Shown: one piece after another, positions 1 to 64,000 of the stretch
How positions within the stretch are numbered: position 1 is the stretch's first letter
How the letters are laid out: every line of letters starts with the position of its first letter
DNA from: Balanoglossus misakiensis
Lineage: Eukaryota > Animalia > Hemichordata
Reading direction: 5' to 3'
Length of the DNA stretch: 64,000 nt
Assembly (NCBI GenBank): GCA_040954595.2
Contig: CM082593.2
Coordinates: 3,489,434-3,553,433, forward strand
Made by a program: the position numbers and the translations under genes
The notes under the pieces: generated by a model
What the model was told of the DNA's origin: nothing
Seen by the model: the letters and a program-made list of their open reading frames with translations, nothing else
The model's database searches: none

Positions 1-3000
1 GATTTTCATGGGCTATAACCCATGGTTTTTGTCGAAAAACCACCAAATTTTGAAAATCCGCGAAGTCGAAAAATTGACATTTCTGGATGATTTTCATGAG
101 CTATAACCCATGGTTTTTATCAAAAAATCACCAAATTTTGAAAATCCGCGAAGTCGAAAAATTGACATTTCTGGATGATTTTCATGGGCTATAACCCATG
201 GTTTTTATCAAAAAATCACCAAATTTTGAAAATCATCGAAGTCGAAAAATTGACATTTTTGGATGATTTTCATGAGCTATAACCCATGGTTTTTGTCGAA
301 AAATCACCAAATTTTGAAAACCCGCGAAGTCGAAAAATTGACATTTCTGGATGATTTTCATGGGCTATAACCCATGGTTTTTATCAAAAAATCACCAAAT
401 TTTGAAATTCCGCGAAGTCGAAAAATTGACATTTCTGGATGATTTTCATGAGCTATAACCCATGGTTTTTATCAAAAAATCACCAAATTTTGAAAATCCG
501 CGAAGTCGAAAAATTGACATTTCTGGATGATTTTCATGGGCTATAACCCATGGTTTTTGTCGAAAAACCACCAAATTTTGAAAATCCGCGAAGTCGAAAA
601 ATTGACATTTCTGGATGATTTTCATGGGCTATAACCCATGGTTTTTGTCGAAAAACCACCAAATTTTGAAAATCCGCGAAGTCGAAAAATTGACATTTCT
701 GGATGATTTTCATGAGCTATAAACCATGGTTTTTATCAAAAAATCACCAAATTTTGAAAATCCGCGAAGTCGAAAAATTGACATTTCTGGATGATTTTCA
801 TGGGCTATAACCCATGGTTTTTGTCGAAAAACCACCAAATTTTGAAAATCCGCGAAGTCGAAAAATTGACATTTCTGGATGATTTTCATGGGCTATAACC
901 CATGGTTTTTGTCGAAAAACCACCAAATTTTGAAAATCCGCGAAGTCGAAAAATTGACATTTCTGGATGATTTTCATGGGCTATAACCCATGGTTTTTGT
1001 CGAAAAACCACCAAATTTTGAAAATTCGCGAAGTCGAAAAATTGACATTTCTGGATGATTTTCATGGGCTATAACCCATGGTTTTTGTCGAAAAACCACC
1101 AAATTTTGAAAATTCGCGAAGTCGAAAAATTGACATTTCTGGATGATTTTCATGGGCTATAACCCATGGTTTTTAACAAAAAATTACCAAATTTTGAAAA
1201 TCCGCGAAGTCGAAAAATTGACATTTCTGGATGATTTTCATGGGCTATAACCCATGGTTTTTGTCGAAAAACCACCAAATTTTGAAAATTCGCGAAGTCG
1301 TAAAATTGACATTTCTGGATGATTTTCATGAGCTATAACCCATGGTTTTTATCAAAAAATGACCAAATTTTGAAAATCCGCGAAGTCGAAAAATTGACAT
1401 TTCTGGATGATTTTCATGAGCTATAACCCATGGTTTTTATCAAAAAATGACCAAATTTTGAAAATCCGCGAAGTCGAAAAATTGACATTTCTGGATGATT
1501 TTCATGAGCTATAAACCATGGTTTTTATCAAAAAATCACCAAATTTTGAAAATCCGCGAAGTCGAAAAATTGACATTTCTGGATGATTTTCATGGGCTAT
1601 AACCCATGGTTTTTGTCGAAAAACCACCAAATTTTGAAAATCCGCGAAGTCGAAAAATTGACATTTCTGGATGATTTTCATGGGCTATAACCCATGGTTT
1701 TTGTCGAAAAACCACCAAATTTTGAAAATCCGCGAAGTCGAAAAATTGACATTTCTGGATGATTTTCATGGGCTATAACCCATGGTTTTTGTCGAAAAAC
1801 CACCAAATTTTGAAAATTCGCGAAGTCGTAAAATTGACATTTCTGGATGATTTTCATGAGCTATAACCCATGGTTTTTATCAAAAAATGACCAAATTTTG
1901 AAAATCCGCGAAGTCGAAAAATTGACATTTCTGGATGATTTTCATGAGCTATAACCCATGGTTTTTATCAAAAAATGACCAAATTTTGAAAATCCGCGAA
2001 GTCGAAAAATTGACATTTCTGGATGATTTTCATGGGCTATAACCCATGGTTTTTGTCGAAAAACCACCAAATTTTGAAAATCCGCGAAGTCGAAAAATTG
2101 ACATTTCTGGATGATTTTCATGGGCTATAACCCATGGTTTTTGTCGAAAAACCACCAAATTTTGAAAATTCGCGAAGTCGAAAAATTGACATTTCTGGAT
2201 GATTTTCATGGGCTATAACCCATGGTTTTTGTCGAAAAACCACCAAATTTTGAAAATTCGCGAAGTCGAAAAATTGACATTTCTGGATGATTTTCATGGG
2301 CTATAACCCATGGTTTTTGTCGAAAAACCACCAAATTTTGAAAATTCGCGAAGTCGAAAAATTGACATTTCTGGATGATTTTCATGGGCTATAACCCATG
2401 GTTTTTGTCGAAAAACCACCAAATTTTGAAAATTCGCGAAGTCGAAAAATTGACATTTCTGGATGATTTTCATGGGCTATAACTCATGGTTTTTGTCGAA
2501 AAACCACCAAATTTTGAAAATTCGCGAAGTCGAAAAATTGACATTTCTGGATGATTTTCATGGGCTATAACCCATGGTTTTTGTCGAAAAACCACCAAAT
2601 TTTGAAAATTCGCGAAGTCGAAAAATTGACATTTCTGGATGATTTTCATGGGCTATAACCCATGGTTTTTGTCGAAAAACCACCAAATTTGAAAATACGC
2701 GAAGTCGTAAAATTGACATTTCTGGATGATTTTCATGAGCTATAACCCATGGTTTTTATCAAAAAATCACCAAATTTTGAAAATCCGCGAAGTCGAAAAA
2801 TTGACATTTCTGGATGATTTTCATGGGCTATAACCCATGGTTTTTGTCGAAAAACCACCAAATTTGAAAATACGCGAAGTCGTAAAATTGACATTTCATG
2901 ATGATTTTCATGGGCTATAACCCATGGTTTTTATCAAAAAATCACCAAATTTTGAAAATCCGCGAAGTCAAAAAATTGACATGTCTGGATGATTTTCATG

Positions 3001-4804
3001 GGCTATAACCCATGGTTTTTATCAAAAAATCACCAAATTTTGAAATTCCGCGAAGTCGAAAAATTGACATTTCTGGATGATTTTCATGAGCTATAACCCA
3101 TGGTTTTTATCAAAAAATCACCAAATTTTGAAAATCCGCGAAGTCGAAAAATTGACATTTCTGGATGATTTTCATGAGCTATAACCAATGGTTTTTATCA
3201 AAAAATCACCAAATTTTGAAAATCCGCGAAGTCGTAAAATTGACATTTCTGGATGATTTTCATGAGCTATAACCCATGGTTTTTATCATAAAAATCACCA
3301 AATTTTGAAAATCCGCGAAGTCGAAAAATTGACATTTCTGGATGATTTTCATGAGCTATAACCCATGGTTTTTGTCGAAAAACCACCAAATTTTGAAAAT
3401 TCGCGAAGTCGAAAAATTGACATTTCTGGATGATTTTCATGGGCTATAACCCATGGTTTTTGTCGAAAAACCACCAAATTTTGAAAATTCGCGAAGTCGA
3501 AAAATTGACATTTCTGGATGATTTTCATGGGCTATAACCCATGGTTTTTGTCGAAAAACCACCAAATTTTGAAAATTCGCGAAGTCGAAAAATTGACATT
3601 TCTGGATGATTTTCATGGGCTATAACCCATGGTTTTTGTCGAAAAACCACCAAATTTTGAAAATTCGCGAAGTCGAAAAATTGACATTTCTGGATGATTT
3701 TCATGGGCTATAACCCATGGTTTTTGTCGAAAAACCACCAAATTTTGAAAATTCGCGAAGTCGAAAAATTGACATTTCTGGATGATTTTCATGGGCTATA
3801 ACCCATGGTTTTTGTCGAAAAACCACCAAATTTTGAAAATTCGCGAAGTCGAAAAATTGACATTTCTGGATGATTTTCATGGGCTATAACCCATGGTTAT
3901 TGTCGAAAAACCACCAAATTTTGAAAATCCGTGAAGTCGAAAAATTGACATTTCTGGATGATTTTCATGAGCTATAACCCATGGTTTTTGTCGAAAAACC
4001 ACCAAATTTTGAAAATTCGCGAAGTCGAAAAATTGACATTTCTGGATGATTTTCATGAGCTATAACCCATGGTTTTTGTCGAAAAACCACCAAATTTTGA
4101 AAATTCGCGAAGTCGAAAAATTGACATTTCTGGATGATTTTCATGGGCTATAACCCATGGTTTTTGTCGAAAAACCACCAAATTTTGAAAATTGGCGAAG
4201 TCGTAAAATTGACATTTCTGGATGATTTTCATGAGCTATAACCCATGGTTTTTATCATAAAAATCACCAAATTTTGAAAATCCGCGAAGTCGAAAAATTG
4301 ACATTTCTGGATGATTTTCATGAGCTATAACCCATGGTTTTTGTCGAAAAACCACCAAATTTTTAAAATTCGCGAAGTCGAAAAATTGACATTTCTGGAT
4401 GATTTTCATGGGCTATAACCCATGGTTTTTGTCGAAAAACCACCAAATTTTGAAAATTCGCGAAGTCGAAAAATTGACATTTCTGGATGATTTTCATGGG
4501 CTATAACCCATGGTTTTTGTCGAAAAACCACCAAATTTTGAAAATCCGCGAAGTCGAAAAATTGACACTTCTGGATGATTTTCATGGGCTATGACCCATG
4601 GTTTTTGTCGAAAAACCACCAAATTTTGAAAATTCGCGAAGTCGAAAAATTGACATTTCTGGATGATTTTCATGAGCTATAACCCATGGTTTTTGTCGAA
4701 AAACCACCAAATTTTGAAAATTCGCGAAGTCGAAAAATTAACATTTCTGGATGATTTTCATTGGCTATAACCCATGGTTTTTGTCGAAAAACCACCGCGA
4801 AGTC
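1..4804 (+). repeat. 88-bp satellite tandem array, left arm (orientation A), about 54 monomers, continues beyond the window start
   Basis: Monomer GATTTTCATGGGCTATAACCCATGGTTTTTGTCGAAAAACCACCAAATTTTGAAAATCCGCGAAGTCGAAAAATTGACATTTCTGGAT recurs at 1, 89, ... 1321 and 2641 (multiples of 88). Confidence 0.98.
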
Positions 4805-7800
4805 GACTTCGCGAATTTTCAAAATTTGGTGGTTTTTCGACAAAAACCATGGGTTATAGCCCATGAAAATCATCCAGAAATGTCAATTTTTCGACTTCGC
4901 GAATTTTCAAAATTTGGTGGTTTTTCGACAAAAACCATGGGTTATAGCCCATGAAAATCATGTCAATTTTTCGACTTCGCGGATTTTCAAAATTTGGTGA
5001 TTTTTTGATAAAAACCATGGGTTATAGCTCATGAAAATCATCCAGAAATGTCAATTTTTCGACTTCGCGAATTTTCAAAATTTGGTGGTTTTTCGACAAA
5101 AACCATGGGTTATAGCCCATGAAAATCATCCAGAAATGTCAATTTTTCGACTTCGCGAATTTTCAAAATTTGGTGGTTTTTCGACAAAAACCATGGGTTA
5201 TAGCCCATGAAAATCATGTCAATTTTTAGACTTCGCGAATTTTCAAAATTTGGTGGTTTTTCGACAAAAACCATGGGTTATAGCCCATGAAAATCATCCA
5301 GAAATGTCAATTTTTCGACTTCGCGAATTTTCAAAATTTGGTGGTTTTTCGACAAAAACCATGGGTTATAGCTCATGAAAATCATCCAGAAATGTCAATT
5401 TTTCGACTTCGCGAATTTTCAAAATTTGGTGGTTTTTCGACAAAAACCATGGGTTATAGCCCATGAAAATCATCCAGAAATGTCAATTTTTCGACTTCGC
5501 GAATTTTCAAAATTTGGTGGTTTTTCGACAAAAACCATGGGTTATAGCCCATGAAAATCATCCAGAAATGTCAATTTTTCGACTTCGCGAATTTTCAAAA
5601 TTTGGTGGTTTTTCGACAAAAACCATGGGTTATAGCCCATGAAAATCATCCAGAAATGTCAATTTTTCGACTTCGCGAATTTTCAAAATTTGGTGGTTTT
5701 TCGACAAAAACCATGGGTTATAGCCCATGAAAATCATCCAGAAATGTCAATTTTTCGACTTCGCGGATTTTCAAAATTTGGTGATTTTTCGACAAAAACC
5801 ATGGGTTATAGCCCATGAAAACATCCAGAAATGTCAATTTTTCGACTTCGCGAATTTTCAAAATTTGGTGGTTTTTCGACAAAAACCATGGGTTATAGCC
5901 CATGAAAATCATCCAGAAATGTCAATTTTTCGACTTCGCGAATTTTCAAAATTTGGTGGTTTTTCGACAAAAACCATGGGTTATAGCCCATGAAAATCAT
6001 CCAGAAATGTCAATTTTTCGACTTCGCGAATTTTCAAAATTTGGTGGTTTTTCGACAAAAACCATGGGTTATAGCCCATGAAAATCATCCAGAAATGTCA
6101 ATTTTTCGACTTCGCGAATTTTCAAAATTTGGTGGTTTTTCGACAAAAACCATGGGTTATAGCTCATGAAAATCATCCAGAAATGTCAATTTTTCGACTT
6201 CGCGAATTTTCAAAATTTGGTGGTTTTTCGACAAAAACCATGGGTTATAGCCCATGAAAATCATCCAGAAATGTCAATTTTTCGACTTCGCGGATTTTCA
6301 AAATTTGGTGATTTTTTGATAAAAACCATGGGTTATAGTTCATGAAAATCATCCAGAAATGTCAATTTTTCGACTTCACGAATTTTCAAAATTTGGTGGT
6401 TTTTCGACAAAAACCATGGGTTATAGCCCATGAAAATCATCCAGAAATGTCAATTTTTCGACTTCGCGAATTTTCAAAATTTGGTGGTTTTTCGACAAAA
6501 ACCATGGGTTATAGCCCATGAAAATCATCCAGAAATGTCAATTTTTTGACTTCGCGAATTTTCAAAATTTGGTGGTTTTTCGACAAAAACCATGGGTTAT
6601 AGCCCATGAAAATCATCCAGAAATGTCAATTTTTCGACTTCGCGAATTTCAAAATTTGGTGGTTTTTCGACAAAAACCATGGGTTATAGCCCATGAAAAT
6701 CATCCAGAAATGTCAATTTTTCGACTTCGCTGATTTTCAAAATTTGGTGATTTTTCGATAAAAACCATGGGTTATAGCTCATGAAAATCATCCAGAAATG
6801 TCAATTTTTCGACTTCGCGGATTTTCAAAATTTGGTGATTTTTTGATAAAAACCATGGGTTATAGCTCATGAAAATCATCCAGAAATGTCAATTTTACGA
6901 CTTCGCGGATTTTCAAAATTTGGTGGTTTTTCGACAAAAACCATGGGTTATAGCCCATGAAAATCATCCAGAAATGTCAATTTTTCGACTTCGCGAATTT
7001 TCAAAATTTGGTGGTTTTTCGACAAAAACCATGGGTTATAGCCCATGAAAATCATCCAGAAATGTCAATTTTTCGACTTCGCGAATTTTCAAAATTTGGT
7101 GGTTTTTCGACAAAAACCATGGGTTATAGCCCATGAAAATCATCCAGAAATGTCAATTTTTCGACTTCGCGAATTTTCAAAATTTGGTGGTTTTTCGACA
7201 AAAACCATGGGTTATAGCCCATGAAAATCATCCAGAAATGTCAATTTTTCGACTTCGCGGATTTTCAAAATTTGGTGGTTTTTCGACAAAAACCATGGGT
7301 TATAGCCCATGAAAATCATCCAGAAATGTCAATTTTTCGACTTCGCGAATTTTCAAAATTTGGTGGTTTTTCGACAAAAACCATGGGTTATAGCCCATGA
7401 AAATCATCCAGAAATGTCAATTTTTCGACTTCGCGAATTTTCAAAATTTGGTGGTTTTTCGACAAAAACCATGGGTTATAGCTCATGAAAATCATCCAGA
7501 AATGTCAATTTTTCGACTTCGCGAATTTTCAAAATTTGGTGGTTTTTCGACAAAAACCATGGGTTATAGCTCATGAAAATCATCCAGAAATGTCAATTTT
7601 TCGACTTCGCGGATTTTCAAAATTTGGTGGTTTTTCGACAAAAACCATGGGTTATAGCCCATGAAAATCATCCAGAAATGTCAATTTTTCGACTTCGCGA
7701 ATTTTCAAAATTTGGTGATTTTTTGATAAAAACCATGGGTTATAGTTCATGAAAATCATCCAGAAATGTCAATTTTTCGACTTCGCGAATTTTCAAAATT

Positions 7801-10800
7801 TGGTGGTTTTTCGACAAAAACCATGGGTTATAGCCCATGAAAATCATCCAGAAATGTCAATTTTTCGACTTCGCGAATTTTCAAAATTTGGTGGTTTTTC
7901 GACAAAAACCATGGGTTATAGCCCATGAAAATCATCCAGAAATGTCAATTTTTCGACTTCGCGAATTTTCAAAATTTGGTGGTTTTTCGACAAAAACCAT
8001 GGGTTATAGCCCATGAAAATCATCCAGAAATGTCAATTTTTCGACTTCGCGAATTTTCAAAATTTGGTGGTTTTTCGACAAAAACCATGGGTTATAGCCC
8101 ATGAAAATCATCCAGAAATGTCAATTTTTCGACTTCGCGGATTTTCAAAATTTGGTGATTTTTCGACAAAAACCATGGGTTATAGCCCATGAAAACATCC
8201 AGAAATGTCAATTTTTCGACTTCGCGAATTTTCAAAATTTGGTGGTTTTTCGACAAAATTCATGGGTTATAGCCCATGAAAATCATCCAGAAATGTCAAT
8301 TTTTCGACTTCGCGAATTTTCAAAATTTGGTGGTTTTTCGACAAAAACCATGGGTTATAGCCCATGAAAATCATCCAGAAATGTCAATTTTTCGACTTCG
8401 CGAATTTTCAAAATTTGGTGGTTTTTCGACAAAAACCATGGGTTATAGCCCATGAAAATCATCCAGAAATGTCAATTTTTCGACTTCGCGAATTTTCAAA
8501 ATTTGGTGGTTTTTAGACAAAAACCATGGGTTATAGCCCATGAAAATCATCCAGAAATGTCAATTTTTCGACTTCGCGAATTTTCAAAATTTGGTGGTTT
8601 TTCGACAAAAACCATGGGTTATAGCTCATGAAAATCATCCAGAAATGTCAATTTTTCGACTTCGCGAATTTTCAAAATTTGGTGGTTTTTCGACAAAAAC
8701 CATGGGTTATAGCCCATGAAAATCATCCAGAAATGTCAATTTTTCGACTTCGCGGATTTTCAAAATTTGGTGATTTTTTGATAAAAACCATGGGTTATAG
8801 TTCATGAAAATCATCCAGAAATGTCAATTTTTCGACTTCACGAATTTTCAAAATTTGGTGGTTTTTCGACAAAAACCATGGGTTATAGCCCATGAAAATC
8901 ATCCAGAAATGTCAATTTTTCGACTTCGCGAATTTTCAAAATTTGGTGGTTTTTCGACAAAAACCATGGGTTATAGCCCATGAAAATCATCCAGAAATGT
9001 CAATTTTTTGACTTCGCGAATTTTCAAAATTTGGTGGTTTTTCGACAAAAACCATGGGTTATAGCCCATGAAAATCATCCAGAAATGTCAATTTTTCGAC
9101 TTCGCGAATTTCAAAATTTGGTGGTTTTTCGACAAAAACCATGGGTTATAGCCCATGAAAATCATCCAGAAATGTCAATTTTTCGACTTCGCTTATTTTC
9201 AAAATTTGGTGATTTTTCGATAAAAACCATGGGTTATAGCTCATGAAAATCATCCAGAAATGTCAATTTTTCGACTTCGCGGATTTTCAAAATTTGGTGA
9301 TTTTTTGATAAAAACCATGGGTTATAGCTCATGAAAATCATCCAGAAATGTCAATTTTACGACTTCGCGGATTTTCAAAATTTGGTGGTTTTTCGACAAA
9401 AACCATGGGTTATAGCCCATGAAAATCATCCAGAAATGTCAATTTTTCGACTTCGCGAATTTTCAAAATTTGGTGGTTTTTCGACAAAAACCATGGGTTA
9501 TAGCCCATGAAAATCATCCAGAAATGTCAATTTTTCGACTTCGCGAATTTTCAAAATTTGGTGGTTTTTCGACAAAAACCATGGGTTATAGCCCATGAAA
9601 ATCATCCAGAAATGTCAATTTTTCGACTTCGCGGATTTTCAAAATTTGGTGGTTTTTCGACAAAAACCATGGGTTATAGCCCATGAAAATCATCCAGAAA
9701 TGTCAATTTTTCGACTTCGCGAATTTTCAACATTTGGTGGTTTTTCGACAAAAACCATGGGTTATAGCCCATGAAAATCATCCAGAAATGTCAATTTTTC
9801 GACTTCGCGAATTTTCAAAATTTGGTGGTTTTTCGACAAAAACCATGGGTTATAGCTCATGAAAATCATCCAGAAATGTCAATTTTTCGACTTCGCGAAT
9901 TTTCAAAATTTGGTGGTTTTTCGACAAAAACCATGGGTTATAGCTCATGAAAATCATCCAGAAATGTCAATTTTTCGACTTCGCGGATTTTCAAAATTTG
10001 GTGGTTTTTCGACAAAAACCATGGGTTATAGCCCATGAAAATCATCCAGAAATGTCAATTTTTCGACTTCGCGAATTTTCAAAATTTGGTGATTTTTTGA
10101 TAAAAACCATGGGTTATAGTTCATGAAAATCATCCAGAAATGTCAATTTTTCGACTTCGCGAATTTTCAAAATTTGGTGGTTTTTCGACAAAAACCATGG
10201 GTTATAGCCCATGAAAATCATCCAGAAATGTCAATTTTTCGACTTCGCGAATTTTCAAAATTTGGTGGTTTTTCGACAAAAACCATGGGTTATAGCCCAT
10301 GAAAATCATCCAGAAATGTCAATTTTTCGACTTCGCGAATTTTCAAAATGTGGTGGTTTTTCGACAAAAACCATGGGTTATAGCCCATGAAAATCATCCA
10401 GAAATGTCAATTTTTCGACTTCGCTTATTTTCAAAAATTGGTGATTTTTCGATAAAAACCATGGGTTATAGCTCATGAAAATCATCCAGAAATGTCAATT
10501 TTTCGACTTCGCGAATTTTCAAAATTTGGTGGTTTTTCGACAAAAACCATGGGTTATAGCCCATGAAAATCATCCAGAAATGTCAATTTTTCGACTTCGC
10601 GGATTTTCAAAATTTGGTGGTTTTTCGACAAAAACCATGGGTTATAGCCCATGAAAATCATCCAGAAATGTCAATTTTTCGACTTCGCGAATTTTCAAAA
10701 TTTGGTGGTTTTTCGACAAAAACCATGGGTTATAGCCCATGAAAATCATCCAGAAATGTCAATTTTTCGACTTCGCGAATTTTCAAAATTTGGTGGTTTT

Positions 10801-13800
10801 TCGACAAAAACCATGGGTTATAGCCCATGAAAATCATCCAGAAATGTCAATTTTTCGACTTCGCGAATTTTCAAAATTTGGTGGTTTTTCGACAAAAACC
10901 ATGGGTTATAGCCCATGAAAATCATCCAGAAATGTCAATTTTTCGACTTCGCTGATTTTCAAAATTTGGTGATTTTTCGATAAAAACCATGGGTTATAGC
11001 TCATGAAAATAATCCAGAAATGTCAATTTTTCGACTTCGCGGATTTTCAAAATTTGGTGATTTTTTGATAAAAACCATGGGTTATAGCTCATGAAAATCA
11101 TCCAGAAATGTCAATTTTACGACTTCGCGGATTTTCAAAATTTGGTGGTTTTTCGACAAAATCCATGGGTTATAGCCCATGAAAATCATCCAGAAATGTC
11201 AATTTTTCGACTTCGCGAATTTTCAAAATTTGGTGGTTTTTCGACAAAAACCATGGGTTATAGCCCATGAAAATCATCCAGAAATGTCAATTTTTCGACT
11301 TCGCGAATTTTCAAAATTTGGTGGTTTTTCGACAAAAACCATGGGTTATAGCCCATGAAAATCATCCAGAAATGTCAATTTTTCGACTTCGCGAATTTTC
11401 AAAATTTGGTGGTTTTTCGACAAAAACCATGGGTTATAGCCCATGAAAATCATCCAGAAATGTCAATTTTTCGACTTCGCGGATTTTCAAAATTTGGTGG
11501 TTTTTCGACAAAAACCATGGGTTATAGCCCATGAAAATCATCCAGAAATGTCAATTTTTCGACTTCGCGAATTTTCAAAATTTGGTGGTTTTTCGACAAA
11601 AACCATGGGTTATAGCCCATGAAAATCATCCAGAAATGTCAATTTTTCGACTTCGCGAATTTTAAAAATTTGGTGGTTTTTCGACAAAAACCATGGGTTA
11701 TAGCTCATGAAAATCATCCAGAAATGTCAATTTTTCGACTTCGCGAATTTTCAAAATTTGGTGGTTTTTCGACAAAAACCATGGGTTATAGCTCATGAAA
11801 ATCATCCAGAAATGTCAATTTTTCGACTTCGCGGATTTTCAAAATTTGGTGGTTTTTCGACAAAAACCATGGGTTATAGCCCATGAAAATCATCCAGAAA
11901 TGTCAATTTTTCGAATTCGCGAATTTTCAAAATTTGGTGATTTTTTGATAAAAACCATGGGTTATAGTTCATGAAAATCATCCAGAAATGTCAATTTTTC
12001 GACTTCGCGAATTTTCAAAATTTGGTGGTTTTTCGACAAAAACCATGGGTTATAGCCCATGAAAATCATCCAGAAATGTCAATTTTTCGACTTCGCGAAT
12101 TTTCAAAATTTGGTGGTTTTTCGACAAAAACCATGGGTTATAGCCCATGAAAATCATCCAGAAATGTCAATTTTTCGACTTCGCGAATTTTCAAAATTTG
12201 GTGGTTTTTCGACAAAAACCATGGGTTATAGCCCATGAAAATCATCCAGAAATGTCAATTTTTCGACTTCGCGAATTTTCAAAATTTGGTGGTTTTTCGA
12301 CAAAAACCATGGGTTATAGCCCATGAAAATCATCCAGAAATGTCAATTTTTCGACTTCGCGAATTTTCAAAATTTGGTGGTTTTTCGACAAAAACCATGG
12401 GTTATAGCCCATGAAAATCATCCAGAAATGTCAATTTTTCGACTTCGCGAATTTTCAAAATTTGGTGGTTTTTCGACAAAAACCATGGGTTATAGCCCAT
12501 GAAAATCATCCAGAAATGTCAATTTTTCGACTTCGCGAATTTTCAAAATTTGGTGGTTTTTCGACAAAAACCATGGGTTATAGCCCATGAAAATCATCCA
12601 GAAATGTCAATTTTTCGACTTCGCGAATTTTCAAAATTTGGTGGTTTTTCGACAAAAACCATGGGTTATAGCCCATGAAAATCATCCAGAAATGTCAATT
12701 TTTCGACTTCGCGAATTTTCAAAATTTGGTGGTTTTTCGACAAAAACCATGGGTTATAGCCCATGAAAATCATCCAGAAATGTCAATTTTTCGACTTCGC
12801 GAATTTTCAAAATTTGGTGGTTTTTCGACAAAAACCATGGGTTATAGCCCATGAAAATCATCCAGAAATGTCAATTTTTCGACTTCGCGAATTTTCAAAA
12901 TTTGGTGGTTTTTCGACAAAAACCATGGGTTATAGCTCATGAAAATCATCCAGAAATGTCAATTTTTCGACTTCGCGAATTTTCAAAATTTGGTGGTTTT
13001 TCGACAAAAACCATGGGTTATAGCCCATGAAAATCATCCAGAAATGTCAATTTTTCGACTTCGCGGATTTTCAAAATTTGGTGATTTTTCGATAAAAACC
13101 ATGGGTTATAGCTCATGAAAATCATCCAGAAATGTCAATTTTTCGACTTCGCGAATTTTCAAAATTTGGTGGTTTTTCGACAAAAACCATGGGTTATAGC
13201 CCATGAAAATCATCCAGAAATGTCAATTTTTCGACTTCGCGAATTTTCAAAATTTGGTGGTTTTTCGACAAAAACCATGGGTTATAGCCCATGAAAATCA
13301 TCCAGAAATGTCAATTTTTCGACTTCGCGAATTTTCAAAATTTGGTGGTTTTTCGACAAAAACCATGGGTTATAGCCCATGAAAATCATCCAGAAATGTC
13401 AATTTTTCGACTTCGCGGATTTTCAAAATTTGGTGATTTTTTGATAAAAACCATGGGTTATAGCTCATGAAAATCATCCAGAAATGTCAATTTTACGATT
13501 TCGCGGATTTTCAAAATTTGGTGGTTTTTCGTCAAAAACCATGGGTTATAGCCCATGAAAATCATCCAGAAATGTCAATTTTTCGACTTCGCGGATTTTC
13601 AAAATTTGGTGATTTTTTGATAAAAACCATGGGTTATAGCTCATGAAAATCATCCAGAAATGTCAATTTTACGACTTCGCGGATTTTCAAAATTTGGTGG
13701 TTTTTCGACAAAAACCATGGGTTATAGCCCATGAAAATCATCCAGAAATGTCAATTTTTCGACTTCGCGAATTTTCAAAATTTGGTGGTTTTTCGACAAA

Positions 13801-16800
13801 AACCATGGGTTATAGCTCATGAAAATCATCCAGAAATGTCAATTTTTCGACTTCGCGAATTTTCAAAATTTGGTGGTTTTTCGACAAAAACCATGGGTTA
13901 TAGCCCATGAAAATCATCCAGAAATGTCAATTTTTCGACTTCGCGGATTTTCAAAATTTGGTGATTTTTCGATAAAAACCATGGGTTATAGCTCATGAAA
14001 ATCATCCAGAAATGTCAATTTTTCGACTTCGCGAATTTTCAAAATTTGGTGGTTTTTCGACAAAAACCATGGGTTATAGCCCATGAAAATCATCCAGAAA
14101 TGTCAATTTTTCGACTTCGCGAATTTTCAAAATTTGGTGTTTTTTCGACAAAAACCATGGGTTATAGCCCATGAAAATCATCCAGAAATGTCAATTTTTC
14201 GACTTCGCGAATTTTCAAAATTTGGTGGTTTTTCGACAAAAACCATGGGTTATAGCCCATGAAAATCATCCAGAAATGTCAATTTTTCGACTTCGCGGAT
14301 TTTCAAAATTTGGTGGTTTTTCGACAAAAACCATGGGTTATAGCCCATGAAAATCATCCAGAAATGTCAATTTTTTGACTTCGCGGATTTTCAAAATTTG
14401 GTGATTTTTTGATAAAAACCATGGGTTATAGCTCATGAAAATCATCCAGAAATGTCAATTTTTCGACTTCGCGGATTTTCAAAATTTGGTGATTTTTCGA
14501 CAAAAACCATGGGTTATAGCCCATGAAAACATCCAGAAATGTCAATTTTTCGACTTCGCGAATTTTCAAAATTTGGTGGTTTTTCGACAAAAACCATGGG
14601 TTATAGCCCATGAAAACATCCAGAAATGTCAATTTTTCGACTTCGCGAATTTTCAAAATTTGGTGGTTTTTCGACAAAAACCATGGGTTATAGCCCATGA
14701 AAATCATCCAGAAATATCAATTTTTCGACTTCGCGAATTTTCAAAATTTGGTGGTTTTTCGACAAAAACCATGGGTTATAGCCCATGAAAATCATCCAGA
14801 AATGTCAATTTTTCGACTTCGCGAATTTTCAAAATTTGGTGATTTTTTGATAAAAACCATGGGTTATAGTTCATGAAAATCATCCAGAAATGTCAATTTT
14901 TCGACTTCGCGAATTTTCAAAATTTGGTGGTTTTTCGACAAAAACCATGGGTTATAGCCCATGAAAATCATCCAGAAATGTCAATTTTTCGACTTCGCGA
15001 ATTTTCAAAATTTGGTGGTTTTTCGACAAAAACCATGGGTTATAGCCCATGAAAATCATCCAGAATTGTCAATTTTTTGACTTCGCGAATTTTCAAAATT
15101 TGGTGGTTTTTCGACAAAAACCATGGGTTATAGCCCATGAAAATCATCCAGAAATGTTAATTTTTCGACTTCGCGAATTTCAAAATTTGGTGGTTTTTCG
15201 ACAAAAACCATGGGTTATAGCCCATGAAAATCATCCAGAAATGTCAATTTTTCGACTTCGCGGATTTTCAAAATTTGGTGATTTTTTGATAAAAACCATG
15301 GGTTATAGCTCATGAAAATCATCCAGAAATGTCAATTTTACGACTTCGCGGATTTTCAAAATTTGGTGGTTTTTCGACAAAAACCATGGGTTATAGCCCA
15401 TGAAAATCATCCAGAAATGTCAATTTTTCGACTTCGCGAATTTTCAAAATTTGGTGGTTTTTCGACAAAAACCATGGGTTATAGCCCATGAAAATCATCC
15501 AGAAATGTCAATTTTTCGACTTCGCGAATTTTCAAAATTTGGTGGTTTTTCGACAAAAACCATGGGTTATAGCCCATGAAAATCATCCAGAAATGTCAAT
15601 TTTTCGACTTCGCGGATTTTCAAAATTTGGTGATTTTTTGACAAAAACCATGGGTTATAGCCCATGAAAACATCCAGAAATGTCAATTTTTCGACTTCGC
15701 GAATTTTCAAAATTTGGTGGTTTTTCGACAAAAACCATGGGTTATAGCCCATGAAAATCATCCAGAAATGTCAATTTTTCGACTTCGCGAATTTTCAAAA
15801 TTTGGTGGTTTTTCGACAAAAACCATGGGTTATAGCCCATGAAAATCATCCAGAAATGTCAATTTTTCGACTTCGCGAATTTTCAAAATTTGGTGGTTTT
15901 TCGACAAAAACCATGGGTTATAGCCCATGAAAATCATCCAGAAATGTCAATTTTTCGACTTCGCGAATTTTCAAAATTTGGTGGTTTTTCGACAAAAACC
16001 ATGGGTTATAGCCCATGAAAATCATCCAGAAATGTCAATTTTTCGACTTCGCGAATTTTCAAAATTTGGTGGTTTTTCGACAAAAACCATGGGTTATAGC
16101 CCATGAAAATCATCCAGAAATGTCAATTTTTCGACTTCGCGAATTTTCAAAATTTGGTGGTTTTTCGACAAAAACCATGGGTTATAGCCCATGAAAATCA
16201 TCCAGAAATGTCAATTTTTCGACTTCGCGGATTTTCAAAATTTGGTGGTTTTTCGACAAAAACCATGGGTTATAGCCCATGAAAATCATCCAGAAATGTC
16301 AATTTTTCGACTTCGCGGATTTTCAAAATTTGGTGGTTTTTCGACAAAAACCATGGGTTATAGCCCATGAAAATCATCCAGAAATGTCAATTTTTCGACT
16401 TCGCGGATTTTCAAAATTTGGTGATTTTTCGACAAAAACCATGGGTTATAGCCCATGAAAACATCCAGAAATGTCAATTTTACGACTTCGCGAATTTTCA
16501 AAATTTGGTGGTTTTTCGACAAAAACCATGGGTTATAGCCCATGAAAATCATCCAGAAATGTCAATTTTTCGACTTCGCGAATTTTCAAAATTTGGTGGT
16601 TTTTCGACAAAAACCATGGGTTATAGCCCATGAAAATCATCCAGAAATGTCAATTTTTCGACTTCGCGAATTTTCAAAATTTGGTGGTTTTTCGACAAAA
16701 ACCATGGGTTATAGCCCATGAAAATCATCCAGAAATGTCAATTTTTCGACTTCGCGAATTTTCAAAATTTGGTGGTTTTTCGACAAAAACCATGGGTTAT

Positions 16801-19800
16801 AGCCCATGAAAATCATCCAGAAATGTCAATTTTTCGACTTCGCGAATTTTCAAAATTTGGTGGTTTTTCGACAAAAACCATGGGTTATAGCCCATGAAAA
16901 TCATCCAGAAATGTCAATTTTTCGACTTCGCGAATTTTCAAAATTTGGTGGTTTTTCGACAAAAACCATGGGTTATAGCCCATGAAAATCATCCAGAAAT
17001 GTCAATTTTTCGACTTCGCGAATTTTCAAAATTTGGTGGTTTTTCGACAAAAACCATGGGTTATAGCCCATGAAAATCATCCAGAAATGTCAATTTTTCG
17101 ACTTCGCGAATTTTCAAAATTTGGTGGTTTTTCGACAAAAACCATGGGTTATAGCCCATGAAAATCATCCAGAAATGTCAATTTTTCGACTTCGCGAATT
17201 TTCAAAATTTGGTGGTTTTTCGACAAAAACCATGGGTTATAGCCCATGAAAATCATCCAGAAATGTCAATTTTTCGACTTCGCGAATTTTCAAAATTTGG
17301 TGGTTTTTCGACAAAAACCATGGGTTATAGCCCATGAAAATCATCCAGAAATGTCAATTTTTCGACTTCGCGAATTTTCAAAATTTGGTGGTTTTTCGAC
17401 AAAAACCATGGGTTATAGCCCATGAAAATCATCCAGAAATGTCAATTTTTCGACTTCGCGAATTTTCAAAATTTGGTGGTTTTTCGACAAAAACCATGGG
17501 TTATAGCCCATGAAAATCATCCAGAAATGTCAATTTTTCGACTTCGCGAATTTTCAAAATTTGGTGGTTTTTCGACAAAAACCATGGGTTATAGCTCATG
17601 AAAATCATCCAGAAATGTCAATTTTTCGACTTCGCGAATTTTCAAAATTTGGTGGTTTTTCGACAAAAACCATGGGTTATAGCTCATGAAAATCATCCAG
17701 AAATGTCAATTTTTCGACTTCGCGAATTTTCAAAATTTGGTGATTTTTCGACAAAAACTATGGGTTATAGCCCATGAAAATCATCCAGAAATGTCAATTT
17801 TTCGACTTCGCGGATTTTCAAAATTTGGTGGTTTTTTGATAAAAACCATGGGTTATAGCTCATGAAAATCATCCAGAAATGTCAATTTTTCGACTTCGCG
17901 AATTTTCAAAATTTGGTGGTTTTTCGACAAAAACCATGGGTTATAGCCCATGAAAATCATCCAGAAATGTCAATTTTTCGACTTCGCGAATTTTCAAAAT
18001 TTGGTGGTTTTTCGACAAAAACCATGGGTTATAGCCCATGAAAATCATCCAGAAATGTCAATTTTTCGACTTCGCGGATTTTCAAAATTTGGTGGTTTTT
18101 CGACAAAAACCATGGGTTATAGCCCATGAAAATCATCCAGAAATGTCAATTTTTCGACTTCGCGAATTTTCAAAATTTGGTGGTTTTTCGACAAAAACCA
18201 TGGGTTATAGCCCATGAAAATCATCCAGAAATGTCAATTTTTCGACTTCGCGAATTTTCAAAATTTGGTGGTTTTTCGACAAAAACCATGGGTTATAGCC
18301 CATGAAAATCATCCAGAAATGTCAATTTTTCGACTTCGCGAATTTTCAAAATTTGGTGGTTTTTCGACAAAAACCATGGGTTATAGCCCATGAAAATCAT
18401 CCAGAAATGTCAATTTTTCGACTTCGCGAATTTTCAAAATTTGGTGGTTTTTCGACAAAAACCATGGGTTATAGCCCATGAAAATCATCCAGAAATGTCA
18501 ATTTTTCGACTTCGCGAATTTTCAAAATTTGGTGGTTTTTCGACAAAAACCATGGGTTATAGCTCATGAAAATCATCCAGAAATGTCAATTTTTCGACTT
18601 CGCGAATTTTCAAAATTTGGTGGTTTTTCGACAAAAACCATGGGTTATAGCCCATGAAAATCATCCAGAAATGTCAATTTTTCGACTTCGCGAATTTTCA
18701 AAATTTGGTGGTTTTTCGACAAAAACCATGGGTTATAGCCCATGAAAATCATCCAGAAATGTCAATTTTTCGACTTCGCGAATTTTCAAAATTTGGTGGT
18801 TTTTCGACAAAAACCATGGGTTATAGCCCATGAAAATCATCCAGAAATGTCAATTTTTCGACTTCGCGAATTTTCAAAATTTGGTGGTTTTTCGACAAAA
18901 ACCATGGGTTATAGCCCATGAAAATCATCCAGAAATGTCAATTTTTCGACTTCGCGAATTTTCAAAATTTGGTGGTTTTTCGACAAAAACCATGGGTTAT
19001 AGCCCATGAAAATCATCCAGAAATGTCAATTTTTCGACTTCGCGAATTTTCAAAATTTGGTGGTTTTTCGACAAAAACCATGGGTTATAGCCCATGAAAA
19101 TCATCCAGAAATGTCAATTTTTCGACTTCGCGAATTTTCAAAATTTGGTGGTTTTTCGACAAAAACCATGGGTTATAGCCCATGAAAATCATCCAGAAAT
19201 GTCAATTTTTCGACTTCGCGAATTTTCAAAATTTGGTGGTTTTTCGACAAAAACCATGGGTTATAGCCCATGAAAATCATCCAGAAATGTCAATTTTTCG
19301 ACTTCGCGGATTTTCAAAATTTGGTGGTTTTTCGACAAAAACCATGGGTTATAGCCCATGAAAATCATCCAGAAATGTCAATTTTTCGACTTCGCGAATT
19401 TTCAAAATTTGGTGGTTTTTCGACAAAAACCATGGGTTATAGCCCATGAAAATCATCCAGAAATGTCAATTTTTCGACTTCGCGAATTTTCAAAATTTGG
19501 TGGTTTTTCGACAAAAACCATGGGTTATAGCTCATGAAAATCATCCAGAAATGTCAATTTTTCGACTTCGCGAATTTTCAAAATTTGGTGGTTTTTCGAC
19601 AAAAACCATGGGTTATAGCCCATGAAAATCATCCAGAAATGTCAATTTTTCGACTTCGCGGATTTTCAAAATTTGGTGGTTTTTCGACAAAAACCATGGG
19701 TTATAGCCCATGAAAATCATCCAGAAATGTCAATTTTTCGACTTCGCGAATTTTCAAAATTTGGTGGTTTTTCGACAAAAACCATGGGTTATAGCCCATG

Positions 19801-22800
19801 AAAATCATCCAGAAATGTCAATTTTTCGACTTCGCGAATTTTCAAAATTTGGTGGTTTTTCGACAAAAACCATGGGTTATAGCCCATGAAAATCATCCAG
19901 AAATGTCAATTTTTCGACTTCGCGGATTTTCAAAATTTGGTGGTTTTTCGACAAAAACCATGGGTTATAGCCCATGAAAATCATCCAGAAATGTCAATTT
20001 TTCGACTTCGCGGATTTTCAAAATTTGGTGATTTTTCGACAAAAACCATGGGTTATAGCCCATGAAAATCATCCAGAAATGTCAATTTTTCGACTTCGCG
20101 AATTTTCAAAATTTGGTGGTTTTTCGACAAAAACCATGGGTTATAGCCCATGAAAATCATCCAGAAATGTCAATTTTTCGACTTCGCGAATTTTCAAAAT
20201 TTGGTGGTTTTTCGACAAAAACCATGGGTTATAGCCCATGAAAATCATCCAGAAATGTCAATTTTTCGACTTCGCGAATTTTCAAAATTTGGTGGTTTTT
20301 CGACAAAAACCATGGGTTATAGCCCATGAAAATCATCCAGAAATGTCAATTTTTCGACTTCGCGAATTTTCAAAATTTGGTGGTTTTTCGACAAAAACCA
20401 TGGGTTATAGCCCATGAAAATCATCCAGAAATGTCAATTTTTCGACTTCGCGAATTTTCAAAATTTGGTGGTTTTTCGACAAAAACCATGGGTTATAGCC
20501 CATGAAAATCATCCAGAAATGTCAATTTTTCGACTTCGCGAATTTTCAAAATTTGGTGGTTTTTCGACAAAAACCATGGGTTATAGCCCATGAAAATCAT
20601 CCAGAAATGTCAATTTTTCGACTTCGCGAATTTTCAAAATTTGGTGGTTTTTCGACAAAAACCATGGGTTATAGCCCATGAAAATCATCCAGAAATGTCA
20701 ATTTTTCGACTTCGCGAATTTTCAAAATTTGGTGGTTTTTCGACAAAAACCATGGGTTATAGCCCATGAAAATCATCCAGAAATGTCAATTTTTCGACTT
20801 CGCGAATTTTCAAAATTTGGTGGTTTTTCGACAAAAACCATGGGTTATAGCCCATGAAAATCATCCAGAAATGTCAATTTTTCGACTTCGCGGATTTTCA
20901 AAATTTGGTGGTTTTTCGACAAAAACCATGGGTTATAGCCCATGAAAATCATCCAGAAATGTCAATTTTTCGACTTCGCAAATTTTCAAAATTTGGTGGT
21001 TTTTCGACAAAAACCATGGGTTATAGCCCATGAAAATCATCCAGAAATGTCAATTTTTCGACTTCGCGAATTTTCAAAATTTGGTGGTTTTTCGACAAAA
21101 ACCATGGGTTATAGCTCATGAAAATCATCCAGAAATGTCAATTTTTCGACTTCGCGGATTTTCAAAATTTGGTGGTTTTTCGACAAAAACCATGGGTTAT
21201 AGCCCATGAAAATCATCCAGAAATGTCAATTTTTCGACTTCGCGGATTTTCAAAATTTGGTGGTTTTTCGACAAAAACCATGGGTTATAGCCCATGAAAA
21301 TCATCCAGAAATGTCAATTTTTCGACTTCGCGAATTTTCAAAATTTGGTGGTTTTTCGACAAAAACCATGGGTTATAGCCCATGAAAATCATCCAGAAAT
21401 GTCAATTTTTCGACTTCGCGAATTTTCAAAATTTGGTGGTTTTTCGACAAAAACCATGGGTTATAGCCCATGAAAATCATCCAGAAATGTCAATTTTTCG
21501 ACTTCGCGAATTTTCAAAATTTGGTGGTTTTTCGACAAAAACCATGGGTTATAGCCCATGAAAATCATCCAGAAATGTCAATTTTTCGACTTCGCGAATT
21601 TTCAAAATTTGGTGGTTTTTCGACAAAAACCATGGGTTATAGCCCATGAAAATCATCCAGAAATGTCAATTTTTCGACTTCGCGAATTTTCAAAATTTGG
21701 TGGTTTTTCGACAAAAACCATGGGTTATAGCTCATGAAAATCATCCAGAAATGTCAATTTTTCGACTTCGCGAATTTTCAAAATTTGGTGGTTTTTCGAC
21801 AAAAACCATGGGTTATAGCCCATGAAAATCATCCAGAAATGTCAACTTTTCGACTTCGCGGATTTTCAAAATTTGGTGATTTTTTGATAAAAACCATGGG
21901 TTATAGCTCATGAAAATCATCCAGAAATGTCAATTTTTCGACTTCGCGAATTTTCAAAATTTGGTGGTTTTTCGACAAAAACCATGGGTTATAGCCCATG
22001 AAAATCATCCAGAAATGTCAATTTTTCGACTTCGCGAATTTTCAAAATTTGGTCGTTTTTCGACAAAAACCATGGGTTATAGCCCATGAAAATCATCCAG
22101 AAATGTCAATTTTTCGACTTCGCGAATTTTCAAAATTTGGTGATTTTTTGATAAAAACCATGGGTTATAGCTCATGAAAATCATCCAGAAATGTCAATTT
22201 TTCGACTTCGCGAATTTTCAAAATTTGGTGGTTTTTCGACAAAAACCATGGGTTATAGCCCATGAAAATCATCCAGAAATGTCAATTTTTCGACTTCGCG
22301 AATTTTCAAAATTTGGTGGTTTTTCGACAAAAACCATGGGTTATAGCCCATGAAAATCATCCAGAAATGTCAATTTTTCGACTTCGCGAATTTTCAAAAT
22401 TTGGTGGTTTTTCGACAAAAACCATGGGTTATAGCCCATGAAAATCATCCAGAAATGTCAATTTTTCGACTTCGCGAATTTTCAAAATTTGGTGGTTTTT
22501 CGACAAAAACCATGGGTTATAGCCCATGAAAATCATCCAGAAATGTCAATTTTTCGACTTCGCGGATTTTCAAAATTTGGTGGTTTTTCGACAAAAACCA
22601 TGGGTTATAGCCCATGAAAATCATCCAGAAATGTCAATTTTTCGACTTCGCGAATTTTCAAAATTTGGTGGTTTTTCGACAAAAACCATGGGTTATAGCC
22701 CATGAAAATCATCCAGAAATGTCAATTTTTCGACTTCGCGAATTTTCAAAATTTGGTGGTTTTTCGACAAAAACCATGGGTTATAGCCCATGAAAATCAT

Positions 22801-25800
22801 CCAGAAATGTCAATTTTTCGACTTCGCGAATTTTCAAAATTTGGTGGTTTTTCGACAAAAACCATGGGTTATAGCCCATGAAAATCATCCAGAAATGTCA
22901 ATTTTTCGACTTCGCGAATTTTCAAAATTTGGTGGTTTTTCGACAAAAACCATGGGTTATAGCCCATGAAAATCATCCAGAAATGTCAATTTTTCGACTT
23001 CGCGAATTTTCAAAATTTGGTGGTTTTTCGACAAAAACCATGGGTTATAGCTCATGAAAATCATCCAGAAATGTCAATTTTTCGACTTCGCGAATTTTCA
23101 AAATTTGGTGGTTTTTCGACAAAAACCATGGGTTATAGCCCATGAAAATCATCCAGAAATGTCAATTTTTCGACTTCGCGGATTTTCAAAATTTGGTGAT
23201 TTTTTGATAAAAACCATGGGTTATAGCTCATGAAAATCATCCAGAAATGTCAATTTTTCGACTTCGCGGATTTTCAAAATTTGGTGGTTTTTCGACAAAA
23301 ACCATGGGTTATAGCCCATGAAAATCATCCAGAAATGTCAATTTTTCGACTTCGCGGATTTTCAAAATTTGGTGGTTTTTCGACAAAAACCATGGGTTAT
23401 AGCCCATGAAAATCATCCAGAAATGTCAATTTTTCGACTTCGCGAATTTTCAAAATTTGGTGATTTTTTGATAAAAACCATGGGTTATAGCTCATGAAAA
23501 TCATCCAGAAATGTCAATTTTTCGACTTCGCGAATTTTCAAAATTTGGTGGTTTTTCGACAAAAACCATGGGTTATAGCCCATGAAAATCATCCAGAAAT
23601 GTCAATTTTTCGACTTCGCGAATTTTCAAAATTTGGTGGTTTTTCGACAAAAACCATGGGTTATAGCCCATGAAAATCATCCAGAAATGTCAATTTTTCG
23701 ACTTCGCGAATTTTCAAAATTTGGTGGTTTTTCGACAAAAACCATGGGTTATAGCCCATGAAAATCATCCAGAAATGTCAATTTTTCGACTTCGCGAATT
23801 TTCAAAATTTGGTGGTTTTTCGACAAAAACCATGGGTTATAGCCCATGAAAATCATCCAGAAATGTCAATTTTTCGACTTCGCAAATTTTCAAAATTTGG
23901 TGGTTTTTCGACAAAAACCACGGGTTATAGCCCATGAAAATCATCCAGAAATGTCAATTTTTCGACTTCGCGAATTTTCAAAATTTGGTGGTTTTTCGAC
24001 AAAAACCATGGGTTATAGCCCATGAAAATCATCCAGAAATGTCAATTTTTCGACTTCGCGGATTTTCAAAATTTGGTGGTTTTTCGACAAAAACCATGGG
24101 TTATAGCTCATGAAAATCATCCAGAAATGTCAATTTTTCGACTTCGCGAATTTTCAAAATTTGGTGGTTTTTCGACAAAAACCATGGGTTATAGCCCATG
24201 AAAATCATCCAGAAATGTCAATTTTTCGACTTCGCGAATTTTCAAAATTTGGTGGTTTTTCGACAAAAACCATGGGTTATAGCTCATGAAAATCATCCAG
24301 AAATGTCAATTTTTCGACTTCGCGAATTTTCAAAATTTGGTGGTTTTTCGACAAAAACCATGGGTTATAGCCCATGAAAATCATCCAGAAATGTCAATTT
24401 TTCGACTTCGCGGATTTTCAAAATTTGGTGATTTTTTGATAAAAACCATGGGTTATAGCTCATGAAAATCATCCAGAAATGTCAATTTTTCGACTTCGCG
24501 GATTTTCAAAATTTGGTGATTTTTTGATAAACCATGGGTTATAGCTAATGAAAATCATCCAGAAATGTCAATTTTACGACTTCGCGAATTTTCAAAATTT
24601 GGTGGTTTTTCGACAAAATCCATGGGTTATAGCCCATGAAAATCATCCAGAAATGTCAATTTTTCGACTTCGCGAATTTTCAAAATTTGGTGGTTTTTCG
24701 ACAAAAACCATGGGTTATAGCTCATGAAAATCATCCAGAAATGTCAATTTTTCGACTTCGCGAATTTTCAAAATTTGGTGGTTTTTCGACAAAAACCATG
24801 GGTTATAGCCCATGAAAATCATCCAGAAATGTCAATTTTTCGACTTCGCGGATTTTCAAAATTTGGTGATTTTTTGATAAAAACCATGGGTTATAGCTCA
24901 TGAAAATCATCCAGAAATGTCAATTTTTCGACTTCGCGAATTTTCAAAATTTGGTGGTTTTTCGACAAAAACCATGGGTTATAGCCCATGAAAATCATCC
25001 AGAAATGTCAATTTTTCGACTTCGCGAATTTTCAAAATTTGGTGGTTTTTCGACAAAAACCATGGGTTATAGCCCATGAAAATCATCCAGAAATGTCAAT
25101 TTTTCGACTTTGCGAATTTTCAAAATTTGGTGGTTTTTCGACAAAAACCATGGGTTATAGCCCATGAAAATCATCCAGAAATGTCAATTTTTCGACTTCG
25201 CGAATTTTCAAAATTTGGTGGTTTTTCGACAAAAACCATGGGTTATAGCCCATGAAAATCATCCAGAAATGTCAATTTTTCGACTTCGCGAATTTTCAAA
25301 ATTTGGTGGTTTTTCGACAAAAACCATGGGTTATAGCCCATGAAAATCATCCAGAAATGTCAATTTTTCGACTTCGCGAATTTTCAAAATTTGGTGGTTT
25401 TTCGACAAAAACCATGGGTTATAGCCCATGAAAATCATCCAGAAATGTCAATTTTTCGACTTCGCGAATTTTCAAAATTTGGTGGTTTTTCGACAAAAAC
25501 CATGGGTTATAGCCCATGAAAATCATCCAGAAATGTCAATTTTTCGACTTCGCGAATTTTCAAAATTTGGTGGTTTTTCGACAAAAACCATGGGTTATAG
25601 CCCATGAAAATCATCCAGAAATGTCAATTTTTCGACTTCGCGAATTTTCACAATTTGGTGGTTTTTCTACAAAAACCATGGGTTATAGCCCATGAAAATC
25701 ATCCAGAAATGTCAATTTTTCGACTTCGCGGATTTTCAAAATTTGGTGATTTTTTGATAAAAACCATGGGTTATAGCTCATGAAAATCATCCAGAAATGT

Positions 25801-27047
25801 CAATTTTTCGACTTCGCGGATTTTCAAAATTTGGTGATTTTTCGACAAAAACCATGGGTTATAGCCCATGAAAACATCCAGAAATGTCAATTTTTCGACT
25901 TCGCGAATTTTCAAAATTTGGTGGTTTTTCGACAAAAACCATGGGTTATAGCCCATGAAAATCATCCAGAAATGTCAATTTTTCGACTTCGCGAATTTTC
26001 AAAATTTGGTGGTTTTTCGACAAAAACCATGGGTTATAGCCCATGAAAATCATCCAGAAATGTCAATTTTTCGACTTCGCGAATTTTCAAAATTTGGTGG
26101 TTTTTCGACAAAAACCATGGGTTATAGCCCATGAAAATCATCCAGAAATGTCAATTTTTCGACTTCGCGAATTTTCAAAATTTGGTGGTTTTTCGACAAA
26201 AACCATGGGTTATAGCTCATGAAAATCATCCAGAAATGTCAATTTTTCGACTTCGCGAATTTTCAAAATTTGGTGGTTTTTCGACAAAAACCATGGGTTA
26301 TAGCCCATGAAAATCATCCAGAAATGTCAATTTTTCGACTTCGCGGATTTTCAAAATTTGGTGATTTTTTGATAAAAACCATGGGTTATAGCTCATGAAA
26401 ATCATCCAGAAATGTCAATTTTTCGACTTCGCGGATTTTCAAAATTTGGTGATTTTTTGATAAAAACCATGGGTTATAGCTCATGAAAATCATCCAGAAA
26501 TGTCAATTTTACGACTTCGCGGATTTTCAAAATTTGGTGGTTTTTCGTCAAAAACCATGGGTTATAGCCCATGAAAATCATCCAGAAATGTCAATTTTTC
26601 GACTTCGCGGATTTTCAAAATTTGGTGATTTTTTGATAAAAACCATGGGTTATAGCTCATGAAAATCATCCAGAAATGTCAATTTTACGACTTCGCGGAT
26701 TTTCAAAATTTGGTGGTTTTTCGACAAAAACCATGGGTTATAGCCCATGAAAATCATCCAGAAATGTCAATTTTTCGACTTCGCGAATTTTCAAAATTTG
26801 GTGGTTTTTCGACAAAAACCATGGGTTATAGCCCATGAAAATCATCCAGAAATGGCAATTTTTCGACTTTGCGGATTTTCAAAATTTGGTGATTTTTTGA
26901 CAAAAACCATGGGTCATAGCTCATGAAAATCATCCAGGAATGTCAATTTTTCGACTTCGCGGATTTTCAAAATTTGGTGATTTTTTGACAAAAACCATGG
27001 GCCATAGTTCATGAAAATCATCCAGGAATGTTAATTTTTCGACTCAG
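4805..27047 (-). repeat. 88-bp satellite tandem array, right arm (reverse-complement orientation), about 253 monomers
   Basis: Same monomer reverse-complemented (...CCATGGGTTATAGCCCATGAAAATCATCCAGAAATGTCAATTTTTCGACTTCGCGAATTTTCAAAATTTGGTGGTTTTTCGAC...). Very homogeneous from about 16.6 to 21 kb; the last 2-3 monomers (26850-27047) are diverged. Confidence 0.98.
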
Positions 27048-27203
27048 CAAGATCGTGGTTCTCAGGCCCAAAAAATGTCCCTCACCACTACGCTCAGCAA
27101 GAGCGAATTTCGGTCACTTTGTCGTTTCTTCGGCCAAAATATGAGTAAATGTTTAAAAATTGATTTTCGAGTGGCATACTCTTTTATTGTTGGGATATCA
27201 TAC

Positions 27204-29071
27204 CAATTCGTTTTCCAGTGACGTCAGCTGGGTCAAAACCACTAGGATTGCCGTTTACCACAAAGAATTTACCCAGGGGGCTGTTTGCTTCGAATAACGG
27301 CACACTGAAGGTAAACAGAGGAACACGTTCCAATGTCTTGAAATAACCAACGCAACCGTCGTACCATCTGCTCTGTATTCCTGCAAGAGGTGCGTTTGAT
27401 TACTAGTATATCATGAATTGTAATGATGTATTTTCTCGGTTTCAAATATCTACAACAGTTTTAAAGAGTTATAATTTCACCATCAAAAACCTCCAAATTG
27501 CATTTTTCTTCGTTTGGTTCGACTAAAACCGCTAACAAGATAGACATAGGGCCTAAGCCTTATGCAACATAATAGTTTAGTCAACTAAACCATTACCTAT
27601 TCCTGTCGTAGGGCGACCAGAATCTTCGTGAAGATAGCAATTTCTATAGTCGTCGAATATGATGTAGCATTGTTGATCTGCTTCCTTGCAGACTACAAAA
27701 AATACGAGATTAAATAAAAGATGTCTTTAACATAGAGTGTCATTATTCTAAAATGAAAACAGGTGATTAACTCATGCTCATGGGTCATGCTCATGTCGTC
27801 TCGTAAATCCTGGGATAGCTGAGAGGGTATCTTCGAAGTTGCTGTTGTGAAAAGAAGAAGCCAGATCACAAACCCGCAGCTGTTTGCTGCCACACGTAGC
27901 CACTTCTTCACATCGCGCGTGTTCGATTTGTTGCTCATCAGCTGTTAAGGCCAATGTGTATACATACTAAGTAGTGGTGTAATAAACTTACTTTCTTCGA
28001 TCAAATCCCGATGGAAGCCTTGAATATTACCCTCTTTATCTCTGAAAACAATAATCGATACTTTGAGACTAATTAAAATAGTGTACAGCTCGGTAAATAT
28101 ATATGCTTCAGCTTGTCGCACGAAAGCAGATTCGACCACATCACCAATGCTTCAGCCAAGCTTCCAGGTGAGTCCATGAGTGAATTGAACACCATTTTGC
28201 TGCTTGCTTGTGCCTTTCACTGCAATTTTCACCACGCGTTGATGACAATACAATCGATATCTATGATATCGAAAATCTATAAATATTAATTTCCCCCAGG
28301 TGTTCCCCTATTACGTCCACTTTTCAACACCAAAGCCCCGTAACATGTATTAGACAGTTTACGTCAATCGATAAAAAAAGCTCAATATTCGTCGACTTTT
28401 GCGAACCCTTCGTTCTATTTTATCTATTCAGTTATTTCGTTTCAAGTTGGTGACAGCTGTTCATAGAATGCTACGCATGCGCAGCAAAACAGGTAACTTA
28501 CAGGTAGTCATAAGGTTTACCGACCCCTAAACCAGTGGCAAAAAGCCAGGGCTCATGAAAATGGTTTAGTCCTTCAGTTTCTTCCACTTTGCCGTTGGCG
28601 GCGGCCTTATCGTCCTGTGAGAAAGGCGAAATGTGAATGCCCTCAGAATTTTATAGTTAAAAGTGAGAAAGGGCCTCGCGTATAGTTAAGTCCCTTCAGG
28701 TATATTCAGGGAATACCAAACAAGGTGTAGAACGCCATCTCGTGATGGCCTAATTTGCTCTGTCTGCCTGCCTGTCTGTCTGTCTGTCTGTCTGTTTCTC
28801 CCCTCTCTTAATGAAATGAAATATTTGTAAGTCTGTGTAATACTTACCATAAAGTATCCAAACAAGTTAGGAAAAGCAAACGTTCCTTGAGCTGCAAAAT
28901 TATCAAAGCCATTCTTTTATCATTCACGTCTATATGAAGACTTATCAAGCTATTTGTTACTACAAGGACAGAGTAGCTAAAGTTTGGTATTAGTAAACGC
29001 ATGTGACCTTAGCGATTTAACTCACCTGCAATGAGCACAATGAAGATGAAACTCCTAGGGTTGGTCTTCAT
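27204..29071 (-). CDS. Secreted SBP_bac_3 (HisJ/ArgT-like) substrate-binding protein, paralogue A; only exons 1-6 present (interrupted or truncated by the satellite)
   Basis: Exons 29071-29026, 28891-28848, 28614-28502, 28041-27992, 27692-27597 and 27380-27204, all GT-AG and in frame. They encode MKTNPRSFIFIVLIA...GKPYDYLDKEGNIQGFHRDLIEEICKEADQQC...RWYDGC...ERVPLFTFSVPLF...DVTGKRIG. Intron positions match paralogues B and C. Confidence 0.85.
28758..28796. repeat. (CTGT)n-type microsatellite in intron 2 of SBP paralogue A
   Basis: ctgtctgcctgcctgtctgtctgtctgtctgtctgt. Confidence 0.85.
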
Positions 29072-30417
29072 ATTACCTGGTGTAGACATTTGCTGTAGAC
29101 TTGCTATCGATGGCGTCCAACCTATGTTCACAATTGCGGGATGCGTGTAATGCACTGAAGAGGTCAGGCCAGGACGCAGACAGGGGCATGGTCAGTCAGT
29201 CGTCACACAGTACACGTTTGAAAGTCCAAGGACCGGGAGATAGTGCGGGGTCAAATCTTCTTAATCAGCAATTACTCGTGTGGTCACATGAATGTCACCC
29301 CTTTGAATCATGTAGAGAAGACTGCACAATCCTGCTTGTATTAATATATTGAACGACAGATCTGTTTTCAGCTTTCCTTCGATCCATTTATTTATAAAAT
29401 GCTGCATTTGTTTCAGTTTACGTTACCATTTACCATTCAGCCAATCAAAAGTTATGTTCTTGTGACCAAAGATATGAAGATTGGCCCTATACAGATAGGC
29501 CGGATGGTGTACCTTTTCAAATCTGTCTCGCGAGATCACGCAATGAGCAGGAAATCATCTACTGGTATTCCTCGATGCAATTGCCCAAACAGCCTCACAT
29601 TGTAGTTAGATTAGCATACACGGCAAGACGACGGATTTTAGATCTGAGAAATGGGGGTCAGAACGACACGGGCACGAGACAGTCTACACGCAGACGTCGC
29701 CACCCCTAGACTAAAACATATTCCCTCTAATGAAAGGTAATAGCAGACGGCAAAACCAACTTGCAAATGTCTATCAATTCTAATACATAGGGCAACGATT
29801 ATCGACTTAACAGTAGGACTCCGTGACCATTTAATAAATTTTCACTGTGATTCAAATGTTTAGTATCCCCTTCGGATAACTATGCGGAGAGACCAAATGG
29901 AGGAGGCAATGATTGTCGTAAACAATTGTGGGGTTTTATTGAGCAAAGTAGTATCATTGGCGAATAAGATGAACACCTGACGAGTCCATTAAAACTTTAA
30001 AGCTCTTTCAAATCTTACAGCTTCAAGCAATAAACAATAACTGAGAAATATATCACCAGTTTAATTACATGTACAATGCCAATGTATCCATAAGAATTCC
30101 ATCTCACTGAAAGATTAACTCAGGCTTAATGATTGTGCGGTCTGTATGTTACATTATTCTCCAAAATATACCCTACGTCACATCAGTTATAATCACAGTC
30201 ACACTTTAATGGAAAAGAACCTTTGGCTTATATTCCGCGTTAATTATCAGTCTATTGCCTCCCAAACAGATAATTTGAATGTCAATACTCAGTCTGTCTG
30301 AGAAGTGCCCTATGAAAGCTGAATGCAATTATTTAATTGGCCAATCACATTGTTCGACACTTGAGAGCAGAAACTCCAATCAATGCACTGTTGGTCCGTT
30401 ACGTCCACATATAGTCG

Positions 30418-32469
30418 TTACACGATGCAGTTCGGGGTTCCTCCTGGGAAGAAGAGAAACGAAATTAGCAGCTGTTTTGCGCGAAGTTTTTTCCACTCTC
30501 ACATGGCCCTAGTTCTATCAAACATGGGGTTCGAGTTAGAAATCTTCCATACCGATTCGTGTACTACCCACCCAACCATTTACATATCGCTAACAAAACT
30601 TACCGTGCTTTGTCTCAGCTGACTGGCAGAGTTTGTAGTACTGGCCGTTTTCTTTGATACGACCCAAGGCGGCGTTGAACCATTCTACTGCGGGGCTTCC
30701 CTTCTTGAACATGGTATGCACGGCAACTGATTGGTCTTCGGAACCGCACTCAATTCCCGGACCCACCGTCACCAGATCGTCGATGTTTTCGGGCATGGCT
30801 TTAACTGGTGTGAAAATGGCGTCCAGCTGGAAAAGTAGAAAGCTCCATGAGCTGCCAAATTTCACTTATGTTTCCCCAACAACAAAATACATTCGTGGAG
30901 AATTATAAAGTTTTTCATCAGACTGAAAGATTTTTACAAACGGAATTGTAAGGTCGTGCAGGGGTCATGAAAATGGCCTTTGACGGGGTTCTTGTTCAAA
31001 TTTTCACCCACCTCTTTATTTCTGAGAAGGGTGACGAGTTTGTACATGTGCTTCAAATACACCTTATTTCCTGGCTCCAAGGAACCTATGTTCCCCACGC
31101 GACCGTCACGCGCAATGCAGTTTTCGTCAGCCGACCATCCACTCAGGAATCCTGACGAGGAAGAAAACAGATAAAAAATTACATTTCTAAACAAGAAAGT
31201 ATTAACAAACTAAAGGCGTTACTGATTGTGTGTACAGTCAAACATGTCTATATTATATATAGCGGCCAGTCAAGAGACTTTATGACAATTGGTGTTTTAG
31301 ACAGGTTGCCTGTATAGACGCCCCTTCCAGATTATCGGATGACAAACGGGTAAGGTGCGTGCACAACCTACCGATTCGTTTTCCAGTGACGTCAGCTGGG
31401 TCGAAGTTGCTAGGGTTACCGTTTAGCACGTAGAATTCGCCGAAGGGGTTATCCGACTCGTAAAGCGGCGCACTGAAGCTGAACAGAGGAACGCGCTCGG
31501 GAGTTTTGAAGAATACCATGCAGCCGTCGTACCATCTTCCTAGTATACCTACGATTGAAACAAGTGGGTGTTAATCTGAAATGTAAAATTAACAGTACGA
31601 GGATTGGGATACTGTACAAGCATTACCCTCCCAAGGGTACTTAACGTTTCATTGCAACTTTATATACACACGTGTTACTTGCATATGACGTACCTACTCC
31701 TGCTGTAGATCGACCAGATTCTTCGTGAACATAGCAATTGTTGTAATCGTCAAACATGATGTTGCATTTTTGACCGGCTTCCTTGCAAACTAGAAACGGG
31801 AGAGAATAAGTAGAAAAATTTCAGTAACATAGATGTCATTAATTTGCTGCAAGTAATCGAAGAATGGCTTCATAACGGGTAAAATCTAGTCACTTACTTT
31901 CCTCCATCAAATCCCTGTTGAATCCTTGGATGTTACCTTCCTCGTCTCTAAAAACAATAATGTACATTTTGAGACAGTGTGTGATTAAACTGAAAGACTT
32001 CAGCTATGGGAGAAAGCGAAAAATGGAAATAAAAATTCAGCCCACAAAGGTGAGAGCAATTAATCTTTAATCAGTGCTAATTAAAGATTTTGACTTATCA
32101 AATGGTAGACCTACTAAGTAGGTTCCGTTCTCAGAAGAATGGCAGGCAACTTACAGGTACTCATAAGGTTTACCGTCACCTAAGCCAGTGGTGAACAGCC
32201 AGGGCTCGTGGAAATGGTTGAGACCGTCGCTCTGTTCCGTTTTACTCTTAATGGCTTCATGGGCCTGTGACAAAATGAAATATGTACATGTATGCCATCT
32301 GAGTCTTGCTATGAAAACTTCAGCGGTCAATCAGGTGTTGTAGACAATATCTTTGTGTTCCGTTGAGCAGCGAGAGGTATTTTGGATAGCTAATCATGTC
32401 GTGAACATCGTTTGACTAATTTCGTCTTGTTCTGTTTTTATCACAGAAATCGTTAAATCTCTCTCTCCG

Positions 32470-32500
<31 letters not shown>

Positions 32501-32745
32501 GCGCCATTGTAGCGTCAACAAATATGTAATACTCACCACAAAGTATCCCAACAGGTTAGGAAACGCAATTGTTTCTTGAGCTGCAAATGTATGGGTATAC
32601 ACTAAGATTCTGTATGAAGTGTTATACTACTTGATACATTTTCGGACATAATCGACATCGTGAGGAGCACCGAATAAAACGTCTGCAAATTGAACTCACC
32701 TACGATGAGTGCGATGAACGCGAAAATTCCCCATTTGGTCGCCAT
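30418..32745 (-). CDS. Secreted SBP_bac_3 (HisJ/ArgT-like) substrate-binding protein, paralogue B; 9 exons, about 303 aa
   Basis: Exons 32745-32700, 32580-32537, 32264-32155, 31947-31898, 31789-31694, 31548-31372, 31151-31012, 30826-30604 and 30443-30418 total 912 nt in frame. Signal peptide MATKWGIFAFIALIV; motifs KPYEYLDEEGNIQGFNRDLMEEICKEAGQKC, TPERVPLFSFSAPLY, DVTGKRIG and WFNAALGRIKENGQYYKLC. Confidence 0.88.
32459..32500. repeat. (CT)n microsatellite in intron 2 of SBP paralogue B
   Basis: ctctctctccgtctctctctctctctctttctctctctctct. Confidence 0.85.
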
Positions 32746-33020
32746 GTTGTCAAGGTGTAGTTTTACCTGCGCCGACAGTGTTCGGACTGTACTCAATTTG
32801 TTTTGTGGACAGAGTGTGGCCAAAGAGGTCAAACTGGGGCCCAAGGTTAGACACTAACACAATGTACATTCAAAAGTCCAAAAGACAGATAGATAGTGCG
32901 GGGACATCTTGAAATCAGCTTGATCAGCTATTACCGGTCTGACCTGATAACGCCTTTGTATCACTCGGGGTGACTTGGACAATTTCTAAGTTGATCATAA
33001 CAATGGTATTGATAACTCAC

Positions 33021-33235
33021 CGTGTTCTGATTCTGCATGGTGGCAGATTCTGTCGTACCGCCCATTCGTCTGGATGCGTTCGAAGGCTTGGTCGAACCAA
33101 TTGAGAACCGAGCTCCCAGTTCCGGTAATCACGTGTACAGTGATGTCACAAACTCCACACTGAATCCCTGGCCCTACACACAGTCCCTCAAGAAAGTGTC
33201 ATCAACACCATCACCGGCAGGAAGATGCCATCAAC
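33021..33235 (-). pseudogene. Orphan, frameshifted copy of SBP exon 8 (relic of a fourth paralogue)
   Basis: AG acceptor and GT donor are intact. Reads VDGIFLPV...(frameshift)...VGPGIQC...SSVLNWFDQAFERIQTNGRYDRICHHAESEHG. Length is 215 nt versus 217 and 223 nt in the intact paralogues; no neighbouring exons 7 or 9 were seen. Confidence 0.8.
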
Positions 33236-33765
33236 CTAATCATCACTTGAGAGTTACATAATCCGTAGGCAAGCGGTCGTGGTGGTCGTAATGGTTGAAG
33301 CCAACGTGGAGTCGACAGACTGGTCTGTGCAAAGAATGCATGACACATGCCTTGGAACTTCTTTCTTTTATACTCCTCTTCATCTAATAAATATTCATGT
33401 AACTTAACACCTGGCGTAATTATATCGCTGCATGATTGGGCCTTGAATAAGTGACGTATCGGATCGCCGAGTGCTCGTCCAATCTATCCTTTGCGCAACT
33501 TGCACAAGTTCGCGGGCGATTTGCGTTTGGTTCTGAGTGTCTATGTATTCTGTTTTGGTGATTATTACACAAAGCGAAAGATATATTTCAACTGCTGTAG
33601 TAACGTTAGTTAAACTTTAATCAAACACTGTGACGTGATTACATTACAAAGTGTCGAAAAATCTAATAAAATCAAATACACTTTCGTCGAATTAATGGCA
33701 AAGTCCTTGGCTCTTATCTTTCCCATGCCGCGAATTTCAAGGCAAATATATCCGTGCGTCCAATT

Positions 33766-36191
33766 CTAAAGGCAATATGGATTTCCGCCTGCAAAACAAT
33801 GGAAAAGAGTTCAAGCTATTGACATTTTCCCAATAACACAGAAGTTGAAATTGGCCCATGACAGCCTTTTCCCCGCAAACATTTAGATGTGGTGTTTATG
33901 GCCGACAGTGTGCTCGACTTTAATTGACATTGAATTAAATGGAATCGGAGATACTCATTTGTTATTTATCGTAACAGTGAAATAAAAACTGACCGTGTTC
34001 TGCCTCTGCTTTGTGGCAGATTCTATCGTATCGGCCATTCTCTTTGATTCGCTCGAAGGCTTGGTCGAACCAGCTAAGAAGAGAGCTCCCCTTTCTGGTT
34101 ATCACACGCATAGAGTTGTCATTGCCGAAGTCGCATTCGAAATCCGGTCCAATCTCCACTATCCCGTCAATGCCATCGGCGACGTCTCGGGGAAAGAAGA
34201 CTGCGTTGAGCTGATAAATAGAAATGGGGGTATCAAGGCATTATTTTTATTTAATGTTCAACACTGTGTTTTGTACGTAGATGGATATTTTTCTTTAAAA
34301 CACTGAAAAAATTATGAGTTCATACGCAGGATTGAATTCTCAACGCATCAACATTTATGACGGTGCCCTCTGTGTTCTCACCTGTTTATTCTTGAGGAGT
34401 GTTACTAACTTATCTTCTTGTTGCAAGTAAACCTTGCTTTCGCGTTGCAACGTATCGAAGTGCTTGACACGAGCGTCACGGTCCAGACAACGTTCGTCAG
34501 CCGCCCAGCCGCTTAAGAATCCTTGGGGAGAAAAATACACATGAGCCGTGAATGTGCCTCTATCATGGGTGCGCGTTTTCCAAGAAAAGTATGTAGAGAT
34601 GTTTATTCAAATGTGGATCGCTTAATGCACTTCTACTTGCCTATCCTTTTCCCGGTGACATCAAAGGGGTCGAACCCGTCAGGGTTGTCCTGCAACACGT
34701 AGAAACGCCCGGATGGGGTGTACGTGTACAGGCCCACGCTGAAGTCGACCACTGGGACCCGTTTTGGAACCCGCAAGAATGACAGGCAGCCGTCGTACCA
34801 CCTGCCAAGCAAACCTATAGAAGTAGAAGAGTTCAAAATGAGCTGAAAGTCACAAAAGTCGACCCAATTATACGAGCACGATAATGTAAGAGTGTCCTTA
34901 TTTTAAAAAAAACACGATATGAAAATATGGTCATGATTGAAACAAGCGAATCTCTCAGAAATATGCAATGTTTTAAATACCTGGACCAGCTGCTGCCTGT
35001 CCACTTTCCTCGTGTTGATAACAATTGTTGTAGTTGTCAAACATCACCACGCATTCTTTCCCGGCTTCTTTGCAAACTAAAAGTATTTACGTGACCAGAT
35101 TAGTAAATTTTATTTTAGCCATAGGGCTAGCAACTACTAGTTCTAAAATTATGAACTAACTTTATAACAAATAGTATATGCATCGATGTTATCAAACGTC
35201 CTCACAGATTTCCCACACTACGGTCTATTTAAACATGTAACATAATAGTATAGCGTGAAGTTGATAGTCCACGTGACTAGCACGTACAGGCTGACTAGCA
35301 CATAACATTTTCGTTTCGCAAAATCAAAGGAAAACATACTTTCTTCAACGAGATCCACGTGGAAGCCACGAAGATTTCCGTCTTCGTTCCTGAAATAAAT
35401 AACTTTCTATAAGGAGCCGTGGTAGTATTGTACTGTTCTTTTCATATGCAAATGTGTTACTTTTTTTACATCTCAGTTTGCGTAACACGGTGATCTCATA
35501 CGAATGGTTTACATCTTATACTAGTATATTTTTGCTCTGAACTATTAAACTGAGTGCAGATTTCCTAGCCAGAAAGGTTGCCATGGTGCTGAACTTTGAA
35601 CTGTAAGCAAGGTTTTTGTACCATACGGATGTATAAACAACTTACAAATACTCGAACGGTTTGCCTACGGCTAGGCCAGTTGAAAACGACCAGGGCTCCT
35701 TGAAGTAGCTGAGTGAGGATTTAGGTCCTTCATCTGATTTGCTGAAAGGGCTTTCGTCAGACTGCAGGTGGAAACATTATACATGAAAGTGATTCCCCAA
35801 ATGCTTCTGCATAAAATGTGTCCGTCTATCTGCATTTTTCATTCTGTTCTGTCGCTGTTTCTCTCTGTAAGTCTGTATAGTACATTGTACATGCAAGTCT
35901 GTTTGTGCGTGTTTCTCTGTCAGTTCCTCCCCTGTCATTCCCAAAATAACAGACTGTCATATTTTCTACTTATAAATAAATAAATAAGTTGTCTTACATA
36001 CCGCGAACAAATAAGGCAGAAGGCTGAATGCAAACGTCTCTTGAACTGTAAAGATATAAAAATTACGAACATTAAACTTAAATCAGTATTTAAAAAAACA
36101 AAGATAGAAATTCATTCTTTCAGAATTATAAACAAGACTCACCAGCAGCAGAGACGATAAATGCAATCAAAATGATTACTGTTCTCGTCAT
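33766..36191 (-). CDS. Secreted SBP_bac_3 (HisJ/ArgT-like) substrate-binding protein, paralogue C; 9 exons, about 302 aa
   Basis: Exons 36191-36143, 36045-36002, 35761-35646, 35389-35340, 35076-34981, 34814-34641 (GC donor), 34521-34382, 34210-33994 and 33788-33766 total 909 nt in frame. Motifs GKPFEYLNEDGNLRGFHVDLVEEICKEAGKEC and ITRKGSSLLSWFDQAFERIKENGRYDRIC. Confidence 0.88.
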
Positions 36192-36267
36192 TTTCCTCTT
36201 CAAAAATGAGCAGTCTCACGTAGGCACTGTCAGTTCGGATGATACAAGACGTGTATATTCAGAAATA

Positions 36268-36670
36268 AAAATGGACTTTGCTAAAAACAGGGACAGAATA
36301 TTCGAGGTTACGCGTATCGTCCCAAGAGACCAAAGATAAAACGAGATCTGACAATCTGCTTGATGGTTTATTCTTTTGTTCGGAGTGATTCTTAACTTAG
36401 ACTAATTTGGGGTATTATCTATCGAGGTCTCGCGGTCATCTCCTTATCTAAAGGCCGGGGTTGTCTGCTGACATACTTGTTGATCAAAGGTCCACAGATG
36501 TGGCGAGGTCTGATAATTTGCTAAATATGTTTATCCCAATGTTCATTGTTTTGATGTGGCGATGGGATGTTATCTATCCGAGGTTTGACGTGTAGTCTCC
36601 TTATCGGGCGGAGTTCTGGGGCCAGGGTCGCCATTGCATGAGTCTAACATTTTGTGTTGGTTGATAGAGG
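36268..36670. promoter_or_regulatory. Putative promoter/enhancer of SBP paralogue C: HNF4-type site and a GATA cluster
   Basis: TGGACTTTG (CAAAGTCCA on the minus strand) at about 36272 and at least six WGATAR sites (about 36334, 36415, 36444, 36511, 36570, 36662). Motif match only. Confidence 0.4.
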
Positions 36671-37172
36671 TTCGTGATTATGAGACGTTGAGGGCAGCAA
36701 CCAAAGTATAACACGTTTTGCTATGCGTCTCACCCACGTTCCTTCTCAGTAGATTCAGGGAGATTGACCCCAAATCCCCAATATACAAGTACATAATAAT
36801 CAACATGAAATCAGAGTTTACTTTGATACTATGTCAATTTAATAAAACAAAATGTGATTATGCCATGTTCAAAATTACACCACTTTTACTATTGTCAGAG
36901 ATGAAACTGGAGTCACCCCTCCTAAAGTAGCTGACAAATCTCTGGCATCTGGACAGTGACCATCTCACTGGAGCAGACTCAGTTTGTCATGTACTTCATT
37001 GTTCAATACCAGGTGGTAAATTCACCTGATCTTGCAAGCTTGTTCACCACCAGCCAACTTGTAGTGGTCCAAGCAGTAGCTGCCTAGTTTGCCATCATCC
37101 TCGTCAGACGGGATACACGATGCACGTACGTCACCCTGAAATTGCCCAGGAAATCGTATGTAGGCACCCTCC

Positions 37173-37517
37173 TTATTTCTGTAAAACTGGATACGTGTTT
37201 TGGTCCATCAGTTCATCGATCTTGTCTTGAAGCATTTCGATGATCTCGCTGGAAATAAACACATGGGTCTCATCCAAATCCTGAATGATGAACTTCTTGC
37301 CGAGGATATTGTTCTCGTCCAGGTGAAGGAGGAACTGTTTCATCGTCGGGTCACTATGATGAAAATGAAATAACATCATTAAGACATTATGAAGTTAGTT
37401 CGCAACAACGACGAATGAGTCTTGCAGCAAGCCCTGCGAATTAGGATACCAACGACCGGAAACTCAACAGCGATCTACTTACCACTCGACCAAGACGCCT
37501 CTTGTAACGTGCACCAT
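37173..37517 (-). CDS. GTF2H5: General transcription factor IIH subunit 5 (TTD-A/p8), 71 aa
   Basis: Exons 37517-37483 and 37353-37173 encode [71 protein letters not shown], the typical Tfb5/TTDA sequence and length. Confidence 0.95.
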
Positions 37518-38144
37518 GTTGTAGGGGTCATAAACTCAAAATAGACGGGGTTTTCTTCGAGTAAAGCGATGGGCATAAGCCGCATTCAGCCCAAGAAGGA
37601 AGAACCGAGCGCGTATTTGTTTGTTCGCGGAGACTGACCTCCAGTGAAAATAGCGCCGCCACCGTCGGATTTCAGCATTCGGTTTTATTTTGTTTTTGCG
37701 CTTTCTCAAAGCTCAGGATGGTCAGAAACTCATCCAATTTTTACACAATCATTGTGAACAGATGTTCTCCCAATTCCATCTAAGATTGTTTCTATTCTTT
37801 TCTTAGAATTACATTTCGGACAGTGTAAAGAAATGGGGTTTATACTAGTGTGTGATACACATACACATACACAGTGGAAATGTATGCATGTTTGGTTTCA
37901 TATTGACAACTCCAAAAGAATGGAAGTTGTCAAAGCTCTGTGCAAAAAGGATGAAGCAAGACAACTGTGCTAGTAAATGTGTCCCCCCCCTCTCCTACAT
38001 GGCCCATCCCTATCCATATATTTGCAATGATTACCATTGTGACCTTGTAATGTAACCTTTGAACCGAATCAGCTGCCCCTCTGAGACTGGTACTTGTGTC
38101 TTTCAGATCATCTGTTAACTGCAGAAACCAAAAACCGCATAAAA

Positions 38145-40858
38145 ATGTCTTTTGCAACGCACGCTTTCCGCAGGGGCCTTGCAACTGGTGTTGTGAGAAT
38201 GGCCACCATCAAACATGTGGCTGTGATTGGTGGAGGATCGATGGGAAACGGTATCGCCCAGGTGGGTACAATTTCAAGCCAGAGGCCATCAATCATCATG
38301 ACATCTTGTGGGTAATTAAACTTCACCTATCAGCTTTTATGCTAAATTATTCTTTTCTGATCAAACTTGAATCAAAATTTGCACCCAGAGTTGCAATATA
38401 ATCACTCAACTAGATATAAAATAATCAAAAGTTTGCACTGTGCGCACATCTTAAAATGCTTAACTGGTAATTTTCAATCAAAACTTTAATGTAACAAACA
38501 TGTTTCCTTTGTTGGTCATGGTTCATTGAGATAGTCATACACCATCACACATCACACATTATAACTTCTGTCCATGAGGCAAAATGTGGCTGAATGAAAG
38601 CTGCTATGCATACTAGGACATGTAACATTATGTAAGAGGATTTTGTGATATAAGCACTGACAAAACATCATGGCATGTTCGTCTTTATGATTCTGTATAA
38701 TTTATCACTAGGCACTATTGTTCCAATCATCATGAAGAATATGTTAATTGTTACATGTCAAATTTATTTTTTATTTATTTATTTCCAATGTAGGTTACAG
38801 CACAAGCCGGTTATCAGGTGACAATGGTGGACCAGACAGATGAGATTCTACAGAAATCTGTTGGCGCAATCAACAAGAGTTTACAAAGAGTTGTCAAGAA
38901 AAAGTTTGCCAATGATCCAAGTGTAAGTTTAGAGAAGTTGTTAAATAAAAATCGCCCTGATTGCAAGGTCCATTTTTAGTAACATAAATTAAATTGTGTA
39001 AAATCCAGACATTTAAAAAAAACTTGTTTTGCAGAAAGGAGAAGAGTTCATCAAGGGCATCATGGGAAATATCTCAACCAGTACAAACGCTGCAAATGCA
39101 GTGGCTGATGCAGACTTGGTAATGGAGGCAATCATTGAAAAGATGGACATCAAGAAAAAAACTTTTAGCTGAGCTTGACAAAGCGGCCAAGGAGTAAGAA
39201 CATAACAAATTAACTTATGCTTGAAAATCATTTTTGATAGAAAACTGAATCACTAAATTTTCAGAACAGGTTTTTTTGCAACTGATGCAAGGATAAAGGA
39301 TTTCTCTTTTTTCCTTCACAGAAGTGCAATTTTTGCAAGCAACACATCATCATTGTCGGTCACAGAAATGGCCAGTGTCACGCAGAGACAGGACAGGTTT
39401 GGTGGTTTGCATTTCTTCAATCCAGTGGCAGTCATGAAACTAGTCGAGGTTAGTAAAAGTGTCAATAACACGTCTGATGCATAAATTGAAAATGGCTAAA
39501 AGAAAATTGGTTGAATTATTTCCAGTTCGCAGATTCAGTTTTCTTAGAATGGAATGGTTTGCTTCAATTGAATAAATTTATTCCTCATGGAATATTATTT
39601 CCATGTGCTTTGACATTTTCACAGGTTGTGCGGACACCACAGACAACAGATGCAACATTCAACACTTTGGTGGAGTACTGTACAAAGATTGGGAAAACCA
39701 CAGTAGATTGCAAGGTGAGATAATTGAAGGGTTTCAGAGGGTTTCTTAATTGAACTTGTTTCTAACCATCTCTCTGCAGTAAACCCAAACCAAACAGCTA
39801 CAGATGAACATTTACTCTACCCTGGGTATATGTTTTTTTTCAGGACACTCCTGGCTTCATTGTAAATCGACTGTTAGTTCCTTACATGATGGAGGCTATC
39901 AGATTGGTCGAGAGAGGTGAGTCATGTGACATTATTTTGCCTTTGGAGGATACTGATAATGACATTTGACTTTTTAAGCAATTTATGTTGACAAATATTT
40001 CATTTTAGTGGGAGGGAAGTAATATGCAATTTCAAAGCAACCACCTGCTTCTCAGTACATGTACTATAAAATTTTGCAACTTGATCAATTGTGTAACTTC
40101 TTAGTTTCTGTACTTTTCTCTGCACCTGCATATAAGATTTCTTGCCTAACATTGCAACTGCTTATAACTGCTTCATCTCTATAATTTCACAATATGACTA
40201 ATAGTTAAATTCTTGCATGCATGCAATCTGCATAATCTCGCACTCTAGGTGACGCTTCGCCAAAAGATGTTGACACTGCAATGAAGTTGGGCGCTGGCTA
40301 CCCCATGGGACCAATTGAACTATCGGATTACGTTGGCCTGGATATAAACAAGTTTGTCCTCGATGGTATGTTGTTGTTCTAAATTTTCAATTTCAGGTGA
40401 TGCAACTTTGCGTGACGTGGATTTGGCCATGAAGCTAGGGGCTGGGTACATCATTGGCCCGGTTGAATTAGCAGATTTTATTGGTCTTGAAGTGTGTAAC
40501 TTTGTCATACATGGTAAGTGCATTTTGGTGTAACGCACCATTGTCCATTGCAAGTTGTCGTCATCTTTGGAAAAATAAACCCTCATGACTTTTTCCACAT
40601 TTTTTTCTCAAATTTTCATCAAGAACTGCTGACAAGTGAAACTTATTTCCATTAGGTCTAAATTAAAGAGGGAAATGTAAGAAAATGTGTGAAAATGACA
40701 AACAAAAATGGATGATACCAAATTTTCTTTCTTTTGTTGCAGGTTGGCACGAGAAATACCCAGACAATCCACTCTTCAACCCAAGCCCACTGCTGGACAA
40801 ACTTGTCAGTGAAGGAAAACTCGGAAGAAAGACTGGAGAAGGCTTCTATAAATATTGA
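38145..40858 (+). CDS. HADH: Mitochondrial 3-hydroxyacyl-CoA dehydrogenase, copy 1, with a +1 frameshift in exon 3 (pseudogene or assembly error)
   Basis: Exons 38145-38261, 38794-38922, 39035-39193, 39322-39448, 39625-39714, 39844-39916, 40249-40365 or 40397-40513, and 40743-40858. Motifs [39 protein letters not shown] and [12 protein letters not shown]. Exon 3 is 159 nt versus 158 nt in copy 2. Confidence 0.85.
40397..40513 (+). other. HADH: HADH copy 1 alternative exon 7b (tandem duplicate of exon 7a at 40249-40365)
   Basis: 117 nt, AG/GT flanked, same phase as 7a; encodes [40 protein letters not shown]; lies only 31 nt after exon 7a. Confidence 0.8.
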
Positions 40859-41103
40859 AAATAACATCTCATCAATATGTTTTGGGTTCAAACAAATACA
40901 ATGTATATCAAATAAAAAGTTTAAAACAGTGGAATAAAACACTTAAAGAAATGTCCGGTGTGGTACACATATTGTAACTTTCTAAATTTATAATCGTGTT
41001 TTATTCCTATCATCACATTCTGTTCAAAAACGGGGTTTTTCGAGGCTTTACTGTCGACAAGACGCGCATGTGAGTGAGCTGTTAATTTCCAGAATGCTGC
41101 ACT

Positions 41104-41166
41104 CTGATTGGTCAATTTATTAGCCACTAGAGGGCACCGTCTATGACCTGACCTGACCTTTAACCT
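41104..41166 (+). promoter_or_regulatory. HADH copy 2 proximal promoter: inverted CCAAT box, CTCF-like motif and nuclear-receptor DR1-like element
   Basis: CTGATTGGTC at 41104, GCCACTAGAGGGCACC at 41123-41138 and TGACCT-T-TAACCT at 41154-41166, all 100-160 bp upstream of the ATG at 41266. Motif match only. Confidence 0.5.
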
Positions 41167-41265
41167 TTCTCTTGTAAGTTGCGGGTGCCAGGGCAGTCTG
41201 CTGTTGTACGTTCGCGATCTGTCTTGTTCATAGCTTTCCCAGTGCGGGCGATTTTTTTTTCCGAG

Positions 41266-43546
41266 ATGTCTTTTGTAACTCACGTTTTCCGTCGAGGTCT
41301 CGCAACCGGTGTTTGGAGATTGGCGGCGATAAACCATGTAACTATTATCGGTGGTGGTTCCATGGGGAACGGTATCGCTCAGGTTAGTTGCAATACTTCA
41401 CTACTAACTTTGCACCTCCAACCGCAGATGTTGTCCGTAGCATTACACGCCCTGCCCCCACAGGTCAATCGTACTTTTGCGTGGCAGGTATATGTTTAGC
41501 CATCGCCTTCACCTGTCTCGACGTGCCTGGTACCCACCGCAAAGGTAACACAGCCCTTACAGTTTATGTAACTTCACATGTAGGTGACAGCACAGGCCGG
41601 TTATCAGGTGACAATGGTGGACCAGACAGATGAGATTCTACAGAAATCTGTTGGAATCATCAACAAGAGTTTACAGAGAGTTGTAAAGAAGAAGTTTGCC
41701 GATAATCCAAGTGTAAGTTTAACTTTCATTTTTTTTTCACAAAGGATTATTATCGAGGCCAGGAAAAATTGACCTCTGAGAACCTGACTTCTGGCATTAA
41801 GGATCTCCAGCACTATGAACTTGAATGTTATTACAGATTTTGACATCACTTATAAAGGAAATACTTTCAACCTTAGCAATATTACACCCTAATACCCGAT
41901 TTGTTTTGTTTCCAGAAAGGAGAGGAGTTCGTCAAAGGAATCATGGGGAAAATCTCAACAAGTACAGATGCTTCAAATGCAGTGGCAAACTCTGACCTGG
42001 TCATTGAGGCAATCATTGAAAACATGGACATCAAGAAAAAGCTTTTCACAGACCTGGACAAAGTCGCAAAAGAGTAAGGATAGAACAGGATTTCTTTTTA
42101 AAGTTTAAGAAGGCAGTTGTTCCTAATCAGATTATAGACAAAAAGCATGAACTGCTAAAAATGCCTGCAATCCCTCTCATTCACAGAAATACTATTTTCG
42201 CAAGCAACACATCATCATTGTCAGTCACAGAAATGGCCAGTGTCACACAGAGGCAGGACAGGTTTGGTGGTTTGCATTTCTTCAATCCAGTACCAATGAT
42301 GAAATTAGTTGAGGTATGGAAACTTCAATTCTGACGCTGTCAAACGAATTACATTTCCACTGTCTAAAATAGAATCCAACCCCCACCCCCGACAGAAGAA
42401 ACTGACCAGTCCCTAAATTCAATGCTTTCGATTCTGTAGGTTGTGAGGACTCCACAAACATCAGACAGTACATATAACAGTCTGGTTGGATATTGTCAAA
42501 AAATTGGGAAAACATCAGTGAACTGCAAGGTAAGCAAGATCAAGCAATGGTGAAATTGTCAGACAAGCATGTGTAAATCAGTAGATTTGCTGGAGGACAG
42601 GTTGGGAATAAAATTATGTTCCCATTGAACACATTCAAATAGGCACGTTGAGTCATCACATAACAAAAGTATACAAATGTTTCTCTACTGTTTCAGGACA
42701 CTCCAGGTTTTATTGTAAATCGTCTTTTGGTCCCATATATGATGGAAGCTGTGCGGTTGGTCGAAAGAGGTGGGTATGTTATGTGCAGGAAAACCTGCCC
42801 AGAGAGATTTCACGGTTGCACTGCTCAGATACTGATGCAAGATACTGATCATGGTATTAACAAAACATGTATTTATTTTACATAACCATCCAATCATTTC
42901 ACGTTCCCTGCTGTCTGTCTCCCCATGTACCAGGTGATGCCTCCCCGAAAGATGTTGACATAGCAATGAAGTTAGGTGCTGGCTACCCCATGGGACCAAT
43001 TGAGCTGATTGACTATGTCGGTGTGGATGTATGCAAATTCATTGTTGAAGGTATGTTGGTGTGTTTAGTTTTTAAATAGAAGTGTTTTTCTACTTTTAAG
43101 GTGATGCCAGTGTGCGTGACGTGGACACTGCCATGAAACTGGGAGCTGGCTACCCCATGGGGCCGTTCGAATTGTTGGATTTAATTGGTACTGACGTTTT
43201 TAACTCTTCCATTCAGCATGGTAAGTAGGGGGGGGGGGAGCCCTTCATGTAACGCAAGAGGTTGGCTTAAAAGCCCCATTAGCTGCCCTTATCCCCATTA
43301 TCTTCATGGTTTTACTTTCAAAATTAGATGGTTCATTTAAAAAAGCTTGCTGATGGGCACACACAAACGTATTATCAACCTCTGATTGTGGCTGTACATA
43401 ACATACACTGCCTTTACTTTTCTGTTGCAGGTTGGCATAAGGAATACCCTGATAACCCACTCTTCAATCCAAGCCCGATGGTGGAAAAACTCGTCAGCGA
43501 GGGAAAACTAGGAAGAAAGACGGGAGAGGGCTTCTACAAATACTAA
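41266..43546 (+). CDS. HADH: Mitochondrial 3-hydroxyacyl-CoA dehydrogenase, copy 2, intact (about 308 aa)
   Basis: Exons 41266-41382, 41584-41712, 41916-42073, 42187-42313, 42440-42529, 42697-42769, 42934-43050 or 43101-43220, and 43431-43546 total 927 nt with exon 7a. NAD-binding GxGxxG and catalytic [13 protein letters not shown] are present. Confidence 0.93.
43101..43220 (+). other. HADH: HADH copy 2 alternative exon 7b (tandem duplicate of exon 7a at 42934-43050)
   Basis: 120 nt, AG/GT flanked, same phase as 7a; encodes [41 protein letters not shown]; lies 50 nt after exon 7a. Confidence 0.82.
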
Positions 43547-45242
43547 AACACAATGTGTGATTTCTCCACCTCAGTGTGGTGTGTACAGTTTAGAATGAAG
43601 TGATCATATCTTGCACTTGTTTCCTTCCAACTGTCCTAGTTTTTGAAAAGCACACATTTTGATTGGCCTTATGGGTATAGATATCTGGAACTGACCGAAT
43701 GGTCATTATCAATGCAAATAAACTTTAAATGGCTTTATCTTTTGTGTCTCGTTGATATTTATATACATTTGTAATTGGGGCCCAAATGTTTCTTCATACG
43801 CGCTGCACTGCACTCTGGGTAATCCATGCTGTGCAGCGCCCTCAACATATGAAAACAGTTTTCTTTCGGTCAACCAAACTACTAAGCACAAGCACTATAC
43901 GTGTATTTCCCATGAATCCCTACGTGATCTCTTCCCCTTTCTGCAAAAGAATAAGTCAAGATGGAGTACTTCACATCATTAGATGTTCAGGGAATTTCCC
44001 AGGCAACGACTATCCCTGCAGTTCTTTATGTATTTGGCAAAACAATTTTAATTGTACTCGACTTGTCTGCACTTTTGAGGTAGCCTTGCCCTTATCATAT
44101 CACCTATAAAACTTGATACAGAATCGAATTATTATATGGTTGTTTATCTATATGGGGGCATTGTTCATTCTATCAAAACGCCAAATCTTGTTGATCTGGT
44201 TAATTTGTTGACTTATACTATATATCTTTAATCTATAAGCACCACTCGTAAACCACAGCGGTTGTAAACTGTTATCTATAGATGAAGATTACTCGTCTGC
44301 TAGAACGCATCATGGGGTCGTGTCCCCAACCATGTCCTTTCTCTGACCCATAATTTTCAGACTGTACGTTGATCTTTGGCTACACGTACCAGGTATCAGC
44401 GATGTTTTATCTGTCAACGTTCAAAGAAACATTTGTTTATATTCTATTATGACCGAAATTCGTTTCTTGGCTTTTGAAATAACCAAATTATGTTGTATAA
44501 ATGGGTGGTTGATGTCAAAGAATTTTTTCTTCTTTAATAACCAACTTTGGAATGTATAAGTGGCATATATTCTCAAACTTTTACTCCTCTGAGATTTTGC
44601 GATTTTGCAGAGTCTGTAACACGTCCTGAAAATTTAACATTGCTGGATATAACCATGCCCATCTGTCACAGAATTAACTATCACACAAGTATCTCATTGC
44701 AATCAGTTCAGTCGTCACAGATGACTTCAAAGTTACGTAGATGCCTTAAAAAGCTAACCGAAACAGAAAATCGTCTCCCGGGGCATGTACAACGGAATTA
44801 TTTCGCTTTCGTACAAAACGAAACTATGAGTTAAAAATAAACGGTGTCCCAGGGGTTGCATCAAAAGGCTGTAAGCGATCAAGCATAATACAAGGGGTTT
44901 AATTAGTCAGGTGACAAGCTTACCTAAGTTTTCACAAGAACACTGCCAGTCAGTTTTATTTTTACACACAGCCGTTGGATTTGGGCCCAGTTTTCTTTAT
45001 ACGAACTTATGATCGGATTCGGTGGAGTGTTTACAGCATTCTCGCCAATAACAAGTGTGACACTCTACTTCTACGTATTATGACATATTAAACTACGGTC
45101 TTTTATTAGAAGTTTGCAATCTGACAGGAATGGGGAAATGTCGATATATCGTGACAACAAAAATGTTCGCGGCCTGCAGAAATCGGAAAAGGTGTTTATA
45201 TATGCAGTGTCACTGGGGCTAGCTTGAGTTAAAAATACCATT

Positions 45243-45291
45243 ACGAAAATGTTTCCGACTTTGCTTACAGCAAAGTTGGAAACATTTTCGT
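45243..45291. repeat. Near-perfect inverted repeat (23-bp arms, 3-nt loop)
   Basis: ACGAAAATGTTTCCGACTTTGCT-TAC-AGCAAAGTTGGAAACATTTTCGT, with a single G:T mismatch. Confidence 0.9.
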
Positions 45292-47861
45292 GTGCTTGGC
45301 CCTATATTATATATTTTACTTTTAAAGGATTTTATTAGCCTATACAAACTCTAACAACACGAAACTTGCACTTCACCTTGTTTTTAGGAAGTTGTAAATG
45401 TTAATATAACCCGTGAAGTCATCGGTTTCTATATCGACGAACTTGTTCAGAAAACTGTCACGGTACTCTTGACAACAGGTGGAGTGCATGAGAGCAGCTC
45501 CAGTCAGTGTCGAGTACCTTCTCAAACGTCATTTCCGCTTCCGGTGTTTGTTCTCTTAAGAAAGCATGTATCACGCCATCGTTAAATAGGGGCTGTAAAT
45601 AATGGACTATGATTGACAAGTTATTGTTTGAATGAAACGTTTTAGGGATGCACTATGTTTATTCGAAGCAGGATACATACTACACTAAATTAACAAAGCC
45701 AATATTAAACATCATCGAATGAAAATTAAACTTTTCATCTGATGTTTTTCGCCAATAAACGGGTTGTCTTGAAAACCAATTTATTTTGAGAAGTGAAAAT
45801 CCTATCTTTGACCCCAGACTCCCCTGCAAATAATGGTATCACTTAGGCCGATTCTATTGGCTAATGGCATGCGCTAAAAGTTAAAGTTTAAAATGCTTGG
45901 TAGGAATTCAATTTTACAGACGACAACAACAATCTTCATTTAGATCACCGTCAGTGTTTGGACTGTCAGGACACTGTCTGCAGGTAAGAACCTGGAGATT
46001 TCTTGCAAACATTGCAGACGGCATCCGTGGTTTGTTGCAAGCCAGCGGGGAGGGTTACACTTTCTAGCCGTTTGCTCCTCAAATTATTATAGCGCATTTC
46101 AGCATATCTACTCTTAAAAGTACTTTGCGCGCATAAGAGTTGTTTTCAAGTCGACTTGTTTTGAGCTTTATGATTGAGATCAAGGTCATCTGAGTTGAGT
46201 CACCACAGATTTGATGCTGCTGTAGTCATTTACTAAAACGCGTTCTATTTCTGTGTCTACCACTGTCTGTCAAACTTAGTGACATAAACATTGCATTCTC
46301 GGCTTTTGTGGTTTTGGATTTTCTGCTGATTTATTAAAAATCAACAAGTGCGGTCGCGGTACAGGGCTCAGGAGCGCAAACAAATGAACATCGGAGATTT
46401 CCGCTTACCGCTGATCTTTGCCCGTTGATGTGGGTAAACACGCATGACGTACTCATCTGGGTCTGGACACTTGTAGCGTGATGCGACAGTGATTTAGTTG
46501 TCTGCATCGGTATTGACTGCATAATGAAAAAGGACAGACAAACGATACGGAAAAAATAACATTTGATTATAATTTCACTTGCAACAAGCGAACTTCGAGC
46601 GTGCTTTGCAAGTTTGCCAATACATGTACTGTCCTTGAAAACGATACTTTGCTTACGGAACATGCGCGTCTTTGAATTGTATTCCGTTTTCTCTTACTCA
46701 GAACAAATACTGATAGAACTCAAATTACAGATGAAACTGATACTGAGTTAAAGGGTTGCATTCACCTCTAATTTAGGTATGCCTATATAAGGTTTAAAAA
46801 ATCTGTCTAGGTGACGCACTGTTTTCACGTGACCACCCAGGGAAAAACTGCGATTGGCTGTTTAAAAAACTCCTCTGGGGCAGTTGAACAAACTCCCCGC
46901 GACCACAGTACGGATAGCAAGTCTATCGTTCATTTGAGGGCTGAGGTTAAAATCGGGCCTTGGAAGTCCACAAAGTAAATAATTTGCGACCAAAACAAAA
47001 CAATGACTAAAGCGAAAAGGATCATGAAGTTTGGTATATATTGTTTGGTATGATGACGTACATGATATCGCTCTTCGGACGATCAGGAATAAACGGGACT
47101 GATTTATCGTCACCACGCTCATATCCGAAACCGCAAATATGTTTGTGGTTTAGGAAATGAGGTTTAACTACGCCGTTAAGCTCTTGGCTACACCAATATT
47201 GTGAAGTGTCCTACACCAGTAGTACCCTTGACACAACTTTTGAGCTTAAATTGATTAATTAATTTAAAGGCACTTGATGACTTCAAATGTGCTTAAATAA
47301 ACTATTTTACCGAAATGGCGAAGTTACTTTATTTGAATCTATTTGACGTAGTGTATATTTTTCCAGTATTTTCCGGAAAGACGCAGTTAGTCTATTTTTT
47401 CCAAAGCGACCGGAGTTTGATATGACGACCCGGCCAATACATGCTTTACAGCGTGCACAGGACTGTATGCGCAAAAACTTCCTCTTTTTCGATGCAACCA
47501 GAATAGTTTCTTTGTCTTTTAGTGAAGGCTGTTAAACTTCCGAAATTTTCAAACATTCAAGATAAGCATAGCTTTTCGGCCCAGGACGTTCTCCGCAACA
47601 GAAATATTTTTTAAAAAATTCCTCTCGATGACATTTACATTTACAAGCACGGACACAACGCAAGTTTTATAGGTATAGGCCTAAAGTGAATCTTGGTTTG
47701 AACGGATGAAGAACAAGTCAAGCGAAACATATCATGAATTGGCGCTTTGGTCAGAAAATGTAAGATTTTTAATCACATACTATGTCTCGTTGTCATAGGT
47801 TACGTCTACGCGCAAGAAAAAAATAAAGTCTTGGGAAGAACAAAGTTTGTGAGCCTTCGCC

Positions 47862-50800
47862 ATGAAGGTCCTCTTTGTTGTCCTGGCCGTGGCCTGTGTT
47901 CATGGCATGGAGGTGAGTATACATTTTGGTCATCGTTGATTTATATCACAATGAAATGAAAAAATCTGGGCTTCTCAGTGGACATGAACTTAACAAAAGT
48001 GCAACACGGGAACGACGGTGAACTTCATAGAGTTCCGGTCGTAAAAGTCAACGCGGTCGTAAAAACGATATGAATTTATCGATCGAGGACAGAAAAAACA
48101 TCCTTTAGAACACGATATCTAGGCCACCAAGTTTCTTGCTTTGTCAATGGTTACTTGTACCGTACGTTGCATTTAGCCGAAATTCTATCCGTGTTTCGTT
48201 TCCATTGGTCGGATTAACCAATATCTGTCCTCGAGTACATTCTATAATGAAGATTAATGTTTAAAACTGCAAGAGGCTCTAGTTAGTCGTGAAAGTGTTG
48301 TGCACTTTTTGGAACATGCCCAATTATGATCATAATGTATAGGTCTTCTGGAGGTTAGTGCGACCTTGATTGGATATTTGCTGACTGTGCAAGCTTGTCA
48401 AGGCTCCTCGGACTCGAGCATTTACACACAATGATTATATTAAAATGTGACACTAAATCAATCAAATAACAAACAGACCACTAAACCACCCTCACTTGTA
48501 AAAGTCACCGAAGCGTATACACCAGTACGTCACCCCATCTTTCACTGGCCGCTTTCCACACAGAAGGGTTTACTTGTTTCCTAGGGTCACATCCTAGGGT
48601 CACCTGTTGCTTCTAGCCTACCCGTTCACTTCTCCTTGTGAAACCACAGTCACTGTGGTGAAACCAATTTGTTGCATTACACAGATCTATTTACAGACAA
48701 ATATTCAACTAATATACTGAAACTGACTTCTGTTTTCGGGACATGAATCGTTCAAGCGCTCACATCGATTGTATACTAGTATATAGAAACCATGGAGGTA
48801 CTGAGATAGAAACATACACGGAGTTTGGTCACCTAGGCGATAAGCCCTAATTCGCACATGCGCAGTTAACTTCGAGACTTCGGAGGAGGAGGAGGATGGT
48901 GGGGTTCTTCATCAAGTGATTATCCGGAGATTAAACTTGGATTTCATTCGTAGCACGAGGTGTTCCTGTAGTATCTTGTTTTGTAATGATCAGCGGACGG
49001 TACTCGTACATCCGATATGCACGATCGGCTCTGACACGATAGGAAACGGTGGTAAAAACTTCAGTTGTCTTTGGCCAATCGTAAGTGTCCCGGGACAGGA
49101 ACATGACAGAGCGCGCAGCCCGGGGCGCGCAGTCAGGAAATGTACATGACCGCATCTATGGGTGGATTCTATCAATGTGTCACAAACAATCTTTCTCTTT
49201 ACGCCAAAAATGCTTAAGTTAATCAATTGCCTTGCATGATATACATTTTTAAATAGACACAGAGCAAACTCTGTGTTTTGGTTTTATATGTAATGGCTGC
49301 CGGGTTTGTGCCAGAGGGCGCTATTGAAGAAAACTTAATTAAAGCAAAACAAAAGGACATCCATTCCTTAGCTTTATACTTGCAGTTTCTTTTCTCGTTA
49401 CCTCAGTCCCAGTTCATAAATATAAGGTGACCTCATCCCACTTGCTAAAACACAATGCCAAAGTTTGTTTGAATTGGTCAATTCAATTGTTATTAGCTTG
49501 TTGTATTGCTTCATAACAATAAAAACTTCTTTTGTTTTCTAGTCAAAGCTCAGACAAGAAGATGTTGTATGTAAGTACTTTGCATTTGTTTTGTATTTAG
49601 TTTTCATTACAGTACATAGAACCAATGTCATCTTTAGTATGATATTGTCAAATGTCCACCATCCCCCAAAGTAATGTACTTATTTTGCATCTAACCTATT
49701 TGGGTTTAAAGAACTTGAGTACCTGACAATTAGACTTGGAAATAATCATGTCCTTTAATCTTCATGATCATTTTCATGGCACAGCAATTATGGGTTCATC
49801 AGCAAAGCTCACCCAAGGTGATCTTGACACTATTGTACCTGATATATAAAGCACTTATTTTTAGGAACCACATCTGGGATAGGAATGCATGCTCAGCGTT
49901 TTATAATAACAAAAATCTGATAAAATTCTCATTAATGTATCAGTCTGTGTGAGTCGCGCATTGTTCATACTGTACCTACTTAAACTTTGAACACTGATAA
50001 AATGATGAGGTGTAAATGCCCCAGTGGCTTGACGAATTAATGGCTCAGTTGCCCCTTAACGGAGACAAGCACGAACTGACGTTTGATTGCTTTATGTCCT
50101 GATATGGACATGTTGATGTGTCATTAGCTTCTTAAAATGTCAACGTGGAGTTTAATCGGGGGAAGATATAAAGATGCAATGCGTCGTCATATTGACTTTA
50201 CCACATGCCAAAACTTGACAAAGTGCCATATCATGGTGTTGGTTGACGATAAGGAGTATTCAGTCAATGACCTTTTCGGGGGGGGGGGGGGGGGGGGGCA
50301 GAATAGGAAGCTGGGAGCATAAAGTGCAAATGATCATGCATGTAAAGAGGTCAGCCAATAGAATGTTCAATGGAAACTTGGATCTAGCTGAAGCCAGAAA
50401 GAGTTTCACAACAGATTGCAAACTTATGCTTGCATTCTCTCCTCAGTTCCAGAACCATGTTGGAACGAAAAGTCAAAGATACAGACCTACACTGTCAACG
50501 GTGCCCCAGTTTTCCACTCGGACAGTTTTGTGCCGAAATGCGACGACAACGGAATGTACTCACCAACCCAGTGCCACGGAGAGGAATGTTGGTGCGTGAC
50601 GGTGTGTGGAAGTGAAGTTCCCAACACTCGCACGACATCCTGGCCAACGTGTAGTAAGTGTGCATTTCTGCTGGTCATAATTTGATACTTATGGTGTTGT
50701 CTGTGAAAGAAAAAAATTGTGTCACAGTAAATTTACAGTTAGTTTTGGCAGAAAACTGACTGAAACATGGGATGTATGTTCAGCCGAGTAAAGAGATATG

Positions 50801-53800
50801 ATTTCATATATAACATCTTACAACCTCAGGTGAAGAACACACCCCTCCATGCACTGAAATGTCAAGAACCAGAGAAGATGTTCAGTGCGACAAACAGGGA
50901 TACTTCAAGCACAAGCAATGTGATGGCGAGGAATGCTTCTGTGTTAATAAGTGTGGAACTGAGATCGAAGGAACACGCACGAATGAAAACCCTCGGTGTA
51001 GTAAGTAGTTGCATTTGCGTGCTTTGACAAGCCTTCAAAACATCCTTCAAAAGATATTCTCAGATATTCTTTAAGTGTTTTTCTTGTTATGTGCTGTTGA
51101 AGGCTTTATACAAGGGTATAAATGTGGTAAAAAGAAATTATAAAATCATGTAAAAGTCAAATGATAGGTCATAGGAGTCCTATACAGTTGCAGCATGGGA
51201 AATTTCCACTTCACTGTGTCTGTTCATTCACCACATGTTTGTGTCGATCGACAGAGGCCCTCTTTTACCGCAACACCGAAAACGAAGAAGAGCAGATCGA
51301 TGACATCACGAGGCTGAGCAGCACCTGCGCCGACAACTCACACCCAGACGTTTGCGACAGCAGCGTTTGCGACAGCATGACCTGCCCGGGATTCGAGAAC
51401 GCCAGGTGCAAACCCAACAGGTGTAAGGGGTGCGTGGTGGAGTTCTACAACGACAACGGTGTTAAAGTCCATTGCAATGATGGTATGTTGGAGCTTTGTC
51501 ACCCCAGACTTTGAATGAATGTGGTTTGGTCCTGCGGTCCCCTCTTGATTAAACTGTCACAAAAAGATTCTGCACTTATCCTTTGACTAGAGGGCTATTT
51601 AACGTTCTGTATTTGACTTTCAGCTAAAATTGGAGTGTGTCCAACGACAGATTATGTGAAATTCCTGATCGGAAACAAATGTACGACAAAATGCGACTCT
51701 GACCGCGATTGTAATGGCGCACTCAAGTGTTGTAGCAGTGGCTGTGGAACCGAGTGTGTGCCACCAAAAATGGGTAAGTTTATGTCATCCAGTTTAGACT
51801 GGTTCAAATTTTTTCTTAGGACTGCATTCAAAACTACTGTTTCAAGTACCATTGTGAGGGTACAATTTTTGGTGTGTGACTAAAAAATGATTTTTTCTTG
51901 ACTCAGACAAACATGGCAGTTGCCCACTGCCTATCACCATTGAAGATGAAACCTGCACTGAGAAGTGTAACATTGACAACGATTGCTCACGTGATGAGAA
52001 ATGTTGCTCCAATGGATGTGGCAAAGTCTGTGTCACAGCCAAACCAAGAGGTAAGCTGTCTAGACAAGAAAATTTACTCACAACTGCACATATAATTCTG
52101 CATCAAAAGGGTAGAGGTCCATAATCGTCACTGACATAAATATCTTGATTAAAACGTGATGACATTATTAAATTCATGTATATTCACTTGAAGAGGTTTA
52201 AGTGTCTACACAACCCATCAATTTCTCTGTTTTGAATCTTACAGAGAAGTCTGGTACCTGCCCCTCTAGAACAACTCTCCAATTCAGTACATGTGACACG
52301 GAATGCAGTACCGACAACGACTGCAAAGGCACACAGAAATGCTGCCAGACGGTCTGTGGAACCATGTGCACTGCACCAGAAACCAAAGGTAAGCAGTCAA
52401 CTGACAAAAGAGAGCTGGGGAAGTTGAAACAGCCAGACAGCCGTGGATAAGAAAAGGAATTTGCTCACCCCAACATTCATGAGTACAACTGATCTACTTA
52501 CAGATACCCCAAACAGACCCCGCAACTCAGAAGAGGTGTGTCCAGCCGTTCCCAGGGGAACCATGGGTAGCTGCGTAAATCGATGCGGAGAAGACAGCGA
52601 GTGCGAAATGGGAGAGAAATGCTGTTCCAACGGCTGTGGCACTCGATGTATGAAAACTGTCAAGAAAGGTGGGTTTATCTTGGATATCATCTTGACTTTG
52701 AGAAGATGTGACAGCGATACTGTCTATATAGGTTTGCATGTATCATGAGTATCCTAAGTTCAGTAAAGTTCTACCAAAATACTGACTAGGCTCTGCTTAT
52801 ATACCTCCACTGTAGCCACACCGCCATGCTGGGCCGAGAAGGAGAACACCCCGACAACCATGTTTGGTGGCATCTCCATGCCAGTGCTGGGCACCCACTA
52901 CCCGACGTGTGACTCAGAAGGATTCCACACACCCAAACAGTGCGACACCTCCAGCGGAATCTGCTGGTGCGTTGACAGCTGTGGTATGCCCATCAACAGG
53001 ACCCACACAACTGGATCATTAAACTGTGGTATGTCTTGTGATTTTGTCCCTTGGTTTTTCAGATTAATTTTGCAAGATTAATTTTGATGTCAAATTACTT
53101 GAAATTCTGTCTGAAATTCTAAAGTTATGAATAATTAAATTTACATTGAGATGTTTAATTTAGAATATAATAATATCCCCCTCATATTGAAAAAAACATT
53201 TTGTGATACCTTTGCAGAAGCCAAAGAGACACCATGTCACGACAGACGACGGGATCTGATGACCCTGGCTCCTCTCCTGGGAAGATTCCGTGTTCAGTGC
53301 ATGAACGACGGATACTTTGAATCCAGACAGTGTCACGGATCCACCTGCTGGTGCACAGATAAATGTGGCAATGAAATCATCGGAACTCGTGGCCATCTGA
53401 CACAAATATCATGTGGTAAGTTCCTGTTCTGTTCTGTTTGTTGATGTATATTATCTTGACATATCATATCTAGACATATGCAATTGGAGAGCAAAATATG
53501 TGCAAAAGTAAAAGTTCAACTCTCATTTTTTCAAATCTTTCATGGTCTCTGTTTTCTCAATCCCAGAATGCACCAATGGAGAGCGTGCTTGGAAGTGTGC
53601 CAAGAATCCGTGTGATGGTGTCACATGTTCTGCCTTCCCTGATGCTGTCTGCAAGCCCAACATGTGCGGTGGTTGTAAAGCTGAGTTCTGGAGGGACGAC
53701 GAAAAAGTCAACTGTGAAATGAGTAAGTTGTTGAAATACTAACTTTTAGTTACTTTATAACCCTGGCATTTTCCTGTGCGTGTGATAGACAACAGATACC

Positions 53801-56800
53801 CAATGAATGATGGAGGTGATAGTCAGCTGACAGAAGTTGACCAATCAGCAATGTCTGCTAATCCCAGTTAGTTAATTATTCATTAGCCAGCTGCCAACTT
53901 TTGGCCAATCAGCAGTGTGCACTACTGCAGGTACCAGGTATGCCCATCACCTTCTTTGAGATGGTTAAAGCTGTTTCTGCAAAACATGTGACTAACAAGC
54001 TTGTTTTTCATTTGACAGTCAAGAATGGTCGATGCCCAATGACCACTGACATGCCAACTTCATGCTCCAGTGATTGTACAACTGATACTGACTGCCCAGG
54101 AACACGTAAATGTTGCAACAATGGCTGTGCTTCTATCTGTGTCAGCCCAGTCCCAGAAGGTGAGTTCATGTAAACATGATGATGGTGGTTTGGTGGTGAT
54201 GATGATGATGGTTACATGTATGTGTTGACATCAAATAAACTAGATAAAATATGTGATTTTTCATTTCTGGTATCAACAGAAAAACATGGCAGTTGTCCCA
54301 CCATCTCCTTGGATACCATTGGCGTCTGCTCCACTGAATGTACCTCCGACAACGATTGCCATGACAACCACAAATGCTGCTTCAATGGATGCGGCAGAAC
54401 ATGTATGATGCCAACAATCAAGAGTGAGTAAAATCTGTTGAATTTGCGTCACATTTTTACAAAAATTGACAGTTATACATGAAGTCAGATTTTGATAGCC
54501 TGTCACGGAATATCATTAACCTTTCACAGCGATTCCGTTATCAAGGCATTGATTTTTTTCTCCGATTTCTTCCACAGCCAACACTGGAACGTGTCCAGTT
54601 CCATGGCAGATGTGCTCCGAGGACGAGAAAATCGACGAGTGCTGGGTGGACGGTGAGTGCGGATCGCTCCGTAAATGTTGCGAGAGTGGATGCGGCAAGC
54701 GGTGTACATCCAGCCGTGGCGTAACCACGACAACATCCTCAAAAAAGACCTCTTATCATACAACCTTTGAGTTGTTGAGCAAGACCGGTGGATCAGAGGG
54801 TGCTGATCTTGTTACAGGTAGGAACTAAAAAAAATTTTAATCTGTCCAGCAGAGACGAAAAAATCTTAAAGGTGGATGGATTTGAGTTTCCAACTCTTTT
54901 AAATTTAAAATCTCTATGGTGGTAAATACATGTATTTTTTCCTCCTATTTTAAAAGCAATGTGCCAGAGGATTAAGTTATGGAAATCTTCATTTTATTTT
55001 CTATTTTGTTTCTGGTTTCAGTGAAATATGGCACGTGCCCAAGTCCCTCTATCTTCAAGTGTGAATACATCAACGAATGCAACATGGACAGTGACTGTAC
55101 TGAGAACAAGAAATGCTGCAGTAATGGCTGTGGCAAAGTCTGTTCCTCTCCACAAACAATGGGTATGTCAGTTTTGAATTTCAAACATAAAACAATAAGA
55201 AAATGTTTAAGTCTCACATACTACATGTACATGTGTATGACAATCTTTCTTTACGATCTTATTTCATATCTGTTAAATGTATATTTTTCTTTCAGCCAAA
55301 TATGGTCAGTGTCCACGCAATGTGATCACATCAGAGACTTGCACTGCAGACACTATCTTCCATCACGAGTGTGAAGTGGACGATCAGTGTTCAGGAACCA
55401 AGAAATGTTGCATGAGAGGTTGCAGCCGGGTCTGCATGGATGTCTGGGAAAATGGTATGTACAAATAATTTATCAGATAATTCCTTTTTTGCTACCTAAC
55501 AATGTAGACAAATTTCGTTTTATGTCCTTTGAATTCTGATTTGCTTCCTGTCCTGTCTTCCAGTGAAAGTTGGCCAGTGTCCAGCGATGACCGCAGAAGA
55601 GTACGACACCTGTAAGACCGACAGAGACTGCTACATCGACAGCGACTGCAGCAGGAACAAGAAATGCTGCAACACTCCCTGCGGTGGCACGACATGCAAG
55701 AACCCAACAACTACATCCAGTGAGTTGACCATCTCTAATTGATAACTGATTGTGACAGTAAAACTCGTCTAAAGTAAACCCTTTCTAATCCGGAAACTGT
55801 CTTTCACAACACAAAGAACCTCTGCAAACCAAACATGTTCTCAGTCCATGGATAGTTCAGGTCTATTTTGTAGGAGGGGTGGCATGTTGTACACCTGTAT
55901 TAACCATGCATCCATTTTCTCTAGCTGAAACCTGTGTGCACAATGGAATGACCCGTGTCCATGGCGATGTGTGGCAGCCCGATACCTGCACTACATGTAA
56001 ATGTTGGAATGGTCAGACAAAATGTACCCCCATGACGTGTCCAAGACTGGAGTATGACTGTGTGGCACACCCTGTTGAAGGCCAGTGCTGTCCTACACAC
56101 ACTTGCGTCAAGACCTCCTTTGAATTCTGTAAGTGGACTTGAAAATTCCCTGTTTATTTTTGGTTTATATAGGTAAACATCGTGTTGTTTACTTATGCAT
56201 TACTTTGTTTAAGTTCCATTAAAGTCATACTGGTATATATGGGAAATAAAAACACTGGTGTTAAGATGACAGTAAGTTGTTTTTGATCTAGTAACTGGAT
56301 CTTTTGGCCTTTTGTTGTTGCCACAGTGAAGTGTGAGGAAGGCGATGGAACCAAACATGCACACGCAGACACCTGGTATCCTGATGAATGCACGCAGTGT
56401 TTGTGCGAGGACGGTGACATCTGGTGTTCCAGATCCACCTGCACCAGCGACATGTCTCTCACCGACAAACCAGGCTGCCGATTGGTCGAGGTGCCCGGAC
56501 GTTGCTGCCCGGAAGTTGTGTGTGAAGATCGTACGTGGACAAAAATTATCAAATTTCTGATTATTATCTCTGTTTGAGGTTTGGTGAATTTTTATGCGAA
56601 ATTGACTAAAATCTCAGAGTGTTTCACTGATGCACTTTTTTGTGATTTTCATTCTCAGGATGTGTCGATCACGAAGGCCACTACCGCTTCGAGAATGACA
56701 TCTGGTACACGGACCCCTGCACTAAATGTTCTTGCCACAGCAACCGAGTGATGTGTGTGAACGAGAGACATATGTGCCAGGCTATCACCCACACAGATGA

Positions 56801-59800
56801 GTGTCAGCTAGAAGAGGTCAAGGGCCAATGCTGCCCGAATGTCAATTGTCCAGAAGACTCTTGTAAGTAGTTTGAAAAATGTTGGAAAATTACAGATTGA
56901 CATATTCTGGAGCCAACAGTACACAGTTTTGGTTTGTCGTGTAACATGCACAAGATTTCTGAACGCCTGAAAACTTTTATTTCCAGCGGATGGGTCATTA
57001 TGCTGGGACGAAGGCAAGACCTACGGCCATGGAAGCAAATGGCAGAAGAACAGCGAAATGTGCGAGTGTAGAGACGGAAGAGTGAGTTGTAGAGATATGT
57101 CCGAAAATTGCCAAGATTACAATGAAGATATCCGAAGACGATGCACTCGTATGAACATCCCAGGCGCAATTTGCCCAGAGCTCGTCTGCAATGATGGTAG
57201 GTTCTTCCATAGCGCAAAGAAAACACTCGCCAATCTATGAGTTAATATATTCTCTAAACTTGCCTTTATCATCTTGCAGTCATTTCTAGTATAATCAAAG
57301 GTCATTTCAAAAGCTGGAGGTCTTAGTTTACAAAGTTCGCGTGAACGAATATCATGTAGAAACAGGATGACAATTCATAGACTCATAACTTTTTGAACTG
57401 ACGAATTTTGTCCAGAAGCGCTTAACGCTAGTTTCAGTTTTATGAAACGTGAATCTGGGTTTACGATACACCCACCCACCGCCTCTCAACTTTCCACCAG
57501 AACCAACTTGCTCGCACAATGGCGAGACTCATCACAGCGGAGAGACCTGGCACCCAGATACGTGCACAACCTGTTCATGCGACCAGGGTAAGATCAACTG
57601 TCTGGTCATCAACTGCCCACAACCGGGACCAGGATGCACTGCAAGATTTACCGACGGACAGTGCTGTGCTGAAATTACCTGCCCGACCTACCATCATGGT
57701 GAGAGAAAATACTGGCAGAATTTGCGTATTATTTTTATTTAGCATATTAAAGGGACAAAGTCTCTCTCCAGCTGCCCCTTTTCCATTAATTATGTTTGAT
57801 ACAAGACACCATTTATGTTAATGTTAATGTGGATATATAGTGAATCAATGATCAACCACACAAAACTTCCATCCCACTTGTATGATATGAGAGTAAAAAC
57901 TCGCCCAAAATGAATAAATGGTAAAGAACGATTATTCATTTTGGCGAGTTTTTTCACTCTCCTGTCTATAAGAGGGATGGAAGTTGTGTGTGGTTGAACG
58001 TTCATTCACTATATATCCACATGTAGAATAACAAACGGTGTCTTGTATCAAATATAATTAATGGAAAAAAGGGCAGCGAGAGAGAGACTTTGTCCCTTTA
58101 AGTTGATCAAATTTGCATATTGAGTATGATTGCCAAATGTAAATGTATTAGGGCTATGTCTGAGAAAAAAAATGACAATATCGTTTTTTGATTTTTCAGT
58201 TCCATTGTGCAACAGCACAGGTGTCTGGCGTACGGACAGTGAGACTTGGCTCGAGAATGACTGTGACGTCTGCACCTGCCACAACGGCCTGACAACCTGT
58301 ACACCCATTGAATGTCCCAATGTGACCCCAACTCCTGGCTGTCATATTATCTACGAGGATGGCCAGTGTTGCCCAGTCAAGGTGTGCCGTGGATCAGGTG
58401 GGTTTGTCGCATTGACTGGGTATTGTAGAACGTTGTTGGTTGTGTTTATAATCTGATTAAAATCAGATGTAGAGTTAGGTGCTGGCGATAGTGTTGGCTT
58501 ATTCTGTGCTCTCTGCTTTGGCTGCTGTTCTCTGTCTTGGCTGTTCTTGAGTGTACGTGCCACTCTTACGAACAGGACAGCAAAGAATCAGAAAAACAGT
58601 GCCTAACTCTACATCTGAACGAAATATTTATTTATATGGATTTATTTACTTTTTTTATAGGAGACACATGTATCCATGAAGGCAAGCAATACATGGATGG
58701 AGAAAGCTTCAACATTGACACTCCTGATGTGAATATTAACGACCTGTACACCAGCCGAACCAAGATGGTGTCCACAGGATGCTCAACGTGCACCTGCGTC
58801 AAGGGACGCATCTCCTGCATGGTCAACGTGTGCCCACAGGCGCGCCCCGATTGTCGTGTCACCGAGAACGACGTTGCCGATCGTTGCAGCTGCCCGACCA
58901 TTGTCTGTCCAGAAAGTAAGTCACAGAGATGGATGACTTCTGAATTAAAAACAATATATGTGTTGGAATTCACGGTTCCTTTCGGAAAGACAATACACAC
59001 TGATTAAACTTGAAATTTGTTTTTTTTTCCTGTTTCAGAGAAGTTAGGGTTTTGTCCTATCCCTGACATCAACTTTGTCAGTACTTGCGACAGTGAGTGT
59101 GATGCTGATACGGACTGTACCTCGGACACTAAATGCTGCTTTAATGGCTGTGGAATGAGTTGCACCAAGCCGGTCATTGAAGGTAAAAGTTTTCACTTTT
59201 TCAGAAGGTTTTGAAATCTGTTATAGCTATGGGTGTTTCTCTGGGCTTCTGTATGACTGTCCTATCTGATTTCCATACTTTCTCCTCAGGTTGCTTCGAC
59301 TCCCAAGGAGTGAAACGCGAGAATGGCGACATCTGGCACAAGGACAACTGCGTAGAGTGCAAATGCGTCAACGACCAGTCCATCTGTTCGGAGACCAAGT
59401 GTCCCGAAGTGCCCTCCCACTGCACAGTCAAACCAGTGGTGGGACAGTGCTGTGGAGAGCTCATATGCCAGCCAACCTACCCTCTGACAAGTAAGTCCGA
59501 CTTACAGCTGTTGAGAGATACTCACAGTAGCTGATTAACTTTCTAATATCAAGCTATTGTGTACAGTTTTCTGGCTGGCATTGATGCAAGAGTCAGAATG
59601 TTGTCTCTGTTATCAATGAAAGCCGACAGACAGACCGACAGACAGATAGAGAGAGGGAGAGAGATTGTAGATAGATACAATACATGTACCCGTACATGTA
59701 GATCTAAGAAACAGACAGGATTACCCAATGTGGTCATATTTTCTAAATCAGAGTTCATTTCTGTGCTTTTCCCCTTTCTTTCTTTCTCTGCACACTTCTC

Positions 59801-62800
59801 CATCCAGCCTGTACCTACAACAACGTGATTTACACCGAAAGCAGCACCTGGGTGGTTGACAACTGCAACAAATGCAAGTGTGTCAATGGAGAGGCAGTCT
59901 GTGACAAGCAGGGCTGTCCAACCACCAATGTCCCTGGCTGCAGACCGGTCTATGTGGCAGGAAAATGCTGCCCTGAGAAAGTTTGCAGGGAACGTGAGTA
60001 TAGCTCAGTGGCATGAGATTGCATGAAAAGACTGAAAGAGATCTAGTCTGTCACCATGCAAAATAAAGTTCCTATACAGAACAAATTTATAACTGGTACA
60101 TAAAGTCCACAATTGACCACTACATTTTATCACCAAGTGAAGTGTTGATCCAATGAAAGCTCGGCTTCCAGATCAATTCAATCACAATTTGGCTGTAAGT
60201 CCATTACATATCTGTCTTGTGTGATTTTACTGGTGTTTCCTGCTGTTAAAATTTTCTGCGATTGGTCATTTTGTCAAATTTTAAATCCATTCTGCTTTGA
60301 TTTGACAGCCAACAGCTGTGAGGTGAACAACAAAATCTACTTGAACGGAGAGAGTTGGTATTTGAACCAATGCAACATGTGCCACTGTGTCAACGGCGAA
60401 CACTTCTGCACAGAGATGAAATGCCCCGAAGTCAAACGCGGGTGTCGCATGGAGGAACCCGAAGCAGACCAGTGCTGCGGAGAAGTCAAATGTGAAGAGT
60501 CATGTAAGACTGAATTTAGATAAGATTTTGAATTTTACCGGTACATTCTCAAACCAGAAACATTTTAGTATCAATGCATGGTATTCAAAATATAATTTCA
60601 TGAATATTCACTTGATTCTGAAATTTCGACCAAGACCTGCGTGCCCTTAAAGTTGTATCGTATTTCCTGCAGCTTCGACTGAGAACTGTGAGGTGGACGG
60701 CGTTACAAAGACCGAGAATGAAGTCTGGATGAAGGATCCGTGCACTGCCTGCACTTGCAAGGAAGGCAAGACAATCTGCGCCACTACGACTTGCGCCAAG
60801 ATGAGTCTGCGTCCAGGATGCCGGGCTGTCCCGGTTACCGGACAGTGCTGCCCGGAAATTGTGTGTCATGATGGTAAGTCCGTAATGATAAGGAACGGAT
60901 TTTAACAATCGTTGAGAACGTTATTTTGACTGAAATTGGCATTTTGTAAGATTATTTACAGACCCTATAAATTTTTCTGTTGTGTTGCATGGTTATACCG
61001 TACGTATAACAGTTCATTAAGTTTAGATAAAAAATCTGTGACTCACAAAAATACGTACAGATATAGAAACTTGTTCAATGGAAGTCTTTGCAGAATTCCA
61101 AATAATGAATGTGTGAGGGTTGAAGTTAACAAAAATTTTCTGGTTGTACTTACAGTTCAGAGCTGTATCGTTGATGGAGTGGAACATCGCAACGGTGAAC
61201 AGTGGCTGCATGATGAGTGTACGATGTGTCGCTGTGAGCATGGAAACAAGTACTGCACAACCAAGACGTGTACGGAACCTCCAGTCAACTGTGACTATGC
61301 TGCAACTAGGGAGCCTGGTAAATGCTGCCCTAACATCATCTGTCCAGAGTCACAATGTAAGTCTGTTTTGAGAAAAAAAAGTGAAAATATCTAATTTAAG
61401 TTGATATTTACTTTCAAGCTTTTAGTTTATCAATGTCACTGTGAGTGTCTGATTCCATTTTAAGTAACTTTCGATCACTGGCGATCATTATCTTGACTTG
61501 TATTTCACTCATTGCAGATAACGAAGTCTGCACTGACGAAGTCAAGCACAGGATGAAGACGTTCAACCACGGCGAAACCTGGATGAGAAATTGCTGTACT
61601 CAGTGTACATGCACCCATGGTGTCTCCACGTGCAACACACAGAGCTGTCCCATGACAGTGTCCCCGGGCTGCCGTACTGTTCTGACCGAGGGACAGTGCT
61701 GTCCAAACATCGTATGCGATCCAGGTATTAGTTATCTCTAAATTCTCACCCTTTCACCCCCATGGCCTTGTATATGAAGCGGAGTAATTAAACAGGAAAG
61801 GAGTATTCTGACTTTAATTTGATTCAATTCTTTTATAAACAGTCAAAACTGGTCAGTGTCCAATAGTCAATCCATTCATGCCACAAACTGTTACCAAGGA
61901 TACCTGCTCGTCTGATATGGACTGCCCTGGAAAGACAAAATGCTGCTCCAATGGTGTGGCTCGTGCTTGCATGGCGTCGTGGACGACCGAGAAACCAGGT
62001 GTCTGTCCCCGAACGGACGCCCTCAACTTCCCGCTTCGCAGCACGTGTATGACAGAGTGCACCACGGATACCGACTGCGTCAGTGAATGGAAGTGTTGCT
62101 CCGATGGTGGTTGTAGTATGATCTGCCGACCTCCCGTGGCAACAGCCACCGACGACACCATGGAAACCAAGATGGTGGCCCAGCACGGCGAGACCAAGAC
62201 AACCAGCATGCTGATTGGCTCAAGTAAGCAAACCTGCCATTCAAACCAAATATGCCCCCTTTTCATTGTTTCCAACTTTGATTCACTTGATGTGAGTTCT
62301 ACCGTACATGCATGGTTCTGGAATCTTGTGTCATCTCCAGTGGCTCTAAAGACTCAAATTTTAGCTCTAACAGTTTCCTCTGAATTTTCTTTGTACCTCC
62401 ACACAGCCAAGTCAGGAGATTGTCCCAACATTGCACCGTACGGCTGGAACTTCCAAGTCTGCATTTCTCACTGTAATGTGGACATCGACTGCCCCGGCGA
62501 TAACAAGTGTTGTTCCAATGGATGCGGAAGTCAGTGTATGCCACCAATGAACCCCAGTAAGTACAGTAATATATCTTTTGGGAGATTGGCTATTGTTACT
62601 TCTTACTGTCACTGTTCTAGCCACAGTGTAACTTAATTATATAAGACCCATCGCAAAACTTGCCATTCACAATCCAATCATCTCATTGGTTCACAGCTAA
62701 ATTCGGCATGTGCCCGATGAACCAACCACGTCAGAGGTGCGACAGCACAGTCCACAGTTCATGCATGGAAGATTCCGACTGCATGGGCAACAAGAAATGC

Positions 62801-63919
62801 TGCAATACTGGCTGCGGTCTGCAGTGTGTCGTCCCTGATGTTGACAGTGAGTCTACTGTCTGGTCGTTCTATCATAGGACATTTTTCATGCTTTAGAATG
62901 AAAAAGGGGTTTTATATAGTCCTATATCCCACTTTCATGACCCATGAATATCCTTACATCAAATGAGATTCAAAAGTAGCCTTTCAAAAGTCAGTTAATC
63001 ACTAGGCAGATTTATAATTAACTTGAGAGAAAGTGTCTATAATGGTTAAAACTTTCAGCTTCAAATTTCACAGCTGGAAACCATTCTGATTTTGTTTTCT
63101 GACTTGTGCTCATATCTATGGTATATTGTGCTCTTGGAAAAAACTGTTTCAACAAAAAAAATCTCACCCCCCCCCCTCCCTCCTTTCAGCAACCATTTGT
63201 CCATCCCTGCCAACTACTTGCACCAAGATCTGCACAGAGGGTTACGCCACCAACAGAGACGGTTGTGAAATCTGCAAGTGCAAGAAACCAGAGTCCAGAT
63301 GCAATGAAGTGACCTGTGATATGTTCTGTCAGTACGGATGGGCGACCGATTCCAACGGCTGCAACATCTGCTTGTGCAAAAAACCAAGTAAGTCAATCTC
63401 CCCTGAAAATTCTGAGAAGGGTCTGTTCTAAGTTACAGGGATGTTGCCATGAATTCATTGCTTGTGATTTGTCTGTTTAGTAATGGTTTCTTACTACGCT
63501 TGGCTTTCCTCACCAGTGATGCCCACAATGAACATGATGTCACCTATGATGAGTTCCGTGTTCTGTAAACCTATCACAAGAGAGACATGCAGAGTGTCCT
63601 GTACCTACGGCTATGCAACTGATTCTGTCGGATGCGAAGTCTGCAGCTGCAGGAAGCCTAGTAAGTGAACATGATCAATCATGATGGCACTAGCCCAGAT
63701 TTTGTCAAAGAAAATTAGTGAACTGCAAGTGATTTTTCATGGAGTGACGTTTACCAGGTGTAACAAGGTGGATATGCAAATTAGCAATAACTGATGGATA
63801 TTGGTTTTATTTTGTAACAGAGACTGGATGTACTCCTCTGACCACCTGTGCCCAATATTGCCCCTACGGCTATGCTACAAATATGGATGGATGTGACATG
63901 TGTATGTGCAAACAGCCAA
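47862..63919 (+). CDS. Large secreted cysteine-rich mosaic protein (thyroglobulin type-1, WAP, VWC and antistasin repeats); 3' end lies beyond the window
   Basis: Signal-peptide exon 47862-47912 (MKVLFVVLAVACVHGME) and a 28-nt micro-exon 49543-49570, followed by about 36 module exons. These are 4 Tg1 (QC..CWCV; about 50447, 50830, 52816, 53218), 2 six-Cys modules (51255, 53567), 15 WAP (CxxDxDCxxxxKCCxNGCG; 51624-55719, 59039, 61843-62847), 13 VWC (W..DxCTxCxC...CCP; 55925-61724) and 4 antistasin-like (CxxxCxYGYATDxxGCxxCxC; 63190-63919). A probable non-coding first exon ends at 45983. Confidence 0.88.
50278..50298. repeat. G21 homopolymer in an intron of the mosaic gene
   Basis: Run of 21 G. 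Confidence 0.9.
57751..58097. mobile_element. Palindromic MITE with TTAA target-site duplication and AGGG...CCCT termini (Kolobok/T2-MITE-like)
   Basis: TTAA at 57747-57750 and 58098-58101; termini AGGGACAAAGTCTCTCTC...GAGAGAGACTTTGTCCCT; inverted arms of about 165 bp with a spacer of about 13 nt; lies in the intron between two VWC exons. Confidence 0.85.
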
Positions 63920-64000
63920 GTGAGTAGAAGATAATTGCCGATTACTGGTTTACCGGTATAACTCCCATATACATATGCAAATTAGCTGGAGGAAAGTAAT

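Follow-up and report, generated by a model that had tools for sequence, protein, structure and literature searches.

We tentatively propose, at not quite an even chance, that two neighbouring genes of the acorn worm Balanoglossus misakiensis, B and C, encode predicted secreted Venus-flytrap clamps with eight cysteines, derived from bacterial HisJ/ArgT-type binding proteins, which would grip a carboxylate-bearing zwitterion, likely betaine- or ectoine-like, as extracellular carriers, scavengers or sensors. They belong to a family that is old, apparently unstudied and common to several marine invertebrate phyla. The domain itself is already annotated in databases, and the locus is one among hundreds of copies.

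Within the 64-kb stretch of DNA analysed here (the window), three paralogues, A, B and C, lie side by side on the minus strand. Gene C (36191-33766) encodes 302 aa in nine exons (36191-36143, 36045-36002, 35761-35646, 35389-35340, 35076-34981, 34814-34641, 34521-34382, 34210-33994 and 33788-33766), with 48% identity to the Ptychodera protein P0001 over its length. Gene B (32745-30418; 303 aa, 56% identity to P0001) likewise has nine exons (32745-32700, 32580-32537, 32264-32155, 31947-31898, 31789-31694, 31548-31372, 31151-31012, 30826-30604 and 30443-30418). For gene A (29071-27204) there are exons 1-6 only (29071-29026, 28891-28848, 28614-28502, 28041-27992, 27692-27597 and 27380-27204), encoding 175 aa in a frame that is open at its end; most of lobe 2 and the C-terminus are missing. 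B and C have identical intron phases (1,0,2,1,1,1,0,1), of which A repeats the first six, the sixth being that of the donor following exon 6. Introns carry AG at the acceptor and GT at the donor throughout, apart from C intron 6 with its GC donor, and none of the three genes contains an in-frame stop. KD19 hydropathy is maximal at the N-terminus (1.7-2.2) and does not exceed 0.86 beyond residue 30; judged by hydropathy alone, all three proteins begin with a signal-peptide-like segment, whereas no transmembrane segment is present in B or C. The two complete proteins contain eight Cys apiece. The original prediction of three tandemly expanded paralogues with shared introns, an N-terminal signal peptide and an extracellular location is thus borne out, the last as a hydropathy-based prediction. 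With the Ptychodera homologue as tblastn query, 14 matches were obtained in the window and none in 100 shuffles, so chance similarity can be dismissed.

Synonymous exceeds non-synonymous change between the copies (dN 0.19 and dS 0.97 for A-B, dN 0.38 and dS 1.95 for B-C), which shows purifying selection. Gene A has likely been interrupted or is in decay: its exons 7-9 were not found anywhere in the window, and 14 residue changes are specific to A versus 4 to B. It is bounded by an 88-bp satellite array (1-27044; about 54 + 253 copies, 96-97% matches) that starts 160 bp past A exon 6. A fourth copy of exon 8, overlooked so far, is present as a frameshifted relic of 215 nt on the minus strand (33021-33235), with AG acceptor and GT donor. 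Its likeness to gene C reaches about 40 nt into intron 8, which rules out a retrocopy. On the non-satellite side, the neighbours are Tfb5, an intron-containing 3-hydroxyacyl-CoA dehydrogenase (3HCDH) and a Cys-rich WAP/VWC/thyroglobulin gene; no permease or ATPase gene occurs among the 10 neighbouring ORFs scanned, the satellite occupying the other side.

The predicted match to SBP_bac_3 (PF00497) was obtained: P0001 scores 37.8 bits (gathering cut-off 26.4), and all 104 family members match at E<=0.1. Taken singly, the window exons score under the cut-off, with 2/9 matching; exon 8 gave E 0.004 for gene C and E 0.018 for gene B, both sub-threshold. Structure was predicted for the Ptychodera homologue, 56% identical, in place of the window's own proteins (pLDDT 87.8, pTM 0.79). 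This model is best matched by LAO, ArtJ and Tv2483 at Z 18-19 (up to 19.1, with an rmsd of 4.0 across 224 residues), and a two-lobed type II periplasmic-binding fold is predicted for the family. All top fold and profile matches are amino-acid binders. The closest relatives of the window genes are acorn-worm proteins (48-57% identity, measured against Ptychodera), and the family search returned 203 representatives at E<=1e-10. Word-based searches recovered little: exon 8 alone gave 0/10 scored candidates, and the 104-row alignment only 9 proteins, most of the family being missed. The ESM Atlas contained generic bacterial SBP_bac_3 clusters only.

With HisJ/ArgT(LAO)/ArtI/ArtJ (PF00497; TIGR01096) the family shares the fold, the C38-C45 pair (HisJ-type C-x6-C; C38 in 146/148 and C45 in 146/147 domains), Arg77, an aromatic residue at 52, an export signal and the clade, in line with the HisJ/ArgT affinity proposed originally. 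However, identity is only about 20%, and scores fall far under the TIGR01096 and equivalog cut-offs (best 30 bits versus 256 for the three animal proteins scanned). Further differences are the introns of the window genes and the lack of adjacent permease or ATPase genes, six extra Cys, aromatic residues at 71 and 120 (the latter in 110/139 domains), an insertion of 10-20 residues after position 52 and a one-residue deletion before position 70.

Named members come from hemichordates, an echinoderm, a mollusc, an annelid, a brachiopod and a diplonemid. RefSeq models of the same family as B and C exist for Ptychodera flava (XP_070544261.1), Saccoglossus (XP_002733180.1), Amphiura, Haliotis, Lingula and Owenia; names of family members there are automatic ('arginine-/histidine-binding periplasmic protein-like' or uncharacterised). 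If inheritance within animals was vertical, the family is older than the protostome-deuterostome split, because named members span both sides as well as a diplonemid; it was likely present before that split and then expanded separately in each lineage. B and C group with the Ptychodera and Saccoglossus proteins (100/98). In a quick tree built from sequences other than iGluRs, the family falls inside the bacterial HisJ/ArgT/ArtI/ArtJ clade (98 SH-aLRT), which supports a bacterial ancestry. Of the proposed acquisition of an old bacterial gene, the bacterial ancestry therefore stands, but not its specificity to this animal, as members occur in several phyla and a diplonemid; the acquisition is neither recent nor lineage-specific. 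A precedent for the same domain entering eukaryotes is provided by the SBP_bac_3 genes that moved from prokaryotes to Neocallimastigomycota fungi, although those transfers, in the accessible part of that report, are species-level with named donors (PMC11291939), whereas the acorn-worm family is ancient, Cys-rich and multi-phylum. No study of the family was found in a literature search largely confined to journals outside subscription. The accessible parts of the hemichordate genome paper (PMC4729200) do not mention periplasmic, SBP, ABC transporter or the Saccoglossus accession, and 'eukaryot' is absent from the accessible part of an SBP review (PMC8050422).

How the gene entered eukaryotes can be read in more than one way. 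The family is nested in bacteria, yet the diplonemid and other eukaryote-like proteins carry members too. We rate at somewhat below even the chance that a single, very early acquisition founded an ancient eukaryotic family that many lineages later lost, as opposed to a transfer into the animal stem; the bacterial-looking members would then be its sister or a later transfer back to bacteria. The diplonemid and unnamed eukaryote-like proteins lie in the same clade (100/96), and the AU test does not reject a tree in which all presumed eukaryote rows group together (p-AU 0.363). With protostome, deuterostome and diplonemid members, the pan-eukaryotic vertical family that the original prediction had named as contrary to its view is thus partly what we see. 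On the other hand, the best tree, which involves long branches, joins the animals to the bacterial-looking proteins P0065 and P0156 (97/91), leaving out the diplonemid and the TSP1-bearing proteins, and all 8 Cys are common to animals and P0065/P0156 only, protist-like rows keeping at most 4-5. Since all five domains of these two proteins hold the full set, the extra Cys are probably not an animal novelty, contrary to the earlier assumption that they were gained in animals. We infer a bacterial origin of P0065/P0156; the P0156 C-terminus matches GlyGly-CTERM (E 0.19) and MYXO-CTERM (E 0.63) below the cut-offs. Among 21 pattern matches in GTDB, no P0065 relative was confirmed by tblastn, and an exact family-motif scan gave 6 loci with 0 family members in GTDB and 2 loci with 1 family member in metagenomes; the motif being strict, this is no proof of the family's absence from prokaryotes. 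Viral contigs contained no match to P0156 and phages none to P0166, while plasmids yielded ordinary SBPs only (23-28% identity).

A descent from detached iGluR ligand-binding domains is very improbable. iGluR, GLR and GluR0 domains do share the type II periplasmic-binding fold and the carboxylate-binding Arg, iGluR domains reach Z 14-16 (GluR0 17.2), and 8/104 members give weak matches to Lig_chan-Glu_bd (best E 2e-4). Yet B and C are one continuous soluble domain in which the channel segment between the lobes is absent, SBP_bac_3 is matched throughout the family whereas PF00060 is not among the 23 families matched, no iGluR appears in the best 60 of 276 PDB profile matches, and the C38-C45 pair is common to the HisJ clade in which the family nests (in trees without iGluR sequences). 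Profile and fold scores are also weaker for these receptors than for SBP_bac_3 and HisJ-type proteins, and the bacterial rather than iGluR source of the original prediction is supported. Bacterial contamination or an assembly artefact has nothing but the bacterial-type domain in its favour. The exon-intron structure and the orthologues exclude it: the genes carry eight spliceosomal introns whose phases are conserved, lie beside Tfb5, 3HCDH and the WAP/VWC/thyroglobulin gene and have orthologues in two acorn-worm genomes, all of which indicates integration in the animal genome.

The description as free proteins fits B and C but not the whole family. By crude hydropathy, a signal-like segment or a type II anchor is seen in about 78/104 members, and about 30/104 look membrane-anchored. 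Type II membrane anchoring is common among the relatives; one of them ends in a GPI-like tail, and some are tandem multi-domain proteins, in non-animal members fused to TSP1/EGF.

LAO binds the main chain of its ligand through D161, S72 and R77, according to the accessible parts of two reports (PMC7815116, PMC5431781). Among 17 bacterial rows, this triad is present in 6 and Asp161 in 10. In the 139 complete domains of the family, Arg77 is kept in 127, but Asp161 in 12 and Ser/Thr72 in 28, and the full triad (Ser/Thr72-Arg77-Asp161) occurs once; Gly70 is conserved, while the pocket residues vary. In B, C and P0001, residue 161 is Pro and neither Asp11 nor Tyr14 is present; position 72 is Phe in B and Leu in C. 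The acidic second-lobe residue is therefore replaced, as predicted, and an altered specificity is likely.

Gene B and P0001 combine an aromatic residue at 17 with Tyr52, Phe72, Arg77 and Pro161. The sequence of the ectoine/hydroxyectoine binder EhuB (TIGR02995, 461.8 bits) has the same residues as gene B in these alignment columns, which we take to form its cation-pi box. TIGR02995 is also the best NCBIfam match of P0001 and P0002, though far under its cut-off (17.7-26.2 bits versus 190.9 for the animal proteins scanned). EhuB as a sister group was rejected; it forms a separate clade and lacks C38-C45. The likeness is limited to the pocket, and it would be convergent, since EhuB is neither the sister group nor among the best 60 PDB sequence matches. 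Gene C matches in part. The family may bind many solutes, because the EhuB-like box is found in only 18/139 domains and C has Leu72.

According to our proposal, B and C would be secreted and their lobes would close on a small carboxylate-bearing solute, most likely betaine- or ectoine-like rather than a plain amino acid, a ligand class inferred from alignment columns alone. Arg77 would grip the carboxylate, aromatic residues at 17, 52, 71/72 and 120 would cage a methylated or delocalised cation, and four putative disulfides (83-90, 100-123, 184-245 and 285-298 in P0001 numbering) may stabilise the protein in sea water, mucus or gut. As we know of no cognate ABC importer in animals, the closed clamp would need another partner; it may be buffered, taken up or read by some partner, making the protein a carrier, scavenger or sensor outside the cell.

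That the proteins instead capture nutrients or sense chemicals by binding common free amino acids, or short derivatives of them, in a pocket that has been rearranged, as originally proposed, is possible but rather unlikely. In its favour, the sequences and folds closest to the family belong to Arg/Lys/His/Gln binders, Arg77 and Gly70 show conservation, and an acidic residue occurs within positions 160-162 in 58/160 domains; the scarcity of the complete triad, together with Pro161 and the missing Asp11 and Tyr14 in B, C and P0001, speaks against it. Loss of Asp161 would be compatible with amino-acid binding, because CdgH PBPb-I, a precedent for another binding mode, binds arginine without an Asp161 contact in the accessible part of its description (PMC5431781). 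Co-option of the fold beyond small solutes, either as an enzyme or to recognise peptides, glycans or microbial surfaces within mucus or in immune defence, would agree with the large lineage-specific expansions, the variable pocket and the TSP1/EGF fusions. Cyclohexadienyl dehydratase is an enzyme derived from the same fold. We consider such co-option quite improbable, as there is no invariant candidate catalytic residue beyond the structural Asp121 and Arg132, and the buried Arg and two-lobed fold are retained.

The usual view is that in animals this fold serves only within glutamate receptors. A stand-alone family that spans several phyla, has expanded repeatedly and has a remodelled pocket suggests that marine invertebrates handle small solutes (osmolytes, food cues, microbial metabolites) by an overlooked route, and also that a prokaryote-to-eukaryote transfer took place very long ago. 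Being small and soluble, the proteins are directly open to ligand screening, and the scaffold is suited to biosensor design. More speculatively, and in our estimate an unlikely case, a ready-made four-disulfide HisJ-type clamp would have passed from Cys-rich P0065/P0156-like bacteria into the bilaterian stem and given rise to an undescribed class of extracellular analogues of odorant-binding proteins, secreted and membrane-tethered repertoires with which marine invertebrates would capture or sense betaine-type osmolytes and other waterborne cues.

Splicing of the window sequence yielded three minus-strand paralogues encoding SBP_bac_3-type binding proteins, with common intron phases (1,0,2,1,1,1,0,1), in agreement with the original prediction. 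Genes C (33766..36191; 302 aa) and B (30418..32745; 303 aa) comprise nine exons each and are spliced at canonical sites, apart from a single GC donor at intron 6 of C. Gene A (27204..29071) has six exons and is open-ended (175 aa). The predicted proteins have a hydrophobic stretch at the N-terminus only, which fits the signal-like start and the lack of transmembrane segments proposed for B and C, and both of these contain eight cysteines. Identity is 53% between B and C and 68% between A and B, with dN well below dS among the paralogues. A tblastn search with a Ptychodera homologue gave 14 matches in the window versus none from 100 shuffles. Contamination could be ruled out, since the neighbouring genes are ordinary animal genes.

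Gene A is probably a decaying or interrupted copy, because a 27-kb satellite with an 88-bp unit (1-27044; ~307 copies, 96-97% matches, small break at 4796-4803) starts 160 bp after it, exons 7-9 are absent from the 64-kb window, and it carries 14 residue changes of its own versus 4 in B. Between C and B lies a frameshifted relic of exon 8 (33021-33235, minus strand), which retains intron 8 sequence. The ~25 nt preceding this relic (33021-33261 with the relic, minus strand) show weak similarity to the final part of exon 7, as though intron 7 had dropped out, and this may be due to chance. Elsewhere in the window, we found a Tfb5/GTF2H5 (TFIIH p8) coding stretch (37173-37394, minus strand; E 1.5e-21) and two tandem, intron-containing copies of a 3-hydroxyacyl-CoA dehydrogenase gene (38145-40860 and 41266-43548, plus strand; 71-90% alike within the matched stretches). 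A large multi-exon Cys-rich gene (~48800-64000, plus strand) with thyroglobulin-1, WAP, VWC and antistasin modules likely encodes a secreted mucus or protease-inhibitor protein. Two imperfect palindromes are present at 45243-45291 (49 bp, 90%) and 57747-58101 (355 bp, 84%), and the longer one could be a MITE within an intron.

The assignment to SBP_bac_3 was borne out by P0001, a Ptychodera protein 56% identical to B that scores above the cut-off, and by matches in 104/104 aligned family members; Lig_chan-Glu_bd matched 8 of the 104, weakly. For the Ptychodera homologue, a structure was predicted with a pLDDT of 87.8 and a pTM of 0.79, and the top Foldseek rows were mostly LAO. In a wide fold search, Z-scores were 18-19 for Tv2483, LAO, ArtJ and a histidine binder from pneumococcus, 17.2 for GluR0 and 14-16 for eukaryotic glutamate-receptor domains. 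Judged from this model, the fold by itself separates bacterial binders from glutamate-receptor domains only modestly. The sequence profile distinguishes the family from iGluRs more clearly: the best 60 of 276 PDB hits consisted of binding proteins of bacterial type and reconstructed ancestors, iGluRs being absent among them, and the best single-domain hits reached E-values down to 1e-24. The predicted affinity to HisJ/ArgT was recovered in a quick tree of 22 family rows and 42 bacterial rows (two being frameshifted fragments of one locus; no iGluR sequences), where the family formed one group (94) within the HisJ/ArgT/ArtI/ArtJ clade (98), separate from GlnH, TcyJ, GltI and EhuB. The products of the window genes would work like bacterial polar-amino-acid binding proteins. 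They fall outside the HisJ/ArgT transport family itself, as the animal proteins scanned score below its cut-offs and the window genes have lost Asp161 and have no permease nearby, and outside the iGluRs, as they have no channel.

Among 994 candidates, an alignment search with exon 6 retrieved three proteins, auto-named in RefSeq as 'arginine-binding periplasmic protein-like' or uncharacterised; Ptychodera flava accounts for two of them and Amphiura filiformis for the third. An exhaustive profile search gave 552 representatives at E<=0.001, of which 203 reached E<=1e-10, and family members were sampled from the best 150. Twenty of these, picked across the tree, were looked up for taxon; nine had an organism name, comprising eight animal proteins (Saccoglossus 2, Ptychodera 1, Lingula 2, Owenia 2, Haliotis 1) and one from the diplonemid Namystynia. 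In the 104-protein alignment, G73, D121, R132 and eight cysteines are conserved to at least 90%, and the co-presence of the cysteines suggests that they pair as disulfides. Crude hydropathy suggested secretion for 47 of the 104 and a type II anchor for 30; one combines a signal with a hydrophobic tail, and 26 were unclear or incomplete. Metagenome contig L009 contains an exon (521-685, plus strand) from a distant subfamily that shares both boundaries and their phases with window exon 6, to which it is 44-47% identical. The Ptychodera isoform model P0002 lacks exactly the exon 5 segment, consistent with introns 4 and 5 being common. Two eukaryote-like giant proteins (P0078, P0159) combine TSP1 with 5-8 binding domains in tandem; EGF, WWE and ADP-ribosyltransferase domains are also present in the longer one, which is possibly a receptor-enzyme.

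Bacterial ancestry of the family is well supported, and this part of the proposed horizontal acquisition stands; the lineage-specific transfer does not, as the family is old and spans several phyla. In a careful tree of 56 rows picked from 179 domains (no iGluR included), the whole family formed one clade (100/96), with B and C grouping with Ptychodera and Saccoglossus proteins (100/98). We consider one early eukaryotic origin and a transfer specifically into animals about evenly balanced. A topology uniting all 38 rows presumed to be eukaryotic was not rejected (p-AU 0.363), which speaks for the early origin. On the other hand, a 97/91 clade unites animals, other rows and P0084 with the bacterial-looking tandem proteins P0065 (three domains, lipoprotein-like start) and P0156 (two domains, sorting-signal-like end scoring below cut-off), leaving out the diplonemid and the TSP1-bearing proteins. 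From these features we infer that P0065 and P0156 are bacterial. All eight family cysteines occur in 5/5 of their domains, versus at most 4-5 in protist-like rows and at most the first pair in 17 ordinary bacterial rows, a pattern that favours a Cys-rich bacterial source near the animal form. Both proteins are candidates for the donor lineage or for a reverse transfer. Against such a bacterial source, pattern and strict family-motif scans found no protein of their kind in any GTDB genome. Under either origin, the gene is likely older than the protostome-deuterostome split. SBP_bac_3 transfers into gut fungi provide a precedent (PMC11291939).

B and C are real genes with the right fold and bacterial affinity, and new members of a family already annotated automatically in databases. 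No study of it was found in the open literature, though closed journals and further supplements may have one; main-text passages and two supplements of the hemichordate genome paper do not mention it (PMC4729200).

In LAO, the main chain of the amino acid is held by R77, S72 and D161, the side chain is sandwiched by Y14 and F52, and the guanidinium is held by D11 (PMC7815116, PMC5431781); in CdgH, arginine is bound even though the contact to Asp161 is missing (PMC5431781). D11, Y14, S72 and D161 are all missing from B and C. Among the 139 of 162 family domains with all scored columns, Arg77 is present in 127, Ser/Thr72 in 28, Asp161 in 12 and the full triad in one; 110 have an aromatic residue at 120, and 71 combine Arg77 with aromatics at both 52 and 71. 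In the alignment, B and P0001 have an aromatic at 17, Tyr52, Phe72, Arg77 and Pro161, the same residues as EhuB, which is not kin of the family. In EhuB, ectoine is presumably caged by F24, Y60 and F80, with its carboxylate bound to R85; this numbering agrees with the EhuB sequence. By this likeness, the B-type pocket may combine an anion site and an aromatic cage, gripping the carboxylate and the cation, respectively, of a betaine- or ectoine-like zwitterion. The EhuB-like box is found in only 18 of the 139 domains, and C has Leu72, unlike B. Outside the cell, the proteins could act as carrier, scavenger or sensor. A betaine- or ectoine-like ligand would suit osmoconforming marine animals.
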